DNA from: Balanoglossus misakiensis
Lineage: Eukaryota; Animalia; Hemichordata
Assembly (NCBI GenBank): GCA_040954595.2
Contig: CM082581.2
Location: 2,720,699 to 2,784,698 of the forward strand
Direction of reading: 5' to 3'
Length of the DNA stretch: 64,000 nucleotides
Shown: piece after piece, positions 1 through 64,000 of the stretch
Position numbering within the stretch: position 1 is the first letter of the stretch
How the letters are laid out: each line of letters starts with the position of its first letter
Translations under genes and position numbers: made by a program
The notes under the pieces: generated by a model
The model's input: only the letters and a program-made list of their open reading frames with translations
What the model was told of the DNA's origin: nothing
The model's database searches: none

Positions 1-1249
1 AAAGGTACTTCATGGGGCCGCAAGGGTCTTTAACATAGGGTCCAAGGTCTTCTCCCCCTCCTGCACAGCCTAATGATGACCATTTAAGACAGTCCACCTG
101 TGAATCAAATATATGTGCATGTTTATAAGTAACCAATCACAAACTTGCATTATGTCATACTAATAAGTCAAAATATGCAGAACATGGTATAATGTAGGGT
201 CAAGGCTGTGTTGTGACAACGCATAACAATAGAATACTTAGCAGATAAATCTGTGAAACAGCAATTTTGAAACTCCATTTACAACTGACTAAGTAATAGT
301 ACTGCAGAGTATAGAAGCTCCATATGGGTATACTCTTACATGGCAATCAGGTGACAAATGATATTTATGTGTAAACAACAAAAACATGCACACAGACTTA
401 ATAACACTGTACCTAAAACATACCCACCCATGGACGGCAAACAAATAATTAAATTCAAGGCGCCTATATACAATTATAGCTATGGGTAATTCTGCCAATT
501 CTAAATGTGTCCAAACTGAATTCATGTCCAGTTCATTCACCTCATCATAATCACATTACAGGAAATCAATAATGCCCTAAAAAAGCAAATAAAGATGAAC
601 TCATGCTTACCAGAAAGTAGTCTTAACCAAGCTTCAGCGCACAGGAGAACGAGAAACCCTGGACCAGTTGAAATTGCGACAATCATGGCTTCCATCTGTG
701 AATGAAATATGCATAGCAGTTAGTAACAAATCATAAACCTGTAGGTCGCAATATATGGGATGTGATATAAGGGAGTGTTGAGAATATACTTCCCCAGGAA
801 TTGAGGTAGCTGTAGGATTTCCAGGGGGCCATCGATTTTTTTACATGAGAAATTGGGGGGGGGGGGCACATAACACCAGACTTTTAGGGATGGCTATGAA
901 AAAATAGCGTCAAGGACACTGTGGTCCCATTTGAGGATTACACAGAATTAGTTATAGACAAGAATAAAAATCACATTCGACACTGGCAAGCAGATATGAC
1001 CTAACCATATATAAATATGAAAATGTAAAACAATTAACAAGGACCATGCCCAATAGACTGTCATGTGTCATGGCAGTCTTACAAGTGATGCAAGAAAAAT
1101 TTATGTTTGACCAAAAATTGTGTGTAGAAACACACATGACAAGCAACTTCTTACAGTCAGCCCTTGGACAGACTGACAGACATTCAATAGCTAGTGGTCT
1201 CTGTAATAGCTGGCCTATTAAGTTATGTAAACATGTAGTGTAAACAGTC

Positions 1250-2420
1250 TCGGGGTACCAATACCTTGTAAACAGTAACTTTCAATGCAACTGGTCATGA
1301 GTTTAGAAGATTTGCTAACCGAAATCAATAATTTGCAAAAAAACTCGCTAAATATTTGTTCAAAAGTGGCAAAAGCACATACAAGCAAATATCACCAAAA
1401 TTGTTCAAAATCCTAACTTCAATCACCACAAGGAACATGCCTGCCAAAAAGGGAATCAATCAAAGCAATCTGACGAGCGGTTTCAGAGGGGAAAAATAAC
1501 AAAAAAATTATCATCAAAATTATAAATATGTAATTTTTTGCAATAATTTGAACAAAACCATGGTTGCTCAGACAACCTATAAGAAGCTTCATACTAAATT
1601 TCAAAGAAGTAGGCTGATCACTTTCAGAAATGAAGATTTTTTACCAATAATGTTGAAAAATTAATATAAACAAATGCATCAAAAATAGAAAATCAATATT
1701 AGCTCTAAACATACAGGACTGTTTGAGGTAGACATAAGGTACCTGCATACCAATTTCCAAATTAATCTGATTAGTAGTTGGTGAGTTTGAGTTTTGACCC
1801 ATTTCATATTTTTCCACCTAATTTGCATATTTTTTAAAGTCAATGACAACTCCATTTGAAGAAACTCCCTTTTACAGCCCAACATGCATCTACACACCAA
1901 ATATCAAGGTGATACACGCAGCGGTTTTCAAGTTTTTGATGTGGACGGATATACAGACATACATCCATCCATACATACAGACGCAACTGATTCCATTAGG
2001 TCCCAAATGGGACCTAAAAGTTCAAAGCAACCTGACAAGCGCTTTCAGAGAAAAAAGTTTTTGATAAAAATTGTACAAAAATTCCCCAATAACACAAACA
2101 CGCAATTTTAAGCATATTTTACATCTTACTTGGGTTACCCCCTAGGAATCTGCGTACCAAATTTCAAAGCATTTTGAGCAAAAATGGCAAAAATTGTTCA
2201 AAATTAAAAATGCCAATTTTACAACAATTTCGATTTGAACAAAACTATGGTAACTCGGACCACCTATAGGCAGCTTCATACTATATTTTGAAGGAGTCAG
2301 TCTATCGCTTTCAGAAATGAAGATGTTTTTACCAATAATGCAGAAAAAGACAAAACGATAAAAAATAGAAAATTCATAATATTAGCTCAAACCTACAGGA
2401 CAGTATGGCGTTTATTGACA
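1250..2420 (-). repeat. AT-rich interspersed repeat family (Helentron/DINE-1-like non-autonomous elements), recurring at ~3500-5260, ~7820-9380 and in opposite orientation at ~40800-41600
   Basis: Recurrent blocks such as ATCGCTTTCAGAA..GAAGATTTTTT, GGTCCC..GGGACCTAAAA hairpin ends and CATACAT/CATC microsatellite cores. The family label is inferred from structure. Confidence 0.5.
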
Positions 2421-3483
2421 TATTTATATGAATATGGATAGCGCATGATGGGGGAGGGAGTATAAATTCTGAGGGTGTCATCAATTTTTTGTCATAACTT
2501 TTGGGGGGCATATAAAAAAATAACCTAAAATGTAGGAAATCCTACACCCCCCCCCCCCAAGCTTTTATTCTTGCCAACAACTTTTTATAAAGGCCTCTGC
2601 AGTTTTGAAAGAAAGATTGCCTGCTATGTTAGACTATCAATCTACAGAGGGGATGAAAAATCCTATGTGAAGTGTCCAGTTTTTGATCAACTTCCGTAAG
2701 TTTCAACAGGTAAAAATATAACCGTAAATGTTTATCAACTTCACTACGTCTGAAACAGTATGCTTGCAAATGTATTAATATAGTCAGATAACATGAATAG
2801 TGAAGATAGCAAAACAAACAGGTTTATGCTTATGGCCATACCTACTATTAGCGATTGACATGTTGTACATAGCAAATTATTGTTTGGAGTTATGATCAAC
2901 ATGTTTTTATTGCATAAAGTCTCTTTATTGCATGTTTCATTTTACTCTGGAGAGAAATCTGTCCAAAGACGTTTACAGACTTGATGGGGATGATTTTGAA
3001 TAGTGTTCTCAAAAACCTGCAATTTCATGCCCTATATTATGAAGTTGAGGAGGGGTTGTATTCCTAGTAGGATGTTGAAATCACTGGAGAGAAACCATGT
3101 CAGTATAAAAAATTGCTAGGGGTGGTATCAAAGTTTGAAGATACCCAACATGATAAAATCAGTGTCCACACAAGTTTTAAGCAGCTTGCAGGACAGTAAA
3201 TAGCAAGTAATTCAAGTGTGTGTTTTTCAACCCAACATAACAAGTGGACTGATGAACTGACTAATGATCTCTGAAATGCCTAAATGTTTTTGGACATTGG
3301 CTAATCAAGGGGCTAAAAGTGTCTAATGGGAGACCTGTTCGAGACGATTTTGTGATATCAAGAAACCATGGAATACCTGCTCAAAAATTTTGAGTGACCT
3401 GCCACTGGGTAATTCAAAATAGAATAGCTGGTGGTCTGTGTAAAAGCTGGCATATTAAATTTACGTAAACATGTGGTGAATAC

Positions 3484-6400
3484 AGTCTAAGTTGGGTATA
3501 CCATCACCTTGTTAACATACAGTAACTTTCAAAGAAACTGGGCAATTGGTTCAAGAGAAGATTTGCTATCCAAAAACAAAGAATTTATAACAAAACTACC
3601 TAAATATTAAAAACCAGACTTTAATAAAAGTCGCACATACAGGTACATGTGTTATGAAATTGTAAACTAACTTCCAAAGCAATCAGAAAAAATAGTATTA
3701 CCCCTAGGAATATTCCTACCAAATTTCAATGCAATCAAAAGAACAGTTTCAAAGAAAAACACATTTGTTCAAAAGTGGCAAAAACACAAATATGCAAAAA
3801 TCACTATAATTGTACACCATCTTATTTTAATCACTACAAGGAACATTTCTGCCAAAGTTTGAGATTTGGGGACCTAACCCACCATAAATTGCAACAGAAT
3901 TTTTTTCTTCAGAATATATTTTGGAGAGGTGTCTAGATTAATTGAACCCGAATCCACCTTGTAGAAATATTTCTAATTTGCATACATTTAATATTGAAAA
4001 TTTTGGGGCCAAATATCAAGAAATAAACACGACCTTTTCTATGATTTTAAAGTATAAAAATATTTCATGTACATTAAGAACCATCTTGAAGTAATATTTA
4101 TGGGCAGATTTCATAATTTGCATAAATTCAATATGCTGAACAGTATTCCTAGAGTCCCATATTTGGGCTGTATATTGGGTATTACACAAGCTATTTTAGT
4201 GTTTTTATTCAAAACTATCTGTATGACATTTGGAACAATTTTGAAAAAAAAAAAAAGTTTACGTTTGCACTTTATATTTTGAATAAATTCAATATGGCCA
4301 CCAAATGAATGTTCTACAGCTTATCATACTCCAGCATATGTAATATAACCCCATACTAAATTTAGAAGGATTCAGACTATCGCTTTCAGAAGTGAAGATT
4401 TTTTTTGCCAATAATGTGGAAAAAGAAAAAAAAATTAATAAACATTAGAAAATTCATAATATTAGCTCAAAACATACAGGACTGTATGGGTTCATTGACA
4501 TACCAATTTTCAGATCAATCTGACCAGTGGTTGTCGAGTTTCTGACTTTTGACCAAATTTCACATTTTCACAGGTAATACTTTCGGCAATGACAACCTCA
4601 TTTGAACAAAATCCCATCTACAGCCCCGACTGTATCTACACACTAAATATGGAAGTGATACGCGCAGCGGTTTTCATCCATTCACTCCATACATACAAAT
4701 GCAACTGATTCCTCGGGTCCCAATCATATACATGCACATAAACCAAATGGGACCTAAAAATTGCTCCAAAATTATAAATACCCAAATTTTGGCAATAATT
4801 TAAACAAAACTAAGGTTGGTAACACAGATCACCTATGAAGCTTCATACTAATTATCAAACAAGTCAGCTGATCAATTCCAGAAAAGTAGATTTTTTACTG
4901 CTAATGTGGAAAGAAACAAAAAATGCATTAAAAAAAATCACATTATTAGCCCACAACATATAGAATTGTGTGAGGTTAACGTAAGGTACATGCATACCAA
5001 TTTTCAATTTTGAAAGCAATTTGCCCAGTAGTTGTCGAGTTTCAGAGTTGACGAATTAGACACTTTCCCAGTTAATTTGCATATTTTGGCAATGACAACT
5101 TCATTTAGACAAACTCCCATCTACCCCTGTGCCTGCATCTCCACACTAAATATCAAGGTTTCCAAGTGTTTGATGTTGACGGACATACAAACATCCATAC
5201 ATACATCAGGTGCAACTGATCCAATAAGGTCCCATGGTATAAATACAAATACCAAATGGGACATAACAATTCTGATAAAATGCCTACATAGCTAGTGTAA
5301 AAACACTTGTACCTTCAACGCCCTTGGACAACACATTTTTGTAACTTCCCCAGATCAATGGCTAATATGACTTTCCAAAGGCGACTAAAATTTGGGGGGG
5401 GGGGGGGCTGATGCAAATTCTGATACATGTACTTCATGATTTAGAGAAATGGTGAAAATCCTGTCAACCAAATTACAGGGAAATCAGATTTTCCATGTAA
5501 AATCATATCACCCAAAAATGTCAAAAGTGTCGAAAATAATTTTGAAACAAAAAGTCTACTCAAAATCATACCAAAATTTAAAGTTTAATGCAGTTGGGCA
5601 AGTAATTTGAGAATGAGGAAATTTACAAAATAATTTATAAATAATTTACAAATGCCGCACACAAACTTACAATTACTACCATGGTACCAGCAGAGACATT
5701 GCGATCGAGCAATCCCCAAGATATACATGACATGGTCTAATACAAATATTGAATATGTAAAATAAGTACACAACACTTCCAGTCTTTCAGTACAGTCAGC
5801 TGCTTGTGAACAATTTGCAGGTAGGTATTTCATCAAATTTACAGACCAAGTCATGCCTATACAATTCTCCCCTGAAATACGTTTTAAGCTACCCTAAGTG
5901 AGTGATGAAAATCTCATATTGTCGACAATTTCAAGATGGCCGATTTTTGCCATGTTAAAGAAATGGGAGTTCATAAGCTAAAGTGATAATGGGTCATTCT
6001 TGAACTTTTTAACAGAAAAAATAACAAAATGTGAAAAAAGTTTAATGAGTTTAATATGCTAACTACAGAGAACGACATGTTTGACCAAAGCATGAAATAC
6101 AAAAAATGTATCATTTCTTCTATCTTTTACTACAGTGGGTTGTGGACTTTTCGCCCAGAATGCAATGTGATTTGACGCCTAGTGCAAAGTGAAAACCTAT
6201 TTAAGGCAGCCAGAATGTTCTGCACAGTATGACGGGAAACATTTGTAAAGTCATGGCTAGCGTGGGCTAGTAAGTTTATGGGACTCTCCATGATAACCGA
6301 TTGTGGCTTGCCACCACCATAATTTTGAAAGGGCGACTTCACTGTTTGATGGGAAAAGGTAGCATTTACAAACAAGCTATGGAGCATGTATACAGCAAGT

Positions 6401-9400
6401 TGTGCTTACCGGAAAGCGGTCTTGGAAAAGGCCTAGGTATTCTCTTCCTCCTCCGGCATACGTTGAAATGCTGTGTTTAAGACTGTGAATCAAATATATG
6501 CAAATATTAATTAGTAACCAATCAACTTTGTTTTAGAATTATGTGGGCCATACTAATTAGTGAAAATATGCAAAACATGGTATAATGTACGGTCAGACTG
6601 TGCTGCGATAATGTACAACAGTGGAATACGTCGATCTTAAAACTCCATTTACATCAGTACTGCAGTAAAGTGGTCCACATGGGTATATACCCCAAACATT
6701 GCAATTAGGTGACAACTGAAACTGACATGATATCAGATTCTGTAAATGACAGAAGGTGTACACGCACTTTGACATCTATGTAACACTGTACAATGATTTC
6801 TTTGTTTGTTGTGAAAATGAAACTTGCATTTGATCCATCTCACTTTTCATACAACTGATTAGCATAAGAATGTACATTGTTGGCAATTATAAAACATTTA
6901 TTTAAGTATAGAAAAGTAAGCCTTAAACTTTAAACTTTAAATATCAGTATACTAAAATGTTTCAAACGTGGCTGTCAGTATATCTCATGGCGTGGTGGCG
7001 GAAGTAGATGTTGTTACCAGGGAAGACATATTGAACACAGACAAGCCCAATAGTCGCTTGGTGATTTTTTATCTTTATAAAGATTCTCAAAACTTTTTGT
7101 GCATTTAGTAGCTTTGAGCAAGTTTCTGGTACTGATCAGATTTCCGAATTCAGGACTGCGCTTCTCTGGCTTTGGTCACCATCAGCCAATGTGATCCTAC
7201 GCACACATTTTTGAAGAAAAAAAATCCAGCCTGTTTGTGTCATGATTTATATTTTCTTTGCGGCCTAAGGTATTGTTTTATTTCACTCTAAACAACATTA
7301 CTTTCCTTCATGTGTCTATACATAATAATAGATCTCTTAGCCAGTTTGATTAAGCATGGTGTTGGACTAGCACACTTTCAGCCAAAGTTACGGTATCTCC
7401 CTGTGTATTGATATGGGAGTAATTTCTAGCTATATGGTTAAGGAAATGCATCCAAATTTAATTTATGCATCACATGAAGATTTGAACTTGACCATTTAAT
7501 TCATGTCATCACGATCATATCACAGGCAATCGAGGCCAGAATTCGAAGGGAAAAAAAAGTATTGATAACTGGAATGTGTAAATTAGTTCGTAGACATACA
7601 AATTGCTTCCTATTGCTTCGGTTGCAAAGCCCGATAAAAGCAAATATATAGCAAGTCATGCTTACCATTGAGCGGTCTTAAACTCGCCCCAGATGAGGAA
7701 GAGAATCCTGAGTTGAAATGCAGGCAATCTCAGGCAGCATCTGAGAATCAAATAGACCTAGAAGTTAGTAACCAGTCATAGTAGCTCTAAGTTGGATGTA
7801 AAAGTCTAAGTTGGGTGTACCAACTCACCTTGTTAACAGTAACTTTCAAAGAAACTGGGCAATTGGTTCAAGAGAAGATTTGCTATCCAAAAACAAAGAA
7901 TTTACAACAAAACTACCTAAATATTAAAAACCAGACTTTAATAAAAGTCGCACATACAGGTACATGTGTTATGAAATTGTAAACCAACTTCTAAAGCAAT
8001 CAGAAAAAAAATTTGGGTTACCCCTAGGAATTTTCCTACCATATTTCAAAGCCATCAAAAAAGCAGTTTCAAAGAAAAACACATTTGTTCAAAAGTGGCA
8101 AAAACACAAATATGCAAAAATCACTATAATTGTACACCATCTTACTTCAATGACTACAAGGAACATTCCTGCCAAAGTTCAAAGCAACCAGACAACGGTT
8201 TGAACGTTTTCAGAGAAAACAGTTTTTGACAAAGATTGCATAAAATATCTCCAAATAAGACAAAGATGAAGTTTTAACCATTTTTAAGACATCTCACTTG
8301 GGTTACCCCTGGGAATCTGCCTACCAAATTGCAAAGCATTCTGACCAAAATTGGCATAATTGCTCAAAATTATAAATATGCCCATTTTACAACAATCTGA
8401 AAAAAAATATGGTAACTCGGACCACCTATAGGAAGCTTCATACTAAATTTCGAAGGAGTCGGACTATCGCTTTCAGAAGTGAAGATTTTTTTACCAATAA
8501 TTTGGAAAAAGACAAAAAATTAATAAACATTAGAAAATTCATAATATTAGCTCAAAGCATACAGGACTGTATGGGGTTTATTGACATACAAGTTTTCAGA
8601 TCAATCTGACCAGTGGTTGCTGAGTTTCTGACTTTTGACCAATTTCACATTTTCACAGGTAATACTTTTGGCAATGGCAACCTCATTTGAACAAAATCCC
8701 ATCTACAGCCCCGCCTTCATCTACACACTAAAAATGGAAGTGATATGCACAGCAGTTTTCATCCGTTCATCCATACATACAGATGCAAGTCATTCCATAG
8801 GGTCCCAATCGTATATATATATATACACAAACCAAATGCCATGGGACCTAAAAATTGCTACACAATTAAAATACACAAATTTTGCAACACTTTAATCAAA
8901 ACTATGGTAACTCAGATCACCTGCGAAGCTTCATACTAAATTTCAAACAAGTCAGCTGATCAATTCCAGAAAAGTAGATTTTTTACCGATAATGTGGAGA
9001 CAAAAAATGTAAAACATTGGAAATTCACATAAGCTGACAACATAAAGGGCTGTGTGAGGTTACTATAAGGTACATGCATATCAATTATCAATTTTTAAAG
9101 CAATTTACCCAGTAGTTTTTGAGTTCCTCAGTTTTGACAAATTTGACACTTTCCCAGCTCACTTGCATATTTTGGCAATGACAACTTCATTTAGACAAAC
9201 TCCCACCTACTGCCTTGCCTGTATCTCCACACTAAATATCAAGGTCACACGCCAGTAGTTTCCAAATGTTTGATGTTGATGGACATACAGACAAACAGCC
9301 ATACAGACATCCATACATACAGGTGCAACTGATCCTGTAAGGTCCCATGGTATAAATACATATACCAAACGGGACCTAATAATTTTAATAAAATGCCTTC

Positions 9401-11529
9401 ATAGCTAGTGTAAAAACCACTTGTACCTTCAACGTGCTTGGACAACACATTTTTGTAACTTTCCCAGATCAATGGCTAATTTTTTTTGGGGGGGGAGGGG
9501 GCGATGCAATTCTGATACATGTACTTCATGATTTAGAGATCTGGTGAAAATCCTGTCAACCGAATTACAGTGAAATCAGATTTTCCATGGAAAATCATTT
9601 TACCAAAAAATTTCAAAAAGTGTAGAAAATAAATTTGAAACAGAAAGCCTACTCAAAATCATACCAAAATTTAAATTTTAATGCAGTTGGGCAAGCAATT
9701 TGAGAATGAAGAAACTTAGAAATAATTTATAAATTGAAAATAATTTACAAATGCTTCACACAAACTTACAATCACTACCATATTACTGTACAAGTTAAAA
9801 GGACATTGTACCAGCAGAGACATTGCGATCGAGCAATCCCCAAGATATACATGACATGGTCTAATTACAAATATTGAATATGTAAAATAAGTACACAACA
9901 CTTCCAGTCTTTCAGTACAGTCAGCTGCTTGTGAACAATTTGCAGGTAGGTATTTCATCAAATTTACAGACCAAGTCATGCCTATACAATTCTCCCCTGA
10001 AATACGTTTTAAGCTACCCTAAGTGAGTGATGAAAATCTCATACGGTCGACAATTTCAAGATGGCCGATTTTTGCCATGTTAAAGAAATGGGAGTTCATA
10101 TGCTAAAGTGATGATGGGTCATTCTGGAACTTTTTAACAGAAAAAATAACAAAATGTGAAAAACAGTTTAATGGGTTTAATATGCTAACTACAGAGACAG
10201 ACATGTTTGACCAAAGGAAGTCATGAAATACAGTAAACATATAATTTCTTCTATCTCTTACTACAGTTGGTTATGGACTTTCCGCCTTGAATGCAATGAG
10301 ATTTGACCCCCTAGCGCAAAGTGAAAACCTATTTAAAGCAGCCAGAATTTTCTGCATAGTATGACAGAAAAACATTTGTAAAGTCATGGATAGCATGGGT
10401 TGGCAGGTTTATGGGACCCTGCTCATGTTCCCTCGAATAAAACATGATACATGTTTGGTGACTTATTATTCTGTATTTGTTGATTTTGTCATATTTTCAG
10501 ATAAATCCCTATCAATCAGTCATATTTGTTCGGCCTTGCTATACAGCGAAATATAAATCTTGTTGACTGAAATTGTTGAGGATAGTGTTACATAAAGGTT
10601 ACCCATTGGAAAATATTAAAATGATTATTAGTGGTGTCCAACTCTTCATGATAACCAGTTGTGGCTTGCCACCACCATAATTTTGAAAGGGCGACTTCAC
10701 TGTTTGATGGGAAAAGGTAGCCTTTACAAACAAGCTATGGAGCATGTATACAGCAAGTTGTGCTTACCGGAAAGCGGTCTTGGATCAGGCCTAGGTATTC
10801 TCTCCCTCCTCTGGCATACGTTGAAATGCTGTGTTTAAGACTGTGAATCAAATATATGCATATTAATAAGTAATCAATCAACCTTGCTTTAGAATTATGT
10901 GGGCAATACTAAATAGTGAAAATATGCAAAACATGGTATAATATAGGGTCAGAAAAAATATCCAGCCTGTTTGTGTCATGATTTACATTTTTCTTTCTGA
11001 CCTATATTATTGTTTTTGTCACTTTAAACAACATTACTGTCCTTCATAAGTCTAATATGATAATAGACTTCTTAGCCAGTTTGATTAAGCATGGTGTTGG
11101 ACTAGCGCATGTTCAGCCAAAGCTACAGTATCTCCCTGTGTATTGGTATGGGAGTAATTTTAGCTATATGTTTAAAGAAATGCATCCAAATTTATTCTAT
11201 GCTCCATGTGAAGATTTGAACTTGTGAGTTGTCCATTTAATTCATGTCATCACTACCATATCACAGGCAATCAAGGCCAGAATTCGAAGGGGAAAAAACA
11301 AGTATTGAAAGCTGGAATGTGTAAATTAGTTCGTAGACATACATTGCTTCCTATTGTACCGTTTGCAACGCGTGATAAAAGCAAATATATAGCAAGTCAT
11401 GCTTACCATTGAGCGGTCTTAAACTCGCCTCGGACGAGGAAGAGAATCCCGAGTTGAAACGCAGACATTTTCAGGCAGCATCTGTGAATCAAATAGACAT
11501 AGAAGTTAGTAACCAGTCATAGTAGCTCT
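3484..11529. repeat. Tandem segmental duplication, ~4 kb units (~3484-7788 and ~7804-11529), with indels
   Basis: Both units start GTCTAAGTTGGGT and end ACCAGTCATAGTAGCTCT. Long colinear blocks match (e.g. 5700-6100 vs 9820-10230; the near-identical ORFs 5585-5854 and 9716-9979 reflect this). Region 1-1300 contains an older paralogous block. Confidence 0.85.
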
Positions 11530-11684
11530 GCGTGGCAGGGCTGCGTGTTAACAGCTATGCCATAGCTGACACTGGTAGCTTATAACAGTCTCGATGGTGT
11601 AAAAAATCTCCCCAACAACAAAACTAATTCTGGTCAGTTTATTCGCTATCGCTTTGCCTTAAAAGTTATACTGTAGTGTGTTAC

Positions 11685-12101
11685 CACAGGGGGCTCTCCC
11701 TCCGCGATTTTATTGTTTGTTTGTTTGTTGTTGTTGTTGTTGTTGTTGATTGGCATTATAAACAAATACATATTTCTTTATTAATAAATATGGTTTGTTG
11801 ACATGTAAGTGTTAGGGAATATTCAACGGTTAGCATTAGTGTTGGCACTTTTTTCGATCCACGGCCCCGGGCATCACTAAGCCACGAAGAGAGGGTGATG
11901 CTGGCCGTGGATCGCAAAAATGCCAACACTAATACTAACAGTTGAATATACCATAACCTGTCAAATATACCCTAATAACCTAACCCTTACATGTCAACAA
12001 ACCATATTTATTGACAAAGAAATATGTATTTGTTTATAATGCCAATCAACAACAACAACAAACAAACACACAATAAAATTGCGGAGGGAGAGCCCCCTGT
12101 G
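11685..12101. mobile_element. Palindromic MITE with CAC..GTG ends
   Basis: CACAGGGGGCTCTCCCTCCGC..GCGGAGGGAGAGCCCCCTGTG inverted repeats extend through most of the element. It is flanked by direct repeat GTGTTAC (11678-11684, 12102-12108); an alternative reading is CCAC..GTGG with TGTTA. Confidence 0.85.
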
Positions 12102-12547
12102 GTGTTACGGTACCACCTGCCCCACAATGACAAAGCTGACTCGAGGCCACGAACGACGTACAATTTACTCGCACGGTGTAAAACAACGCATGAATTCCAT
12201 GCGACTGTGAGTTTACTGTTCGGCGCTGTAACGCTTCCCAAAGTCAGAATTTCGATGTTGGGAAGACACTGTCGCCCTACCACTACCAGTTTTTGCAAGA
12301 AGGAGTGTACATGTACTTGTAAAATAACATTAAATGCCATGCTTACCAGAGAAACGACATCATCAAGCATGGAGGCGACCGGGACCTCCATGCTTGATGA
12401 ACGTCGAAGCTGCAATGATTTTTCAAATGCAACGGTCAGCGGTACGAGAACGAGGCAGCACCTGCTCGTCAATTATGCAAATTAGTTACTACTCAATCAG
12501 AATCTTGCTTTCGCATTCTAATTAGTCAAAGTATGCAGTGCAACGTT

Positions 12548-14189
12548 TGTGTGCGGGTGGAGAATGCGCCTCGCCAACTGATGAATTCTCTGTCACGGCG
12601 TTCTTTGGAAGTGCGATTATGTAACCGATTATCTCATTAGGGACATAGATAATATATTTTGTCTTCTTCAATTTGTTTGTACTACGAAAACAATTGCGAA
12701 ACGAATAGCAAGCGCTTACGCTATGAAACGTAAATAAATATCAGTCATGGCCATGTAGAAACGGAACGTCAATCCGCATTTGTCAAAAAATAATAGAAAA
12801 GACAAAGAAGCTGAGGGGAATGACCTCTCCGTTCTGACCTATCTGGGGAAGGCCTATTGCAATACGCAATATGTCAGATCATGCTACCATCCGCCATTCT
12901 GATTGGACGAGAGCTCAATCCATCGATACGAAAGTACTCAATAGAGCACTGCTGAAACTGGCCCTGAACTAATCGCATGCAACAGGGAAAACGCGACCTT
13001 TCAAATCAAATAAATACAAAAAATACAGCCAATGAATTTACGGCCGGCCGGTTTATTTCTTAACTGCTCTATAGGAATTGTTGTCACTGCCATGGACCAC
13101 TTCGCGGATAGCATAACACAGGGTGTTGTGGGACAGTTTGCGTTCTGAGCGCGTGCATTAGCCATGCAGTAGACGCTATGTTGAACGCAAATTATACCAT
13201 CATGCATTGCAGATACCCTATCCGCGTAGTGGTCTATGCACGATGCATGTCTTGTCACTGCGCACTCGACAAATTGGACCGTTTCTATAAAAAATATGAA
13301 CTGTGACTTTTGATTTTATTGAGAAATGTCTCTCGAATTAAGACCATGTAACGTAAATCAAGGAAATGTATTCTGCTAAAGTTGCTCCTGACGGGTTCGC
13401 TGAAACATTGTGTTATTGGTAAAATACGTCAAGTGTAAAATATTGAGTTACCTAATATGATAAAATATCAGATTTATGTGTTTAATCAAGATAGGCCTCT
13501 CTTCATATGTTTCATTTATTTGGTTTGAATAAAAGTTATCTGATTCAGTTTCATGAAGTATACACGGATTAAATGTTTATCCACTGTAGTGCCACTGAAA
13601 TGGCTTTCACGTTTGAGACTTCGGGCGGTAATCTTATATTTACTTTCTTCATTTCTATTGGAGTAGACTACACCGGGGTCGACCTAAAATATCTATAAGC
13701 AATGCGCAAAGGGAGTATTTCAGTCGTGATGACCGGACGATGTCGGACAAAGTCTACAACTTAATACACGATCACCTCCAATTTGCATATGTCCATAAAT
13801 GGCTAAACTTGCGTATCCTAGTGTTCTAAAGAACAAATGGTGGCGCTCTTATTGTCGCGTGTGCCACCTCCTGATTATCTGTGATTGGCTGTATCTCAAT
13901 TTGCCATGGTAACAGTAGCTAAATTTGCATAGGTTACCGTATACCTTTAAGGCACGTCAAGCGTATGTCCTTGTTGGGCTGTCTGACAGGAACGAATCGA
14001 GACCCACCGCACAGTCACGCAATAATGAAATCCACATCGCCAAAAACGATGTTTCACTAGACTCGGGTACATGCAACTATCTCATGGCATTTACAGAATT
14101 GAACACCCCAGGCAATGTTACGTGTTGCTCCATGACTGTTGCTCCATGACCAACCAAACAGCAAACAACAAACTCATGTCCAAACCAAT
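12548..14189. repeat. Copy 1 of a 1.64-kb tandem duplication; copy 2 = 14190-15446 + 28573-28886, interrupted by the Chapaev element
   Basis: TGTGTGCGGGTGGAGAATGCG starts both copies and CATGTCCAAACCAAT ends both. ORFs 13925-14149 and 28621-28845 are identical. Copy 2 lacks ~75 bp present at ~13626-13700. Confidence 0.92.
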
Positions 14190-15446
14190 TGTGTGCGGGT
14201 GGAGAATGCGCCTCGCCAACTGATGAATTCTGTCACGGCGTTCTTTGGAAGTGCGATTATGTAACCCCGATTATCTCATTAGGGACATAGATAATATATT
14301 TCGTCTTCTTCAATTTGTTTGTACTACGCAAACAATTGCGAAACGAATAGCAAGCGCTTACGCTATGAAACGTAAATAAATATCAGTCATGGCCATGTAG
14401 AAACGGAACGTCAATCCGCATTTGTCAAAAAATAATAGAAAAGACAAAGAAGCTGAGGGGAATGACCTCTCCGTTCTGACCTATCTGGGGAAGGCCTATT
14501 GCAATACGCAATATGTCAGATCATGCTACCATCCGCCATTCTGATTGGACGAGAGCTCAATCCATCGATACGAAAGTACTCAATAGAGCACTGCTGAAAC
14601 TGGCCCTGAACTAATCGCATGCAACAGGAAAAACGCGACCTTTCAAATCAAATAAATACAAAAAATACAGCCAATGAATTTACGGCCGGCCGGTTTATTT
14701 CTTAACTGCTCTATAGGAATAGTTGTCACTGCCATGGACCACTTCGCGGATAGCATAACACAGGGTGTTGTGGGACAGTTTGGTTCTGAGCGCGTGCGTT
14801 AGCCATGCACTAGACGCTAGGTTGAACGCAAATTATACCATCATGCATTGCAGATACCCTATCCGCGTAGTGGTCTATGCACGATGCATGTCTTGTCAGT
14901 GCGCACTCGACAAATTGGACCGTTTCTATAAAAAATATGAACTGTGACTTTTGATTTTATTGAGAAATGTCTCTCGAATTAAACCATGTAACGTAAATCA
15001 AGGAAATGTATTCTGCTAAAGTTGCTCCTGACGGGTTCGCTGAAACATTGTGTTATTGGTAAAATACGTCAAGTGTAAAATATTGAGTTACCTAATATGA
15101 CAAAATATCAGATTTATGTGTTTAATCAAGATAGGCCTCTCTTCATATGTTTCATTTATTTGGTTTGAATAAAAGTTATCTGATTCAGTTTCATGAAGTA
15201 TACACGGATTAAATGTTTATCCACTGTAGTGCCACTGAAATGGCTTTCACGTTTGAGACTTCGGGACGGGCGCAATGGGAGTATTTCAGCCGTGATGACC
15301 GGACGATGTCGGACAAAGTCTACAACTTAATACACGATCACCTCCAATTTGCATATGTCCATAAATGGCTAAACTTGCGTATCCTAGTGTTCTAAAGAAC
15401 AAATGGTGGCGCTCTTATTGTCGCGTGTGCCACCTCCTGAATATTT

Positions 15447-15494
15447 CACGTATGTTTAAAACGCCGGATAACGTCAACTGAGTTCTACGCATGC
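15447..15494 (+). repeat. Left bipartite TIR: CACGTATGTT - 15 bp - CGTCAACTGAGTT-nnn-CGCATGC
   Basis: Read directly: box1 15447-15456, spacer 15457-15471, box2 15472-15484, CGCATGC 15488-15494. Confidence 0.9.
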
Positions 15495-16088
15495 TCAGAA
15501 AAAATTAGCATAATTCTTGGGTCATGACCTAGATAGATGACGTATTGTGTGTAAATACAAAGGAACGGCCCATAGAAACCGTCCCGCCCCTTCATGTTTC
15601 CCCGGACTTTCTGCCAATAAATTTGGACCATTAAATGTCAATAATCTGTCAAACTATCCATATATGTCTATATTTTTCGCATAATTAGCTGTATGGGTGG
15701 TTCCAAATCCAAAACGCGCGAAATTTTGACTTTGCGGTCGTCGAGCCTAGTCCGCGTCAGACAGACGCTCAGGCTGGGTGACGACATCTGTTTCACAGGT
15801 TACGTAAAAAATAATCGTATTTTAAACAATTTTCTTGAGTTTTACTTGACATTTGGTTTTCAACAAACGTTTCTTCATCAATTACATTTTTATTTTATGA
15901 ATTAGTTCTCTGAGGCTAATTTTATTTTCATTGCTCTCCAGATAAAAATATTTTTTTTTGCGATCGTAGGAGACGCCCGTTGCTAGGGACGCCATTTCAT
16001 TTTTTGCTGTCGGTGATCGCATTTTGTTGTTTGATAGGGTACTTTCGCTTTATTTTGGGGGTTCGATTTTAGGTTGTGATAGAAAATA

Positions 16089-19000
16089 ATGATGTTTGGT
16101 TTAGAATTCCATAGATTTTGTTTGAGTAAATTGTGTAGAATTTGTGGGGGGAGAGCCCAAAGTTCATTGAGTTCATTACAAGGAAAATCGCCCAAGCAAT
16201 GTTCTGTTTATGTCAACGAAATATTATCAGTTTTTGGGGTTGATATTTCGAATGATGAAACAGATGTACATCCCTCAAACTTGTGTTTCCTATGTTACAA
16301 AAAAATATGTAACAATGCAAATTTTTATGGTACCAGTGATCAGTGGGTGGGCCATCCTAGGGTTGGGTCCTGTAGTATATGTGAGATGTTTACAAAACAA
16401 AGTAAGGGTGGGAGACCAAAAAAAAATAAAAGGGGAAGGCCACCAACTTATAAGAAAGGGGAGGGGGAATATACTATCAATTCTGGGGAGGGGTCAATTT
16501 TGACAAATGAGGGGTTGGAATATCTAACAACACAAGCCAGGGCTTCACAGACATTTCATTGGCCAGAAAACTTCAATCCAATGCTAACTGAAAATGATGT
16601 TAAGTGTAGTGTGTGTTTGTCTTTGTTCAATTGTCCATTGGAAAGTCCTTGTGAACATGTCTTCTGTAGTGAGTGTCTAATCAATGTATTCAAAACTGAA
16701 AATATGTCATGTATTCGCTGTCCTTGTTGTAGTCAGCCGGTCTCATGTTTTTCTGTTCGTCCAGCTAAACGTTATTTTCTGAATGTTTTGTGTTCTCTTC
16801 CAATGGAATGTCTTAATTGTAAACAAACTGTTGTCCTTGATTCTGTGTCGCAGCATGTCTGTCCCCAAAGCCCAAAGCCTGTCCCCAATGTCACAAATAT
16901 TGAAAGTACAATTACCGCCAATATTTTACAAAGGCCACCAGACTTGCCACTCACTCCTGCATTGGAAAAGGTGGCAACTCATCTTCTTAGAACAAAACTT
17001 CACCAGTCAACTGATGGTAAGACTGCTGTTTACAAAACTGGCGGACCGGTGAGTTTCACTTTCAATATCATAATCATAATTGCGTGCATGGCATGTTTAC
17101 ATTAACCCTTTCAATTCAAAATGAAACTGGAACATTTGTTTGATTTCAATAAAATGTAAAATTCTAAATTTGTGAGCTGCCAGTACTCAAACAATGAAGC
17201 ATCAAGATAAGAAATTAATTTAAAGAAATAGTAATTTTATTGTCTTTAATGATTTTCAAGAATCTTGTTGTGATGCACACTCCACAACCAAGAAAATCAT
17301 CAGAGCAGGCAACAAGGACTACCATCAGACAAAGGTCCAGGTATCTGGAAGAACAAAGGGACATAATTAGTAAGGGCAGTACAAACCAGCAGCACAGAGA
17401 TGAGATACAAGTGGCATCAAAGCAACAAAGAATAGATCAAATATTTGACAAAATACCAAGAACAAGAGTGAGTCATGAGGAGATGCTCTCATTGAAAGCG
17501 GATATAGGGATCTCATGGAATTCCAACAGAAAACTGAAAAGGTAGGTTGATAGCTATGTCACAAGTTATTGCTAATCACATGTCATAATTTCATGCATAC
17601 AGCTGCTTAGTAATACATATAAAAATTATAATGATTGTCTTACAAGTCTTACATTCTTTTTATTTTATATCAAACTCAGATGGTTCAACCAATGTGGTGT
17701 AAAAACAGCTGGAGAAGGCAAGATTAGACAAGTAAAGGAAGACATCGTCGGAGAAAACATTCTTGCTGAAAATCTTCCTTTTAGGTTTACAGACGAGAAT
17801 GGACACAAACAGATGAAGCTGGCACCATGGATATGTGTGGATGACTTACCCTTGAGGGTCATCAAACAATTGGAAGAAAATGACAAGTAAGTTTGAAACA
17901 ATATCATTTCTTTTTCTGAGACTGGCAAACAGGACATTGACTCATGCATAATACTTACCTTTCTATCTACGCTAAAAAAATATGAAGACATGGGGTCCAT
18001 AGAGTCCTGGAAAATCCTGGAAAGTCCTTGAATTTGATAGTGTTCCTGGAAGGATGCAATTTACCCCAGAAATACCTGGAAAATAATCAATAAATAACAA
18101 TGATTATTCATCGTGTTTATACAGATAATAGTATATGTAGGTCGTGTTAACTATATGATCTTACCGGTCAACACTTCTAAAAAATCAAGATGTTTGTTTA
18201 AATACTCCTGGAAAACTAGTTGGAAACTCCTGAAATTTTATTTGATACCACATCTAAGAACCTGGTGATGAGTTAGTGAATTATGACATGTTCAATACTA
18301 AATGGTTTCCTGGTTTATTTTGTAGACTGAACAACCTGACATGGCACAACAAAATCCCAGCTAAAGAAATATGGCTGAAAATCGGTGGCGACAAGGGAGG
18401 GGGGAGTTTCAAAGGCATGTTTCAATTGGCTAATGTGCATCGTCCAAACAATAAAAACAACACAGTCGTCTTCTGTCTCTATGAAAGTGGGGACTGCTAC
18501 TCGAATTTGGTCAAAGCTATTGCAAGGTTCAAGGAGCAGATCAATCGATTGAAATCATTAACCTGGAAGTAAGTTTATTTCTTAACATCAAACAAGTTTT
18601 GTGTAGAACTTCAATTATTTAAAGATATGTTATCAATACAATTTTGGAGTACATTGTAGTATGAGACAAAACACATATTTCTCACTAATGATGTTTTCTT
18701 TTATTTTGATTGGAATAGAGACAAAGCATTCCGAGTATTTGCTTTTGGCGACTACGAGTACCTTTGTAGGATGTATGGTCTCAGTGGTCCAAGTGGAAGG
18801 CATTTCTGCCTATGGTGCCTTGCCACACAAGAGGATGCCCAGACTGCAAGGCACCACAGGCAGATACCTCTAAGGACCCTGGCCCAATTGGAACAAGACC
18901 ATGACAAGTTCAACACCCTGGGTAATGGCAAGTTAGCTAATGCAAAGAAGTACAATAATGTCATACACAATGCCATCTTTGACATTGAAATATCACAGGT

Positions 19001-22000
19001 AATCACAATTACTGACTTCTAATTAATTTTCTCTTGTCCCTATCCAGTCGATACTGATAACTGTGGTTTTAATTTGACAATAATATTCACCAACGATTTA
19101 ACCACTGTCTCTGTGCTTCCCTATATCAAAAGCAAGGATGATAAATTATACTATGAATTTTACTGTTACAGGTGTGTGTACCGAGTCTTCATCTTGATCT
19201 GGGAATCTACCTGAGGTTTTATAACCTGATGGAGGCAGAAATAAATGCATTAGACAGGAAAATCGGGGTATACCTCGCTGAGTGCCATGCTGACACCAAT
19301 GGGTACACCCCTGAGTTCCAACAATATGTACTAGCTATGGAAAAAGTTGCTGAAAAGCAAGAAGATTTACTGCAACTAAAGCTTCAGACTCAGAGTGACA
19401 ATCTACAAAAAGAAATAGAACTACTGGTAAGAAATCATTATATGTACATGTATTGGCATGGTATCTGTACATAACTCATCTGAAAATATACTGATGCCAG
19501 TGATTGTACCTAACAAATGAAATTCTGCTGAGAAAATGAACTTGTAAATCATACAAATTTAATCCCTTTTTTATTATAGGAGAAGGCAATCAAGGACATG
19601 TTGGAGAACACCACATTGAAAGTCACAGCTGGCATACTAGCCCAAAAGCTCGACAGTGTACTCCAACAGATTGGCGTTCACTAAGTATTTAAAGCCGCAT
19701 CACTTCGCTCATGGATATGCCTATTGTTAAAGGAATGGGTCTGGGCTTTTGGAGGCGCATCCATAGCGAAGTGTAAAACCTCTTATATTCAAAAAGCGGG
19801 AGGGCGGGTGGGAATACATTCGCAAAGGATTTACCGAGGGGGCTGGTCATATAAAATCCCCACCCTGTCCCGTTTACGCACATAGCCCTGCTCTCTTGGC
19901 CTATTGCAAGGGAGGGACAGACTGTACGTTGCTCGTTGCTTTTATACTTCGGCTCATTTGCATATGGCGGATGGATATCGCTCTGTGCTGCGGTTTTGAA
20001 TAACTAAGTATTTAAAGCCGCATCACTTCGCTCATGGATATGCCTATTGTTAAAGGAATGGGTCTGGGCTTTTGGAGGCGCATCCGGACGCAAAGCCTAT
20101 TCTCCTCGCGCTTGAGCCCATTATTACCTAGTTGGGTATCCCCCCAATCCTTAAAATACAGTCAACCAAAGTAACAAACAAGCTTCCACTACAAACACAC
20201 CCAACCTTCATCCAACCATAAATTACGGCTGGAAATGAAAAAGAACGAAAAACGGTACCTTCATTTTATTGTGCTTTATTCCGTTATAAGTACTTGAAAA
20301 TTGTCTGGTGCACTCTTCCCTGTCGGGGTATAGTGCGAGAGAGAGAAAACAAAGGGGAAAAAAATAAATTTACTGTGTCAGAGAAATACATCGGGAGGCT
20401 CATTTTTTCTCAACAAAAGCCTTGGAAAATCCAATTAACTCATTGAGGTTCTCATATCTTTTTGTGTTCTGCTTTTCGTCGTTGGCTAACTCAGATAAGG
20501 TGCTTGCTGGTGATCCCCAACTAATGACCTTCCCTAACTGCATATAGTACTGTGCCGTTTCTTCCGCCCTCCAACCCACATGGGACATAAGAGTCTTAAT
20601 GTCCGTGCCTGCCATGGCCAAAGAAATAGCGCAAGCACTTCGGCAGCCATGTGGGGTTTCGCCTGCGTCGATTCCTACATCTAGTAGGTATGTTTTTAAC
20701 CGGTGATAAGCTAATTGCGATGAGAACGGTTTTTGCTCTGGCACTCCCTGTGAGTTTGTAGGGCGAAACAGGTAACCTGTTGTAAGGTCGATATCGAGGC
20801 TGGATGCAAGCTCGAGATATGCCTCCAAAGTGTTAATCGGACACATGAGAGTATCTTGGCATCGCTTAACTGCGAATAGGTTTGACCCCGCCCCCCGGAG
20901 CGTTTTACCAAAGGTGTGATTGAAGAGCAGGCCTGAATTATCGGGTAGCCGCAAAATTTCCTGCGTTTTCACGTGTCCTAAATCATGCGCCCTGTCACCA
21001 GAGAAGGCTAGTAATTTAAAAAATGCCATATCCCTGGCGAGAATGTACAATTGTTGAGCAGTTTGTGGGCTCTTCATTTTGTCTATAATATGACGGTAAA
21101 TTAGCCGCATCTTATCTAGAAAGAGAGGTTTCGCCTGCTTTGGTGTCAGGAGTGCTCTGGCCTGTTCTTCAGATGTTTTCTTAATGTACCTTTCTATTAT
21201 AATTGACTCCAAGGGGTTAGGGGTGGCCTTACCGGCTACCACTGCCTGGGACTGATAAAATGTCTTTAATTTGGAGACCATATTTCTGACTGTATTGGCA
21301 CGGAGCCTTTTTGGACAAGCACACTGCTGGAGTCCAGATGATCCTAAATGTGCACAATTTACCTCATGTACCTGAGTTTTCGCGTCTTTATCTTTAAAAA
21401 TAAGGAACCTAGTGATATCTTGGGGTGTTGCCGACCAGATACTTTTTTTGCTATCCAACTTAAAAAGGAACGACTCCAGTTGTTGGACGAGACGGTCCTT
21501 TTGTATTTCATGTTGAGAGCGATCGCCGAGAATGACTTGCATACGCTGATCGATTTCCGGCAGGTTAAAACCAGTTGGGAGACTTCCCTGGGCATGTTCA
21601 CGCTGGCGAGAGTAGTGAGTCTTGGTGCCACAGTTATGGCAGTAGTTTTCGTGATGATTGTCCAACCCGCACATCCAGCAGTCCTAAGCGGGGAAAATTG
21701 GACAAGCACGTGAAGACGTACAGTGCGCATGATTTATTCGCTTGTATATAAAAAAAAAATACGTATATTTATCCGTTGAATAAAATTATTTTGTTTCTTT
21801 ATTTTTTGTCTGTCTGTCTCCATAATTAAGACCTAAGGGGCGAATGTAGCGACAAAAAGGTCGCACTGTAGCTTATACGGATGATAACCCGATCGTGTTG
21901 GCCCAAGCACGACGCCGACCTCCCCTCGACTGGCGAATTTGTTGAAACTACGTGCCGCCCTCTGGATTGACGGCCAGAACGGAGGGTAGTGGCTCCGAGG

Positions 22001-25000
22001 AACGAGTACTGTTGCTTTTAGTGCGTTTTGGACGATGTGGTTCACAACAGCATGCACGAGCGAGAATGGAGGGTAGACATATAGGTTCTCATCTGGCGCG
22101 AATTTATAATTAAAGAAATTTACACCGGTGTTTTCGGGTTGTGGAAAAGCGGAAATGAATTTGGATAATTTAGCGTTAGACTTGTTTGCCATAGCATCGA
22201 TTGTGTGTGGGCCAAATTGCCTGTCTATTTTCTTCCACGCCTCATCCGAGAGTGTGGCCTCTGACAAGGACAGGTGCCTAGATGGCTGATCCGCGGGATT
22301 TTCATGTGATCTGACGTGCACTATCCTTAATCGAATATTCGACTCAAAACACAGGTTGAAGATCTTTTTCAACAGTTCGTTTAAACGAACTGATTTTGAT
22401 CCGGGGAAGCCGCCATTCCATGCGTGGACTAGGATTGCGGAATCTGAGTGTATGTCCACCCGCGCGTCGGCTAGTTCTGACTTGAAAGCAACAAGTGCTC
22501 TGGCGAGAGCCTCGGCTTCCTTTTCTGCTATTGGTCTGGGCATCCACTCGGTTTCCCACGAGTCACTGACTACTTGTCGCTGTTGCGAATTTGGCTGCAG
22601 TATCGCGGCCCATTTGAACGAGCTGGCGTCGGTGTATACATGTATAACGTTGTGGCTTTCTCGAGGCCAACGAAATGGGGGAGCGTTACGTACAATCTGG
22701 AGCCAAAATTGCACTTCCTCCCGAAGGGGGCCTTTAATGCGCACCAAGTTCTGTGCCGATACCTGCATCTTAGATATGGCATGTGCCATTTGTCTTATAT
22801 ATAAACGCGCACAGGGGATTGCGAGAGCGAAAGAAATGCATTTCCCCATAACTTTTTGCAATAAAGTAACTGGAATAGTGGGTTTGGAAAGTACTAACTC
22901 TGCCGTCTCGAGGAAGCGAGCTACTTTCTGTTCTGGGATGATGAAAGCTTGAATTTCCGTGTCTACCGTCATTCCTAGCATTATTAGCGACCTAACGGGG
23001 TGCAGTATGCTCTTTTCTAAGGCAATGAAATACCCTGCATCGATGCACATAGCTAACAGGATGAATGCAGCAGCCTCCGCTAGTTCCAAGTCAGACCAGG
23101 AGCTGTGTTGTCTGCCTACGGTATTAGCCGTTGCTGGCAATCTCAGGGGGCCACCGTGTCTGTCGTCAATATATTGGAGGCACGGAACTCCTAACATTCT
23201 TGCATAACTAGTTATCGCATAGCCTAAGGTATGGTAGATGTAGGCGGACAATTTCCACCCAAACGGTAATGAATTGTTCACGTACCAACGGCCTCCCCAT
23301 TGGAAACCAAAATACCGCCTGTCGTATTCCCTAATGAGAACATGATCATAGCCGCTTTTATCATCACACTTGAAGTGGTATTCTCCTTTTTTCATATACC
23401 TTGAAACGTCTATTAACTTGTCCAGTTTAAAAGGCATGTCTCTGATCCATAGATTCAGGAAGCGCATGTCTATGCACATTCGCGGCTTCTTCGGTTCGAC
23501 TGTTATCGGCATAACTATGTGGGGAGGTGGGTCCCTCCCAACTTCACCAAAGACAGAAATGGCCCCAGTCTGGAGTCTATCATGTATGGTTTTGGAAATG
23601 AAACCAACGAAATTTTGACATGAGGGGTTATTAGCAAAAATCTTTGCCGGTGGAGATGGTCCGTCATATTGACATCCCTTAAACGTGCCCCGAAAGTGCT
23701 TGAAGTACTGTGAAACGTTGACTTTGTCACATATCCAGTGCATAACTTGAGCCGGATTCTCTGCTGCCGTCGATAGGCGATTCCACACCTCCTTGTGTTT
23801 ATGAACCTCCCCGGCGACAAATTCATGTGGGTTTCTAAAAGATAGTAGTGCGGGCGACACTTTCTTGTTGGATTTAGCGACCTCATCGACATTGATAACG
23901 GGTCTCCTTGGTTCCTGTCGAGGGGCGCCCTCAAGAGATACCCATGTGTACGACTTTCTGGCGACTGGAAGTTCCTCAGGGCCGGTTTCCCATGCGTAGG
24001 GAGTGAACTGAAAAGGATAGATATAAACTGTGGGCTACTACATGTAAAAATGTTCTCTTGAGGGGGCCCCTAGACAGGACCTCAGTAAGGCGAGGCTGCA
24101 TGAATGCAAAGGACTGTTTTAGTCCTCCCTGCGTTCGGGGCGATGTTTGGTGTATGATAAATACGGTATATCCGCTACTGGTTGAGTGGGGCCAATCTAG
24201 GAAGGCGAGATAAAAACAAAACAAAAAACACCTTTTTTTTTTTTTTTTTTTTTTATTTATTTATTTTTTTTATTCTCAAGACAACCTTTTTAATTGTCAC
24301 GGAGGGTTGTAAGCACCTCGACTTTTCGTACATATCAAGTTATCAAAAGCATCACAGCAAGTTCTTAATCGTGGGTGTGCGTGTAGCGTTTGCTGAAGCC
24401 CAGTTCCTCAGGCACGTTTTTTGCGATTTTATGTATATGCGTGAATGCGTTCCGTCCATAGTGCGAGTGGTTGTGGAAAGTATGCGATTGTGCAGGTGTG
24501 CATGAAGGCGTCAATTAGTGTGCAGGCGACCGAGAGGAGTATGCGTGTAGGTGTGCATGCGTGTACGTGGATGAGTAACCCATGTTTACTTGCTGTGACG
24601 AAAAAATATCCACGATCAACAAGAAAAAAAAAAACAGCAATGTGGTTACACTACTTTCTATTTGGGCAGGCTCTGGCAACATGCCCTTTCTCACCGCATA
24701 CAAAGCATTTGACTAATTCATCTTTGTTTCTTCTCTCGTATGGTCTAAATCGTTCGAATTGTGCTCTTGGGCGACGATAGCCGCCATGGCCGCTATCCCG
24801 CATAAACTTCGACACTTTCGACGCGATTTCCTCCTCTTCTTTATTTCCCAGTAGTAGAACTATCAACCTCCCAGCTTCTTGGCCGAAATCATTCGATTCA
24901 AACTGGGCTAGGACCGCCCGGAAGCGATGTAACTTTGGGTGAGCTGCTACCGTCGCCCTATCCACCAGGGCCCTCAGGGCGGCGATGAGCTGGGATCGTG

Positions 25001-25519
25001 AGGTTAACGATGGAGTATGGGCCAGGTGCATGACTTTTTCCAAGGCGTCATCCACAGATGCGGTTTCTGTCAATTCTTGCAGTTTCTTCACCTGCTTCTT
25101 TAGGTTCTCCAACTCCCCTTTCTGCAATAAACGTACACATACAATAACTTCTCTGCCCATTACCACGGGTGGAAAGTATGCTTGCTCTCCCGTACTGAAT
25201 ACTCCCCTTTTGTTTACAGGGCGAGCGCCTTATTACATAGGCATCAGCAAAATTCAAGGCGAACATGCTTCTGCCACGTAAATGACCGCTCACGTTGCTC
25301 CTCCCTCGAGCCTATGTATTTCCTTTGGCCTCAGCCACAATAATTCGGCGCTCTCGCAGTCATCACCGGATGAACTGCCTGGCCGGTCTCCTTGGCACTC
25401 ATGGGTATAACCCACCCAGCTCTATTTAACAAACAAATGTTGGCGCTCTCGCAGTATATCACACTGCCTGGCCTGCCGCTCACTCCTGTAACTCCAAGTA
25501 TTCGACGCATATTGCATAG

Positions 25520-25562
<43 letters not shown>

Positions 25563-27079
25563 CAACTGGCGAAACAGGTGGTGTCAGGCCTAACAGGTGG
25601 CGGAGTTTCAAAATGGTGATTTGGCCTTCCACCTGCACTAGGAGAATTCGGAAGGCGAAACAAAAGGACAAACACGAGGAGAGAAGTTTTGGTGGCCCGT
25701 AGTGCATAAAAAACTGCACTGCAAAACAAAACCGAAATGACCGGCGGCATACAAGGGGGAATACTAACCTGGGTAACACTGCTGCTGACGCTTGTTGCCT
25801 CTCCACTTGCTGGTGTTGGTGCAGGCTTAGGCGCTGCTGCGGCATTTTGCTGGGGTGTGGCACCACTAGGACCGGGTCTTGGCTGGGGAACGGAAAGTTC
25901 TGCGGAGTCCTGGTGTGAGTCCACAAAAGCTCGGGCTGCGGGACCAGTATGAGCCATGGTTCGTGCTATCGTGCCTATTGCAAGGGAGGGACAGACTGTA
26001 CGTTGCTCGTTGCTTTTATACTTCGGCTCATTTGCATATGGCGGATGGATATCGCTCTGTGCTGCGGTTTTGAATAATAGACAGGCTTACCATGGAAGGT
26101 CCTTTGTGGGAAACCATGTTCACAAGTGTTTGCAAGTAAGTTTCTTAGTGATAACATGATCTTACCTTGTAGAGTGAATGATGACAGACTGGACAGCTAG
26201 TTACCCTTTTCCAAGGCACCATAATATTAAAGTATAATAACAATCTGGTATTTGAGAATGAGAATGAGAATATACACATTAATGTATGTACATGGTAATG
26301 GAAATATAATATTATATTATTGATTATATGCTGATTTAAGTTTTGGGCAATTATATCTTCTGAAATGATACTAAATAAACATATTATCTATCTACCTAGG
26401 ATACCAATATCAACAAGTTGACTGATTCTATTCTGTGTGAAGTAGAAACAGTTTGTCCCAGTTTGGCTGCAGAAGCCCGTGCTGTATGTTTCAAATTTAA
26501 CAGGCTATTCAAGTTACTTGCCAGGTGCCACAGTGGTTACAGCAAAGCTGAGAGTATGGAAGCTGCTGAGATTGATGAATTAGGTAGGTAAAGTACAAAT
26601 CAACACTCACCTTATTACCACATCCAAACTGGACCCCAGTTCCGAGAGAGTGTGACGTAGAACAGGGGGTATATGGATTTTTGATCTGTCCTGTCCTATG
26701 TCACACACTATGTCACTAATTTCTATGTAATGTATTTGTTCACCTTACAGAAACAAATATTGACAGCTTGATGGCATATTACAGAGAATATTTTCCCAAT
26801 TCAAGGATTTCCCCCAAACTACATATTTTGGAGGACCACACCACACAATTTATAAGATCTTGGGGATTTGGATGCGGCTTCCATGGAGAACAAGGTGGCG
26901 AGAGTGTGCATGCCCACATGAATAATATAAAATCAAATATCAGAGGACTCAAGGACCCTTTACAAATCGCCAAATCCATGCTGAAAGAGCACTGGGTACA
27001 GGTATCACCAACAACACTCCAACACAAACCACCAGTAAAAAAGAGAAAGTCTAGCGCATCTATGACTAGTGTTACATAG
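16089..27079 (+). CDS. Chapaev/RAG1-like transposase with RING finger, 9 exons, ~965 aa, exon 7 interrupted by a retrotransposon
   Basis: GT-AG exons 16089-17048, 17261-17541, 17680-17886, 18326-18568, 18719-18998, 19172-19426, 19580-19680+26078-26135, 26400-26583 and 26751-27079 join in frame (2898 nt). Motifs: LCRICG, DVHPSNLCFLC, WVGHPRVGSCSIC, RING CSVC..CEHVFCSEC..CPCC, catalytic D (KIGGDKGG), D (FGDYEYLCRMYGLSGPSGRHFCLWC), PSLHLDLG, PKLHILEDH, E (GEQGGESVH). Confidence 0.9.
20400..21683 (-). CDS. Tyrosine recombinase with N-terminal CxxC..CxxC zinc ribbon
   Basis: Catalytic set R (SGDRAHDL), K (FGKT), HxxR (PHGCR), H/W (HVGW), Y (AQYY). CWMC..CHNC begins right after a TTTTCCCCGCTTAG acceptor-like site. 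Confidence 0.92.
   Translation of the reverse strand, partial: DCWMCGLDNHHENYCHNCGTKTHYSRQREHAQGSLPTGFNLPEIDQRMQVILGDRSQHEIQKDRLVQQLESFLFKLDSKKSIWSATPQDITRFLIFKDKDAKTQVHEVNCAHLGSSGLQQCACPKRLRANTVRNMVSKLKTFYQSQAVVAGKATPNPLESIIIERYIKKTSEEQARALLTPKQAKPLFLDKMRLIYRHIIDKMKSPQTAQQLYILARDMAFFKLLAFSGDRAHDLGHVKTQEILRLPDNSGLLFNHTFGKTLRGAGSNLFAVKRCQDTLMCPINTLEAYLELASSLDIDLTTGYLFRPTNSQGVPEQKPFSSQLAYHRLKTYLLDVGIDAGETPHGCRSACAISLAMAGTDIKTLMSHVGWRAEETAQYYMQLGKVISWGSPASTLSELANDEKQNTKRYENLNELIGFSKAFVEKK
21833..24007 (-). CDS. Reverse transcriptase - RNase H - Dam-like adenine methyltransferase (DIRS pol)
   Basis: ORF 21833-23860 stays open upstream to a CCTTTTCAG acceptor at ~24008. RT: PRMCIDMRFLN, DDKSGYDH, LPFGW, YIDD. 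RNase H: YTDASS, HSDS, NPADQPSR. Methyltransferase: IDAMA, YVYPPFS. Confidence 0.92.
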   Translation of the reverse strand, partial: FTPYAWETGPEELPVARKSYTWVSLEGAPRQEPRRPVINVDEVAKSNKKVSPALLSFRNPHEFVAGEVHKHKEVWNRLSTAAENPAQVMHWICDKVNVSQYFKHFRGTFKGCQYDGPSPPAKIFANNPSCQNFVGFISKTIHDRLQTGAISVFGEVGRDPPPHIVMPITVEPKKPRMCIDMRFLNLWIRDMPFKLDKLIDVSRYMKKGEYHFKCDDKSGYDHVLIREYDRRYFGFQWGGRWYVNNSLPFGWKLSAYIYHTLGYAITSYARMLGVPCLQYIDDRHGGPLRLPATANTVGRQHSSWSDLELAEAAAFILLAMCIDAGYFIALEKSILHPVRSLIMLGMTVDTEIQAFIIPEQKVARFLETAELVLSKPTIPVTLLQKVMGKCISFALAIPCARLYIRQMAHAISKMQVSAQNLVRIKGPLREEVQFWLQIVRNAPPFRWPRESHNVIHVYTDASSFKWAAILQPNSQQRQVVSDSWETEWMPRPIAEKEAEALARALVAFKSELADARVDIHSDSAILVHAWNGGFPGSKSVRLNELLKKIFNLCFESNIRLRIVHVRSHENPADQPSRHLSLSEATLSDEAWKKIDRQFGPHTIDAMANKSNAKLSKFISAFPQPENTGVNFFNYKFAPDENLYVYPPFSLVHAVVNHIVQNALKATVLVPRSHYPPFWPSIQRAARSFNKFASRGEVGVVLGPTRSGYHPYKLQCDLFVATFAP
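24651..25166 (-). CDS. Gag-like protein with C-terminal CCHC zinc knuckle (probably the 3' exon of a spliced ORF starting at ATG 25957)
   Basis: CFVCGEKGHVARAC knuckle. TTTATTGCAG acceptor-like site near 25122; upstream Pro/Ala-rich ORF 25957-25769 ends at a CAG|GTTAGT donor. Confidence 0.8.
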   Translation of the reverse strand: MVMGREVIVCVRLLQKGELENLKKQVKKLQELTETASVDDALEKVMHLAHTPSLTSRSQLIAALRALVDRATVAAHPKLHRFRAVLAQFESNDFGQEAGRLIVLLLGNKEEEEIASKVSKFMRDSGHGGYRRPRAQFERFRPYERRNKDELVKCFVCGEKGHVARACPNRK

Positions 27080-27350
27080 AACTGGTGTACGAAAAATTAA
27101 TTGTAGTTCCTCACATAATACTTACCTTGCTGTCTCCGAGAGAAAGTCTACTAGTGCATCTATGACTAAGTGTTGCTTAATTAGAACTGGTGTACGAAAA
27201 ATTAATTGTAGTTCCTCACATAATACTTACCTTGCTGTCTCCGAGAGAAAGTCTACTAGTGCATCTATGACTAAGTGTTGCATAATTAGAACTGTTGTAT
27301 GAAAAATTAATTGTAGTTCCTCATGGCAATACTGTACTTACCTTGATGTG
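27044..27350. repeat. ~105-bp tandem repeat, ~3 copies, overlapping the transposase stop codon
   Basis: AGAACTG(G/T)TGTA recurs at 27078, 27183 and 27288. Confidence 0.85.
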
Positions 27351-28534
27351 TCCGTGGACTCAGGACTCCGTGAATATCTGCAAAGCAAAAGGAAGTATTA
27401 AAATAATATGTAATATAGTGTGTAATATACTGTAGTATGTGAAAGGAATAAACAAATTGTGATACCGTACCACATATGTGATAAACTGTACATTTGTAGT
27501 TTGTCTTTCTTTAACTTTGTTTAGCTTTTTGTATACCTGTTAAATTAAAATATTACACAAGGTTGCACAGTTAAAAGTTCATGTGTTTGCTTTTAATTTT
27601 ACAACTGTCAATTAACCTACCTTAGTACCATCAGATACACAAGATCTAAATAAATGACTGCATCCATCATCAGCATGGAATATTGAGATACATCCACATG
27701 TATGATTAGTGATTACACCATCATGAACATTTGAAAAAAACTGTGTTCTGAATGATAAAAAAAACAATAATTCGTTCAAGTCTAAAAATAAACAGTAGAA
27801 ATGTAGAAATACAGTTTTACTCGACCCTTCACGACTGGTTTACGATTGAACGGGCAATTACATCCTTTGCCAAAACGTTTACGTTTGTTGTGTTGATCAA
27901 ACAATCGAAGGTCAAAATCACTTCCGGTTTATGCGTTAACGATCAGCCATTAAGCATGTTGCGTGATGAACGTAAACATTGTGACCCGTAGTACTTTTCT
28001 GGGGCTTTTCCTCCATTGCGACTTCATTTAATAACATCTATTTTTATCCCTTGTACATTTTAACTCCCCCAAAAGACCAGACATAAGATCTGACATTGTA
28101 TTTGACGTTCAAACCTACCTATTTTATCGTGTACTTTGATGGAATGTCCTCCGTCTGCAAAAAATTAGCCGCACATGTTGTCTGGTCCAGTAGTAGCGAC
28201 AGCTTACGTACTTTTAAATTTGATACCATTCTCATCGGGAAAAACTCAAGAAAATTGTATAATCTATGAATGAATTATCGATTTTCGTAAAATTCAAAAA
28301 AAATACCGTAGCCGTGTTTTCGGCGGTAAAAGACCAAATAAAACGGTTTAATCTTCCGGTTTTCGCTGTTAAGATTCCACGAGACGTGATCGGATCTAAT
28401 TATTAATTCATATAACCCTAACCCCGAGAGAAACGTGAGTTTTTATTGGCTAAATTGAAGGGGGTCACCGTTGCTAACGTTCGTTGCTAGCCTAATTAGC
28501 ATATGATCTCAGGGAAATTCTTGTTCCGTCATAC

Positions 28535-28572
28535 GCATGCGCACAACTCAGTTGACGCATAGAACATACGTG
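28535..28572 (-). repeat. Right bipartite TIR: CACGTATGTT - 5 bp - CGTCAACTGAGTT-nnn-CGCATGC
   Basis: Read on the minus strand: box1 28572-28563, spacer CTATG 28562-28558, box2 28557-28545, CGCATGC 28541-28535. Confidence 0.9.
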
Positions 28573-29952
28573 ATTTGTGATTGGCTGTATCTCAATTTGC
28601 CATGGTAACTGTAGCTAAATTTGCATAGGTTACCGTATACCTTTAAGGCACGTCAAGCGTATGTCCTTGTTGGGCTGTCTGACAGGAACGAATCGAGACC
28701 CACCGCACAGTCACGCAATAATGAAATCCACATCGCCAAAAACGATGTTTCACTAGACTCGGGTACATGCAACTATCTCATGGCATTTACAGAATTGAAC
28801 ACCCCAGGCAATGTTACGTGTTGCTCCATGACTGTTGCTCCATGACCAACCAAACAGCAAACAACAAACTCATGTCCAAACCAATGACGGTCGCAACTCA
28901 TTGCATTAAACAATATAGATGGGGATCCCAAAGAATAATTCAAATATATTTGCAGAATTGCCACGCAAGTCGAGCATATTGTCCAAATTTAAGCACTCTG
29001 CAACTGAAACATAAAACCCAAGCTTTTTACAATACAGGAATTAAAAATTCTGATTGAATTAATGCCAACATAAAACGAAAAAAGACAACTCACAAAATGT
29101 ATATGTAGTGTTTCATGTAGTGTTTTGATCTCAAGAAGACATGAAAAAATCGTCGGGGGAAAAGCAGGTGAGAACATCACCTCATTTTTGGGATATGAAA
29201 TAAAAGTCTATTTTACGGAGACACCTGGTAAAAAGTCCACCCTAGTCTCAATTTTCCAGACCCCTCTGGGATAGTCGAGTAGTCCATCCCCATGAAACTG
29301 CATATTTTAAAATAGCCAAAATGAGTCAATGGGGCATTTTTTCATCCTACCTCAACCTTGCTAAGAGTTTCCGTGCCAGTCACCTGCAAAAATTAAATTT
29401 ACCACGGACAAATTGAAATACAGCCAATCGAAAAAAGTGCGCCACCACATGGTCATTTGAAGACTTTGATGCTCTCTTCTGGCCGTAACCGCATGTGATC
29501 CGGAATAAAATTGAGCCTTGATCGCGTTTTTTATTTTATTTTCACCACCAACGAAAATCTACGACGGCCCAACCGCAGATTATTGCTGCTCCATACAACA
29601 ACCAGCTTATACTGTACATAAGTTTTGTGTTCTGGTGGCATTTGCGGGTCTGAGACGTCATTTCTAGAAGGCCCTATTCGTTTTATACCAATAACTTTTA
29701 CCACCCATGCTGGATTTTTTACGTTTTCTTTGACGACGCTTGACCCTTTTCTTGCTTTGTTGTAGTCTTGGTTACCCAGATGCCTTTGCAAAGGCGAATG
29801 GGTAACAGAGACCAGCTTTGTTGTTGGTAGTTTGTTTGTTCGTAACGTCTGTAACTGGGATTCTTCACTTGTGGAATATACTGCTTATTTCTTGTGTATC
29901 TGCATTTTGTTGATGCTGTCGCTCCTCTGGCAGTGAAGCAAGGGTGCTAGCT

Positions 29953-30208
29953 GGGACTGTTCGGGATTTACTTCCGGGGGGCGGAGGATTTTCAGGAGGG
30001 ACCGCCCATTTTCTCCAAGAACAATTTAGGGAGGAATAGACATAAAAATCACAATCCTTTGGGGGGACCATGGAAAAACCCCAGGAAATTTAAGGGGTAC
30101 AACAGATTTCCTCCACAATTTACTGGGGGTACGTCCATGGAAAAAACAATCACCAGGAAAATAAAAAATCCTCCGGCCCCACCCTGGAAGTAAAATCTGA
30201 ACAGTCCC
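29953..30208. mobile_element. Small MITE (PIF/Harbinger-like GGG..CCC ends); related G-run ends at ~32260-32430 and ~58390-58560
   Basis: GGGACTGTTC..TTTACTTCC(G/A)GGG inverted repeats at both ends. The superfamily is inferred. Confidence 0.55.
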
Positions 30209-31181
30209 TAACTTTTGTTTGTTTGTTTGCTTGTTTATTTGTCTGTCTGTTTGTGTATTCTATATTATGTTATATGAAGCTTCTGCTACATTTTGCATTT
30301 CCTTTTGCATAAACAATGACCAAACCGACTGGAGCGCGTTTGGGCGCAGGATAGATTTAAGAGTTAATCCATCTGTGTTTACCGGCTAAAACCAGTGAGA
30401 CCGTAGTAGTAATCCAAAGGCCAGTCAGTGCATGTTTGCATGACTGGCGTATAGTGATACCTACCACAAAATGGTATCGCCCAAATAATGTTTGCCGGAA
30501 TTTATAAGCCTGGCGCTCTCCTAACAAGTCGTCATGTTCGCCCTCGTAGTCATGCTGCCAGTCGGGGAAAATGACGTACTTCATGTAAAAGTTTATAAAA
30601 AAATAAACCAAATTTCACTGCCATGTATCCCAAAACAATTTATGTGACAAATTTTTAAAAAGAACACTAACTTCGGCTAAGGAATGTCAAGTCATAGCTC
30701 CGCGTTCAGGTCTGTGTGTTCCCGACGCACCACAGCCCTGCATAAGGCCCCATAGACAAAACTGGTGCGCCTGCGGTCCGGACCCGGACGCCCGACCGCA
30801 GCTTTTTCTGTCGAAATTCGATTTTATCGAAGCAAAATCCTTTCCCTTATTACTTCAATATGATGCGTTTAACTTCTTCTAACGTCCGTGTAACGCCGGG
30901 AACACACAGACCTGCACGCAGAGCTAGTCAAATCAGTGCACTGTGCAGTCGGTCGGTACACTCTGCTGGTGTATACAAACGATCGTGGCGACAGAATCTC
31001 TCCCTGGGACGGCCTTACACAAATTTAATCGATTGTCTAACAATTTTACTGCGACTTGTTGCCACGTCTTATACATTTCGTTGACCAGTGGAATATAGAG
31101 GTTCAGTCGTCACGCTGAACTGGCTCGAAACCATTCCCCACGCTGATTCGACTCTCGCGCCCGGGATATATGTCTGTGGTA

Positions 31182-32062
31182 GCTCCATGGTAACAACCGC
31201 AAGGGGCCAGGTCATGTGATTGTGGGTTGCCTATCATTTGCTATAAGGCGCCTTCTGATTGGTTTATATTCCCAGTAAATCTCGTAGAGTTCAGCGGGAT
31301 CTCCATTGAGAGTTGGTCAGATGTAGTGTGAGGCGACAGCATAAAAAAACAAGTCGCCGTTCCCTACATCTGATTTTAATCAGATTGTGTTGGCTCCATG
31401 GTAACAACCCAAGGGGCTAGGTCATGTGATTGTGGGATGCCTATCGTTTGCTATAAGGCGCCTTCTGATTGGTTTATTCGCCCAGTAAATCCCGTCGATT
31501 TCAACGGGAGCTCCAGTGAGAGTTGGTCAGATGTAGTGTGAGGCGACAGCATAAAAAAACCACGTCGCCGTTCCCTACATCTGATTTTAATCAGATTGGG
31601 GACACCCCCTCCCGAACCCACCCCCTTCATTCTTCGCCACATTTCATTTATTGGCTGGTTTGTCTAGTGTACCAGGGCAGACTACTTGCCACCCCACCCC
31701 ACCGATGCTTACTTTGAGTGGAGTGTCAACATTAAAATTTGTCCTCGCCAACATTGAGTTAATATGCCTTTGAGTTCGTTAAAATGCAACTTTGATCACC
31801 GTATTTTACAAAAAAAATTCTTATGTGGGAGGGGGACACCCCCTCCATTCTTCACCACATTGCATTTATTCGCTGGTTTGTCTAGTGTACCAGGGCACGC
31901 TTCTTGCCACCCCATCCCCGATGCTTACTTTGAGTGGAGTGGCAAAATTAAAAAAAATTTCCTCCCTAACATTGAGTTAATTTGCTTTTGAGTTCATTAA
32001 AATGCAACTTTGAGCACCGTATTTTACAAAATTTTCTTATGTGGGAGGGGGACACCCCCTCC
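31182..32062. repeat. Two local tandem duplications (~210 bp: 31182-31386/31393-31597; ~225 bp: ~31600-31830/31830-32060)
   Basis: GCTCCATGGTAACAACC..CTACATCTGATTTTAATCAGATT occurs twice; GCTGGTTTGTCTAGTGTACCAGGGCA..AAATGCAACTTTGA occurs twice. Confidence 0.8.
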
Positions 32063-35002
32063 CACGCCCAACCCCGACACTTTTCTTGTTTTACCAATCC
32101 TACCAACTATTGTATTGACTTGTCATTTTAATTTATTCATAGATTTCTTTATTGCAACGATATACCATTATATACTTCAATTACTTTAAGAAAATTATAA
32201 TTGACGTGTTGAGGAGCCTCATTCCCTTTATTGCATACAGTGTACATAGGATCATGACGGCGAATGTTTTCGGAGAGGGGGGGGGTCATCATATTGTTAG
32301 GCCTGTCAAGGGGGGGGGGGTCGTCGTTTTTTTGGTCCTGGGTGAAGGGGGGGGGTTGGCCTGATTTTGAAAACCGATGACACAAACTTGCCAACCTCCC
32401 CCCCCCCAGCCGTAAAAACTGAACGGTCCCTTATTGGATTGGTTACAAAATTGCTGTACGAGCTTTCTATGATTTGACCGCCGAAACCGCGATCAGCGAA
32501 TTGCGTTGTGCTATACGATTCGAGGATAGTCATTCTGAGTAATTGAATTCAATTAGCCTTACATTCCATGCCTGCCTAGCTGCAATAATTGTAGCCTTGT
32601 TGGGCTGGTTGGGTGGCTGGATGGCCCACCATCTACCCACCCAACTAGGCCACCAATGCTTCAATTATTGCATATAATGCCAACCTAGGCCTACTTGATT
32701 GGTGATGTGCGACAAGCATGCTAATAATATATTGCGCTGCACATAGGGTAAGGCTTGCATGCCCAGAGACAGAGTAAAATTTTAACGTTAAACAATATAA
32801 ACAATAAAATGTTTTTTTCACCAAAAAATTAATTTTCCGGTCAGTAGCTGACTTGTTGGAACGTAGGGACAGTATGACAGGTCATACATCTGCCGCCATA
32901 TCACGTAAAAACATCGGTGTAACATGGCCAGAAATAGTACATCGTTGTGATTGGTTGGGATCCTGTTTTGGCGTGCTTCATTGACGCATCCATGAATAGA
33001 TTTTTGTTTGTGTTTGATAGAAAAAAAATGCCCGACCGGGTTGCACAGTTAAGTGGTTTTGGCTACTGACGGGCACTGGGTAGATATATAGAAACCATGT
33101 ATAGAGACAACCATGCATTTTTTTCCGAAATTGTGATTGATACTTAGAACTTCGAAAATCTATACGATTTAACTAAATGCATTTTCTGGTAAAGGTGAAG
33201 TCTGTCAGAACATGATATACAGTTTTTAAAGAGCAGATTACGAATAAAAATTTAAATGCAACTGAGAACCACGTGATTCTTGTCGTAGATTGTCGCATCA
33301 TACAGCCAGGTCTGTTGTGACTTCACAAATGACACGTCGAAATTTCGTGTGGCAAACGGTATTCGCCATCAACAAAAAGGTACCGGGAAAGTTTCGACTG
33401 GCATGCCGGAATTCTGCATCATGTACACCGGCAGGTTTTTTTTGAGATGACAAAGGCGGTTTTTCACAACTTTGCCTTGTCACGTTTATCATGGTAATGC
33501 ACGACGGCCAAATGTCGGACTTGTGTCGGGCAGATTTTGCAGTCCCGACAAAACATATTTCTACAGAGCAGGCTTCGATGGCATACCGCTGTTATCAAAA
33601 TCCATTATTCGACTATGTTCCCAATACCAAGATCGGCTATTCTCGACAGCGACTTTCTCCAGGGAATACCAACTCCGCCGTATGATCTACAAATCAGAAT
33701 GCCAGTGCCGTTTTCATTGACGATGGCATGGAAAAGCTTATGAATATTGGTGAGAATTAGTAGTTCGTTGTTACACAATCAATGTTATTGTAACAGCCGA
33801 CTTTAACGCCACAGCAATACATGAAGCGATGTGGACGCTCGAAAAGAGAGACAAAAGTTCTGTTCTCCTGGTCTCTGCTCTGCTCTCACTAGAGAATGTA
33901 ATTTCATAAAGACAGTACTGAATAAAAGAGATTAAATGCACCAAAAAGTTGAATTTCCTTAATGATATTTTATTTCTGAGATTTGCACATTTTTACTTTT
34001 TCAGGGGTGCAGGAAGCAATTTCTTGTACGGGGACAAAGTTACATATTTTCTGGACACAATTGATTTATGATAAAAATTGAATAGCTGAATAAATTGATT
34101 AATGATTAAATGCAAATAATAAAATGAGAGAAATAGCAAGAAATAAAGTGAACAAATATTATTGTAAAAGCTCCAGTATCTGTTATGATTGACAATTTTC
34201 TCAGTATTGTTCCAAAAATTGAATTCGACTGTGTATTCATTTCACACACATTGCTACAAATGTACTTTCTTCGATCAGCGACTTTCGTTAAAGATTAGTT
34301 TGATTGGCGTCAAATTACTGATACATGAAGCCTCCCAGCCAATTACACTGTATGTTCCAAAAACAACAACATGTGCGCTTCTATTATGTTTGATTTTTAT
34401 ACTTTCAGTTATTCACAGTGATTGCGCCATTCTTTAAATCCATATCCCCATTGGTGTAAAATATGATCATTGGCGGGGGTGGGGGAGGGGGTAAGAGGGG
34501 ATTTTGTGCATGGTGGGGGGGGGGGGTTAAGTATGGTTTTACCCTGCCCCCGAAACTTAGTTAGGGGCGGAGATACACTCCCGGTTTCAAAGCCAATATG
34601 GGGGGGGGGGGGGGTTGTAATTGCTATTACCGGTATATCAACTCGATTTCATAACCTTTTTAAAGATTAAATTTGATAAGAATGGGATGCATTCAATTCT
34701 GGAGAATGTTGTTTGCAACCAATCTCTGTATCAACTTAAATTTAAAGTAAATAAGAATTAAAGTAGCGACGACAAATAAGATGACGAACATGTTTTGGTC
34801 TTTCATTCCAAATAGACTCATCACAGGCATCAGAAAATTTAAACCTTTGGAGTTTCACTCTTTCTTCTGACATTTTGCTTGCTCTTGATGAAAAAAGAGA
34901 GGTTTTCTTGGCATTACTCGATCTTTCCGCAGCATTTGATACTGTGAACCATACCATTTTATATGGAAAGCCATGACTGTCTTATGATGTGTGACAACTT
35001 TA

Positions 35003-35420
35003 TGTGGTGAGGTTATTACTTGACGTGATGGGGAAATGCAACGACGTGGGGAGGTTATTGCTTTACGTGATGAGGACATGCAACGACGTGGGGAGGTTAT
35101 TTCTTGACGGGATGGGGAAATGCAACGACGTGGGGAGGTTATTATTTTGGCGTGATGGGGACATGCAACGACGTGGGGAGGTTAATTCTTGACGTGATGG
35201 GGACATGCAACGACGTGGGGAGGTTATTTCTTGACGGGATGGGGAAATGCAACGACGTGGGGAGGTTAATTCTTGACGTGATGGGGACATGCAACGACGT
35301 GGGGAGGTTATTTCTTGACGTGATGGGGAAATGCAACGATGTGGTGAGGTTATTTCTTGACGTGATGAGGACATGCAACGACGTGGGGAGGTTATTGCTT
35401 TACGTGATGAGGACATGCCA
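35003..35420 (+). repeat. Left subterminal 42-bp minisatellite (~10 copies)
   Basis: Unit GTGGGGAGGTTATTTCTTGACGTGATGGGGAAATGCAACGAC. Confidence 0.92.
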
Positions 35421-38400
35421 TTATGATGTGACGAGGGCGCTGTTACGGAGGGCGCTCTTTTTCTATTGATAAAAGTCAAAATGGAGGACTTGCTGAGGAG
35501 AGGGGGGCTCATACGACTCCTCCCAAGATTTCAGGAGGAAAGAATCGATATTACAACAGTATTGTCCTTAACCAATGAAGAATTGGCTCGATTGGGAGTT
35601 ACCAAAGTAGGTGATCGTTCTAGACTGAGGGATTTATGCAGACCCCACACATCAAATGAGTTTTCTCGAAGTGACCAAGCTGGCGTCGCCAGCACTAGTG
35701 GCACTGCAAGTTCAAGTCACGTACAAAGGGAGCGGTCACTTTTGTTTACGCCTAATCAAAGCAGAGCACAACACAGTTACGGCCGAAGAAGTCGTGCAAA
35801 GAAATGTAAGCGGACATGGACTGGACAGTTTGTTTGTCTTGCTGATCGTAACACCAGTAGCGTCCCATCGTCTGAAATCAAGCAGATACTAACTCGTGCT
35901 GGACTTGGACTGAAACGGCTAACTCTTGACAACGAATGTAATAGCAGAGACTTGATGGATACTTTGATGTCTGATGCTGGATTTCCACAAATACGTGATT
36001 GTGGGGGTGTAGAACTGCTATATTGTGCTCATGCTAAGAAACTAAATGTAATCACATGCAGTTGGTCAGTTCCTGATTTGAAAGCTAATTTAGGGGCTCA
36101 GAGTAAGATATACATAAGACCTGTGCAGAAAAACTTGTCTACTAAACCCATCAATCCAGAGACTGCTGAAGATCCAATAACCCAGATGTGTATGGGCTGT
36201 TTAAATGAATATGATATTCGTGAATTACGTGAACACATGATGACCTGCACAGCACCTTTTGATTCTGATGAAGAAGAGGTTACATATTGTGACAGGAATG
36301 AAGAACAGGATGATAATACTATTATTATTGATCCAGTAGAAAACACAAGGTGAGTTAATCTGCCAATGCTCTCTTTGTTGATAAGTATAGTTTATCTTAT
36401 TCTGATGTAAAACATGTCAAACAATGCAAAATGTTTTAATTTAATGAAAGCTTCTTTGTATACCTGTATGTACATGTATTTTTGTAACGCATTTTGTACC
36501 TTAATGGTAAATAACAACAAAGCATGTCCGACAGTCATAACAATAGTGCCATTTCCCAATGTGTGAATAGTGGTTTTTCTCCCTGGTGATGGCAGTAATT
36601 GCAAGAATTGTGTGTGGTTTACCTGCCAAACACGGACACTATCTAGTATATCATACAATGTATCTGTGCACAATGTCAGTGTATTAAATGCAGGGCAGCA
36701 AGGTCAAAGGATGGAATTTCTCTGAGTTTTAATGTATGCATTGCTTGTTTTCCCCCAGTGACACCACTAGTGGTACCACAATTGTAACACCAAATGAGAG
36801 TGTTGGCCAGTCTGCTGCTGCTTCAGATCCAGAAATCACTGTAAGTTATCATTGATGGCAATTTGATGTAACTGCTTGTATCAGTATGTGTGAAATGCTG
36901 GATTCATAGACAGCAGTGTTTCATCCAGGATGGCATCAATGGGGTGGGGCATCATGCCATGCCCCCTTTGCTAGAATATTTGAGGGGGATTTCACTCTGG
37001 CTAGGGGGTATGTAACATCTCCAACATGTGAGTGACCAATTTGTAAGGGGCACTACCCCCATAACAAATTACTAAGGGGTGAAACCCATCACCCCTCCCC
37101 CGATCTACATGAAACACTGGGGACATAGTAACCTATCCATATCACTTTGATATTTGCAAGTAAACATTGTACAAATCAATTGTGAAACTTGTAAAATAGA
37201 CACATTAGATATAACAGATCTAAAGTCCCAGTCAATGTCACTATTGATTATTTTTTCACAAGTTATGTTTTGTGTGTCAATTGCAAACTCTTGTTTTACT
37301 CCTGAAAGCATGGTAAAATTGACCTGTAAATGTGTAAACAGCATGGGTATTGTTGACAAGTACATTCTAGTCTGGACTGAAATTAAAACCGCAGCAATAT
37401 CAGTGAAGCTTTGTCTCTGTTTTAACAAGCTGAACATTGGGTATTTCAACATTCTATCAGAAGTAGAACAAGAATGAGCAATTGACGCACACACAAAAAA
37501 AGTAAAAAAACATCAAAGTGACAATTTGATTTACTGGGGCTTAACCCTTTCACCCCAGTTCCCACTTTCGAGGTCCAACTTTACCATAGGGTGAAACAGT
37601 GGGGTTGGACAGAACCATGGTGGTGAAAGGGACATTTGGCACCATGTGGAACTGAAATCTTAAAATCCAATTCTGCATTAATTGTGTTAATTCACACAAA
37701 GTAATGTGAATGATTTTTCATTTTTTGTAGCCATACCACACCAGTGAGATGTGTACAGTGGATGATGTTGTGAATACAACTTATGAATACTGCAACGACA
37801 ACAATGTATCCGATCCTGTTGAAATTTTGAGAATTTTTCAAAGTAAAATGGTAACTGGTCGGAAATTGGACATCGAAGATTCAGGTGATGTTGTCGAAGG
37901 TGAAACCAATTTCATTATGGTCAACAGATCTGAAGTCTTACGCACAGCATTTGATGAGATTGGTTTGATCAACGACCCAAGACTGACTTTGGAAGTGGAA
38001 TTCTATGGAGAGGTATGTATTTTGCAAGTTTTCTATATATATACATTCCTCATCGAATTGAAAATGGATAAACTTGGCATGTACTGCACTCAAGACGTAT
38101 GAAGTGATTAAGCAACAAATCTTTACAAATTACAGGAGGCCAGGGACTTTGGTGGCCCCAGGAAAGAATTTTTTACTGAAGTACTGAGGGAAATAAATGA
38201 CAAGTACTTTGAAACTGGTTTAAAACCACATCTTGAGGAAGACTATAAAATTATTGGCACCATAATGGGTAAGTTGTACAATACTTATTTAAGAGCCATG
38301 CACAGCAATTTGAACATTTTGTTTGTTTCTCAATGAATTATAATAAACATGGTTGTCCATTATTCATATTGACATTTCAATATTCTTTGCTAATCAATGT

Positions 38401-38695
38401 ATAGGACTAAGCACACTACAGAATGGAAGAATTCCACAGTTCATGAGTGAAGAAGTGCGACAGCAGCTATTTGAAAAGCCTTCTCCATCCCCATGCATTG
38501 AGAAACTGAGACAAGGGTTTGACAAACTTGGCATTTGCAAGGTATGTCGTTATTCAGTCAACAAGTTGGTATGATAAAAGTATAATTTTTAATAAATTCC
38601 CTTGTCAACCTCACAAGCTACATTGATTAGCTCATAGTCCTTATAGCAATCTTCTTGTAACTAGAACAATTTAATGTTAAATCATTGCTATTTAA

Positions 38696-39304
38696 AGGGG
38701 AAATCTGGCCTAGCTGATTTCTACATAATTTGGTAGCTTTGAGGTCACTCTTTCAGAATAAAACATATTTGCCATGTATAAGTCGCGCGATTTTTTACAA
38801 AATCGAGGGAAAGTTGGCAGAATTTCCAATATGGCATTTACTGTAATTTGAATCATGGAAAAAAGCGCCAGGACCAACTTCCGCCCACCATGGTGTGGGT
38901 GATACCATTCTCCGATTGGTGTCACTTGGCGACAGACTAGGTGTATTTGCATAGCTATTGTTTGTACTTTGCGTCAGTTGATAAATAATCATCAGCAAAG
39001 TTGAAAATCTATTGACAGCTTTCATGAGCTATAACCCGTGAAAAAATATGCAAATACGCCTAGCCTGTCACGCAGTGACACCAACCGGAAAATGGTATCA
39101 CCCACACCAAGGTGGGCGGAAGTTGGTCCTGGCGCTTTTTTCCATGATTCAAATTACAGTAAATGCCATATTGGAAATTCTGCCAACTTTCCCTCGATTT
39201 TGTAAAAAATCGCGCGACTTATACATGGCGAATATGTTTTATTCTGAAAGAGTGACCTCAAAGCTACCAAATTATGTAGAAATCAGCTAGACCGGATTTC
39301 CCCT
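38696..39304. mobile_element. Palindromic MITE, Kolobok-like (TTAA TSD, AGGGG..CCCCT ends), in a HECT intron
   Basis: ~255-bp inverted arms, which explain the mirror ORFs 38710-38952 and 39048-39290. TTAA at 38692-38695 and 39305-39308. Confidence 0.88.
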
Positions 39305-39522
39305 TTAAGTAGTCTTACAGTTGTTTGTTTCATTGCAGCTTGTTAAGAAACTACCCCTGCTTGTGCATTTATTTGTGCCAATGCCAACAGTGCCTTGACA
39401 TTCAGAAAGCTGAAGACCCTATTAAAACCCAAGTTCAGTCCCGATGGATCTAATAATCGCAGAGAAGAGAACAACGTGTACGCGAGCTTCATTTCGTACA
39501 TGACAGAAGCTGCAGGCAAGTA

Positions 39523-41880
39523 TTTTTAGCTCACGTGAAAATCACGTGAGCTTATGGTTTAGCGATGTCTGTGTGTGTGTATGTATGTGTGTGTGTGTGT
39601 GTGTCTGTCTGTATACCCGATATCTCAAGAACCGCTGAACCGGTTTCAACTAAATTTAGTACACAGGTTTAGATATCATATGGCAAGAACTGAAAAGGTT
39701 TTGGTGGGTGTGGCTTTGATATTAATGAAGTTATTTAAGTTTTAATTTTTCTATTACATGGTTGTCTATGTGAGCTTTCGTAAATGCCGCATATATGACC
39801 AGTAGAAACGATAGTTTGAGGAGATCGACTGTTTGAGGGCGCTGTGAAATGAGACATTCCTGGCGATATTGCCGTGGTTCTGTCCATGCTCAGACGCTGT
39901 ACCCGTCGTTACGAATAACTTCCCTACGTGAATCCACAAGGAAGCTAACGTTGTTTAGTTGCTTCATAGAGCGTAAATTGTTAATCTACAGGACCGTCAG
40001 ACGAATACTCTTTTCAAATGAAGTTTGAAACTACTTACGAGTAAGTTAGTGGAGACAATATGGCGGATAGTTGGCGTGCAGCCGAATCCGCGTTATGACT
40101 ATGACGTGACCCATTCATCAAGACAAACCGTAAATGATTCACGCATATTGTGGTCCTCACGCAGTCAATCTCAAAATGTCACCAGGCTTTCTATTTGTCT
40201 ATTGTTCAGAGAAAAATAATGTGGCGGTTGATCACACTCAACAGTAAAATCCGTTTTGTGAATTTATAGACAGTCTGTTATCGCCAATACTATATAGCGA
40301 TTGCTAGATGGCCTACCCAATATGTGATCGAGCGAGAATGATAACATTGAATGTCTGTTAAGATCTCATTCCGTACGTCATACGTCAACATTTCGATTTC
40401 GATTTAATCCATTCATAAAGAATTTAGAGAAAGTCGTCTTGAATTGTGACCCCGATTATCAATTTTACGATGTTTTTTTTGGCGACGGAATACACGAGAC
40501 GCCATTGCATAACTACGTCAGCTGGACTTCCAAGGTTACCATTTTGTGTGTATGGAATCTTATCACAGAGACTACGTACTTTGACAATATGCCATGCTAT
40601 ATCAATGACGCCCCAGAAAATTTGTCGAAGAATGAATTTGTCTTCTCATGGTGGTGCAATATATTTTAATGTCTATTTTGAGGTTGATTTTGGTTTTTGG
40701 CTAACATGTATATCAATGTCAGCTTATAGCATAAGTTGGTGTCCGTCGTCTATGTATGTCTGTATGTGTGCCTCATACAGAATTATGTATTTTGCGAACG
40801 GATCAGTTTCGTCTAAATGTATTGATGTATGTATGTGTATGTCCATCAACATCAAAAACTTGAAAATACTGATATTTAGTGTGTACATAGAAATTGTTAT
40901 TGCGAAAAAAATGCATACTGGTATTAACTGGAAAAATGTTCAAATAGTCAAAATTGAAAAACTTAATAACAGCGGATCAGATTCAGTTAAAAATTGGCGT
41001 GCATTGGTGTGCAAGTACTATGGGAAGACCTCGTATGATTTTGTTCAGGTGGAGTCAGTATCTGGCGTTTGCTATTTTTTATGAATTTTTGGGGGAATTT
41101 TCTGCAGTTTTGTTAAACAAATTTCTTCTCTGAAATTACATGTCCAATTGATTGGAAACTTGGTATGGAGGTTCATAGGGCTTACCTGAATCACATTTGT
41201 GCAAACGGTGGTGAAATTTGCAAAAATGCATTTTTGGGCAATATTTCCTGTTTTTGTCAAAAAATCAAATCCCGTGAAACTGTAAGTGCAATTGTTTTGA
41301 TACTTTGTATTTGGGTTTCTAGGGGTGATCTCAGTCAGATATGATCAAATTGTAAAGAAATTTGCATAATTGTATTTTTGGGGAATTCTGCAGGGTTTGG
41401 CCAAATAGTCTTCAGTAAAACCACAAGTCCAATTGATTGGAAACTTTGAATGGGAATTCATATATGTGATATCAGTCAGATTTGTCTGAATTACCTGTTG
41501 TTTGCCAAAATGTCTTCCTTATTGAAACTTGTTAAAGAGGTTCTTAGGCATGAACAGAAATCAGATTTGTTGAAATCTGGTGAAATATTCATACTTTTTG
41601 GTATATTTCTTGCCATTTTTGATCAACGAGTTTTAGAATTCCATAGACTTATCTTTTTATGCAGTTCAGGATGGGGTACATGACTCATAACCCCTTACAA
41701 AAATTGACAAGGCAACAATTCCACAAACATGTTTACATTTCACAATGGTGCAACACACAACCCTTACACCATATACACTATAAACCAAATTGGTTTAACA
41801 CTGGTTTTTCTAATCTTGTTATTCTGTCAACCAATCACAGTACTGCACGTGAGCATATTCAGTTAATATCTGGTTGCAGA
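39523..41880 (+). mobile_element. Helentron/DINE-1-like composite non-autonomous element in a HECT intron
   Basis: Starts TTTTTAGCTCACGTGAAAATCACGTGAGCT (hairpin) followed by a (GT)n microsatellite; subterminal inverted CACGTGAGC at ~41846. Boundaries approximate. Confidence 0.55.
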
Positions 41881-41923
41881 CATAAAACACAAAAGGGGGA
41901 TTCTGTCTGTCTGTATGCATGCA

Positions 41924-41959
<36 letters not shown>

Positions 41960-42696
41960 TTTGTTTGTATACTTACCATTTTTATTGACAAATCCGATCC
42001 TCTAAACCACTTGTCACATTGCTTTCAAATTTGAATGGCATGTTACTATGATTTGTTGAGTGAAACTGCTTCTTATATTTGTGTTTGTATGGACACTTTT
42101 TGCCATTTTTGGTCCCCCAAAAAACAAAAATATTTCTCTAGAACCGCATGTCAGATTGCCATGATACTTGATAGGCAAGTTAATTTTCTCTACATTTCTG
42201 TATTTATAATATTTGCTTAGATCATGTCTGCTAACAAATTTCATGTGCATGTTATTTTTATTCCAGTGTACACATATTTCTGTGCAATCCCTAAATGGGA
42301 CAAAAGTGTTATTGACGGTGTTTTTATACTTCTCTCTTCAATTTAGGTGGTAGGAGATGCGATGGTGACATCACCCTCAATCATATACTGAAATTTGTCA
42401 CATGTGATCTTGAGGAACCAGTTCTTGGCTATACAGAAGCTCCTGCTATTGATTTTTATGAAGCAGGATCTTCTTTCATTCCGACAGCCAACACCTGTAT
42501 TAATATGTTGAAGCTGCCCAGAGGTACCCAGGACAATCCACTTCCAGACAGAGACATTCTGTTTAAACTATATGATTATGCGTTTTCAAATAACTATTTT
42601 GGTGCGGTATAACTTTTTATACCACTCCAGGTCATGTGACCTATTGTTCTTGCCATCCATTTTTTTCTAGGCAAATTAGTAATCAGCTACCGTATA

Positions 42697-43125
42697 CTTT
42701 TATTAGCTCTGCTCTCACTTGTGTCAGCCGAGCTATAGCAGTAGGTTGATAAGTGTCCGTCCGGCGTCCGTCAACTTTTGGTATTTCAATCTTCTTCTTT
42801 AAAACAACTTGACATATTTAGCTGAAATTTGGTTGGAATATGTGTTATGGTGTCCTTAACTGATTTTGTTCATTTGGATTTGATAGGGTCATGAATATGC
42901 AAATTAGAACCTTGGTGCTTCCTTTTGTTGTTCTTTAGGATTCAATTCTTTCTTTCTTTAGCACAATGAATCAAGCTGAATTTGGATAAATACTTGTGAT
43001 GTCTATGTTTGGTTTTGTTCAATAGAATACAATTGTTATGAATTAAAACCTAGGGTATTCATATCATTGCCCAGGTTACACTGTTAAAGTCAGCAGAGCT
43101 CTTTTGACCGACAGGTCACGTGTTT
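42697..43125 (+). mobile_element. Short Helentron/DINE-1-like element
   Basis: AGCTCTGCT near 42705 and inverted AGCAGAGCT near 43092, GTCC microsatellite, 3' hairpin TGACC-GACA-GGTCA, T-rich ends. Confidence 0.55.
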
Positions 43126-44765
43126 CATTATATGTCCTAGGATATATAATACAGTTTAAGCATTTTAAAAATCCAGTTGGTGTGTTCATTGAAAGCAATC
43201 TAGTAAGTCTCTCAAAAGTTACATGTTGTATGTATTGGTAGTGATTTTTCTAAGATAGTTTTTCTGGGGTCACTGATCAAGAATTACTTTGGTTAATACT
43301 TGGCCAGGATGCTCTCTGTTAAGATTGTTGTGTTCAGTGTAGCTTGCAACTTTTACAAAGTTGAATAAAAAAGAGTTATCTTGAAAAAAAGTTGTTTCTA
43401 TTGTGATATTTTGAGGCTCATGCTATAGAGTCAGTTGGTCAATGAGTAGTCGTGCACCCGACTGATATTGCAAATAGTCATGTGCCCTGGTGGTCATACT
43501 GGGTTTTCTGAAAAAAGTAAAAATGGCATTTTATCCTTAACTAAAGTACAAATCAAGTTTTATTTTGGTGTGCGATATACATGTCTTCTGCCCTTCAAAG
43601 TTTGCCAATAAATCAAGAGTAATCACATGACTTTTGCCGCCATATTGAATTTAAAAATATCCCAGAACCAGTTATTACTGAGTTGTACGATTATGTGTAT
43701 GTGTTCCCCTGATTGAGGTCTTGAAAGATTATCAGATTTCAGAGCGGTGTACTGAGGGTGGCCATATTGTTTTTCCCAAAAAAATACAAAACGACTTGCA
43801 TTCCAAAACCAGACTGCTATTTTAATAATTATGATTGAGAAATACAAATGTGTGGTTCGTTCATGTTCAAGCATGGCAAATGTACACATTCTTATTTCTC
43901 CAGTAGTTCTAGGCCATGCTTGAATTCCAGACATATCATGAAGCAAATTTGAATGTTAGTTGCAGGAATATACTACTATACACTGCAACTCATGTGGTAA
44001 CCGTATTCAGAATGATTGGTTGCCTTGCATAACAATTATATCAAGGATTTCCTGTAAAGTTTTGAATAATTGATAATGCATTCCTGTATATGTCAATACC
44101 ATGATTTTCTGATTGCCATGTTGGTGATATTGATCGTGAAAGTAGAGCCAAGCATTCATCAGTTGGTTGCATGGAAGGGCCATCCAAGATGGTCTGGAGT
44201 GATTTGTGGGTTCAAAGTCAACGTCTCCTTCGACTCCATACTCGTCAATATCACTGTCAGACAGGTCGATCCCAATGGGATTTTGTAACTGACCTGCAAC
44301 CCATAAACGAAGTGGTGATGAACCCACTGTCCTCAATCTGTGACAAATCCAGGCATTTCGCCAGAGTTCTAATTTGTGATTGATCCTTTCCAGAAACACA
44401 TAATGAAGGGCTGCAATGTGAACAGGATTTAATGGATCCAGAATGGAATTGTCCTCCAAAAAGTAAAATACCTCATAGTACAGAGCAAGCACTCCTTCAT
44501 AAGCATCACGCCATAACCTTTCAATTCTCTGGTTATGCACACTGCTACCTGTGATCATACTGCCACAGTTAACTCCTCGCTTTTCTATCATAAAATCCGC
44601 AATATAGACATTTTCCATGCCTTTGTCAGATCAAACCCTGCTTGGAATGCCATAGGTTCTAACAGCTGATTTAAAGCATGCCAATAAGGTATCTGCTCTG
44701 TTGTTATCCCTGCATTGTAGCATTACAGGAAGTCGGCTGACTCCATCAATGCCACCAATGATAAC

Positions 44766-47700
44766 TAGAGAACATTACGTCATAGCAGATAGACGATCTT
44801 TATATTGATGCGCATGCGCGACCATGTTGCATTGCGAGACACTCTCTCACATTTCCAAAGTACTTGCTCTGTACGTGTTTGGTTATTGTTGTCACATAAA
44901 GTGATCAAACAAATAGAATCGTGTTCTTATTTATAACCAAACAAGTACAGAGCAACCGAGCGGAGCTGCGGACACTTAACAAGGCGACGCTGGATGCGAA
45001 GTTAGTGAACCACAACAGCACCCACGACGACGGACAGGCCGCTGTGCACATCACCACTGCAAGCCACTGTTACACGTCGACATCCGCCGTATACGTGGAG
45101 CAGTACTCAGCTCGGAACAGTACACGCACGTGTGAGTAGCCAAAATCGGAACATTGTAAACTCCCCCGATGGCGCCCGTAAATGCGAGATGCCCGATCGA
45201 GAATTGTGACTATGCAGCCACACATACAGAGGCAGCGATAGTGGCGGCCATGTTGAATATACACGCCACTGTACATACAGCAGCCCCCAATGCGCCAGGA
45301 GGGAACGCTAAGGTCGAGAAATTGAGGCGCCCAACCATAGCACTAGCTGGAACGAGCGAGACCTGGTCGTACTTTATAACCCGTTGGGAAGAATACAAAA
45401 CGGGTACAAAACTCACCGGGCCTGACGTGGTTTCACAACTGCTGGAATGCTGTGAGGAAGACCTCAGAAAAGATCTCACTCGATCAGCAGGTAGGAGCTT
45501 AGCGAACAATAATGAGAAAGACGTCCTGGCGGCCATGAGGGCGCTCGCCGTCCGAGCAGAAAACACCATGGTGGCTCGGGTAGCACTGTCCAATATGCGG
45601 CAGGGTCATGAAGAGCCAGTTCGGTCATTCCATGCCCGTATTAAAGGACAGGCAGATACATGTAAATACACAATGAAGTGCACCAAGGCCGGTTGTGAGC
45701 AAATTAACGACTTCACAGAGGAAATACTGCGTGATGTGATTGCCCGGGGCATAGCAGACCAGGAAATTCAACTTGACCTGCTCGGTGAGAAAAATCAAAA
45801 CATGCTACTGAAGGACATGATAGAATACATCGAGGCCAAGGAATCTGGCAGACGCTCTGCATCAAGCCTGCTCGACCCCCGAAGCAGCGACGCAATTAGT
45901 AGCTCGTACCGGCGGGTAAAACAACGGGACGTCCGCACTAAGAAGAGAGCCGGGCCGGAAAAACCCAAAATTAAACCCGAGGGGACATGCGTTTATTGCA
46001 ATGAGGGAGGCCACGGCAAAACACCTCAATGGCACATCAGACGTACTGAATGCCCCGCATATGGAAAAAAGTGCCAGAAATGCGGCCGTCAAAATCACCT
46101 GGACAGGGCGTGTCGGAGCAGCCGACCGGCCAGGCCCCCACCCAATGAAACTGATGAGGTGTATAACGAACAGACAGCAGTATTTACCGAACTGTGCACA
46201 GCCACCACAACCCACACAAATGACGAGCTATGCACGCTCCCCCTCGATCATCACCTGTACGACGACATGTGTAACAAGTGGATGAAACGCGTGTCCAGCC
46301 CGCAGCCATACGTCAACGTCACCCTCACCAGTGAACGGGAAGATTACAAAGCACTGGGCTTCGACCTCCCGAAGCGCACTCGCACAGTGTCCCTCCCCGC
46401 CATGGCTGACACAGGGTGTCAAAGCTGCTTGATTGGCATCAAAGTTGCCCAAAAAATGGGCCTGAGTACTGCGGACTTAATTCCAGTATCCATGACCATG
46501 AAAGCTGCAAACAACGAGGGGATCCGCATCCTTGGAGCGGCGGTGATCAGATTCGCCGGCGATACTGATAACGCTCGAAAGTTAGTAACGCGCCAAATCG
46601 CGTATGTGACAGACTCCACAGACCGCATATTCCTCTCCCGTGCAGCATGCGTCGACCTGGGGATGATCTCGGACAAATTCCCAACTCTGGGCGAAGTAAA
46701 CCTGACAAGTTCGGAATCATGCGACTGCCCGCGACGCGCAGAGCCGCCGACTAAACCAACCACACTCCCCATGCCAGCGACCGAGGCTAACAGAGAGGCA
46801 CTTCAGAAACATTTGTTGGAATTGTATGCTCAAAGCACATTCAACACGTGCCCACATCAAACATTGCCAAAAATGACTGGCCCACCACTTCCCCTTATGC
46901 TTGATGAGGACGCGACACCTGTCGCCCACCACACTCCCATCCCAGTGGCCGTACACTGGCAAGACGAAGTAAAAGCTGGTCTTGATCAGGATGTTCGCCT
47001 CGGCGTATTGGAGGAAGTACCCATAGGCACACCAGTCACATGGTGTCACCGCATGGTGATCTGTGCGAAAAAGAATGGCAAACCGAGACGCACCGTCGAC
47101 TTCCAAGCGTTAAACAAGCATGCATTTCGCGAAACCCACCACACTCAATCCCCGTTCCACCAAGCAAGACGTGTTCCTAACGGGAAGCGCAAAACAATCT
47201 TCGATGCATGGAACGGTTACCACAGTGTCCCACTACACGAAGATGACCGTCACAAAACAACCTTCATAACCCCATGGGGACGCTACCGCTATTTATCGGC
47301 CCCCCAAGGGTACATGGCTTCGGGAGACGGCTACTCACGGCGATATGATGAGTTAGTGGCGGACATCGGCAACAAGATTAAGTGCGTGGACGACACACTA
47401 CTATGGTCAGACACAATCGAAGAAAGCTACTTCCAAGCAGTCGAATGGCTGGACATATGCGGTCGGAACGGAATTGTCCTCAACCCTCAGAAATTCGTTT
47501 TCAGTGCACCCACAGTGGACTTTGCAGGCTTCACGATAACCATGACTGACGTGCGACCATGCAGCCGCTACCTGGAAGCCATCCACAATTTCCCACGACC
47601 ACGCAATATAACTGACATCAGATCATGGTTCGGGTTGGTCAACCAAGTGGCTTACGCCTTCAGTATGACGAAACGCATACAGCCATTCCGGAAACTTCTG

Positions 47701-50266
47701 AAAAGTGGCGTACGTTTCGAGTGGTCCCAGGAATTAGAGGACATATTCCGTGAGTCAAAAGAGGTAATTGTCCAAGAAATAGAGCACGGTGTCCGCATCT
47801 TTGACAAAACAAAACCAACATGCATAGCCACAGACTGGTCAAAGGACGGCATTGGATTCTGGCTACTACAGAAACACTGCTCATGCAGGCCAGTCAGGCC
47901 ATTCTGCTGCAGAGACGGATGGAAAATAACCCTCGTCGGTAGCAGATTCACACATGCAGCAGAATCCAGATACGCGCCCATAGAAGGGGAGGCTCTCGCT
48001 GTCGCAGATGCCTTGGACAAGGCACGCTACTTTGTACTGGGCTGCGAGAACTTAATCGTAGCGGTAGACCACAAACCGCTACTGAAACTCCTGGCAGACA
48101 GGTCTCTGGACGAAATACCCAACCCCCGCCTCAGAAACCTCAAGGAGAAGACCCTGCGTTACCGCTTCCGGATCGTACACATACCAGGTATGAAAAACAA
48201 GGCGGCAGATGCCATGTCACGGAGGCCGGTCGGCACCACGCAGCCATCACTCACGAAACTTCCGGACGACAATGCTACCATAGTGAGTCATCCCAACACA
48301 CACACCGAAATACTATCCCTCCTACGGCGTTCAGAACCAGAGGATGAACACAACAACGTAGAGAGCAACATAGCATGGTGTACCGCAGGCCTCAAATCAC
48401 TGCGATCGGTCACCTGGGACTGCGTCAGAGAGGCCACGTGCAGCGACAACGATATGCACATATTAGAGGAAATGGCAACGGATGGCATACCCGACTCGAA
48501 ATTTGAGATGCCAAAGACAATTCGTGACTTTCACCAACACCGCGAACACATCACATCGACAGACGGGGTGATTTTATACAAAGACAGAGTGGTCATACCA
48601 CCCTCTCTCCGCGATGAGGTGTTAAACGCCCTACACGCGGCCCATCAAGGCATATCAATGATGACCGCTCGCGCAGAATCCTCGGTGTTCTGGCCAGGCA
48701 TGTCGACTGACATCAAGACCACTCGAGAAAATTGCGAACACTGTCACCGAATGGCACCATCACAGCCCGGGGCACCGCCTACACCACCTGTCCCAGTTGT
48801 GTACCCTTTTCAGGCAGTTTGCTCGGACTTCTTCACACACAGAGGCGTACATTACCTCGTAACAGTAGACCGATACTCAAACTGGCCAATCATATCACAG
48901 TCAACAGGTGGCGCCACTGGCCTCATAAACCACCTACGCCGTGCTTTCGTGACATACGGAACTCCAGAAGAACTTACATCGGACGGGGGACCAGAATTCA
49001 CCTCCTCCGAGACCAGGGCATTCCTACACAGATGGGGTGTACACCACCGCCTCTCATCTGTGGCATTCCCCCACAGCAATTGCCGCGCAGAAATTGGTGT
49101 GAAGACGATGAAACGACTCATCACCAACAACACCGGCCCGAAGGGAGAACTTGACACTGACGCCGTACAGAGAGCGATACTACAATATCGTCACACACCT
49201 GACCCCGTCACGAAGATCTCCCCGGCAATGTGTGTCTTCGGCCACCCAATACGCGACTTCATCCCGGTTGTCCCAGGGAAATACAGACCACACGAGACAT
49301 GGCGGGAAACGCTGAAAGCAAGGGAAGAGGCCCTACGGAAACGCCACGTCCGCATGGCTGACAAATTGACAGAGCACACCAAACGACTTCCACCCCTGGC
49401 GGTTGGGGACTTAGTCCGCGTGCAGAACCAGACAGGAGCCCATCCTAACAAATGGGACAAGATGGGCAGTATTGTAGAAGTACGCCAACATGACCAATAC
49501 GTCATCAAGATTGATGGCTCGGGCCGAGTTACACTCCGAAACAGGAAATTTCTGCGCAAATTCAACCCTGTTCGCAAGGAAGAACCACCACCCAGATCAA
49601 TCTATGACGACATGGCTACACGTATCGCCATACCAACACCCGTCATAACACCGCCAATGACTGATGTCAACAGTGACCCCGCAACACCCTTAGGGTTTGA
49701 ACCACCCCCAGTGACCACACCGGTGAAAACACCTCATCACATGGCACCACCAAGTCCAGTCACACCGGCAACACTTGGCAGAATTACGCAACGGCGCATA
49801 TTTCATCAGACGCCTACTACAGCCCCCGAGACCTCGCGAGCTGATACTCCGCCAATACCCAACACAACACCCCCATCCATAGCAACGGGTCTACGTCGGT
49901 CCACAAGATCAACCAACGCGCCTACATGGCACAAGGACTACTCCATGGGATAGTCATCAGACTGTTATATTGTTACTTTGACATTTGTTCGTGCACACAG
50001 GATTATCATCCTATTTGTTACATTGAAGTTTTTTCACTTGCACAAATTTAACATTTTGCAGCCTTTATTCATGAGCATGAAAAAGACTCGGAGGGAGATA
50101 GAGAACATTACGTCATAGCAGATAGACGATCTTTATATTGATGCGCATGCGCGACCATGTTGCATTGCGAGACACTCTCTCACATTTCCAAAGTACTTGC
50201 TCTGTACGTGTTTGGTTATTGTTGTCACATAAAGTGATCAAACAAATAGAATCGTGTTCTTATTTA
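44766..50266 (+). mobile_element. Ty3/Gypsy LTR retrotransposon (Mag-like), intact
   Basis: 168-bp LTRs at 44766-44933 and 50099-50266, identical by eye. 5-bp TSD ATAAC (44761-44765, 50267-50271). Purine tract AAAAAGACTCGGAGGGAGA before the 3' LTR. Confidence 0.95.
45169..49953 (+). CDS. Gag-Pol polyprotein, 1594 aa, single ORF
   Basis: Zinc knuckles CVYC..H..C and CQKCGRQNHLDRAC, protease ADTGC, RT (RRTVDFQALN, DAWNGYH, CVDD), RNase H (TDWS, DHKPL, ADAMSR), integrase HHCC and D-D-E (SDFF, SDGGPEF, AEIGVK). PR-RT-RH-IN order. Confidence 0.96.
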   Translation: MAPVNARCPIENCDYAATHTEAAIVAAMLNIHATVHTAAPNAPGGNAKVEKLRRPTIALAGTSETWSYFITRWEEYKTGTKLTGPDVVSQLLECCEEDLRKDLTRSAGRSLANNNEKDVLAAMRALAVRAENTMVARVALSNMRQGHEEPVRSFHARIKGQADTCKYTMKCTKAGCEQINDFTEEILRDVIARGIADQEIQLDLLGEKNQNMLLKDMIEYIEAKESGRRSASSLLDPRSSDAISSSYRRVKQRDVRTKKRAGPEKPKIKPEGTCVYCNEGGHGKTPQWHIRRTECPAYGKKCQKCGRQNHLDRACRSSRPARPPPNETDEVYNEQTAVFTELCTATTTHTNDELCTLPLDHHLYDDMCNKWMKRVSSPQPYVNVTLTSEREDYKALGFDLPKRTRTVSLPAMADTGCQSCLIGIKVAQKMGLSTADLIPVSMTMKAANNEGIRILGAAVIRFAGDTDNARKLVTRQIAYVTDSTDRIFLSRAACVDLGMISDKFPTLGEVNLTSSESCDCPRRAEPPTKPTTLPMPATEANREALQKHLLELYAQSTFNTCPHQTLPKMTGPPLPLMLDEDATPVAHHTPIPVAVHWQDEVKAGLDQDVRLGVLEEVPIGTPVTWCHRMVICAKKNGKPRRTVDFQALNKHAFRETHHTQSPFHQARRVPNGKRKTIFDAWNGYHSVPLHEDDRHKTTFITPWGRYRYLSAPQGYMASGDGYSRRYDELVADIGNKIKCVDDTLLWSDTIEESYFQAVEWLDICGRNGIVLNPQKFVFSAPTVDFAGFTITMTDVRPCSRYLEAIHNFPRPRNITDIRSWFGLVNQVAYAFSMTKRIQPFRKLLKSGVRFEWSQELEDIFRESKEVIVQEIEHGVRIFDKTKPTCIATDWSKDGIGFWLLQKHCSCRPVRPFCCRDGWKITLVGSRFTHAAESRYAPIEGEALAVADALDKARYFVLGCENLIVAVDHKPLLKLLADRSLDEIPNPRLRNLKEKTLRYRFRIVHIPGMKNKAADAMSRRPVGTTQPSLTKLPDDNATIVSHPNTHTEILSLLRRSEPEDEHNNVESNIAWCTAGLKSLRSVTWDCVREATCSDNDMHILEEMATDGIPDSKFEMPKTIRDFHQHREHITSTDGVILYKDRVVIPPSLRDEVLNALHAAHQGISMMTARAESSVFWPGMSTDIKTTRENCEHCHRMAPSQPGAPPTPPVPVVYPFQAVCSDFFTHRGVHYLVTVDRYSNWPIISQSTGGATGLINHLRRAFVTYGTPEELTSDGGPEFTSSETRAFLHRWGVHHRLSSVAFPHSNCRAEIGVKTMKRLITNNTGPKGELDTDAVQRAILQYRHTPDPVTKISPAMCVFGHPIRDFIPVVPGKYRPHETWRETLKAREEALRKRHVRMADKLTEHTKRLPPLAVGDLVRVQNQTGAHPNKWDKMGSIVEVRQHDQYVIKIDGSGRVTLRNRKFLRKFNPVRKEEPPPRSIYDDMATRIAIPTPVITPPMTDVNSDPATPLGFEPPPVTTPVKTPHHMAPPSPVTPATLGRITQRRIFHQTPTTAPETSRADTPPIPNTTPPSIATGLRRSTRSTNAPTWHKDYSMG

Positions 50267-51064
50267 ATAACTATTCCCCAACGTATGAGTTTGTGGTTTG
50301 TATCAATATGCCAGAGTTGATTTGGGCCTTTAACATTGTACACATGCCTCAGTAATCTACCACGTTTCCTTGCTTCAACTCCATTTCCATCAATGCGGTG
50401 TACACTATCCCTAAGTCTCTGGTGTTGTACTTTAATTCCAGTCTTTTCCATGAGCAAGTGCGTCAACATGTTATGCCCACAATAGGGGAACTCTTTTGTT
50501 AGTTCCTCCATATGAACATCAAGTTCTTCATCTAAAATATCACTAAACATCATTTTGCTGAGCCCATACTGTCTCATTCTACGGTATATTGTACTTTCTG
50601 ACACAATGAGCATTGAGGCTATTTCTGAGATCTTGAATCCTTGGTCCAAATGGGTTTCCAAAATGTGTCTAGGTATGAGAAATTGAGGAGCACCAGAAGA
50701 ACTTTGCACTTGTGGAGGAGTTCCACTGCCAAATGTTACACATGCTGTACGCAAAGCCATTTGATCAGCAGGGTTTTTCAAACCAACAGATTCCAGTTCA
50801 TACCTTGACAAGTTACACACAATGTCAGGTGTTATGTTCTCCATGTCAAATGTCCTGGATAGATGCCCAAGGTTTAGTTGAAGCAGTAAAGCTGACATAT
50901 TTGTCACTGAATCCATTTTTGCAAAATCTGCAAACTCCAATTCAATATGGCAGACTGAATATGAAGCTACGCATCATGGGATATCCATAAAATATCAACC
51001 ATTAGATACAAAATAATCAACATATAAGAACTAGCTGTCATCCCACATAATATATATTCTCAAC

Positions 51065-51760
51065 ACATAAGGAAAAAACCTCACCACATCATACCATTAC
51101 ATCATCACATAAGGAGATAACCTCACCACATCGTTACATTACATCATCACATAAGGAAATAACCTCACCACATCATGACATTACATCATCACATAAGGAA
51201 AAAACCTCACCACATCATGACATTACGTCATCACATAAGGAAAAAACCTCACCAAATCATGCCATTACGTCATCACATAAGGAAATAACCTCACCACATC
51301 ATTACATTACGTCATCACATAAGGAAAAAACCTCACCACATCATGACATTACGTCATCACATAAGGAAAAAACCTCACCACATCATGCCATTACGTCATC
51401 ACATAAGGAAATAACCTCACCACATCATTACATTACGTCATCACATAAGGAAAAAACCTCACCACATCATGCTATTACGTCATCACATAAGGAAATAACC
51501 TCACCACATCATTACATTACGTCATCACATAAGGAAAAAACCTCACCACATCATGACATTACGTCATCACATAAGGAAAAAACCTCACCACATCATGCCA
51601 TTACGTCATCACATAAGGAAATAACCTCACCACATCGTTGCATTTCCCCATCACGTCAAGTAATAACCTCACCACGTCGTTGCATGTCCTCATCACGTAA
51701 AGCAATAACCTCCCCACATATTTGCATTTCCCCATCATGTCAAGTAATAACCTCACCACA
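51065..51760 (-). repeat. Right subterminal 42-bp minisatellite (~16 copies), inverted relative of the left array
   Basis: Unit CACATAAGGAAAAAACCTCACCACATCATGACATTACGTCAT. The outermost units (51620-51760) are reverse complements of the left-array unit. Confidence 0.92.
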
Positions 51761-52927
51761 TAAAGTTGTCACACATCATAAGACAGTCATGGCTTTCCAT
51801 AATTTTACTCAATCGCTTAAGAGACTGCTTTGGTCTTTCAGATACTGTTCTCATGTGGTTTAAATCATACCTTTCCAATCGTAGTCAGTGTGTACTTGTA
51901 AATTCCACCCAATCACCTTTCTATCCACTCGACACTGGGGTACCACAGGGATCAGTTCTTGGTCCCATACTTTTCAATATGTACACGTCTCCATTAGGTG
52001 AATTAGTTCCTTTTTCAATGTCGAATTTTATGTTTTGACTGAATTTGCGTGTCACCTGACAGGTCTTCGCATTCATCAGAAGCTATCGTGCGTCGCTGAG
52101 ATTTGATTCTTCATAAAAGAAAATTATTTCATAACCATACCAAATAAAACATTTCCAGAAATTTAGAAGTTTGCAGACTTTTCTGCTAGTTGTCTATTTA
52201 GTGTTGAAGTCACGCTGAACTGCCAAATTTAACACAGACTCGCCGTCAACACTCAAACAGTGTACTTCTTCTACGAGTGTGTCCTGTAACTGCCTTCCTT
52301 CAATAACCATACAACAACAAATAGACGGTAAACGTTTATGCAATACCAATGGATTTATGTTTTTAAACTGGTCGACAGTCGGGAAGTATGCATGAACAAT
52401 CGATTGATTGGATTCCCCAGCGATACTATTGTATCTTGTGATTTTTTGTAGTGAAACTGTGGAAATCGGCAGGCTGCATTGCCAGTTGTTCTGCACATGC
52501 GCAGTTCCTCTGTCTTGAAAGAAAAGTCAAATTTCACCAACTTATAAATGTTCATTCGGAAAATAAACCCCAAATGTTTTCTTTGTGACCAAAAATACTG
52601 CCAGTGTGATTTTGTGCTCAAATCCAAGCTATTATTATTTAAATTGACTTGTGATACCCTCTCTTAGCACAAAAAGCATAATTTCAGCCCCAAAATGGTT
52701 GCCATAGAAACATGTGATCACTAAACGGATATCAATTTTTTTGTGGAAATCGGACCAATTATTATTAAAATTATTATTTTTATATAATTCTTTACTTAAT
52801 TAAAATCTGACTTTGAGGCACATATTACCTTAATTTTGATCAAAATTTAATTAGCCAACCAAGGAACATGCATACTGGTACCTTCCTTCTAGTATTTAAG
52901 AGGGAACCAGTTTTGGCCAAATCATTG

Positions 52928-55900
52928 CAGTCAGGTGGAGATTTGAGAAATTGTGACCCTCTCTGGCATTTTTTGGTACAAGCAAACCAAATATGTTTTT
53001 TGGTCAATTCGACTACGCTGATTTCGAAAATGCCTGTTCCCAAAAGATCTTTTTGAGATAAGAGCCTCGTTTTGGCAAATCAAATATGGCCGCCAAGGAT
53101 CGCAATTCTCACATGAATAGCATCAATGAAATGTTCACGTACCTCCTTAAACAATGAAACTAAACTACATGTTTACATCAACAACTTTTTTTGGTTGTAT
53201 AAACACAAAATAGCAACAATAAAACAATAATTATGCAAAAATTTGCATATTGTATGAATAATTCGTTGATTTTTGGCTACCAAATAATAATAAAGCTAGG
53301 TGTAACAGTACATGTACTGAAAACTCACAAGCATTGGAAAAAATTACCTCTTCTTTATTTTAATAAAGGACTTAAGCCTTGTTCAAAACAATACTTCAAG
53401 TGTGAAGTTCATTTTGAGATAAGAGCCTCGATGTGGCAATTCAATATAGCCGTCTAAAGCCCTGTAGTGGAGCGGCCAAACCCTAATTTTCATAGCGATT
53501 GTGCATTTTGTGATAAAAGCACCAAACTTGGCTCAGATGTGTGTTAATGTGTACTAAACAAATTCAGATAGGGAGCCACTAAATATCTGTTGATGGGTTT
53601 CCATGGCAACCAATTTTTCAAAATGGCCACCAATACAGATAATTTCACCCACCAAATAACATCTGTAAACACCAAAATAAATTTAGATTACTATATTTGA
53701 TACAAGGAACTGTGGAAAGAATAATTTGCAAAGATATTATGGTTACTAAACTACTTATAGGGGTAAGTAAGTTATCAAAACACAATTTAAAGGCACAACT
53801 TTTAATCCCTTTCGGATTAATAGGTGCTCCTCTAGAAGTCAAACCATACTGTCTATGGTCAAACATTAGGCTAATTGCGATATTTAACTTGCAGTACGTA
53901 AATTACACATATGAATCAATACAGTTTACCACCTTAGCTAATGATAATCATATAAACAGATCACCGATATATTCGAATTGCACACGGATGTGGGCTTGGC
54001 TTACTCGTGACTGGTAAAATTTCCTTATCAACTTAATAGGAGAGTCCACTGCCTGAAATAGACGTTGATCCAAACTGAGTCCGCGGTCGTCACGTTTATT
54101 GGTCAACAGACATGTCTTGATACTTTAGATCATGTATCAGTTCCACTCCAGCAATTTGGGCGACTGTTAACAGAGTTGACCAAAAGATAAATGGTGTCTA
54201 TGATTCCAAACTCATAAAAATTACACCGGAGGACACAACATTATTTTATTTGTCGAGAATAGTGTCCATCATGCCATAAATATTGTCAAAAATGTGTGTT
54301 AATTATAGAAACCCAACTAAATATACAAGCAGTTGGCCTTTAGATTGGTAAATGGAAAAACAGGTCTTATTGCAATTTTCTGGGATTAGGTGCCCCAAGG
54401 CTCCCAACAAGTCACTTGGAATGTACTTCCATTCTAATATCTCAATGTGTAAAGATCTGACTTTGCAAGAGATATTACGGAAAACTTCATTTCATTTAAT
54501 AGCATGAAGTAAGCGAAATCTTACTCTTTACAGAAAAGCTGTGATCCTGAAGACTTTTGGTGTTTTGAAGCTTATTTTCACTTTATCATTTTATTCTTTG
54601 ATTTTGGGGGTTCAAAAAACACAAAATAACATGTCAAAAAAGAATGCTGACTATCATCAAGGTGCGATTAAAATTATCGATAACATGAGCAATACAAAGC
54701 ACTTCAAGCGACTTCATCAAAACGCTTTCCGAAGGACAAGTATTGGATGAAAAGTTTGAAACAGATTTTGATTTTGATTCCTAACATCTATCTATGTACA
54801 TGCACCCTAGACATAGTTTGTTTCTATAGTAACTTTAACAAACCAATCGACTGTCATGATACTGGCTTTCTGCCACCATTTTATGGGGAAGTGATTCTTT
54901 ATTTGCATGAATCATTTGATGAAGATAAAATAGAAAAGCTAGATTCTGCACTGATTCAAACTGGTCAGATCAATTTATAAGGTTGAGAAATAAGATGCCG
55001 TTTTTTCCTGGGTTGACTAAATTTGGAATTTTGTTCATCAAAGATATTTGTATGGGGAAAATAACGAATCAACTGAGCTTTACTTGTTAAACTTTTATCA
55101 CAAAATGCCCAAATGTTACGAAAATTGTGTTTATGCCAGGCCACTATTATAATATATATATATGGTTATACAGTGTTTTAACTAAGTTTGTTGTATCCGG
55201 GGTTATTACCAAACTTGAATTTCTTTAGCGACTGAATCTCGATCCTGTATTTACCCCTATAACTAGTTTAGTGATGATAAATATTTTGAAAATTACTCTT
55301 TGAGCAGTTTCTTGTTTCAAATATTGTAATATGAATTTATTGTGGTGTTTTATAATCGTTATTTTGTGGGTGAGATTATCTGTATTGGCGGCCATTTTGA
55401 AAAAATGAAAAAAATGGTTGCCATGGAAACTCATCAACAGATATTGTGGCTCGCTATCTGAATTTGTTTAGTACACATTAACGCACATCTGAGCCAAGTA
55501 TGACACCCAAGTGGATTAAACATACATGTATATACATGTTGCCTCACTGACACAATCTTCACTTTGCACACAGTATCATATATAAAAACGTAATAAAAAT
55601 ACACATTACTCTTTACTTATGAAGATAAATTGTTGATAGAGACCGGGTTTCAAAAAAACACCGAGGACGTCGGGCCATCAGTGTGCATTCAACGTCTTAT
55701 AACTAAGCATGAATATACGGTGATGGCATAATGTGAGTGTGGCCATACGATGCTTTCGCTATTAATGAACAACTTGTACGTTAACAAATGCCAGTTTTGT
55801 TTGCAAAAAGTATGTTTTTGGCTTTTCACAACATTGAACATACATTCATAGTTCAATAACTTGTGAATTGTGGACCTAAACGTTCATACGTTCAATGTTC

Positions 55901-57026
55901 TGGTGTTTTTTAACGGAGCGATCGGTCACGATGTTACCAACGAGCATGTACAGTCTAAACTAAATCCTCGTTGTGTATGTTTATTTGTTTGTTTTTGTTG
56001 TTTTTACATGCTATTACATACAAATATGAAAAGTTTCATTTCAGTTATTCATTAAAATGCAAACATTTGCCAAAAACATGTGAATAGACACCTCACTGGC
56101 CATAGTCGTATCATTAGCTTTCAATTGTCAATTTTAGCATGACATCATGAGTAATTAAGCTAATTTTGCATATTTTCCATGCTGCACCTTGTCTGACAAG
56201 GTAATCGATTGCATATTTGAATTCCTTGACCCTGAAAACATTGGAATAGACACCTCACTTAACACTGTTGGCTCTCTTTTGTAGACCATTGATTTTAGAT
56301 GGGCGTGTCACCTAATTAACATAAATTAGCATTTTTACCAATTCACCAAACGTTTCTAAATTTAAAAAAATGCTTAAAAATATTTAAATGAATGTAAGAA
56401 TATGATTTCAATGGACTATTATGGTGTTGACCTGTGATATTGCACCATAATGGCTACAAACAGCGTTTTCTTTTAGGTATTTTGAAATTATGACGTCACA
56501 AATTAATTTGCCATTTTCGACATGAAAACGTGAAAAGAATTTTTGGGAACAGGCAAATTCGAAATCAGCGTATTCGAAATATCCAAAAACAACTTGTTCC
56601 CAGCTTGTACCAAAAAAAATGAATGACATGCTTTTAAAATGCTCATTTTCTGAAATTTCCACCTGGACCTAATTAACATAAATTAGCATTTTACCAATTC
56701 ACAAAATGTTTCTTAATTAAAAAAATTGTTTAAAAATATTTAAATGAATATAAGAATATGATTTCAATAGACTATTATGGTGTTGACCTGTGATATTGCA
56801 CCATAATGGCTACAAACAGCGTTTTCTTTTAGGTATTTTGAAATTATGACGTCACAAATTAATTTGCCATTTTCGACATGAAAACGTGAAAATTTGAATT
56901 TTTGGGAACAGGCAAATTCGAAATCAGCGTATTCGAAATATCCAAAAACAACTTGTTCCCAGCTTGTACCAAAAAATGCCTGACATGCTTTTAAAATGCT
57001 CATTTTCTGAAATTTCCACCTGACTA
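52928..57026. mobile_element. Degenerate foldback DNA transposon, Academ-like ends
   Basis: CAGTCAGGTGGAGATTT.. vs ..AAATTTCCACCTGACTA, flanked by TTG/TTG. Further inverted blocks 52970-53045 vs 56900-56975 and 53530-53790 vs 55250-55500. The family is inferred from YAG..CTA ends and a 3-bp TSD. Confidence 0.55.
56311..57022. repeat. ~356-bp tandem duplication of that element's right end
   Basis: CCTAATTAACATAAATTAGCATT at 56311 and 56668; both copies end AAATTTCCACCTG. Confidence 0.9.
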
Positions 57027-57186
57027 TTGGGAATTATAGCAACATTCTGCTGGTCAATGCATGTACAATGGTGACAACACCAGTCTTCAGGTACTACTAT
57101 TCCCTGAAAGCCTCATGAAATGCCAAATTTCACATTTTTTCCAAAAATCAAATCTTCTACCTTTTATATAAAATCTTCATCATTAA

Positions 57187-57533
57187 AGGGACAAAGTCTC
57201 TCTCTCGCAGCACTTTTTCCATTAATTATGTTTGATACATGATGCCGTTGATGTTATTCTACATGTGGATATATGGTGAATCAACATTCGACCACACACA
57301 ACTTCCATCTCGTTAGTTGGATAGGAGAGTAAAAACTCCCCAAAAATGAATAAATGGTAAAGAGCGATTATTCATTTTGGCGAGTTTTTTCACTCTCCTG
57401 TCTATAAGAGGGATGGAAGTTGTGTGTGGTTGAATGTTCGTTCACTATATATCCACATGTAGAATAACAAACATTGTCTCTTATGTAATATAATTAATGG
57501 AAAAAAGGGCAGCAAGAGAGAGACTTTGTCCCT
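57187..57533. mobile_element. Palindromic MITE, Kolobok-like
   Basis: AGGGACAAAGTCTCTCT..AGAGAGACTTTGTCCCT with TTAA at 57183-57186 and 57534-57537; the arms pair almost to the centre. Confidence 0.88.
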
Positions 57534-58652
57534 TTAATCTAGATTACTTGTATTTGCATTTGATTCTGTTTATTAACTCTTGGCGATGCATACCACAATA
57601 GTTGTGAACTCTTTTTATAGAGGCTGATTTAACAGGTGTGGCGCCTATTTAATATATCACTTGTTCAAATTGCAACATACAGCCACAATCGGGCGTCGGT
57701 AACATATTCATGTAGGCCTATCAGTAAGCTTATTTAGATGGACCAATCTATGTTGGAAGTCAAATCATGAAAATAATGCAACAAGTGGCAGCTCCTAGTC
57801 TTAGGGCTTCAATGACATTATATTTGGGGCTTGTATAGATCCAGAAGTTGCATAATGTGCTCACTGTACACGTGGGATCCTGTGTTAAAGAAGCACACAA
57901 ATTCTCCAACATTTTGGCAATATAGCCCAGTTGATCAGGAAAGGGCAACAAAAGTTTAGTCAAACAAGATACTAGTACCGGTATTGACAAACATTGGCCA
58001 TCTATGGTAGATATCCATATGTTATCAATTTCACTGCTCTATTAGCAAAAGGCAAACCATTAAAATTTAAAACTGCATGTGTAGATTTTAGATAAATTAA
58101 CTCTGTAACTGGGCCTGATCATGCGCCTTGAAATGGCAGGGGTCCGACATTCTGTGTTGATTTCAGAGCATACAACATGTTCCAGTACATACACAATGAA
58201 TTGTATGTTTTCTCAAAATTTTATGTATAAGGCTACGGAATATAATATAACCATGCAATGCATATTGGCTGGCTGTCTCCTGCCTTTTAATGTTTCACTA
58301 TTCAGAGGTGTACAGAGGCTTGATTGATTGATTGTTTGAAGTCACAGTGCAGTTGTTGTTTTGTAGTATCCGCTTAGTTGTTGTTCTTAGGGAGCATTCG
58401 TTTTTTACAGGGAGGGGGGGGGGCGGTGGAATTTGAGTCGCCGACTAAATGTAAAAGGCAACCCCCCCCCCCTCGAAATTACTTTTCTAAAATGTGTCCC
58501 CCCCTAAATTCTTCAATTGTAAAATGTGACCCCCCCCCCCAAAAAAAAGTTTATCCACCGGATTAAACTTATCAAACTTTGTCAGATATTGGTGTATGTT
58601 CGACATACCACATAATCAACCATGAAACCTAGTCTACATAGTTCCTTGATTT

Positions 58653-59901
58653 CTAAGTAGTGCATTGTCTGCCTGATCTTGTTACGTGAAAGAGTTCATT
58701 TTCAATGTCGCCACTATCACTTTCTGAGTCACTTTCCTCTGAATCACCTAGTTCACCTATCACTACATGTTCATCTTCTTGTTCACTGTCCTCATCCAAG
58801 TCATCCTCTTCATCCTCCTGCTCATCCTCCTCTTTGTCCCTCTCATGGTTTACTCTGAGACTTTCCAGAGTTGTTTGACACAGTTTCCGGCCAATGTGCG
58901 CTTCAACTATTTTCAGTTTGTCTTTTTTCAGCATCTTTTTCTCTGTTGTCAATTTATGTCTGTTCATGTACATGTCTAGGGCTGCATTCACAAACACCTC
59001 TGAAGGGGGGGGGGGGGGGCGGGAGAATTCAATTTTTTTTTACCGCTAATTTTCACATGCCCCCGTACACAACCCGAAATATTTTCAAATCCCCCTTTCC
59101 GAACTGCCAAAATTTTGAAATCCCCCCCCCCCCCCATTTTCTTTCACAGAGCAAAACACATCACCTCTATATCTTGTAAAAAAGGAAAACAGCGCTCCCA
59201 TGAAAAGAATTTGAAACCGATGTTTCCCCTCATCAGTGGGTAGTAAAACTGAACGTTGTTTTTATTTTTTAAGTATTTGTATTCTGTGTTGGGAGACATT
59301 GTAAACCGAGAATTGAAGGGGGTGGGTTTGGGAGGGGGTGTCCCCCTCCCACGTAAGAAAATGTTATAAAATACAGAGCTCAAAGCTGCATGTTAATGAA
59401 CCCAACAAAAGCAAATTAACATCGCCGCTCAAAGTTATCATGGGGTGGGGGCAAGTCCCCTGACCTGGGACACTAGATAAACCAGTCAATGAGTGAAATG
59501 TGTTGATGAATGGAGGGGGTGGGTGTGGGAGGGGGTGTCCCCCTCCCAGATTAGAAAATTTGGATACTCCCTTATGTCATGAAATGCTAGTCATGATTCA
59601 GAGAACTGTTGGCACCAACAGATGAGGTTAGCAACAATCCTTTTATTTACAAAACAAGATACATGAAATTTATTCTTGTAGTTAAGGACCAAACCAAAAC
59701 ATTGTCAAAACTGTCATCCTCAGACAGCGGGAGGATATTCCATAGCCCCATCCCAAACTTGCCAAGAGCCCTCTCATTCAAGAAACCCCGCCCACATTTC
59801 TTTGTTATGGACTCAGTCTTTGACAGTGTAATAAATCTTTTAAAACTTTGAGGCTGACTTCTGCTCATTTGAAGTCTATACAATACATTCCCAGATCTCA
59901 A
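58653..59901 (-). pseudogene. Exon-like coding remnants (59647-59901 and acidic-tailed 58653-58997), probably a decayed transposon gene
   Basis: Protein-like composition, Asp/Glu tract ending HVTRSGRQCTT*, splice-like borders. No family recognised. Confidence 0.35.
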
Positions 59902-62900
59902 TATCTTCCTTCAAATTCAAGATTCACCTAATGTTAACCTTTTTTATGCTCTTATTCATGTAGATATTGAAATGCAACAGAGGTTATCGGCAGGTACAGA
60001 ATTTATTGGCTTTTAATTAAGAAATTGAAATGTTTGGTCTGTAAATTTGGGAAGCAAACATCTATTAATTGTATATAATGATCATAAATGTATATACCTG
60101 TAGATAAAGTGAGTACATGTGTGGTTGTAATCATACTGCAGGTGTGCATCTATTAACGAATTTGTGTATGGCTGTTCTATCATGCAATGGTAATGTTATT
60201 TTGAATGAGTTGTACATGCACGTACAGGACCTAGCTTTTTAAAACCTTGGGCAGAAAACTTTGCAAGCAAGTAGTTTCTGGATACGATTGCTATAATTAA
60301 AACTGACCAGAATGGTTGTGTCATGAATATGGAAGGATTCATATAAACACTGAAGTGGGGGGGGGGGGGTTGGCATCCTTTCTACTCATAGTTATATTCA
60401 TTTTGTTGACGTCCTCTTTCATGCTGCATCTCCTGACATTGTTACAATGATCGGGTACCTCAACAGTGAACTATGAATGAGCACTGAAACTCACACAAGT
60501 TGGATCCAACGTCAACATTTTCATGTATTTTGTACACGGTATTAGTGCAGTTTGGCCTTATGGTTGATGAAATTTATTTTCACGATTATAAAATTCAAGG
60601 ATTTGGCATTTGGCAGGTGGTTGTATGTGATTTTTCATTGCCAGGTGGTTGCTATAGCATGGCAACAAAATGCAATGCATTGATGATCTACCCAAAGCAA
60701 AGAATTAAATTTAAACATTTTTTCAGGTGTATGGAGGAATCTTTTCCCCACCTCTCTCCTTTAGATTGTGCAATTTATGCTCAAGAAATGCCCCCCCCCC
60801 TCCCATACTCTGTTAGTCCATGCCAGTGAACAGTGTGATATGGCATGGAATGTCAAAATTTCACTTAAACTCTTTTCTTGAAATCAAATATACATGCACC
60901 TCATACATAATTGGTGATCCATTCATGCATAACAGGTCTATTGCCTATCTCATGGTCACTCCACCAGAAATCCATGACAATGATACGTGGAAATTTTCTC
61001 TATAGTCAGATCCACTGTCAGGGCATTACTGATTAAACTGCCAATTTAATTAAGCACAATTTTATATGGGGGTTACACAGGGACCATTAATACGTTTCTA
61101 AAATGTCTCAGATCAAATACTTGCATAAATAATTATTTGTTACCAGTTCAAGTGGTGCTGAAACGTCTCAGATTCGAGACGGCTTTGACGACCTGCGCCG
61201 GTGTAAGGATTAATACCTCTAAACAACCCATTGTCTATGGGGCCAAGCCATAGTGCCTATACATAAATGTTGTATGTGGACAAGAGGCGAATCAAAGGAT
61301 TAATCCTCTGTATTTACCATAGGCAAGTAATGTCTCTCAAACACTGAGAATTTTGCCCTGTGTGAATCTGGTATTAATTTAAAAATATTTTCATGATTTT
61401 ACTTTTGAGTGGTCCAATTAAGTTAAAGTTTACTGGTCGGTGTACACAAACAAATCAGTAAACTTGATTGTGGCTAAGTATGTAAATACTGGTATGTACA
61501 AATAAAGAATAAAAAGGTGCCACACTCATTTCTTCAACTGTCTATTGCAAGAGTAGATAACTACTGTAGTATGCGCATATTGCTATTAATACCTCCAGAA
61601 AGTCAAACACTGGTATGTTAGAAAATCTGGATAGTGTGAATTTTAACACACTGCCAGGTAAAAAAACGAACACACATTGGAGGCAGTTTCTGGACATCCA
61701 AGTTTTTTAACAAAATTCACTCACAAAAAAAACCTTCATATTTATTTACTTTCCAGCTGACAGAATTAAAAGCCTTTCCAAGATTATTGGAGAGATTGAA
61801 AGCATGACAAATTTTTATTGAGTTGCAGCTCATGGGGCCTTAATGTGATATTAAGTTCTGTTTTTTTTCTGTGAGTGGCCAAGCTTTCATGCAACTCCTG
61901 TTACTGTCCCATTTATTGTGTTGGAGATTTCTCAAATTGGCTTGTGTGCCAATTTTTTTACTATAGGAGTTGAGTAGTGGAGTACGTTTTGAATCTTGTA
62001 AATACAAACCGACTTTCTATTTTCAGATGTAACACTGCTAGTGGACAGTGTTGTACCCAAAGTTTTCTGAAGCTCAGATGAGCAATGGAATCATTGCACT
62101 GAATGAGCTTTCATGTACCAGAATACTGTTTATTTTTAGCTACTGTTTATGTGTGCGCAGGTTTGAAACATTACAAGGAAACACTGCACTGTACCAGAAT
62201 ACACTCACTTAAAACTATTGAAGGTAGGGATTTTGTTATGTGGCATAAATTAAAACAGGCTTGCTTGCAAAATGAATTTGTGCAGTTAGACTGCTTACAA
62301 TCTAACCCCACGGTGTGCTTTGATTGGCCTACAAGGATCGGTTTGTTTGGACGTTAACATATACAAGTATATAGAGGCCAAGCAGATCAGATGATGTACA
62401 TGTCTCTTTGCACACATTCTGAATTTATCCAGCAATCTACTGGCACCTAGACCCATGTCTAACCAAGGGAGTGTTCAGCTAATGCATGGGGGGGGGGGGG
62501 AATGGACCAATTGTGGGGGAGGCATTTTTTCAAAATAATAGAAGGTGAAGGTCACATTTCATAAAGCTATATTCTTGTCGATTGAGTGTTCCATTATACA
62601 GCTGGTATTCCATTACATAGTATGTACTTGTAAATGATTATGTTTGCCAATGATACCCAGTTGTGGTCAGGGATAATGGTATTTGTGCAGTTAGATGCAC
62701 AGTATCTGATTTCTTATATGACCTCCCCATTTGTGTAGTATTCCATCTGGTAATTAGATTAGAATCAGTGACAAGAACATTGTTCGGAAAGTAAAATTAG
62801 TTTCAGTCTGGTTGGCATAAATGTTTTGAAGCTGTTAAAACTTTGAGATACCAGGTACATATGTAGATACCACAGACAACTGCATGAGGTTGGAAGGGGT

Positions 62901-63834
62901 AATTTCCAGTCATCTTTCTCAGATTTAAACAGAAGAAATTAAACAGTCTCTACATATCCAATGATTATCATTTTCAAAGGAAGAAAACACAGTAAGGGAA
63001 AACAATAGTTTTGATTATGGCCGAGTCAGTACTTCTGCTGTGAACCCAACCGAAAACATTACCGGTTATTGTGTGCTATAAAATGAGACCTATCCCCCAT
63101 CAGGGCTCCAGACACAACTATGGTGGGAGGAAGGGGAGAGGATCAGGAGGGGGGTAAGGTCAAATGCCATGCCATTTCAATCACTGCATGAGCGGAAAAT
63201 TTAACACTTTAAGTTTTGATTTACACGAGTGCTGGGTGGGCAGGATCAGAGCTATCACTTAGTCTCAAAACGAATGCCTTATGGAGCACCCACAAACACA
63301 ACTGTACCTTATTGTCTATTGTGTCATGACATCATGCGCCCAATGAGGAAAGCTGTTCAGTATTTGAAAAAAGATGTCTGGTCAAATCAGTGTACAACGA
63401 GTTTTATCTCCTTCAGATTCACAATCATTGGCTTCTGATATTAACATATTTTATACAAGGTTTTGACAAGCAAGACTTCTCTGAGGAGTGTGACATGAGG
63501 CTGTCCTCCTGTCCACCCCCATGCCAGAATGATGTAGTCATCACTGTGGGTGATGTAGTGCGACAACTCAAGTACCGTATATGAAACCTTGGACAGCCCC
63601 TGGCCCAGATGGTATAACTGGCAGTGTGCTGAAGGCGTGCGTGGATGGACTAGAGGCCTTGTTTCAGAATTTCTTTCAGCGCTCTATTGATACAGGCACT
63701 ACACCCAAAATTTGGAGGACTTAAAATTTTTTCCCAGTTCCTAAAATTACTTTTTCTTCAGAGCTAAAGCAACATCCTTCATAATGAAATGTTTGATATT
63801 GTCTCATCTACTCCCCTATGTTCAGTCAAAAGTA

Positions 63835-63975
63835 GATCCTAAAGGTACGGATGACGCAGCTTCTTGTCTCCTTCATAAATTGTTAAAACACCTTGATAAA
63901 GCCAGGCACTATGCCAGGATTATATTCATCGACTTCAGTTCTTCTTTCAACACCACTTAGCGTCACATTATGATA
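63835..63975 (+). pseudogene. Rex1/Babar-like LINE RT fragment
   Basis: 63841 onward translates KGTDDAASCLLHKLLKHLDKARHYARIIFIDFSSSFNTT*. Confidence 0.75.
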
Positions 63976-64000
63976 GACATATCATTGCAGGTAGGTGCAC

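Follow-up and report, generated by a model that had tools for sequence, protein, structure and literature searches.

What kind of RNA, if any, is made from a row of short exon-like segments that are complementary to one another in pairs, and does splicing create the hairpins that these segments can form? The question is raised by a stretch of 64,000 nucleotides from the hemichordate Balanoglossus misakiensis (GenBank assembly GCA_040954595.2, contig CM082581.2, positions 2,720,699 to 2,784,698), which was analysed as a whole and is referred to below as the window. The first-pass annotation of this DNA had proposed a multi-exon non-coding gene of paired exons, expanded by duplication, in which hairpins are closed only by splicing. 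The gene architecture fits the sequence, and we consider it likely that the segments are parts of a single spliced non-coding RNA with predicted hairpins; its predicted and most likely function is that of a split small-RNA precursor. The role ascribed to splicing had to be revised.

Results

On the minus strand, to which all exon coordinates below refer, there is a row of seven short, related segments that carry splice signals; they have no common reading frame. Six of them had been delimited correctly in the first-pass annotation, and their branch points, acceptors and donors are related. They make up three pairs of predicted exons: A1 (11407 to 11481, 75 nt), which holds the 5' arm of stem 1 together with GTTTAAGAC (11424-11416), with B1 (10768 to 10840, 73 nt), which holds the 3' arms of the junction stem and of stem 1; A2 (7666 to 7740, 75 nt), identical to A1 at 67/75 positions, with B2 (6410 to 6482, 73 nt), identical to B1 at 69/73; and A3 (611 to 695, 85 nt), 67-70% identical to A1 and A2, with B3 (1 to 97), which is at least 97 nt long, runs off the window and carries the 3' arm of the strongest stem. 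The complementary arms that had been quoted were located at 7708-7689/6456-6436 and 665-641/64-39, and the reported short motifs were recovered, AAGAC in all six segments and TTTCAAC in five, B3 being the one that lacks it. The acceptor of B3 lies 8 nt further upstream than those of B1 and B2, and at its other end a donor at the homologous place is absent.

The splice signals set these segments apart from the rest of the window. The donor word GGTAAGCA occurs six times on both strands of the 64 kb, always on the minus strand (at 12346, 11406, 10767, 7665, 6409 and 610) and always at the end of a predicted exon, and a degenerate donor pattern gave five matches vs none in 100 shuffles. A branch-point-plus-acceptor motif likewise has six occurrences in the window, one preceding each of the six segments. 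An acceptor block of about 40 nt, consisting of a branch point, a T-rich tract and CAG, precedes every exon (for example 11482 to 11521), and between old paralogues these blocks are 80-92% identical vs 70-80% for alignable deep intron, a difference that reached p 0.029 (Fisher) for pair 1 vs 3 and was not significant (p 0.37) for pair 2 vs 3. Transcription and splicing of the segments are predicted. A profile search and an AG ranking found no further paralogous exons in the remaining 51 kb. A metagenome scan with a 24-base donor pattern returned two matches, on contigs of 60% GC and with only a 25-base match, which we attribute to chance.

The seventh segment, E0 (12347 to 12461, 115 nt), was overlooked in the first reading; it was recovered independently and is the most upstream member found. 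Its donor, GGTAAGCA at 12346, is the best non-training match of the donor profile (E 0.12), and the AG upstream of it ranks 7th among 6537 AG sites in likeness to the six acceptors. It is related to the A and B exons via its splice flanks only, since its body shows no significant similarity to theirs in 12 comparisons (the best reached by 11/1000 shuffles, uncorrected). E0 is predicted to fold into a self-contained hairpin of about 22 bp, with arms at 12405-12385 and 12375-12356 and fold z values of -6.3 sense and -5.8 antisense. The intron between E0 and A1 contains a fold-back element, recognised as an inverted self-match (11683 to 12103); a match of this element to the Rfam family mir-153 (E 0.92) is ascribed to chance. 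CpG-rich DNA with an observed/expected ratio of about 1.0 starts at 12001 to 12600, a candidate promoter region; the ratio is 0.17-0.69 over the exons vs 1.0-1.3 from 12 kb, and the CpG-rich DNA is largely repeats.

Two of the checks that had been proposed for a non-coding RNA were a conserved reading frame across the exons and a search of Rfam. No conserved frame was found across the exons, stops occur in all frames of a 593-nt model, and the longest stop-free run among 127 exon combinations is 87 codons. A protein-coding exon repeat was rejected because no open frame is conserved with an excess of silent changes, as was a selenoprotein-like read-through, under which B still has stops. Rfam gave no match at gathering score over the 64 kb and five matches at E up to 5 over positions 1-13000, none of them on an exon, and ARAGORN returned nothing. 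A host gene for an intronic C/D or H/ACA snoRNA conserved above background was likewise rejected: there is no Rfam snoRNA match, and TGATGA is kept in all three A-B introns without a matching CTGA in unit 3. A spliced-leader RNA and a self-cleaving ribozyme were rejected too, with no Rfam match to E 5 and with an upstream acceptor at every unit.

The A-B complementarity extends over about 19-28 bp and exceeds chance by several measures. For pairs 1, 2 and 3, respectively, duplexes between A and B are better than shuffles with z values of -2.8, -3.6 and -4.7, and their scores are reached in 4, 1 and 0 of 500 dinucleotide shuffles, in 16, 0 and 0 of 500 local 12-nt shuffles, in 14, 3 and 0 of 1000 shuffles when only Watson-Crick pairs are scored, and in 65, 18 and 38 of 5000 random 75-nt pairs from the window; A-A and B-B control duplexes are at chance level. 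Among old paralogues, cognate pairs are 14-18 kcal/mol better than cross pairs, an advantage reached in 0.8-5.8% of neutral simulations that start from a perfect inverted repeat (P 0.018-0.128 by Watson-Crick score). Selection on pairing, with P about 0.01-0.13 for cognate over cross against neutral simulation, is thus suggestive only. Between the two young copies, cross pairing is slightly more favourable than cognate pairing (-91.2 vs -87.6 kcal/mol), and folding of the entire transcript predicts that A1-B2 and B1-A2 outcompete A1-B1 and A2-B2 unless the pairing span is limited. The reported bias toward G-U wobbles on this strand holds for pair 3 (G-U:A-C 10:2, p 0.019; 15:8 under a looser score) but not for pairs 1 and 2 (4:6 and 4:2; 8:11 and 5:8 under the looser score). 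Within the window, the arms have no targets beyond 11-base chance matches.

Modelling of spliced and unspliced RNA does not uphold the view that the hairpins are closed only by splicing. The long stem is predicted almost as fully before splicing as after it (20 vs 21, 18 vs 19 and 27 vs 28 pairs), and equilibrium folding is predicted to close this main stem across the intron. The short stem at the junction behaves otherwise. It measures 9 bp in pairs 1 and 2, as had been described, and 7 bp in pair 3; stems of this kind are reached in 2, 2 and 27 of 1000 shuffles, and the three other junctions have stems of 4-5 bp. Its expected number of pairs rises on splicing from 5.1 to 8.0, from 0.05 to 7.8 and from 1.5 to 8.1. 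Even here, the 3' arm that was thought to be created across the splice site, GTCTTAAAC, is already contiguous in the unspliced DNA (10841-10833 and 6483-6475), because the intron also ends in G. Strict gating by splicing is not supported for the main stem; a clear predicted gain is limited to the junction stem only, and the chief effects of splicing in these models are a shorter loop and a shift towards the 9-bp junction stem.

Pairs 1 and 2 lie in a tandem duplication (3484 to 11529, minus strand) of two units, 11529-7803 and 7788-3484, with matching blocks 86-94% identical and a short direct repeat at the join. Each unit consists of an A exon, an intron, a B exon and a repeat-filled intron. 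On the sequence, the exon-like units demonstrably arose by repeated duplication of one exon plus its intron ends. The arms are 59-81% identical between old paralogues; pair 3 differs from pairs 1 and 2 in its arms and would therefore differ from them in any seed.

We also compared the predicted hairpins with the known classes of small-RNA precursor. In intron-split microRNAs an intron lies between the hairpin arms, and that arrangement is found here between exon-like units with intact splice signals, their splicing being predicted. For a hairpin RNA or endo-siRNA locus, which is rejected, the long inverted repeat is lacking, and stems of 19-28 bp have room for one duplex. Canonical pri-miRNAs have at least 16 pairs between their arms; considering candidate Drosha cuts at paired positions 24-40 only, we found 15-20 pairs in the 22 nt above the cuts, and at least 16 in 34/35. 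The basal UG at offset -14 and the 3' CNNC at +16 to +18 are optional in real miRNAs; none of the 35 cuts has both, and pairs 1 and 2 each offer a single cut that combines UG with CNNC at +15. What a canonical precursor would also show, a stem of about 35 bp bounded by single-strand junctions at base and apex, is absent: below the candidate cuts there are 0-11 pairs in 13 nt, the confident long stems reach about 19-28 bp, and the apical domain is structured. By its modelled geometry this RNA falls outside the canonical animal pri-miRNAs. Its precursors would measure 77-126 nt, with stems about one small-RNA duplex long, and the unsplit hairpin of E0 is of the same size. Neither a conserved mature sequence among the paralogue arms nor a known miRNA family in Rfam at gathering score was found.

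Discussion

By analogy, this locus is best read as a spliced, lineage-specific non-coding RNA made up of intron-split hairpins, which is likely to serve as a small-RNA precursor like miR444 and miRtop14; that one spliced RNA is made and its predicted hairpins are cut into small RNAs we give a probability of about 0.35. Transcription would run leftwards from the CpG-rich DNA near 12.5 kb, and splicing would follow the order E0-A1-B1-A2-B2-A3-B3. The B middle would descend from an inverted A-type middle in an early duplicate, the pairing later being retained by selection. The arms could already meet across an intron of 0.5-1.2 kb, and splicing alone would shrink the loop to about 50 nt and set the 9-bp apical stem, giving a compact hairpin of 80-125 nt for an RNase III of Dicer or Drosha type, as in plant intron-split miRNAs. 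Since the arms could meet beforehand, splicing would tune processing rather than create the stem. A more far-reaching version seems rather improbable. In it, the locus would be a polycistronic non-coding gene and the first cluster of intron-split small-RNA precursors in an animal; the arms of each hairpin would lie in separate exons descended from one ancestral module, splicing would turn dicing on, and the duplex would be picked by exon choice (A1-B1, A1-B2 or B1-A2).

Known systems resemble the locus in part. There is a likeness to plant miR444 (monocots) and miRtop14 (Solanaceae), which according to the accessible text of PMC11706861 have an intron between the hairpin arms, a loop shortened by splicing and arms of about one duplex; that text also relates that a non-spliceable gene for tomato miRtop14 yields almost no mature miRNA and that the intron-split layout had previously been seen only in miR444. 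Unlike those genes, as that part of the source presents them, ours lies in an animal genome, has three split hairpins and one unsplit in tandem with arms diverging between paralogues, and is known from its sequence alone, with no target. The Drosophila hpRNAs (Nmy/Tmy, in tandem copies) are likewise young, duplicating and fast-changing inverted-repeat animal loci and yield small RNAs, but in the portion available of bioRxiv 10.1101/2021.08.05.454923 they have an inverted repeat of about 130 bp homologous to target genes, whereas our stems are 19-28 bp, intron-split and without another match in the window. Measured against canonical animal pri-miRNAs as set out in the available part of PMC7668254, the locus agrees in having at least 16 pairs within 22 nt and hairpins clustered in one non-coding transcript, and differs in the lack of a continuous stem of about 35 bp, in a structured apical part of about 50-60 nt and in misplaced motifs. 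Long-range pre-mRNA pairings and RNA bridges also span introns (PMC8052449), and duplication-made competing structures also show cross-pairing among duplicated units (PMC6071210), but the cases in the accessible text of both are mainly intronic and in protein-coding genes, whereas our stems have both arms in exons of an apparently non-coding gene.

A close rival, which we hold to be somewhat unlikely, is that the pairing is a neutral by-product. On this view, after a non-coding exon module had been copied, one of the two copies had its middle inverted and the pair was then reduplicated; the complementarity would be a leftover and the hairpins would idle in an RNA that may still be spliced. Exon duplication with local inversion can be the origin of much of the pattern. 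A and B have common flanks and two direct anchors and are complementary in their middles only, and A-B alignment scores rise from 24-26 to 35.5-43 once the B middle is flipped; the fit is imperfect, with overhangs of 7-10 nt, and is matched by shuffled flips in 35-70/1000. An old inversion is a possible source of the complementarity because the covariation evidence is borderline: the cognate-over-cross advantage and the G-U excess of pair 3 speak against neutrality, but the young pair shows no coevolution. The exons are not more conserved than the introns (A 67-70%, B 76%; p 0.35), and 5/12 of the A1/A2 and B1/B2 changes are CpG transitions. A duplicated module with short inverted ends would give cross-exon junction stems for free, and stem-loop duplication is a published source of competing pairings, in the part of PMC6071210 available; against this, a junction stem of 7-9 bp is kept in 3/3 pairs, even after the 8-nt shift of the B3 acceptor. 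It is improbable that the stems instead bind proteins or brake translation, as structural modules of a lncRNA or of the long multi-exon 5' leader of a protein gene situated beyond the left edge of the window. Such a role would agree with a short helix with one bulged purine common to all three stems, with an ATG at 13-11 in the donor-less B3 that is open to the window edge, and with the ATG that opens every A exon and starts a frame of 20-32 codons; yet TTTCAAC and AAGAC are shared simply because the exons are duplicates with these words at homologous places, B3 has lost TTTCAAC, and Rfam offers no match.

Since the stems are predicted in unspliced RNA, and the junction stem of pair 1 would place the A donor region beside the B acceptor, the structure might also control splicing, the A-B stems bridging the intron to join donor and acceptor, or B-A' pairing and donor hairpins modulating exon choice. 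Intron-looping long-range pairings are known in human genes (accessible part of PMC8052449), and a predicted hairpin of 7-8 bp lies over the donors of A1, A2, B1 and B2 (for example 11391 to 11409, minus strand), where 7 bp are kept in 4/6 exons with one U-A to C-G change. We nevertheless regard such a role as quite unlikely: in the common register A3 and E0 do not keep the donor hairpin intact, the covariation term is unfavourable (+0.72), and there is no known product whose splicing needs control. Most unlikely is that the segments are non-transcribed remains, decayed coding exons or transposon fragments. The window is full of mobile elements; searches with its transposon proteins gave, in turn, no match, a 40% match to a Hydractinia protein and RAG1 clusters in the Atlas, which suffices to place the DNA in an animal but not in a phylum. 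In pairs 1 and 2 an A+B frame stays open over 49 codons, but this frame has 8 amino-acid changes vs 3-4 silent ones (hand count), nor is it open in pair 3; with lengths of 115, 75, 73 and 85 the exons keep no frame; and the seven units have a single orientation, intact splice signals and no other copies in the window.

The literature consulted, partly in excerpt, documents intron-split microRNA hairpins for plants alone, and searches by title and the start of abstracts, with most subscription papers outside their scope, retrieved no animal intron-split hairpin. Genome-based miRNA finders fold contiguous DNA and so would probably miss such animal loci. If the neutral reading is true, the locus would cleanly illustrate how a conserved RNA structure can be faked by duplication and inversion. 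If the preferred reading, a precursor of small RNAs, is confirmed, it would widen animal small-RNA biogenesis and make exon duplication with inversion a route to new hairpins.

Results

The minus strand carries all six short exon-like segments of the first-pass annotation where it had placed them, as three predicted pairs: A1 (11481-11407) with B1 (10840-10768), A2 (7740-7666) with B2 (6482-6410), and A3 (695-611) with B3 (97-1). Upstream of each lies a block of ~40 nt that combines a branch-point-like word with CAG; the window contains six such blocks, one per segment, and no others at this stringency. The donor word GGTAAGCA occurs six times on both strands of the window combined, five times directly after A1, B1, A2, B2 and A3, and once at 12346, where it ends a seventh predicted unit, E0 (12461-12347, minus strand); the homologous site of B3 has no donor. 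The AG upstream of E0 ranks 7 of 6537 AG sites by likeness to the six acceptors, and E0 is the top non-training match for both splice-flank profiles, each match being weak alone (E 0.27 and 0.12). Its ~22-bp hairpin is strand-neutral, since the fold z is -6.3 on one strand and -5.8 on the other. CpG observed/expected is 0.17-0.69 over 1-12000 and 1.0-1.3 over 12001-16000, which fits a promoter near E0 with a methylated gene body, a large share of the CpG-rich part being repeat. An octamer-like ATTTGCAT lies at 12482-12475 (minus strand) inside the acceptor-like block preceding E0; because the B2 acceptor block holds a similar word, its presence here may reflect inheritance and not promoter function. 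All three A-B introns keep a box-C-like TGATGA (minus strand, about 11250, 7510 and 548), and a conserved box D is absent from them. Stop codons interrupt every frame of the 593-nt spliced model; an A+B frame that stays open in pairs 1 and 2, but with 8 amino-acid changes to 3-4 silent ones by hand count, is closed in pair 3, and Rfam and ARAGORN returned no matches on the exons.

The surrounding window is AT-rich animal DNA rich in mobile elements upstream of the exon cluster. A RAG1-like gene of several exons, encoding importin-binding and RING domains (16083-19474 and 26720-27079, plus strand), is apparently interrupted by a retroelement. A tyrosine-recombinase retroelement (about 19690-26090, minus strand) has long open frames for gag, RT/RNase H and ALOG-plus-integrase, and repeated sequence at both ends. 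Integrase-type elements are present as well, and an rva_4 integrase gene (halves at 44007-44630 and 50260-50973) houses a Gypsy-type element (44766-50266) with a single frame of 1597 codons and identical 168-nt terminal repeats. Two related 42-nt tandem arrays in inverted relative orientation, 16 kb apart (34962-35485 and 50934-51863), may mark both ends of a single large DNA transposon. A frame with a SAM domain (35427-36353, plus strand) shares 40% identity with a HECT-domain protein from Hydractinia (648 aa). Adjoining E0 upstream is a recent, CpG-rich 1.64-kb tandem duplication (12547-15444; blocks 98-100% identical), part of which is repeated at 28573-28872, and fold-back elements, both with long inverted arms, lie at 11683-12103 and 38688-39312.

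The proposed complementarity of A and B exceeds chance. The duplex energies are -42.4, -45.2 and -61.4 kcal/mol (pairs 1, 2 and 3). Among 500 dinucleotide shuffles, 4, 1 and 0 matched them, and among 500 local shuffles 16, 0 and 0 did; Watson-Crick-only scoring concurs, and control duplexes (A1-A2, B1-B2, A1-A3, E0-A1, E0-B1) are at chance level. Junction stems measure 9, 9 and 7 bp, and the other junctions (E0-A1, B1-A2, B2-A3) 4-5 bp. Tandem duplication, also proposed, is borne out for pairs 1 and 2, which lie in recently duplicated units (11529-7803 and 7788-3484); the number of independent cases is therefore two rather than three. A and B share two direct-orientation anchors, TTTCAAC and AAGAC, and direct flanks (acceptor side 78-82% identical over 40 nt, donor side 72%), and their middles are reverse complements. 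In the simplest history, an exon with its intron ends would have been duplicated and one copy's middle inverted; the A-B pair would then have duplicated, one copy becoming pair 3 and the other giving rise, through the recent duplication, to pairs 1 and 2. The inversion is not clean, with 7-10-nt overhangs left, and shuffled flips equalled the real flip in 54, 70 and 35 of 1000 cases.

In the folding model, the idea that splicing alone closes these hairpins is not borne out for the long A-B stem, which is predicted to be nearly complete in unspliced RNA (20.3 vs 21.0, 18.0 vs 18.9 and 26.6 vs 28.0 expected arm-to-arm pairs, unspliced vs spliced, in pairs 1, 2 and 3). For pairs 3 and 1, the minimum-energy structure and the centroid structure of the unspliced RNA each contain this stem. 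Splicing does favour the junction stem (expected pairs rise 5.1 to 8.0, 0.05 to 7.8 and 1.5 to 8.1), but does not create its 3' arm, GTCTTAAAC, which is contiguous beforehand because the intron ends in G. Since this equilibrium model of 700-1300 nt takes no account of folding kinetics or of proteins on the RNA, gating by splicing is weakened rather than eliminated. Splicing would certainly turn a loop of 0.5-1.2 kb into one of about 50-60 nt.

Discussion

We tentatively favour, at a probability of about 0.35, a spliced non-coding RNA whose tandem hairpins would serve as small-RNA precursors, both RNA and processing being predictions. We favour it because the stems are one duplex long, E0 looks like an unsplit version, and sequence has turned over with pairing suggestively kept. 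Such turnover with pairing retained is typical of young small-RNA loci. Splicing might act as in plant intron-split miRNAs, such as miRtop14, for which a gene version that could not be spliced yielded hardly any mature miRNA (PMC11706861). The A-B hairpins differ from canonical animal pri-miRNAs, which have a ~35-bp stem (PMC7668254); we rejected that class for lack of such a stem, predicted precursors of 77-126 nt, and UG and CNNC both in register at 0 of 35 candidate cuts. No animal intron-split hairpin emerged from a largely open-access literature searched by title and abstract opening; the one "spliced miRNA" passage, in a Drosophila survey, concerns mirtrons (10.1101/125997).

Only slightly less probably, the pairs are a neutral leftover of duplication and inversion. 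Duplication is described as making competing pairings (PMC6071210), and in whole-transcript folds A1-B2 and B1-A2 compete with cognate pairings. A neutral inversion should leave cognate and cross pairs between paralogues equally good. Cognate sums beat cross sums by 14.1 and 18.1 kcal/mol (hand-chosen arms) or 15.7 and 18.5 kcal/mol (anchor-defined middles). Neutral simulations that started with a perfect inverted repeat, under nine parameter sets, equalled this advantage in 0.8-5.8% of runs when scored by energy and in 1.8-12.8% when scored by Watson-Crick pairing. The advantage comes mostly from weak pairing of B3 with A1/A2; A3 with B1/B2 is nearly as good by score (19.5 vs 21.5), and across the young duplication it is the cross pairs that do slightly better. 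The reported strand-specific excess of G-U wobbles survives strand-neutral alignment in pair 3 (G-U:A-C 10:2, 11:2 or 15:8; p 0.019, 0.011, 0.105) but not in pair 1 (4:6 to 8:11) or pair 2 (4:2 to 5:8), and a tilt towards G-U is also seen in some cross pairs that involve the G-rich B3 (9:4, 13:10). Old paralogues are 67-76% identical in exons, 70-80% in deep introns and 80-92% in acceptor blocks (block vs deep intron, p 0.029 and 0.37). From this pattern and the cognate and G-U results, constraint is apparent on the splice signals but not on the exon sequence, and the evidence that pairing has been retained is suggestive.

A structured lncRNA, or the 5' leader of a gene that lies outside the window, is unlikely; the ATG at 13-11 would fit it. 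It is improbable that pairing steers splicing. In favour of that reading, a predicted 7-8-bp hairpin covers the donor in four of the six exons (11391-11409, 7650-7668, 10752-10769 and 6394-6411, minus strand), where a single base pair differs between the A and B types, U-A against C-G, and long-range pairings that loop out introns are known from human genes (PMC8052449). That the segments are not a gene is more doubtful still.

The architecture is real and unusual, its expression and function being predicted from the 64-kb sequence; if functional, it would be a variant of the known intron-split hairpin layout.

Follow-up and report, generated by a model that had tools for sequence, protein, structure and literature searches.

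The locus analyzed here raises two questions: to which class does a transposon belong whose RAG1-related transposase acts on ends that differ by about one helical turn, and does the layout of these ends correspond to that of the 12/23 RSS pair? The window, that is, the entire stretch of 64,000 nucleotides of Balanoglossus misakiensis DNA that was analyzed, contains at positions 15447-28572 a Chapaev cut-and-paste DNA transposon with CAC...GTG ends, a 4-bp TSD and a transposase of the Chapa-RING-DDE type. The TSD, ATTT, is read on the forward strand at 15443-15446 (left) and 28573-28576 (right) and is supported by an empty paralogous site and by empty-site joints, which are present in sequencing runs X1 and X2. 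The empty site lies within the window at approximately 13870-13889, is of the same length and differs by two substitutions. The 5′-CAC terminus and its GTG-3′ counterpart conform to the Chapaev definition (PMC4079192, consulted section), the TSD length falls within the 3-4 bp typical of this class, and the relatives also show 4-bp TSDs; those validated by TSDs end in the same CAC-N4-GTT pattern.

Without a nested insertion, the spliced transposase comprises 965 aa with no internal stop and with GT-AG boundaries in all introns, and colinear homologues support the exon model. Exon 1 (16089-17048, forward strand, as are all the exons) encodes, according to Pfam matches and motif positions, a Chapa/NZD zinc finger, basic GRP motifs and a RING finger (RAG1_imp_bd, PF12560, E 2e-6; zf-RING_UBOX, E 6.5e-6); an N-terminal Chapa domain, joined by RING in two subgroups, is part of the Chapaev definition in the consulted section of PMC4411706. 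Exon 2 (17261-17541) encodes a predicted helical counterpart of the RAG1 nonamer-binding domain (NBD) and the start of the dimerization domain. The remaining exons (17680-17886, 18326-18568, 18719-18998, 19172-19426, 19580-19679 joined to 26077-26135, 26400-26583 and 26751-27079) encode an RNase H-type DDE core with D505, D575 and E907, the C(2)C, LH and H(4)H motifs and a match to DUF1280 (E 2e-15). The homologues are unnamed or annotated as “uncharacterized”, the nearest named protein (60% over 458 columns) being one of Ptychodera flava, and a single transposase exon is matched by 818 clusters at 50% identity; exon 5 drew no hits in a word-indexed protein search, and comparison of this exon with the sequences of solved structures yielded chance matches only.

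The split exon is interrupted by a tyrosine-recombinase retrotransposon of the DIRS group (19680-26076, reverse strand), recognized by Pfam and by its repeats. It contains a gag zinc knuckle, an RT-RNase H-methyltransferase and YR, and carries split direct repeats (19680-19762/20003-20085 and 19889-20003/25964-26077). Contigs from X1 and X2 join 19679 to 26077 with the DIRS absent. The gene of the window copy is broken by this insertion, and copies free of it exist in the sequenced sample.

No RAG2-like ORF was found within the element, the longest stop-free frames being 79 aa in 27080-28572 and 86 aa in 15447-16088, a search that very short exons would escape. The preliminary description had assigned the element to the Chapaev type, and the 4-bp TSD, the Chapa and RING domains and the lack of a RAG2-like ORF bear this out. 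Membership in canonical Transib (5-bp TSD, core-only transposase) was rejected given the TSD length and the Chapa/RING domains, and membership in RAGL, ProtoRAG or TransibSU on TSD length, the absence of RAG2 and the absence of the CCGHC-type tail, which was found neither in the window protein nor in any of 31 homologue C-termini.

The proposed relationship to RAG1 also holds: a full-length homologue model adopts a RAG1-like fold (RAG1, E 3.6e-15; Transib, 5e-6), with structure alignments to RAG1 and RAG1L at 11-14% identity. Some 68 more columns of this model align with RAG1 chains containing the NBD than with chains lacking it. The exon-2 domain itself is modelled as helical (mean pLDDT 85), with RAG1 as the top-ranking Foldseek match at a non-significant E of 1.3; a two-copy prediction of this domain, run without an alignment (score 0.01), weighs neither for nor against it, and in profile searches against PDB the matches to RAG1 were not significant (RAG1L 6b40, E 0.59). 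The modelled correspondence of exon 2 to the nonamer-binding domain is only suggestive.

Each end of the element consists of the same boxes at different distances. At the 5′ end (forward strand), the terminal box CACGTATGTT (15447-15456), of the CAC-N4-GTT type, is followed by a two-turn spacer of 15 bp (15457-15471), the inner box CGTCAACTGAGTT (15472-15484) and, 3 bp further, a third box, CGCATGC (15488-15494). At the 3′ end (reverse strand), the identical terminal box (28572-28563) is separated by a one-turn spacer of 5 bp (28562-28558) from the inner box (28557-28545), with the third box at 28541-28535; the third boxes share the +10 register of the inner ones. All these letters read as first described. 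The inner-box core, a CAYTTAGT-like motif, begins at element base 30 in the 5′ end (15476-15484) and at base 20 in the 3′ end. The 13-mer occurs exactly twice in the 64-kb window, and a 13-base word shared beyond the first box was reached in none of 3000 mononucleotide shuffles of both ends (longest, 10). Further inward, an 18-bp inverted match pairs 15826-15843 (forward) with 28241-28258 (reverse); relatives possess similarly placed but family-specific inverted matches, and other recurring subterminal motifs are also present in the ends.

The “5/15” label of the preliminary description is correct in its letters, but its value changes with the choice of box boundaries. Counted in RSS style (a 7-bp heptamer, a spacer and a 9-mer, with the box register being the one conserved across families), the spacers of the window element are 12 bp at the 3′ end and 22 bp at the 5′ end. 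Since in this notation the families give 12-13 versus 22-24 bp, “5/15” amounts to a 12/23-like layout. The window core, AACTGAGTT, is not an A-rich nonamer.

Could the asymmetry be the product of a private 10-bp indel in the window copy or its family? In X1 and X2, all five contigs that span 15447-15488 hold the long 5′ end ungapped; both window ends fit the two family-wide registers, and the distant family L002 shows the same +10 offset with the same polarity. The base-level check covered the 5′ long end and the runs all derive from one sample (a further run, X3, contains next to none of the element), which leaves this explanation some room, but we consider it highly improbable. Spacer lengths are also fixed within families: in L044 at 5 of 5 loci, each with its own TSD (at most four insertions, because L044 and L059 share flanks), and in L060 at 4 of 4 loci, again each with its own TSD. 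The equal or randomly varying spacers that had been named as evidence against the proposal were thus not encountered, the offset being neither private nor confined to this family but recurring at about one turn elsewhere.

Related families were taken from metagenome contigs, with both ends read on the same contig; 40 of 81 loci had no accepted end, a class in which truncated contigs and unrecognized ends are lumped, and were dropped before the counts, and a candidate short 3′ end of L004 was excluded for lack of a regular and paired terminal box. In a motif-free diagonal scan, the best left/right offset fell in the range of 9-12 bp, and in fact at 10-12 bp, in 6 of 9 such families besides the window element (shuffle control: mean 1.64, maximum 5.33, 0 of 500 as high) and in 4 of 6 TSD-validated families (shuffle mean 1.03, 0 of 500); the first family set, window included, gave 6.5 of 10. 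Outside this range lie L053, with an offset peak at 8 bp, L023, with a peak at 0, a 20-bp perfect TIR and the inner box at 24/32, and L037, with a peak at -24 and only a weak box; the exceptions comprise two sister families at 8 bp and one weak case. In RSS notation, the spacers are 12-13 versus 22-24 bp in 8 of 10 elements and 16/24 in the other two; the registers of L023 and L037 were set by hand after the ends had been seen. With these two registers so set, no element has two short or two long ends. A difference of about 10 bp is common among the families, but with a range of 8 to 12 bp it is not always exactly one turn. As judged from sequence, the second conserved box follows a spacer of about 12 bp at one end and of about 23 bp at the other, as in a 12/23-type end layout. 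The two-box pattern had no matches in viral contigs, where three protein scans found no relatives, and a scan of prokaryote genomes gave one locus, too short for ends.

A position-free Gibbs search recovered a single motif, whose start lies at base 20-21 in 11 of 30 ends and at base 30-32 in 10 of 30, and placed the remaining 9 elsewhere, including both L002 ends. The family consensus of the inner box is CAYTTAGT-like and begins at base 20-21 in one end but at base 30-32 in the opposite one; one end of L013 carries an A-rich 9-mer at bases 20-28. Among 367 CAC-N4-GTT sites, 28 of 41 matches to a motif pattern chosen after the ends had been seen fall at those bases; five control anchors gave 10 of 71. 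Inner-box identity averages 9.3 of 14 within an element versus 7.0 between families (permutation p 0.0002): within a given family, the inner boxes of both ends vary together. Between the boxes, spacer sequences have turned over completely across families. The polarity, i.e., which end is long, changed once on the transposase tree (97/90 support), with the one-turn difference kept on both sides. The families do not represent independent origins, because most fall in one clade.

We regard it as moderately probable that this Chapaev element, with the same terminal and inner boxes one turn apart (12 versus 22) in a layout common to most related families, encodes a RAG1-fold transposase that binds the inner box through the predicted NBD-type domain and would prefer a pair of one short and one long end. 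By analogy with RAG and Transib, cleavage by the catalytic core would occur at the terminal CAC, while a dimeric domain encoded by exon 2 would hold both inner boxes on the same helical face. By tilting, this dimer may accommodate a short end together with a long one, in the way described for the RAG1 NBD dimer on 12/23 RSSs (bioRxiv 2023.08.20.553239). The left end of an element would then synapse with its own right end in preference to left with left or right with right; RAG2 would take no part. We infer that the enzyme would need the short/long pair.

A rather unlikely alternative, albeit one to be taken seriously, is that the transposase does use the inner box as a site but requires only the right helical face, such that one- and two-turn ends both work in any pairing and the left/right difference persists by inheritance together with overlapping promoter or subterminal constraints. 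The spread of offsets from 8 to 12 bp, the 20-bp perfect TIR of L023 and the symmetry of many Transibs are compatible with such a site, as is the finding, in the consulted section of PMC8355894, that mouse RAG1 without RAG2 has no 12/23 preference, because of which a RAG2-less enzyme may not enforce 12/23 either. However, free drift would be expected to yield some symmetric families, and none of the 10 elements (two registers hand-set) is short/short or long/long despite spacer turnover and one switch of polarity. We consider it improbable that the inner box serves the host as a transcription-factor site or promoter element, at a distance from the ends that is unrelated to synapsis. The core is short and common to many families, CACTTAG presumably resembles NK-homeodomain sites, and the ends hold further recurring motifs; yet the match extends to letters that are specific to each family and vary in concert at its two ends, its spacing from the cut site takes one of two set values, the non-promoter end included, and the window core departs from CACTTAG alike at both ends.

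A stronger version of the preferred reading, which we consider possible if somewhat doubtful, is that Chapaev transposases impose a genuine 12/23-type rule by means of a single subunit and an NBD homologue, inherited from a common ancestor of Chapaev, Transib and RAG1. If so, one-turn asymmetric synapsis predates the Transib/Chapaev split, RAG2 is not needed to read the asymmetry, and Chapaev, which has kept NZD and RING, represents a living single-gene model of full-length RAG1. The origin of the 12/23 rule and its need for RAG2 are under debate (PMC8355894, consulted section, versus bioRxiv 2023.08.20.553239), with evidence so far coming from Transib and RAGL elements; the same geometry in a more distant and large transposase family would imply either a deeper origin of asymmetric pairing or repeated arrival of this fold at it. 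The family, whose enzyme is a single protein, also offers natural variants for study: young elements are present in several copies and retain intact TSDs, either polarity occurs, and the offsets available are 8, 10, 11 and 12 bp.

Among known systems, Chapaev elements (CMC/CMCT; consulted sections of PMC4411706 and PMC4079192) resemble the window element in the CAC...GTG termini, the 4-bp TSD, the single gene with Chapa followed by RING, and the DDE core with C(2)C, LH and H(4)H motifs. A literature search, with Repbase Reports outside its scope, found no report of one-turn bipartite end asymmetry for Chapaev; the Chapaev3 termini printed in Figure S6 of PMC4079192, within the section consulted, show offsets that by eye are variable. 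With the V(D)J RSS and RAG1-RAG2, the element shares the CAC start, a second box after 12-13 or 22-24 bp, free spacer sequence and, in the transposase, the fold and the Chapa/NZD and RING N-terminus of RAG1; it differs in lacking RAG2, in a TSD of 4 rather than 5 bp, in an inner box that is usually CAYTTAGT-like rather than A-rich, and in a structural identity to RAG1 of ~12%. RAGL, ProtoRAG and TransibSU have a core more than 30% identical to RAG1 and the CCGHC tail, the other end-binding device of RAGL, and the window element has neither. Unequal spacers are found in the bipartite TIRs of Transib5 and others (PMC1131882, in part), in Subgroup I Transib and AanRAGL (4/13; PMC9435367, in part), in PflRAGL-A (10 bp; bioRxiv 2023.08.20.553239) and in ProtoRAG (27/31; PMC8289069), the 13-bp box, 4/13 spacer and 10-bp box of AanRAGL being the closest form to “5/15” (PMC9435367, in part). 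The TSDs of these elements are, however, 5 bp long, and a CTT tail is present in RAGL and Subgroup I Transib, whereas the window element, with its 4-bp TSD and no tail, belongs to a more distant transposase lineage; its long end is the 5′ one, whereas the Transib families described in PMC1131882 have the RSS12-like end at 5′. Because RAG2-less Transib families with RSS12/RSS23-like ends are already in print (PMC1131882 and PMC9435367, both in part; bioRxiv 2023.08.20.553239), the suggestion that this locus makes asymmetry older than the RAG1-RAG2 pairing was overstated; RAG2-less asymmetry is published for Transib, and what is new is the extension of the asymmetric-end layout to Chapaev.

The element at 15447-28572 is a real, well bounded Chapaev transposon and, by the definitions in the available text of PMC4411706 and PMC4079192, a RING-bearing Chapaev. 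Its transposase gene (16089-27079, forward strand) consists of ten pieces that, without the nested element, amount to 965 codons with zero internal stops, every intron being GT-AG. The protein contains the RAG1_imp_bd (Chapa/NZD, the N-terminal zinc-finger domain), RING and DUF1280 domains, along with the triad D505/D575/E907 and the C(2)C, LH and H(4)H motifs. Colinear full-length homologues come from a crinoid and from unnamed sources, and partial homologues from a hemichordate and sponges; the AlphaFold model of a 37% identical homologue, P0096 (mean pLDDT 82.7), matches RAG1 (E 3.6e-15), BbRAG1L (2e-10) and HzTransib (5e-6). An ORF scan found no room for a RAG2-like ORF within the element. 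The element has inserted into a high-copy sequence arranged in tandem repeats; the unit next to the occupied one represents the empty site, with a length that fits a 4-bp duplication, and the empty form is also present in the sequencing runs X1 and X2. The host is probably an invertebrate animal. The domains, motifs, empty site and lack of room for a RAG2-like ORF bear out the preliminary description of a Chapaev-type element with a target-site duplication (TSD) of 4 bp and no recognisable RAG2.

The target (12547-15446 and 28573-28885) consists of a 1.64-kb unit, duplicated in tandem, that belongs to a repeat of very high copy number, its summed depth in the runs reaching tens of thousands; a larger host element may be indicated by a 13-bp inverted pair at 11846/29439 and by a palindrome at 11683-12103. 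One transposase exon is interrupted by a DIRS-group retrotransposon (19680-26076). Contigs of X1 and X2 join across this site, and accordingly intact, DIRS-free copies exist in that sample. The retrotransposon is young, with split direct repeats, a methyltransferase-like domain and a layout that we take to be PAT-like; its summed depth in X1/X2 is above that of the Chapaev, and internally deleted forms are present. Elsewhere in the window are an LTR retrotransposon (44766-50266) whose 168-bp terminal repeats are identical and which contains a 1597-aa RT-RNase H-integrase frame; a 42-bp satellite present as two inverted arrays (34962-35480 and 50934-51863), one of them adjoining a SAM-domain ORF (35427-36353); and a hairpin element of 625 bp (38688-39312) whose arms measure 266 bp.

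Both ends of the Chapaev carry three boxes of identical sequence: a terminal one of 10 bp, an inner one of 13 bp and a third of 7 bp. The inner and third boxes lie 10 bp deeper at the 5′ end than at the 3′ end. Within the window, the 13-mer is present at exactly two places, and a shared word of 13 bases between the ends was reached in 0 of 3000 shuffles, in agreement with the identical, 10-bp-shifted boxes originally reported. The spacers had been given as 5/15; their inequality stands, but the RSS-style count (7-bp heptamer, spacer, 9-mer) makes this a 12/22 pair instead. The inner-box core, AACTGAGT, starts at base 30 of one end and base 20 of the other. The offset is not private to this copy: in X1/X2, which represent one sample of one study, may be where the window itself comes from, and in which the base-level check covers the 5′ end, all five contigs spanning 15447-15488 align gap-free with 2-5 substitutions, four of them extending past the terminus, which largely disposes of the private indel that the preliminary description had itself raised.

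In X1, contigs are interrupted at the corresponding G of both CGCATGC boxes (15489 and 28540); at the 5′ end, the one where the letter could be read, this is a G>A variant, probably CpG decay. A third inverted match (15826-15843/28241-28258) has counterparts in the related loci L016, L020, L044 and L071. In several families, such a match of 10-19 bp is located ~380-405 bp inward of the 5′ terminus and 315-375 bp inward of the 3′ terminus, differing in sequence between families while similar in placement; it may be a subterminal site for the transposase or a host factor.

The 12/23-like end geometry is real across Chapaev families and may serve in end pairing. Metagenome contigs were scanned with a profile, and of the 93 loci related to Chapaev the best 80 were taken, plus one locus from genome contigs. 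Pairs of ends with a 4-bp TSD were picked without reference to the inner boxes; all finish in CAC-N4-GTT, which then served to gather further ends, giving at least one accepted end at 41 of the 81 loci. Among the nine families (clustered at 75% protein identity) with both ends on the same contig, the window left out, the best offsets (5′ minus 3′ box position) are +10, -10, -10, 0, -24, -11, -12, -8 and -11. Six of the nine fall within 9-12 bp (shuffle mean 1.64; 0/500 reach six), as do 4/6 TSD-validated families (shuffles 0/500); unequal spacing recurs in related families. A position-free motif search of 30 ends recovered CAYTTAGT, whose start lies at base 20-21 in 11 of them, at base 30-32 in another 10 and at other positions in the remaining 9; its CACTTAG core resembles NK-homeodomain sites. 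Across all 367 CAC-N4-GTT sites, 28 of 41 motif matches lie at those bases vs 10 of 71 for control anchors, with a pattern composed after the ends were seen and family copies counted in. By the RSS-style count, 8 of 10 elements have spacers of 12-13 and 22-24 bp. The other two represent the sister families L023 and L053, which have 16/24 spacers (offset 8 bp, inner box at 24/32; L023 with a 20-bp perfect TIR) and provide natural tests of phase strictness. Spacer lengths are kept among copies at different sites, the exceptions being one copy in L046, shortened by 1 bp, and one in L010, lengthened. Inner boxes are more alike between the two ends of one family than between families (9.3 vs 7.0 of 14 identical, p 0.0002), a co-variation expected if each family's enzyme reads its own box.

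The 5′ end of locus L013 (66-105) is a single case, at one end only, of an A-rich 9-mer at bases 20-28, after exactly 12 bp, that matches 7/9 positions of the RSS nonamer as printed in the available text of PMC1131882; the CGCATGC box of the window's short end comes next. Locus L071 contains, beside the matched element, a second complete Chapaev (90-4603; TSD ATCT, offset -11), and L062 a neighbouring element's end at 12593; thus, these elements cluster. One Chapaev transposase (L001) lies on a contig of 2.3 kb assigned to a bacterial MAG, very probably DNA of the host animal that was binned wrongly.

The long end is 5′ in the window element and L002, and the opposite polarity (short end at 5′ or long end at 3′) is found in 18 other lineages. 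One change of polarity suffices (support 97/90) in an IQ-TREE phylogeny with 29 rows, where L013 is a long branch. The one-turn difference persists through this switch and through full turnover of spacer sequence, which argues for selection on unequal ends, although most families lie in one clade and are not independent origins.

In RAG, a dimer of the nonamer-binding domain (NBD) holds the two nonamers and pivots so as to accommodate a 12/23 pair (bioRxiv 2023.08.20.553239, available text). The segment directly before the Chapaev core (exon 2, 17261-17541) is predicted to be helical and, in a Foldseek search among 350,542 chains, has RAG1 as its top match, at an E of 1.3, below significance; the full P0096 model aligns over ~730 columns to RAG1 chains with the NBD vs ~663 to chains without it. 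The CCGHC tail, the alternative end clamp of RAGL, is absent from the window protein and all 31 homologue C-termini. Given the RAG analogy, the exon-2 and model evidence and the missing tail, we consider it somewhat probable that a predicted NBD-like dimer reads the inner boxes and would favour short/long synapsis. Basic GRP motifs after the Chapa domain (window and 11/16 homologues) are a second, putative candidate reader of the ends. The main rival, under which both spacings serve whatever the pairing, appears less probable given the persistence of the one-turn difference; in its favour is RAG1 without RAG2, reported in the available text of PMC8355894 to lack 12/23 preference. The three of nine families outside the one-turn range and the variable offsets of Chapaev3 ends, judged by eye from the accessible part of the PMC4079192 supplement, also count against the preference for short/long pairing.

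Such geometry appears undescribed for Chapaev: asymmetry of Chapaev ends was not found in the literature searched, including the available text of bioRxiv 2026.01.24.700457 (a Chapa domain that is NZD-like, TIRs unmentioned in that text), PMC12730594 and bioRxiv 2026.08.26.747230, a scope that excludes Repbase Reports, papers behind a subscription and the supplements of bioRxiv preprints. The earlier suggestion that asymmetry is older than the RAG1-RAG2 pairing holds insofar as it occurs without RAG2, but is not new, because Transib precedents are published; the extension to Chapaev is the new part. According to the available texts, a description of Transib families that lack RAG2 and carry RSS12/RSS23-like ends dates from 2005 (PMC1131882), asymmetry is present in Subgroup I Transibs and in AanRAGL (4/13; PMC9435367), that of PflRAGL-A amounts to 10 bp (bioRxiv 2023.08.20.553239) and ProtoRAG prefers its 27/31 pair (PMC8289069).

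Follow-up and report, generated by a model that had tools for sequence, protein, structure and literature searches.

The window, by which we mean the whole 64,000-nucleotide stretch of DNA analysed here, very probably carries a complete and recently inserted RING-bearing Chapaev transposon, in which a predicted 965-aa transposase gene is split by a 6.4-kb retrotransposon and which is, as a copy, likely inactive. The transposon is 13,126 bp long (6,729 bp minus the nested retroelement), and its ends lie outside the interval 16089–27079 that the earlier note had described, where they were overlooked. We delimited it by its inverted ends, its target site duplication (TSD) and an empty paralogous site:

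13834–13924, no strand: empty paralogous site, lying within a 1.64-kb tandem duplicate, in its upstream copy
15443–15446, no strand: left TSD, ATTT, 4 bp
15447–28572, plus strand: whole Chapaev DNA transposon
15447–15494, plus strand: left terminal inverted repeat (TIR), a 10-bp perfect end and a 23-bp subterminal arm
28535–28572, minus strand: right TIR
28573–28576, no strand: right TSD, ATTT, 4 bp

Both ends carry the terminal sequence CACGTATGTT; the 10-bp perfect TIR begins with CAC at 15447 and at 28572, giving CAC...GTG ends, and the subterminal arm (15472–15494) shows 91% complementarity to 28535–28557. The empty paralogue is identical to the joined flanks with one TSD at 88 of 91 bases, confirming the 4-bp ATTT duplication. 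Since the ends are intact, the TSDs identical and the empty paralogue near-identical, the transposition appears recent, in line with the youth previously ascribed to the element. A longer TIR pair (11846/29439) was discarded, as it lacks a TSD and its similarity stops after 13 bases. Rfam returned no matches across 12000–30000.

With the retroelement left out, nine predicted exons joined across eight GT-AG introns encode 965 aa with one terminal stop, which bears out the proposal of a reconstructable transposase of about this length made from exon 1 and eight further exons. All predicted exon junctions are collinear with relatives, as checked on a draft of 966 aa in which the exon 8 donor was misplaced by 3 nt. 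The gene reads as follows:

16089–17048, plus strand: exon 1, residues 1–320, with type I Chapa/NZD, basic patch, RING, C2HC finger, helices and KTGGP
17261–17541, plus strand: exon 2, where NBD-like DNA-binding helices are predicted and the dimerisation domain would begin
17680–17886, plus strand: exon 3, pre-RNase H region
18326–18568, plus strand: exon 4, with D505 as first catalytic Asp and a Pfam match to DUF1280 (E 4.1e-15)
18719–18998, plus strand: exon 5, with D575 as second catalytic Asp and the zinc ligands C594 and C597
19172–19426, plus strand: exon 6, helical insertion, predicted to contain a long coiled hairpin
19580–19680, plus strand: exon 7, first part, ending at the retroelement and then an in-frame stop
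26078–26135, plus strand: exon 7, second part, with the conserved RQAY..F.GNH motif
26400–26583, plus strand: exon 8
26751–27079, plus strand: exon 9, zinc ligands H881 and H886, catalytic E907 and stop

By blastp, the core is 30–42% identical over ~630 aa to invertebrate DUF1280 transposases, and 52 near-full-length proteins among the 79 matches, from echinoderms, lancelet, Hydra and sponge, served as relatives for comparison. The residues of the DDE triad (D505, D575, E907), the C(2)C motif (C594/C597) and the LH and H(4)H motifs (L880-H881...H886) are kept in 50–52 of the 52, and the catalytic and zinc residues taken by themselves in 51–52. The exon 6 hairpin is ~20–25 aa shorter than in most relatives (75 aa versus 82–126 in 50 of 52), and one column that holds Pro in 48 of 52 relatives holds Ile in this protein. 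Judged by sequence identity, the element is a new family, its closest relative being 42–43% identical over the core.

The element displays the features of the Chapaev (CMC) group, namely CAC/GTG TIRs, a TSD in the 3–4-bp range, a DDE domain with C(2)C, LH and H(4)H, and a Chapa domain, and its RING follows the Chapa domain, as in RING-bearing Chapaevs. A 3–4-bp TSD and CAC/GTG ends are Chapaev hallmarks (Zhang et al., 2014; PMC4079192), and Chapaevs with both Chapa and RING have been described previously (Kapitonov and Koonin, 2015; PMC4411706). We therefore classify it as a RING-bearing Chapaev, equating DUF1280 with Chapaev by hallmarks and architecture; the Chapaev label of the earlier note thus holds, given the 4-bp TSD, the CAC..GTG ends, the DUF1280 core and the lack of both a RAG1-core sequence match and RAG2L. 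In common with RING-bearing Chapaevs as presented in those papers (PMC4411706; PMC4079192) it has the Chapa domain, the RING, a DDE core distantly related to RAG1, the ends, the TSD and the motifs. Its own are the interruption of exon 7, the shorter exon 6 hairpin and a predicted antisense spliced RNA; no account of introns or antisense RNA in Chapaevs turned up in the passages searched, those of PMC4079192 included.

Against RAG1, blastp of the core gave an E-value of 4.6 (toad RAG1), and a RAG1-core HMM gave 0.45, neither of them significant. Folds were compared through a model of the relative P0166 (43% identical, pLDDT 89) in place of this protein, and it was with this relative that the superposition on RAG1 and HzTransib suggested in the earlier note was run. 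The model matched RAG1 with Z of 29.2 (504 aligned, rmsd 8.5) and 27.4 (456 aligned, rmsd 3.7), BbRAG1L with 24.4 and HzTransib (PDB 6PQX) with 23.9 (401 aligned, rmsd 3.5), the overlays showing 11–18% identity (15–18% for RAG1 and BbRAG1L), and the next family was the P element (Z 10.4). This suggests that the enzyme likely shares its overall fold with the RAG1 core. RAG1 and RAG1L/ProtoRAG have the same order of NZD, basic patch, RING, finger, NBD and DDE core with C2H2 zinc and, as modelled, the same core fold; the element differs from them in its core sequence (11–18% identity), C2HC second finger, extra helices ahead of the NBD, insertion domain with a long coiled hairpin, 4-bp TSD and lack of RAG2L. 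The core fold and catalytic layout are predicted to be those of Transib as well, whereas neither the head nor the NBD-like part occurs in HzTransib, and Transib has a 5-bp TSD, against Chapa/RING and 4 bp here.

Exon 7 is interrupted by a retroelement with the following parts:

19681–26077, minus strand: nested tyrosine-recombinase retrotransposon, probably PAT-like, 6,397 bp
24651–25229: gag zinc knuckle
21833–24034: RT-RNaseH-Dam-like methyltransferase
20400–21683: ALOG and recombinase
25973–26077 (A1), 20003–20085 (B1), 19899–20003 (A2) and 19680–19762 (B2): split direct repeats

The repeats run in the order A1...B1 A2 B2, with 100% identity within each of the pairs A1/A2 and B1/B2. A weak Dam-like match (E 0.0028, below the cut-off) suggests, under a general rule for telling the two apart, that the element is PAT-like rather than Ngaro. 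Its gag, RT/RNase H, recombinase and repeat order resemble those of PAT-like/Ngaro retrotransposons (PMC6681497). The statement that the core follows with no stop or frameshift is right once the retroelement is omitted, but in the DNA as it lies an in-frame stop follows residue 776, ahead of H881/H886 and E907. Exon 7, in its first part, contains no splice donor of at least 6 bits by which the insert could be removed. With the predicted transposase gene split by the 6.4-kb retrotransposon, active enzyme is unlikely to come from the interrupted copy. An uninterrupted form, as the earlier note had supposed, exists in other DNA: in contigs from X1 and X2, two runs of one sample, 19679 is joined to 26077, and a 1,906-bp X1 contig differs from the window at 10 letters with no gap. 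The intact frames of this form are no proof of activity, considering the residue changes, the Pro-to-Ile column and the short hairpin.

Exon 1 alone encodes the whole motif series that had been read from it, with CRICG starting at residue 16, DVHP..C..C at 59, W..H.....C..C at 86 and KTGGP at 316. The type I Chapa/NZD ligands are H8, C16, C19, C66, C69, H89, C95 and C98, all eight kept in 62–65 of 65 alignment rows; a C3HC4 RING (residues 173–214), a C2HC finger (C241/C244/H256/C258) and, ahead of KTGGP, Chapaev-only helices complete the exon. Both RAG1_imp_bd (PF12560; E 2.8e-6) and zf-RING_UBOX scored over the Pfam cut-off, and mouse RAG1 132–376 aligned with exon 1 in a single continuous alignment (E 6.1e-10), so the head does match RAG1 at the HMM level. 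The NZD structure PDB 21WB was matched by sequence (E 5.8e-4; family profile 6.4e-13) and was absent among the matches listed in fold searches with exon 1; because the RING dominated those searches, the Chapa/NZD match is sequence-based rather than an overlay. For the RING of the exon 1 model, TRAF6, LNX and RAG1 1RMD tied as matches (Z 10.0–10.4).

On these alignments, the head of the element is homologous to the RAG1 head. To call it a complete RAG1-type N-terminus was nevertheless an overstatement: RAG1 has two His in its second finger, which is C2HC here, RAG1 residues 1 to about 100 lack a counterpart, and the RAG1 Cys/His just before and inside the RING, which form a third zinc site, align with non-ligand residues here. 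The RING retains its eight ligands together with the E2-facing residues V175, L197 and P212, and its last Cys is followed by Ser (Arg in RAG1, variable within the family); ubiquitin ligase (E3) activity is doubtful. As in the Chapa domain of type I and in RAG1 NZD (Hong et al., 2026; 10.64898/2026.01.24.700457), the first zinc has four Cys and the second an N-terminal His, another His and two Cys; the vertebrate NZD differs by an insert that separates its DxHP motif from the first Cys pair. The Aplysia N-RAG-TP (PMC8355894) likewise places RAG1-like N-terminal sequence in a transposon, although it is described as N-terminal-like sequence only, whereas this element has a full DDE core.

Nor is the head a special find, since the Chapa+RING architecture is published and 1,291 proteins match exon 1 at E<=0.001 (HMMER, 50%-clustered library). 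Among the long matches scanned, 10 of 11 were not RAG1, and of those 10, nine had DUF1280 and none PF12940. A word-index search for longer proteins with exon 1 gave 1 among 1,062 candidates, a sensitivity limit exposed by HMMER.

It had been proposed that exon shuffling carried the RAG1 N-terminus from this lineage onto a Transib core, the module being cleanly bounded by a phase-0 intron. Intron 1, after exon 1, is indeed phase 0, and this border intron looks conserved among relatives: a TGG-like motif lies in range in 70 of 150 matches, 48 of the 70 reading TGG-x-V then stop and 8 more TGG-x-x-V. It lies within ~10 residues of the RAG1 core start, where hhalign aligns kTgG-P to RAG1 NKGGRP and the structural overlay places RAG1 391 opposite model residue 329; the Chapa domain is of type I, the type nearer RAG1, and in FastTree the path from the model to RAG1 is, narrowly, the shortest among 121 heads (3.38 vs 3.40, median 3.99). 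The intron is nevertheless not a clean boundary. The intron cuts the TGG-x-P motif between x and P, it is preceded by a Chapaev-only helical insert of ~45–55 residues absent from RAG1, and the NBD-like part that follows it is common to RAG1 and absent from HzTransib (whose overlay begins at model residue 387). Because 59–70 residues of exon 1 separate the last finger from the NBD start, against ~15 in RAG1, a shuffled exon would carry helices that RAG1 lacks, and RAG1 similarity is collinear over the intron, from RAG1 104 to 747.

The head phylogenies, built with FastTree on all 137 rows and with IQ-TREE on 43 of the 137 (LG+G4), contained no RAG1L; the RAG1-head search had yielded 86 proteins, each of them identified as vertebrate RAG1 from its name or Pfam set, and neither RAG1L nor Transib. 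In these trees RAG1 sits in an open polytomy and is not sister to the element's head, and a clade of RAG1, the model and three neighbours was weakly rejected (p-AU 0.034; IQ-TREE set). The model ranked 45 of 221 by RAG1-head HMM and 13 of 121 by identity. Published models also favour other histories, Kapitonov and Koonin (2015; PMC4411706) preferring an ancestral fusion with loss in Transib and Hong et al. (2026; bioRxiv 10.64898/2026.01.24.700457) an ancestral domain in common. We consider the donor scenario unlikely, and nothing shows the lineage of this element as the donor of the RAG1 head.

The right end of the transposon holds one further predicted feature:

26091–28119, minus strand: spliced antisense transcript, from splice motif predictions

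Strong minus-strand donors lie at 27621, 27342, 27231, 27126, 26611, 26166, 26091 and 28119; several have matching acceptors that would define 25–79-nt exons, one overlapping transposase exon 9, and two are copies of one 105-nt duplication. From these motif counts, the cluster predicts a spliced antisense RNA, which would likely dampen the transposase message and may be a regulatory trait held in common. An antisense protein was rejected (maximum frame of 163 aa, one exon start without AG, mostly a shadow frame of exon 9). No RAG2L-like protein emerged from the candidate antisense exon chains, and in the 1,493-bp 3' region the longest stop-free frame was 79 aa, with RAG2/kelch families matched in 0 of 10 frames. 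Because RAG2L is convergent to RAG1L in RAG-like transposons, the antisense unit could be imagined as the slot of RAG2-precursor capture, RING-Chapaevs then keeping an ancestral RAG transposon plan of NZD-RING-finger-NBD-core, an ancient border intron and a convergent spliced right-end unit that restrains the transposase; we think this quite improbable.

In exons 1–3, comparison of the window with X1/X2 gave 8 coding differences among those listed (40 of 227), of which 7 change a residue. Synonymous changes make up 10 of the 22 coding differences among those listed, against 21% expected, and all nine exons have open frames, as might be seen in a domesticated host gene; AG acceptors close to the right retroelement junction could similarly hint at function kept through splicing-out of the insert. 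Either possibility seems very slim to us, as the intact ends, identical TSD and near-identical empty paralogue indicate recent transposition, purifying selection is likewise expected for an active transposon, and in-frame splicing options need weak donors and remove at least 4 residues of a conserved stretch. That the element is instead a RAG2-less ProtoRAG/RAG1L transposon is scarcely credible: its head is homologous to RAG1, it has an NBD-like domain and the fold of P0166 is slightly closer to RAG1 than to HzTransib, but its TSD is 4 bp and not 5 bp, its CACGTAT ends have only CAC in common with the RSS heptamer, its core matches DUF1280, its 3' region has no RAG2-like frame, and it lacks any RAG1-core sequence match where RAG1L cores are >30% identical (PMC4411706).

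Returning to the Chapaev, our proposed mechanism concerns an intact copy. The transposase made from its spliced message would form dimers and attach to the short terminal and subterminal repeats by means of its core and the NBD-like helices of exon 2. In the manner of RAG1 and Transib, it would use D505/D575/E907 and the C2H2 zinc site to cleave at the CAC ends, likely by nick and hairpin, to judge from the shared fold; insertion would follow with a 4-bp stagger, and no RAG2 partner would be needed. As in RAG1, a regulatory role would fall to the Chapa domain, the basic patch and the RING, serving nuclear import, dimerisation and possibly ubiquitin ligation. The interrupted copy, which retains both ends, is likely still movable in trans.

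Because its architecture was already known, this locus alone leaves views on the origin of RAG1 unchanged. Hong et al. (2026; 10.64898/2026.01.24.700457) state that the Chapa domain of RING-Chapaevs awaits experimental validation, and none of the matches listed in our literature search was by its title a Chapaev activity assay. The border intron, apparently conserved, offers a trait to score in RAG1L genes. For a RING-Chapaev, the element supplies ends that are defined, a TSD and a coding form that looks intact, and it is a candidate for Chapaev biochemistry.

The element at 15447-28572 (plus strand) is a new, well-bounded member of a known RING-bearing subgroup of Chapaev transposons. Its ends came to light when inverted termini that begin with CAC were searched for: terminal repeats of 10 perfect bp are followed by a 23-bp subterminal arm, and ATTT flanks the element on both sides. 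It is located in the second copy of a tandem duplicate whose first copy represents the empty site, with 88 of 91 bases matching the joined flanks with one ATTT.

12547-15446 and 28573-28885: tandem duplicate hosting Chapaev, 1.64 kb, 98.6% identical

The insertion point lies within a short repeat, where the depth of contigs from X1 and X2, two sequencing runs of one sample in one study, is very high. Chapaev hallmarks, according to PMC4079192, include a TSD (target site duplication) of 3-4 bp and CAC/GTG ends, both of which are present here. In contrast to the 4-bp ATTT, target duplications of Transib and TransibSU are 5 bp. In the 5' and 3' non-coding parts of the element we found no stop-free frame longer than 86 aa, and ten frames of these parts gave no RAG2-like match.

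Exon 1 encodes the head of the predicted transposase in a 320-aa frame (16089-17048) that contains all of the motifs named in an earlier note. An HMM match between this head and RAG1 was found, as RAG1_imp_bd scored 27.6 bits against a Pfam cut-off of 23.3. The Pfam family zf-RING_UBOX also exceeded its cut-off, with 26.6 bits against 25.2. Among PDB sequences the top match was mouse RAG1, aligned in a single stretch (23-260 versus 132-376; E 6.1e-10), and matches were also obtained to 1RMD, which covers RING and finger (E 8.2e-7), and to 21WB, a structure of the RAG1 N-terminal zinc domain (E 5.8e-4). In Chapa, the counterpart of this zinc domain, 8/8 ligands occur and follow the type I arrangement, which bioRxiv 10.64898/2026.01.24.700457 describes as one N-terminal His plus His-Cys-Cys. 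The predicted exon-1 structure (pLDDT 88, pTM 0.48) matched the RING and finger of TRAF6, LNX and RAG1 equally (tied, Z 10.0-10.4). Describing this head as a complete RAG1-type N-terminus is an overstatement: the second finger is C2HC and the extra Cys/His around the RING of RAG1 are absent. Furthermore, the last RING Cys is followed by Ser rather than the Arg of RAG1, and two helices (271-306) have no RAG1 counterpart. In the Amphiura filiformis annotation, the library protein P0003 carries Chapa and RING between five CXXC fingers and more RINGs, with no DUF1280; it may be a Chapaev head that became domesticated, or else the product of a gene model that was fused.

Exon 1 matched 1,291 library proteins at E<=0.001. 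Among the 150 listed, ten exceed 700 aa, nine with DUF1280 and one multi-RING and host-like; none of these ten matched the RAG1 core family PF12940, against which toad RAG1 scored 1,228 bits for comparison. A second search returned 61 relatives, many from echinoderms, lancelets, Hydra and sponges. The model core is at most 42% identical to its relatives, and catalytic and zinc residues are kept in 51-52 of the 52 (from 79 matches) aligned near full length. A RAG1-core HMM built from 16 vertebrate proteins did not match the model significantly (E 0.45). The Chapaev label is thus borne out by the 4-bp TSD, the CAC/GTG ends, DUF1280 relatives and the lack of PF12940 or RAG1-core HMM matches, and the model is Chapaev, not RAG1L.

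By hhalign, the family profile aligned with RAG1 104-747, head included, at a probability of 99.6. The proposed superposition on RAG1 and HzTransib was run with P0166, a relative 43% identical to the model, whose predicted structure (pLDDT 89) matched RAG1 at Z 29.2 (504 aligned, rmsd 8.5) and Z 27.4 (456 aligned, rmsd 3.7), BbRAG1L at Z 24.4 and HzTransib at Z 23.9; the next family was the P element (Z 10.4). With the profile alignment and this modelled structure, we consider the remote homology of the Chapaev family to RAG1 real, and the Chapaev transposase is predicted to work like RAG1 and Transib. Full-length Chapaev-type proteins were also observed on ENA contigs of 4.6-36 kb (P0116, from a cluster of 10, P0071, P0126 and P0138), and would be intron-less members if called without splicing.

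Nine exons and eight GT-AG introns, with predicted junctions collinear with relatives in the alignment, give 965 aa and one terminal stop. An insert of 6,397 bp (19681-26077) divides exon 7; it is not an intron because it begins with CT and ends with AA. On the minus strand, this insert encodes a zinc knuckle, RT-RNase H in which a Dam-like region matched weakly, and a frame with ALOG and tyrosine recombinase. Its split direct repeats (105 and 83 nt, 100% identical) have the A1...B1 A2 B2 layout that PMC6681497 gives for PAT-like and Ngaro elements. With the insert in place, the transposase frame meets a stop after residue 776 and so loses H881, H886 and E907, and only weak donors are on offer for splicing the insert out in frame. 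The earlier reading of no stop or frameshift therefore applies to the exons joined without the insert, and the window copy is predicted to be inactivated by the nested retroelement.

Contigs from X1 and X2 join 19679 straight to 26077, and therefore an uninterrupted form exists; one X1 contig of 1,906 bp has 10 differing letters and zero gaps relative to the window. Since none of the listed X1/X2 contigs bridges the element ends, the same locus and another copy both fit. Of the element being young and potentially revivable, youth was upheld by the identical TSD, near-identical empty site and identical retroelement repeats, but the window copy is broken by the insert. No stop codon occurs among the coding differences listed for uninterrupted contigs (22 from 40 of 227 rows, plus 1). 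Synonymous changes account for 10/22 versus 21% expected, and 7/8 of the coding differences listed in exons 1-3 alter a residue. The model has Ile at one position where Pro is strongly conserved, and its exon 6 hairpin falls about 20-25 aa short of that in relatives, a form also present in an X1 contig. Activity of the uninterrupted form appears plausible.

We scanned the minus strand of the element, leaving out the retroelement, with a donor matrix, and found 10 splice donors of >=9 bits versus 1.9 in 200 simulations, none of which reached 10. The 2.5 kb at the 3' end holds seven of these, at 2.8 per kb versus 0.16-0.71 elsewhere on this strand, and for several a good acceptor lies 25-79 nt upstream. 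A predicted exon covers transposase exon 9, and two of the donors come from the same 105-nt duplication, one copy of which is missing from an X2 contig.

26091-28119, also 17850, 17959 and 18165, minus strand: cluster of strong donors with micro-exons, from donor scores, predicting a spliced RNA antisense to the transposase
27072-27281: 105-nt tandem duplication just past the transposase stop codon, in which one predicted antisense micro-exon is repeated

No protein was evident among the predicted exon chains and frames, and this right-end unit is likely a non-coding antisense transcript, which could limit transposase expression. Published work on RAG-like transposons places RAG2L convergent to RAG1L, a position that the antisense unit recalls, with nothing linking the two.

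Other features were observed in the window:

44766-50266: LTR retrotransposon that looks intact, with 100% identity between direct repeats that span at least 168 nt
34962-35485 and 50934-51863: a 42-nt unit arrayed at two places some 16 kb from each other; the arrays are oppositely oriented and 70-95% complementary
35427-36350: 308-aa frame with N-terminal SAM domain
11683-12103, 30695-30926 and 38688-39312: small MITE-like elements with long inverted repeats at their borders

The LTR retrotransposon has one 1,597-aa frame (RT, RNase H and integrase) and splits another element, leaving its rva_4 integrase-core match in two pieces (minus strand, 50263-50973 and 44010-44630).

Finally, the head had been proposed as a RAG1 donor module with a clean phase-0 boundary. 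Intron 1 is indeed phase 0, and no more than about 10 residues separate it from the RAG1 core start. Many exon-1 matches are exon-1 frames running on into the intron: among the 150 listed of 1,291, 48 end in TGG-x-V then stop (one likely a false motif), 8 have TGG-x-x-V, 12 continue, 2 are otherwise and 80 lack a TGG-like motif within range. The V fits a GT donor, and the intron position therefore looks widely conserved, as judged from proteins in a library favouring cut frames. By hhalign, TGG-P is opposite RAG1 GGRP, and the structure overlay places RAG1 391 opposite model 329. However, intron 1 is not a clean module edge, because it interrupts TGG-x|P, the stretch between the last finger and the start of the following DNA-binding part (NBD) measures 59-70 residues versus about 15 in RAG1, and an NBD-like part past the intron is common to Chapaev and RAG1. 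This part is absent from HzTransib.

Results on the relatedness of the model's head to RAG1 were mixed, from sequence comparisons and trees built without RAG1L and Transib. The model ranks 45 of 221 on the RAG1-head HMM and 13 of 121 by identity to the RAG1 head (26% versus a median of 24%). In FastTree it has the shortest path to RAG1 by a small margin, with RAG1 five nodes away, two of them with support of 0.94 and 0.82. In IQ-TREE (43/137 rows, 226 columns), RAG1 falls in an open polytomy; uniting RAG1, the model and three neighbours as a clade was weakly rejected (p-AU 0.034). RAG1 origin has been attributed to ancestral fusion with loss in Transib (PMC4411706), to a common ancestral domain (bioRxiv 10.64898/2026.01.24.700457) and to N-RAG-TP insertion (PMC8355894), and the window locus favours none among these.

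Follow-up and report, generated by a model that had tools for sequence, protein, structure and literature searches.

The window, a 64,000-nucleotide stretch of Balanoglossus misakiensis contig CM082581.2, holds a 16.8-kb DNA transposon of the IS3EU/GingerRoot type at 34962-51801, with two convergent genes, for a transposase and for a HECT-domain protein (hereafter the ligase), and with 42-bp arrays near its ends (Table 1). A TIR-bounded element at this place had been proposed in an earlier sequence-only reading, and its borders were borne out by the TIRs, the ATTTTA TSD and an empty-site joint (34955->51802, six shared letters) in contigs of run X1, which, like run X2, may be the window's own sample and is not independent of the window. 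Runs X3 and X4 had a small share, and most of what their contigs covered was nested-repeat or host-LINE sequence. The terminal 63 nt are identical between both ends and the arms are 95% alike across 182 nt; among the related loci (80 kept of 128 found), seven matched the first 25 nt of the left TIR at 23/25.

The TATGG..CCATA ends have the TA..TA termini of IS3EU/GingerRoot elements (TAYGG..CCRTA in fungal families), and the 6-bp TSD and a TIR of over 30 bp are likewise shared with them (PMC11934779). As in those elements, the transposase combines an integrase-like DDE domain, its first Asp within 100-300 residues of the start, with a helix-turn-helix N-terminal part and has no HHCC (PMC11934779); it matched PF24764 and Pfam helix-turn-helix models, with no match to an integrase zinc-binding domain. 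An acorn worm was among the first reported hosts of this superfamily (PMC11934779). Both genes begin just inside the arrays, as had been read, the ligase ATG (35481, plus strand) lying 62 nt inward of the left array and the transposase ATG (50916, minus strand) 143 nt inward of the right. Arrays of 21/42 bp were found near the transposase in many related loci, and the subterminal arrays are likely candidates for transposase binding sites.

Table 1. Features of the transposon copy and its surroundings (window positions).
Feature	Position	Strand	Remarks
Host LINE reverse-transcriptase fragment, left of insertion	34785..34961	+	RVT_1 positions 61-88, E 0.074
Left TSD	34956..34961	.	6 bp, ATTTTA
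Whole element	34962..51801	.	Decayed copy with nested insertions; TIRs, TSD, empty-site joint
Left TIR	34962..35143	+	Starts TATGG; 182 nt, 95% complementary to right arm
Left subterminal array	35004..35418	.	9.9 x 42 bp (two 21-bp half units)
Ligase exon 1	35481..36349	+	Predicted: SAM aa 1-55, conserved short helix, ubiquitin-like beta-grasp ~aa 111-222, C2HC finger aa 237-256; folds from relative P0074
Ligase exon 2	36759..36840	+	Low-complexity linker; AG/GT borders, frame kept
Ligase exon 3	37731..38012	+	Pre-HECT helices and N-lobe start; homology to P0072/P0074
Ligase exon 4	38136..38268	+	N-lobe
Ligase exon 5	38405..38541	+	Spans place of E2-binding subdomain in solved HECT domains
Fold-back miniature element, intron 5	38688..39312	.	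266-nt arms, 95%; many contigs match
Ligase exon 6	39339..39515	+	One-base frameshift near 39380; GC splice donor at end
Repeat inserted in intron 6	39528..41880	.	Borders approximate: contigs run from 39527 into sequence like ~41880; many contigs match
Ligase exon 7	42347..42612	+	C-lobe: Cys codon 42496-42498, Phe four residues from end; out of frame here
Transposase 3' piece	44041..44765	-	TGA 44631-44633 just ahead of second Asp; D-34-E; frameshift near 44190
Nested Ty3/gypsy-type LTR retrotransposon	44766..50266	+	Identical 168-bp LTRs, 5-bp duplication ATAAC
Transposase 5' piece	50272..50916	-	SAM aa 7-63 (from model), two helix-turn-helix domains, first catalytic Asp aa 205
Right subterminal array	51060..51719	.	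15.7 x 42 bp
Right TIR	51620..51801	-	Ends CCATA
Right TSD	51802..51807	.	6 bp, ATTTTA
Host LINE reverse-transcriptase fragment, right of insertion	51802..52038	+	Frame continues; RVT_1 97-139, E 2e-5

This copy is dead: neither enzyme is made intact. The transposase gene is split by a 5.5-kb LTR retrotransposon and also carries a TGA and a frameshift. The retrotransposon, on which the title of the sequence-only reading was silent, has one open frame of 1597 codons (45160-49953), and the joint without it was found in contigs of runs X1 and X2. The ligase had been described as a SAM..HECT protein with its catalytic Cys intact; the SAM, the HECT and the Cys codon are indeed present in the DNA, but a one-base gap at about 39380 in exon 6 puts the Cys out of frame, and the spliced frame ends at codon 521, short of the C-lobe. 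We rejected a read error as the source of this frameshift because a contig of run X2 reads the same letters across the gap region, so that it is not an error of the window alone. A programmed, family-wide shift was also rejected, as two related loci (L001 and L033) are open across that place.

Recurrence and conservation of the HECT gene

A convergent ligase match was identified in 11 of the 24 related loci whose transposase reaches residue 270 and which hold 700 nt or more downstream, and in five of the seven with a SAM-type transposase and 1300 nt or more downstream; ligase matches on the transposase strand numbered zero. Of the 13 loci among the 24 that lack a match, three have less than 1 kb of downstream sequence, and remote ligases may escape the profile. 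One locus (L024), 3.0 kb long and complete from TIR to TIR, encodes the transposase alone, and another (L052) reaches the right array without a ligase match. Two coral gene models, KAJ7380778.1 (HECT) and KAJ7380779.1 (integrase), are adjacent.

The ligase gene was found in cnidarians, molluscs, echinoderms, brachiopods and hemichordates; viral contigs yielded no relative, and bacterial and archaeal genomes no locus. Dispersed HECT models in marine invertebrates form 429 clusters at 50% identity (E up to 1e-30), with transposase linkage checked for few. Near-identical ligase models are dispersed, six in Hydractinia and several in Dreissena, Mytilus, Antedon and Ptychodera, as expected for a mobile gene. 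Comparison of ten C-lobe segments gave pN of 0.14-0.38 against pS of 0.65-0.88 in 43 of 45 pairs, a substitution pattern that shows, at the level of sequence, purifying selection on the ligase gene. Based on this selection and on the recurrence among the 24 loci, the HECT gene is a regular component of this transposon family and not the one-off capture that the earlier reading had named as its possible undoing. We are highly confident that it is the transposon family's own gene.

Domain order of the ligase and its shortened HECT domain

All ligase folds were taken from the model of a relative (P0074) that is 49% identical to this copy, and the predicted domain order is SAM, ubiquitin-like domain, C2HC finger and HECT. 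The ubiquitin-like domain and the finger (spacing C-x2-C-x11-H-x3-C) had been missed in the earlier reading. Pfam models were matched above their cut-offs by the SAM (PF00536, 26.6 bits against a cut-off of 23, E 8e-6) and by the HECT domain (PF00632, E 3e-6), and a Pfam scan of exons 3-6 taken singly gave no match. The middle domain (P0074 residues 119-235) aligned with the ubiquitin-like domain of TBK1 (Z 7.1-7.9, rmsd 2.3-2.4, 76-79 aligned), with Ufm1 (Z 7.1) and with a RAWUL cluster (TM 0.54 over 102); these middling scores point to a beta-grasp fold in the model, an assignment of fold only and not of family, and no family emerged for it from a feature search of the ESM Atlas.

Measured between the DxGG motif and the Cys, the HECT domain of 41 family members has a median of 195 residues, whereas E6AP and AREL1 have about 277 and 288; over this stretch the family is 80-95 residues shorter than these E3 ligases, mostly at the small E2-binding subdomain. 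Between the same anchors, the median stretch was 109 residues in 49 family proteins compared with 178 in E6AP. In HECT domains, the E2 site lies on a small subdomain made up of helices 6-8 and strands 5-6 (PMC3077247), and the beta-hairpin at that site is absent from the family model, in which pLDDT is above 90. The family HECT is thus predicted to be about 70 residues short exactly at the E2-binding subdomain while retaining its Cys, which is present in 65 of 69 rows of the family alignment, with Phe or Tyr at -4 in 49 of 55. Of the features that define HECT E3s, the fold with its PF00632 match, the Cys and the C-terminal aromatic were all found, and the small N-lobe subdomain was not. The best structural match was the ubiquitin-conjugated HECT of HUWE1 (Z 22.4, rmsd 3.0, 270 aligned).

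These findings bear on the proposal that the element carries its own E3: the HECT gene is family-borne and its Cys is kept, but the region of the E2-binding subdomain is missing. Since that region is missing, the ligase would be unable to work in the textbook E3 way, which argues against ordinary ligase activity. It may instead be a scaffold, a ubiquitin-binding decoy or a thioester acceptor that protects the transposase against degradation by the host. The missing residues would fit such a role, the ubiquitin-like domain and the finger could engage ubiquitin-system proteins, and the divergent HECT of vertebrate G2E3 has been described as non-functional (PMC3673628). We consider this quite unlikely, however, given the conservation of the Cys and of the -4 aromatic and the match to a ubiquitin-conjugated domain. 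On balance, we hold it somewhat more probable than not that the protein is an active ligase.

Matched N-termini and a possible role in transposition

Both N-termini had been read as SAM folds, and structural matches agree. The modelled N-terminus of the transposase has helices at residues 7-13, 17-25, 30-33, 38-43 and 49-63; its residues 4-65 align with the SAM of tankyrase (Z 9.1, rmsd 2.5, 62 aligned), and every Foldseek row was a SAM, but with E of 0.05 or worse. The HMM check proposed earlier was passed by the SAM and HECT of the ligase, but a Pfam scan gave no match for the transposase SAM of this copy and a weak one in a relative (P0002). The ligase SAM gave a structural match with Z 9.6 (rmsd 2.1, 59 aligned), and profile-profile comparison with the transposase SAM (probability 96.7%, E 4e-10) shows, as far as sequence profiles go, that the two are homologous to each other. 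Minus-strand SAM matches in four loci (L027, L058, L066 and L068) were dropped as ligase SAMs, being inverted duplicates of the transposase start.

In SAM pairs, the canonical bond between end helix and mid-loop is made by the Gly at the start of helix 5 (PMC10935306). This Gly is present in 33 of 33 ligase SAMs, flanked by D (32/33) and R (31/33 and 33/33), and is not conserved in transposase SAMs. The mid-loop region of the transposase SAM keeps E-K-I-T-P-D and L-S-x-x-E/D (T 27/28, P 25/28, D 22/28, S 27/28), and the conserved faces of the two SAMs are complementary. In two other sets of loci (L053/L057 and L072/L077), SAMs are absent from both proteins: a helical segment forms the start of the transposase and a single short helix that of the ligase. 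N-terminal docking is likely because the SAM faces are complementary and SAM-less transposases pair with SAM-less ligases. The matched swap, which involves two non-SAM families and one SAM lineage, may for that reason be one historical event. A weak C-lobe tree (127 columns, quick search; 10 identical rows of 78 dropped) placed SAM-less ligases, e.g., P0279 and P0169, inside the group holding all SAM ligases (SH-aLRT 84). Ligands of SAM domains also include RNA, lipids and unrelated proteins. Judged from sequences and models together, docking of the ligase on the transposase through their N-termini seems to us somewhat more probable than its absence.

The ligase SAM also keeps an acidic mid-loop (E20 28/29, D/E23 29/30, D/E32 32/33), and having both this and the end-helix face it could polymerise. 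This would suit an anti-silencing or anti-defence factor for which the transposase, or the ligase's own SAM polymer, is only a guide, and which removes host silencing proteins or modifies chromatin at the element. Fungal IS3EU families encode dioxygenases of the TET/JBP type with a presumed role against methylation (PMC12730594), and both genes here begin beside the terminal arrays. On the other side, no chromatin-reader domain was found among the ligases scanned and the matched N-termini suggest the transposase as the partner; we regard such a function as unlikely.

Our preferred reading is that a SAM-docked ligase tags the transposase complex, or a neighbouring host protein, to aid the jump. 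In intact elements, the end-helix face of the ligase would bind the mid-loop face of the transposase in a one-way SAM-SAM contact, and the transposase, held on the 21/42-bp arrays by its helix-turn-helix domains, would bring the ligase to the element ends. Ubiquitin might reach the conserved Cys by a non-standard route, e.g., from an E2 for which the ubiquitin-like domain, the finger or a partner protein provides the docking site, and tagging of the transposase complex or an adjacent host protein would then help the jump to finish. That the ligase acts on the transposition complex is a tentative proposal, to which we give slightly less than an even chance, and we advance the whole explanation with the same reserve. 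The same docking evidence would serve a ligase that limits the element, degrading the transposase and keeping copy number low, and that is retained since hosts of unrestrained elements fare worse. Ligase-free derivatives such as L024 should then outcompete, yet the ligase is under purifying selection across phyla; by this argument, which is not a test, we find self-limitation very unlikely. Beyond our preferred reading, we speculate, as a somewhat unlikely generalization, that animal IS3EU elements build ubiquitylation into transposition through a minimal HECT that has no E2 subdomain, is charged by a new route and is clipped to the transposase by an exchangeable two-part clip (SAM with SAM, or helix with helical bundle).

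If these proposals are correct, a transposon family widespread in eukaryotes controls its jumping by means of a ubiquitin enzyme that it encodes itself, and a natural HECT working without the textbook E2 site would offer a direct test of HECT charging. Many "uncharacterized HECT" models in marine invertebrates may then belong to transposons and swell the counts of E3 genes. Tests in a laboratory animal are possible with intact members present in multiple copies, such as the 648-residue models of Hydractinia; XP_057290583.1 of Hydractinia and XP_070581505.1 of Ptychodera are examples of intact members.

Comparison with known systems

The accessible parts of the IS3EU/GingerRoot literature name no HECT, ubiquitin or SAM gene; relevant entries may exist in Repbase and in the supplementary files of PMC10045372, PMC12730594 and PMC6839031. 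Fungal IS3EU elements carry a protein-modifying alpha-kinase opposite to the transposase, the orientation of the HECT gene here, but have the kinase and a TET/JBP dioxygenase instead of a HECT, and paired N-terminal domains are not described in the accessible text (PMC12730594).

The G2E3/"GL-Metazoa" families likewise have highly divergent metazoan HECT domains (PMC3673628). Compared by description, G2E3 carries a set of three RING/PHD-like fingers and its HECT is non-functional (PMC3673628), whereas the ligase family has none of these fingers and keeps its Cys; no RING/PHD finger preceded the HECT in eight family proteins or in 23 further ones. The suggestion that many "G2E3-like" models are such cargo gained no support, as "G2E3" did not occur among the names listed for family members and no PHD/RING was found on them.

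With the HECT E3s E6AP, NEDD4, HUWE1, UBR5 and AREL1, the ligase shares the bilobal fold, the pre-HECT helix, the Cys motif and the C-terminal aromatic; unlike them, it has an N-terminal SAM, a ubiquitin-like domain and a C2HC finger. This predicted SAM/ubiquitin-like/C2HC/HECT architecture, with the E2 subdomain missing and the Cys kept, appears to be new. Also new are homologous SAMs on both N-termini with complementary faces, together with the N-terminal swap, which make docking likely. In the EphA2/SHIP2 end-helix/mid-loop heterodimers, one partner provides the Gly and basic residues and the other an acidic mid-loop (PMC10935306), as here; unlike in that pair, the SAMs of the element are mutually homologous and lie on two genes of one transposon, where they would probably bind.

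Features and condition of the window copy

The element belongs to a known superfamily, IS3EU/GingerRoot, by all features that could be tested. Comparison of its arms showed ends identical over 63 nt and 95% alike across 182 nt, ATTTTA flanked it on either side, and the insertion site was a LINE reverse-transcriptase frame that resumed past the element. An empty site, sharing six letters, was present in contigs of sequencing run X1. The DNA transposon having terminal inverted repeats (TIRs) plus 42-bp subterminal arrays that had been read from the sequence was thus borne out, and its features agreed with the IS3EU/GingerRoot descriptions in passages of PMC10045372, PMC12730594 and PMC6839031. 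The nearest named proteins, at 69–75% identity, were those of the acorn worm Ptychodera flava, so that a hemichordate or a related animal is the probable host.

Features of the element and its insertions (window positions)
Feature	Position	Strand	Details
IS3EU/GingerRoot-type element	34962-51801		ends TATGG and CCATA
42-bp-unit arrays	35004-35418 and 51060-51719		
Transposase	ATG 50916	-	PF24764 and helix-turn-helix matches
Nested LTR retrotransposon	44766-50266		open 1597-codon frame
High-copy repeats (at least three)	38688-39312, 39528-41880, about 42700-43500		inserted in introns and intergenic gap

A 5.5-kb Ty3/gypsy-type element, its 168-bp LTRs identical and its borders marked by a 5-bp duplication, interrupted the transposase gene, which also carried a TGA shortly ahead of the second catalytic Asp codon and a frameshift near 44190. 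The form without the LTR element was present in runs X1 and X2, which may be the window's own sample, and one X1 contig had a single gap over 44067–44467; a less damaged allele or copy therefore exists. The nested retrotransposon looks recent (LTRs 168/168 identical), and its TA..TA LTR ends and the absence of a TGG-type primer site past the 5' LTR are both unusual.

The ligase gene had seven exons and one GC donor. Exon 6 lacks one base, so the spliced frame ended at codon 521 and never reaches the exon 7 Cys. The catalytic Cys had been read as intact; its codon is present in this copy but lies out of frame. An X2 contig had identical letters across 39313–39450. Read through with X, the product was about 648 residues, 70% identical to the ligase relative P0072 and 41–49% to five further relatives. 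Another relative, P0091 (XP_070549505.1, P. flava), reads like a copy also one base short at the equivalent of 39375–39385; it is only about 70% identical to the window ligase, and the shared loss may be a repeated mutation or reflect a hidden correction in P0072. The GC splice donor at 39516 follows exon 6; P0072 and P0091, both P. flava models, stop here, as if gene callers had skipped the last exon.

The ligase as a gene of the transposon family

One transposase-alignment scan of metagenome contigs found 128 loci, of which 80 were kept; the linkage subset comprised the 24 whose transposase reached residue 270 of 367 and that had at least 700 nt downstream. Ligase matches lay on the opposite strand in 11/24 and on the same strand in 0/24, and at five of the seven SAM-type transposases with at least 1300 nt downstream. 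At a twelfth locus (L031) the ligase matches adjoined a truncated transposase, and two others (L072 and L077) retained only the ligase start. The ligase and transposase ends were 0.3–1.8 kb apart in positive loci, so that three negative loci with less than 1 kb are uninformative. L052 had no ligase match although its contig extends to the right array, and L024 (1261–4290), an element complete at 3.0 kb and bounded by long TIRs, has a SAM-type transposase that is broken and no ligase gene.

The ligase profile search gave 429 clusters (E up to 1e-30). In Desmophyllum pertusum, HECT and integrase models lay on one contig with consecutive accession numbers. Hydractinia had six dispersed near-copy ligase models, four of them accessions of a single sequence and the remaining two each one residue off by eye; several dispersed near-copies apiece were found in Dreissena, Mytilus, Antedon and Ptychodera. 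The one-off HECT capture that the sequence-only reading had named as the contrary outcome was not seen, given the convergent ligases at 11 loci of informative length and these dispersed copies. Among ten transposon-linked C-lobe segments (45 pairs), pN was 0.14–0.38 against pS of 0.65–0.88 in 43 pairs; the two near-identical pairs had pN/pS values of 0.007/0.008 and 0.026/0.111.

Several derivatives were also observed. Four loci (L027, L058 at 4745–6385, L066 and L068) are fold-backs with two inverted transposase-side arms that include the transposase gene start. At L074 a frame at 11949–12533, located 6 kb downstream of the transposase and on its strand, looks HECT-N-lobe-like by eye and had no Pfam HECT match. 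P0266 (627 residues) joins a Mutator-like transposase match to part of this HECT family and may be a gene-calling artefact.

Our literature search, with Repbase, Kojima 2019 and paper supplements outside its coverage, found no description of a HECT or SAM gene in IS3EU. Conserved host-derived proteins in DNA transposons are mentioned in general terms in a passage of PMC3520738, and IS3EU structure and function are called largely unexplored in part of PMC11934779. Transposons go unmentioned in passages on G2E3 from PMC3673628 and PMC2837046; an excerpt of PMC9547173 is a further G2E3 source.

N-terminal SAM domains of both proteins

The proposal of a SAM domain on both proteins held outright for the ligase, which exceeded the Pfam cut-off; the window's transposase N-terminus fell below that cut-off and was supported by its fold model. 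This model had five helices, all Foldseek matches listed were SAM domains, but at E 0.05 or worse, and a wide structure search matched the tankyrase SAM (Z 9.1, rmsd 2.5, 62 aligned). The two SAM profiles matched with 96.7% probability, each HMM recovered the entire opposite set (27/27 and 30/30), and judging from these comparisons both SAMs likely share an origin within the element. SAM was present in 70 of the 75 ligases having at least 70 residues ahead of the middle domain.

Canonical SAM–SAM pairing joins the basic end-helix face of one domain, through the Gly that opens its helix 5, to the acidic mid-loop face of the partner (a passage of PMC10935306). This Gly occurred in 33/33 ligase SAMs, and the T, the D and the pair of R residues around it hardly varied. 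The aligned transposase position was variable, with S in 8, A in 6 and N in 4 of the 28 sequences, and the mid-loop region was the conserved part. This conservation pattern is the one expected of a one-way heterodimer. The transposases of two non-SAM families, L053/L057 and L072/L077, begin with a helical segment and their ligases with a single short helix; several ligases unlinked to a transposase also have such a helix at the start. The swap of both N-termini is matched, but few lineages underlie it; in a quick tree two helix-type ligases fell within the SAM group.

Ligase architecture and a proposed role

The model of P0074, a relative 49% identical to the window's ligase (150-row alignment, mean pLDDT 83), predicts that the SAM is followed by a conserved short helix, a beta-grasp domain and a finger, and that a disordered linker leads on to the HECT domain. 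The beta-grasp domain matched the TBK1 ubiquitin-like domain (Z 7.1–7.9), Ufm1 (Z 7.1) and a RAWUL cluster (TM 0.54). Conservation of the C-x2-C-x11-H-x3-C finger was 88/90, 86/90 and 87/91 for Cys and 87/108 for His. ESM Atlas matches to P0074 residues 115–235 place the same ubiquitin-like domain in Neuralized-HECT proteins of chordates (TM 0.78) and at the N-terminal end of chordate C2H2 zinc-finger proteins (TM 0.70–0.71), possibly a domestication of the transposon domain. TRIP12 (PDB 9gkn_A; 353 aligned, rmsd 18.7) was the only HECT to align as far as the ubiquitin-like domain, a hint that a similar domain may precede its HECT.

The modelled HECT domain matched HUWE1 (Z 22.4, 270 aligned of 384). 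The stretch bounded by two shared anchors had a median of 109 residues in the family (49 proteins, range 55–115) versus 178 in E6AP. The profile match to E6AP stopped at residue 644 (875-residue form), which we take to be the border of the small subdomain. Only six residues separated helices 505–513 and 520–530 of the P0074 model, which was strand-free from 443 to 565. The more distant L057 ligase seems by eye to retain part of the short segment. Passages of PMC3077247 assign helices 6–8, strands 5–6 and the E2 site to the small subdomain, and in one place also put E2 binding on the large-subdomain surface. The Cys was retained in 65/69 ligases and an aromatic four from the end in 49/55 rows, counts that speak against the rival in which the protein is a non-catalytic shield.

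Most likely, in our view, the transposase would bind the element's terminal arrays, the ligase would dock on it SAM to SAM and receive ubiquitin by a non-standard route, and it would then tag the transposition complex, or a protein beside it, and in this way let the jump finish, for example by clearance of the spent complex. The same docking could instead serve self-limitation of the element, or the ligase could be an anti-silencing factor. Clearance, under the completion reading that we prefer, is an analogy with bacterial transposition complexes, which are disassembled; a partner-anchored E2 has a precedent named in the title of PDB 1zvd. Compared with E6AP, the window's ligase family has a HECT domain that is shorter where the E2-hosting small subdomain lies in E6AP.
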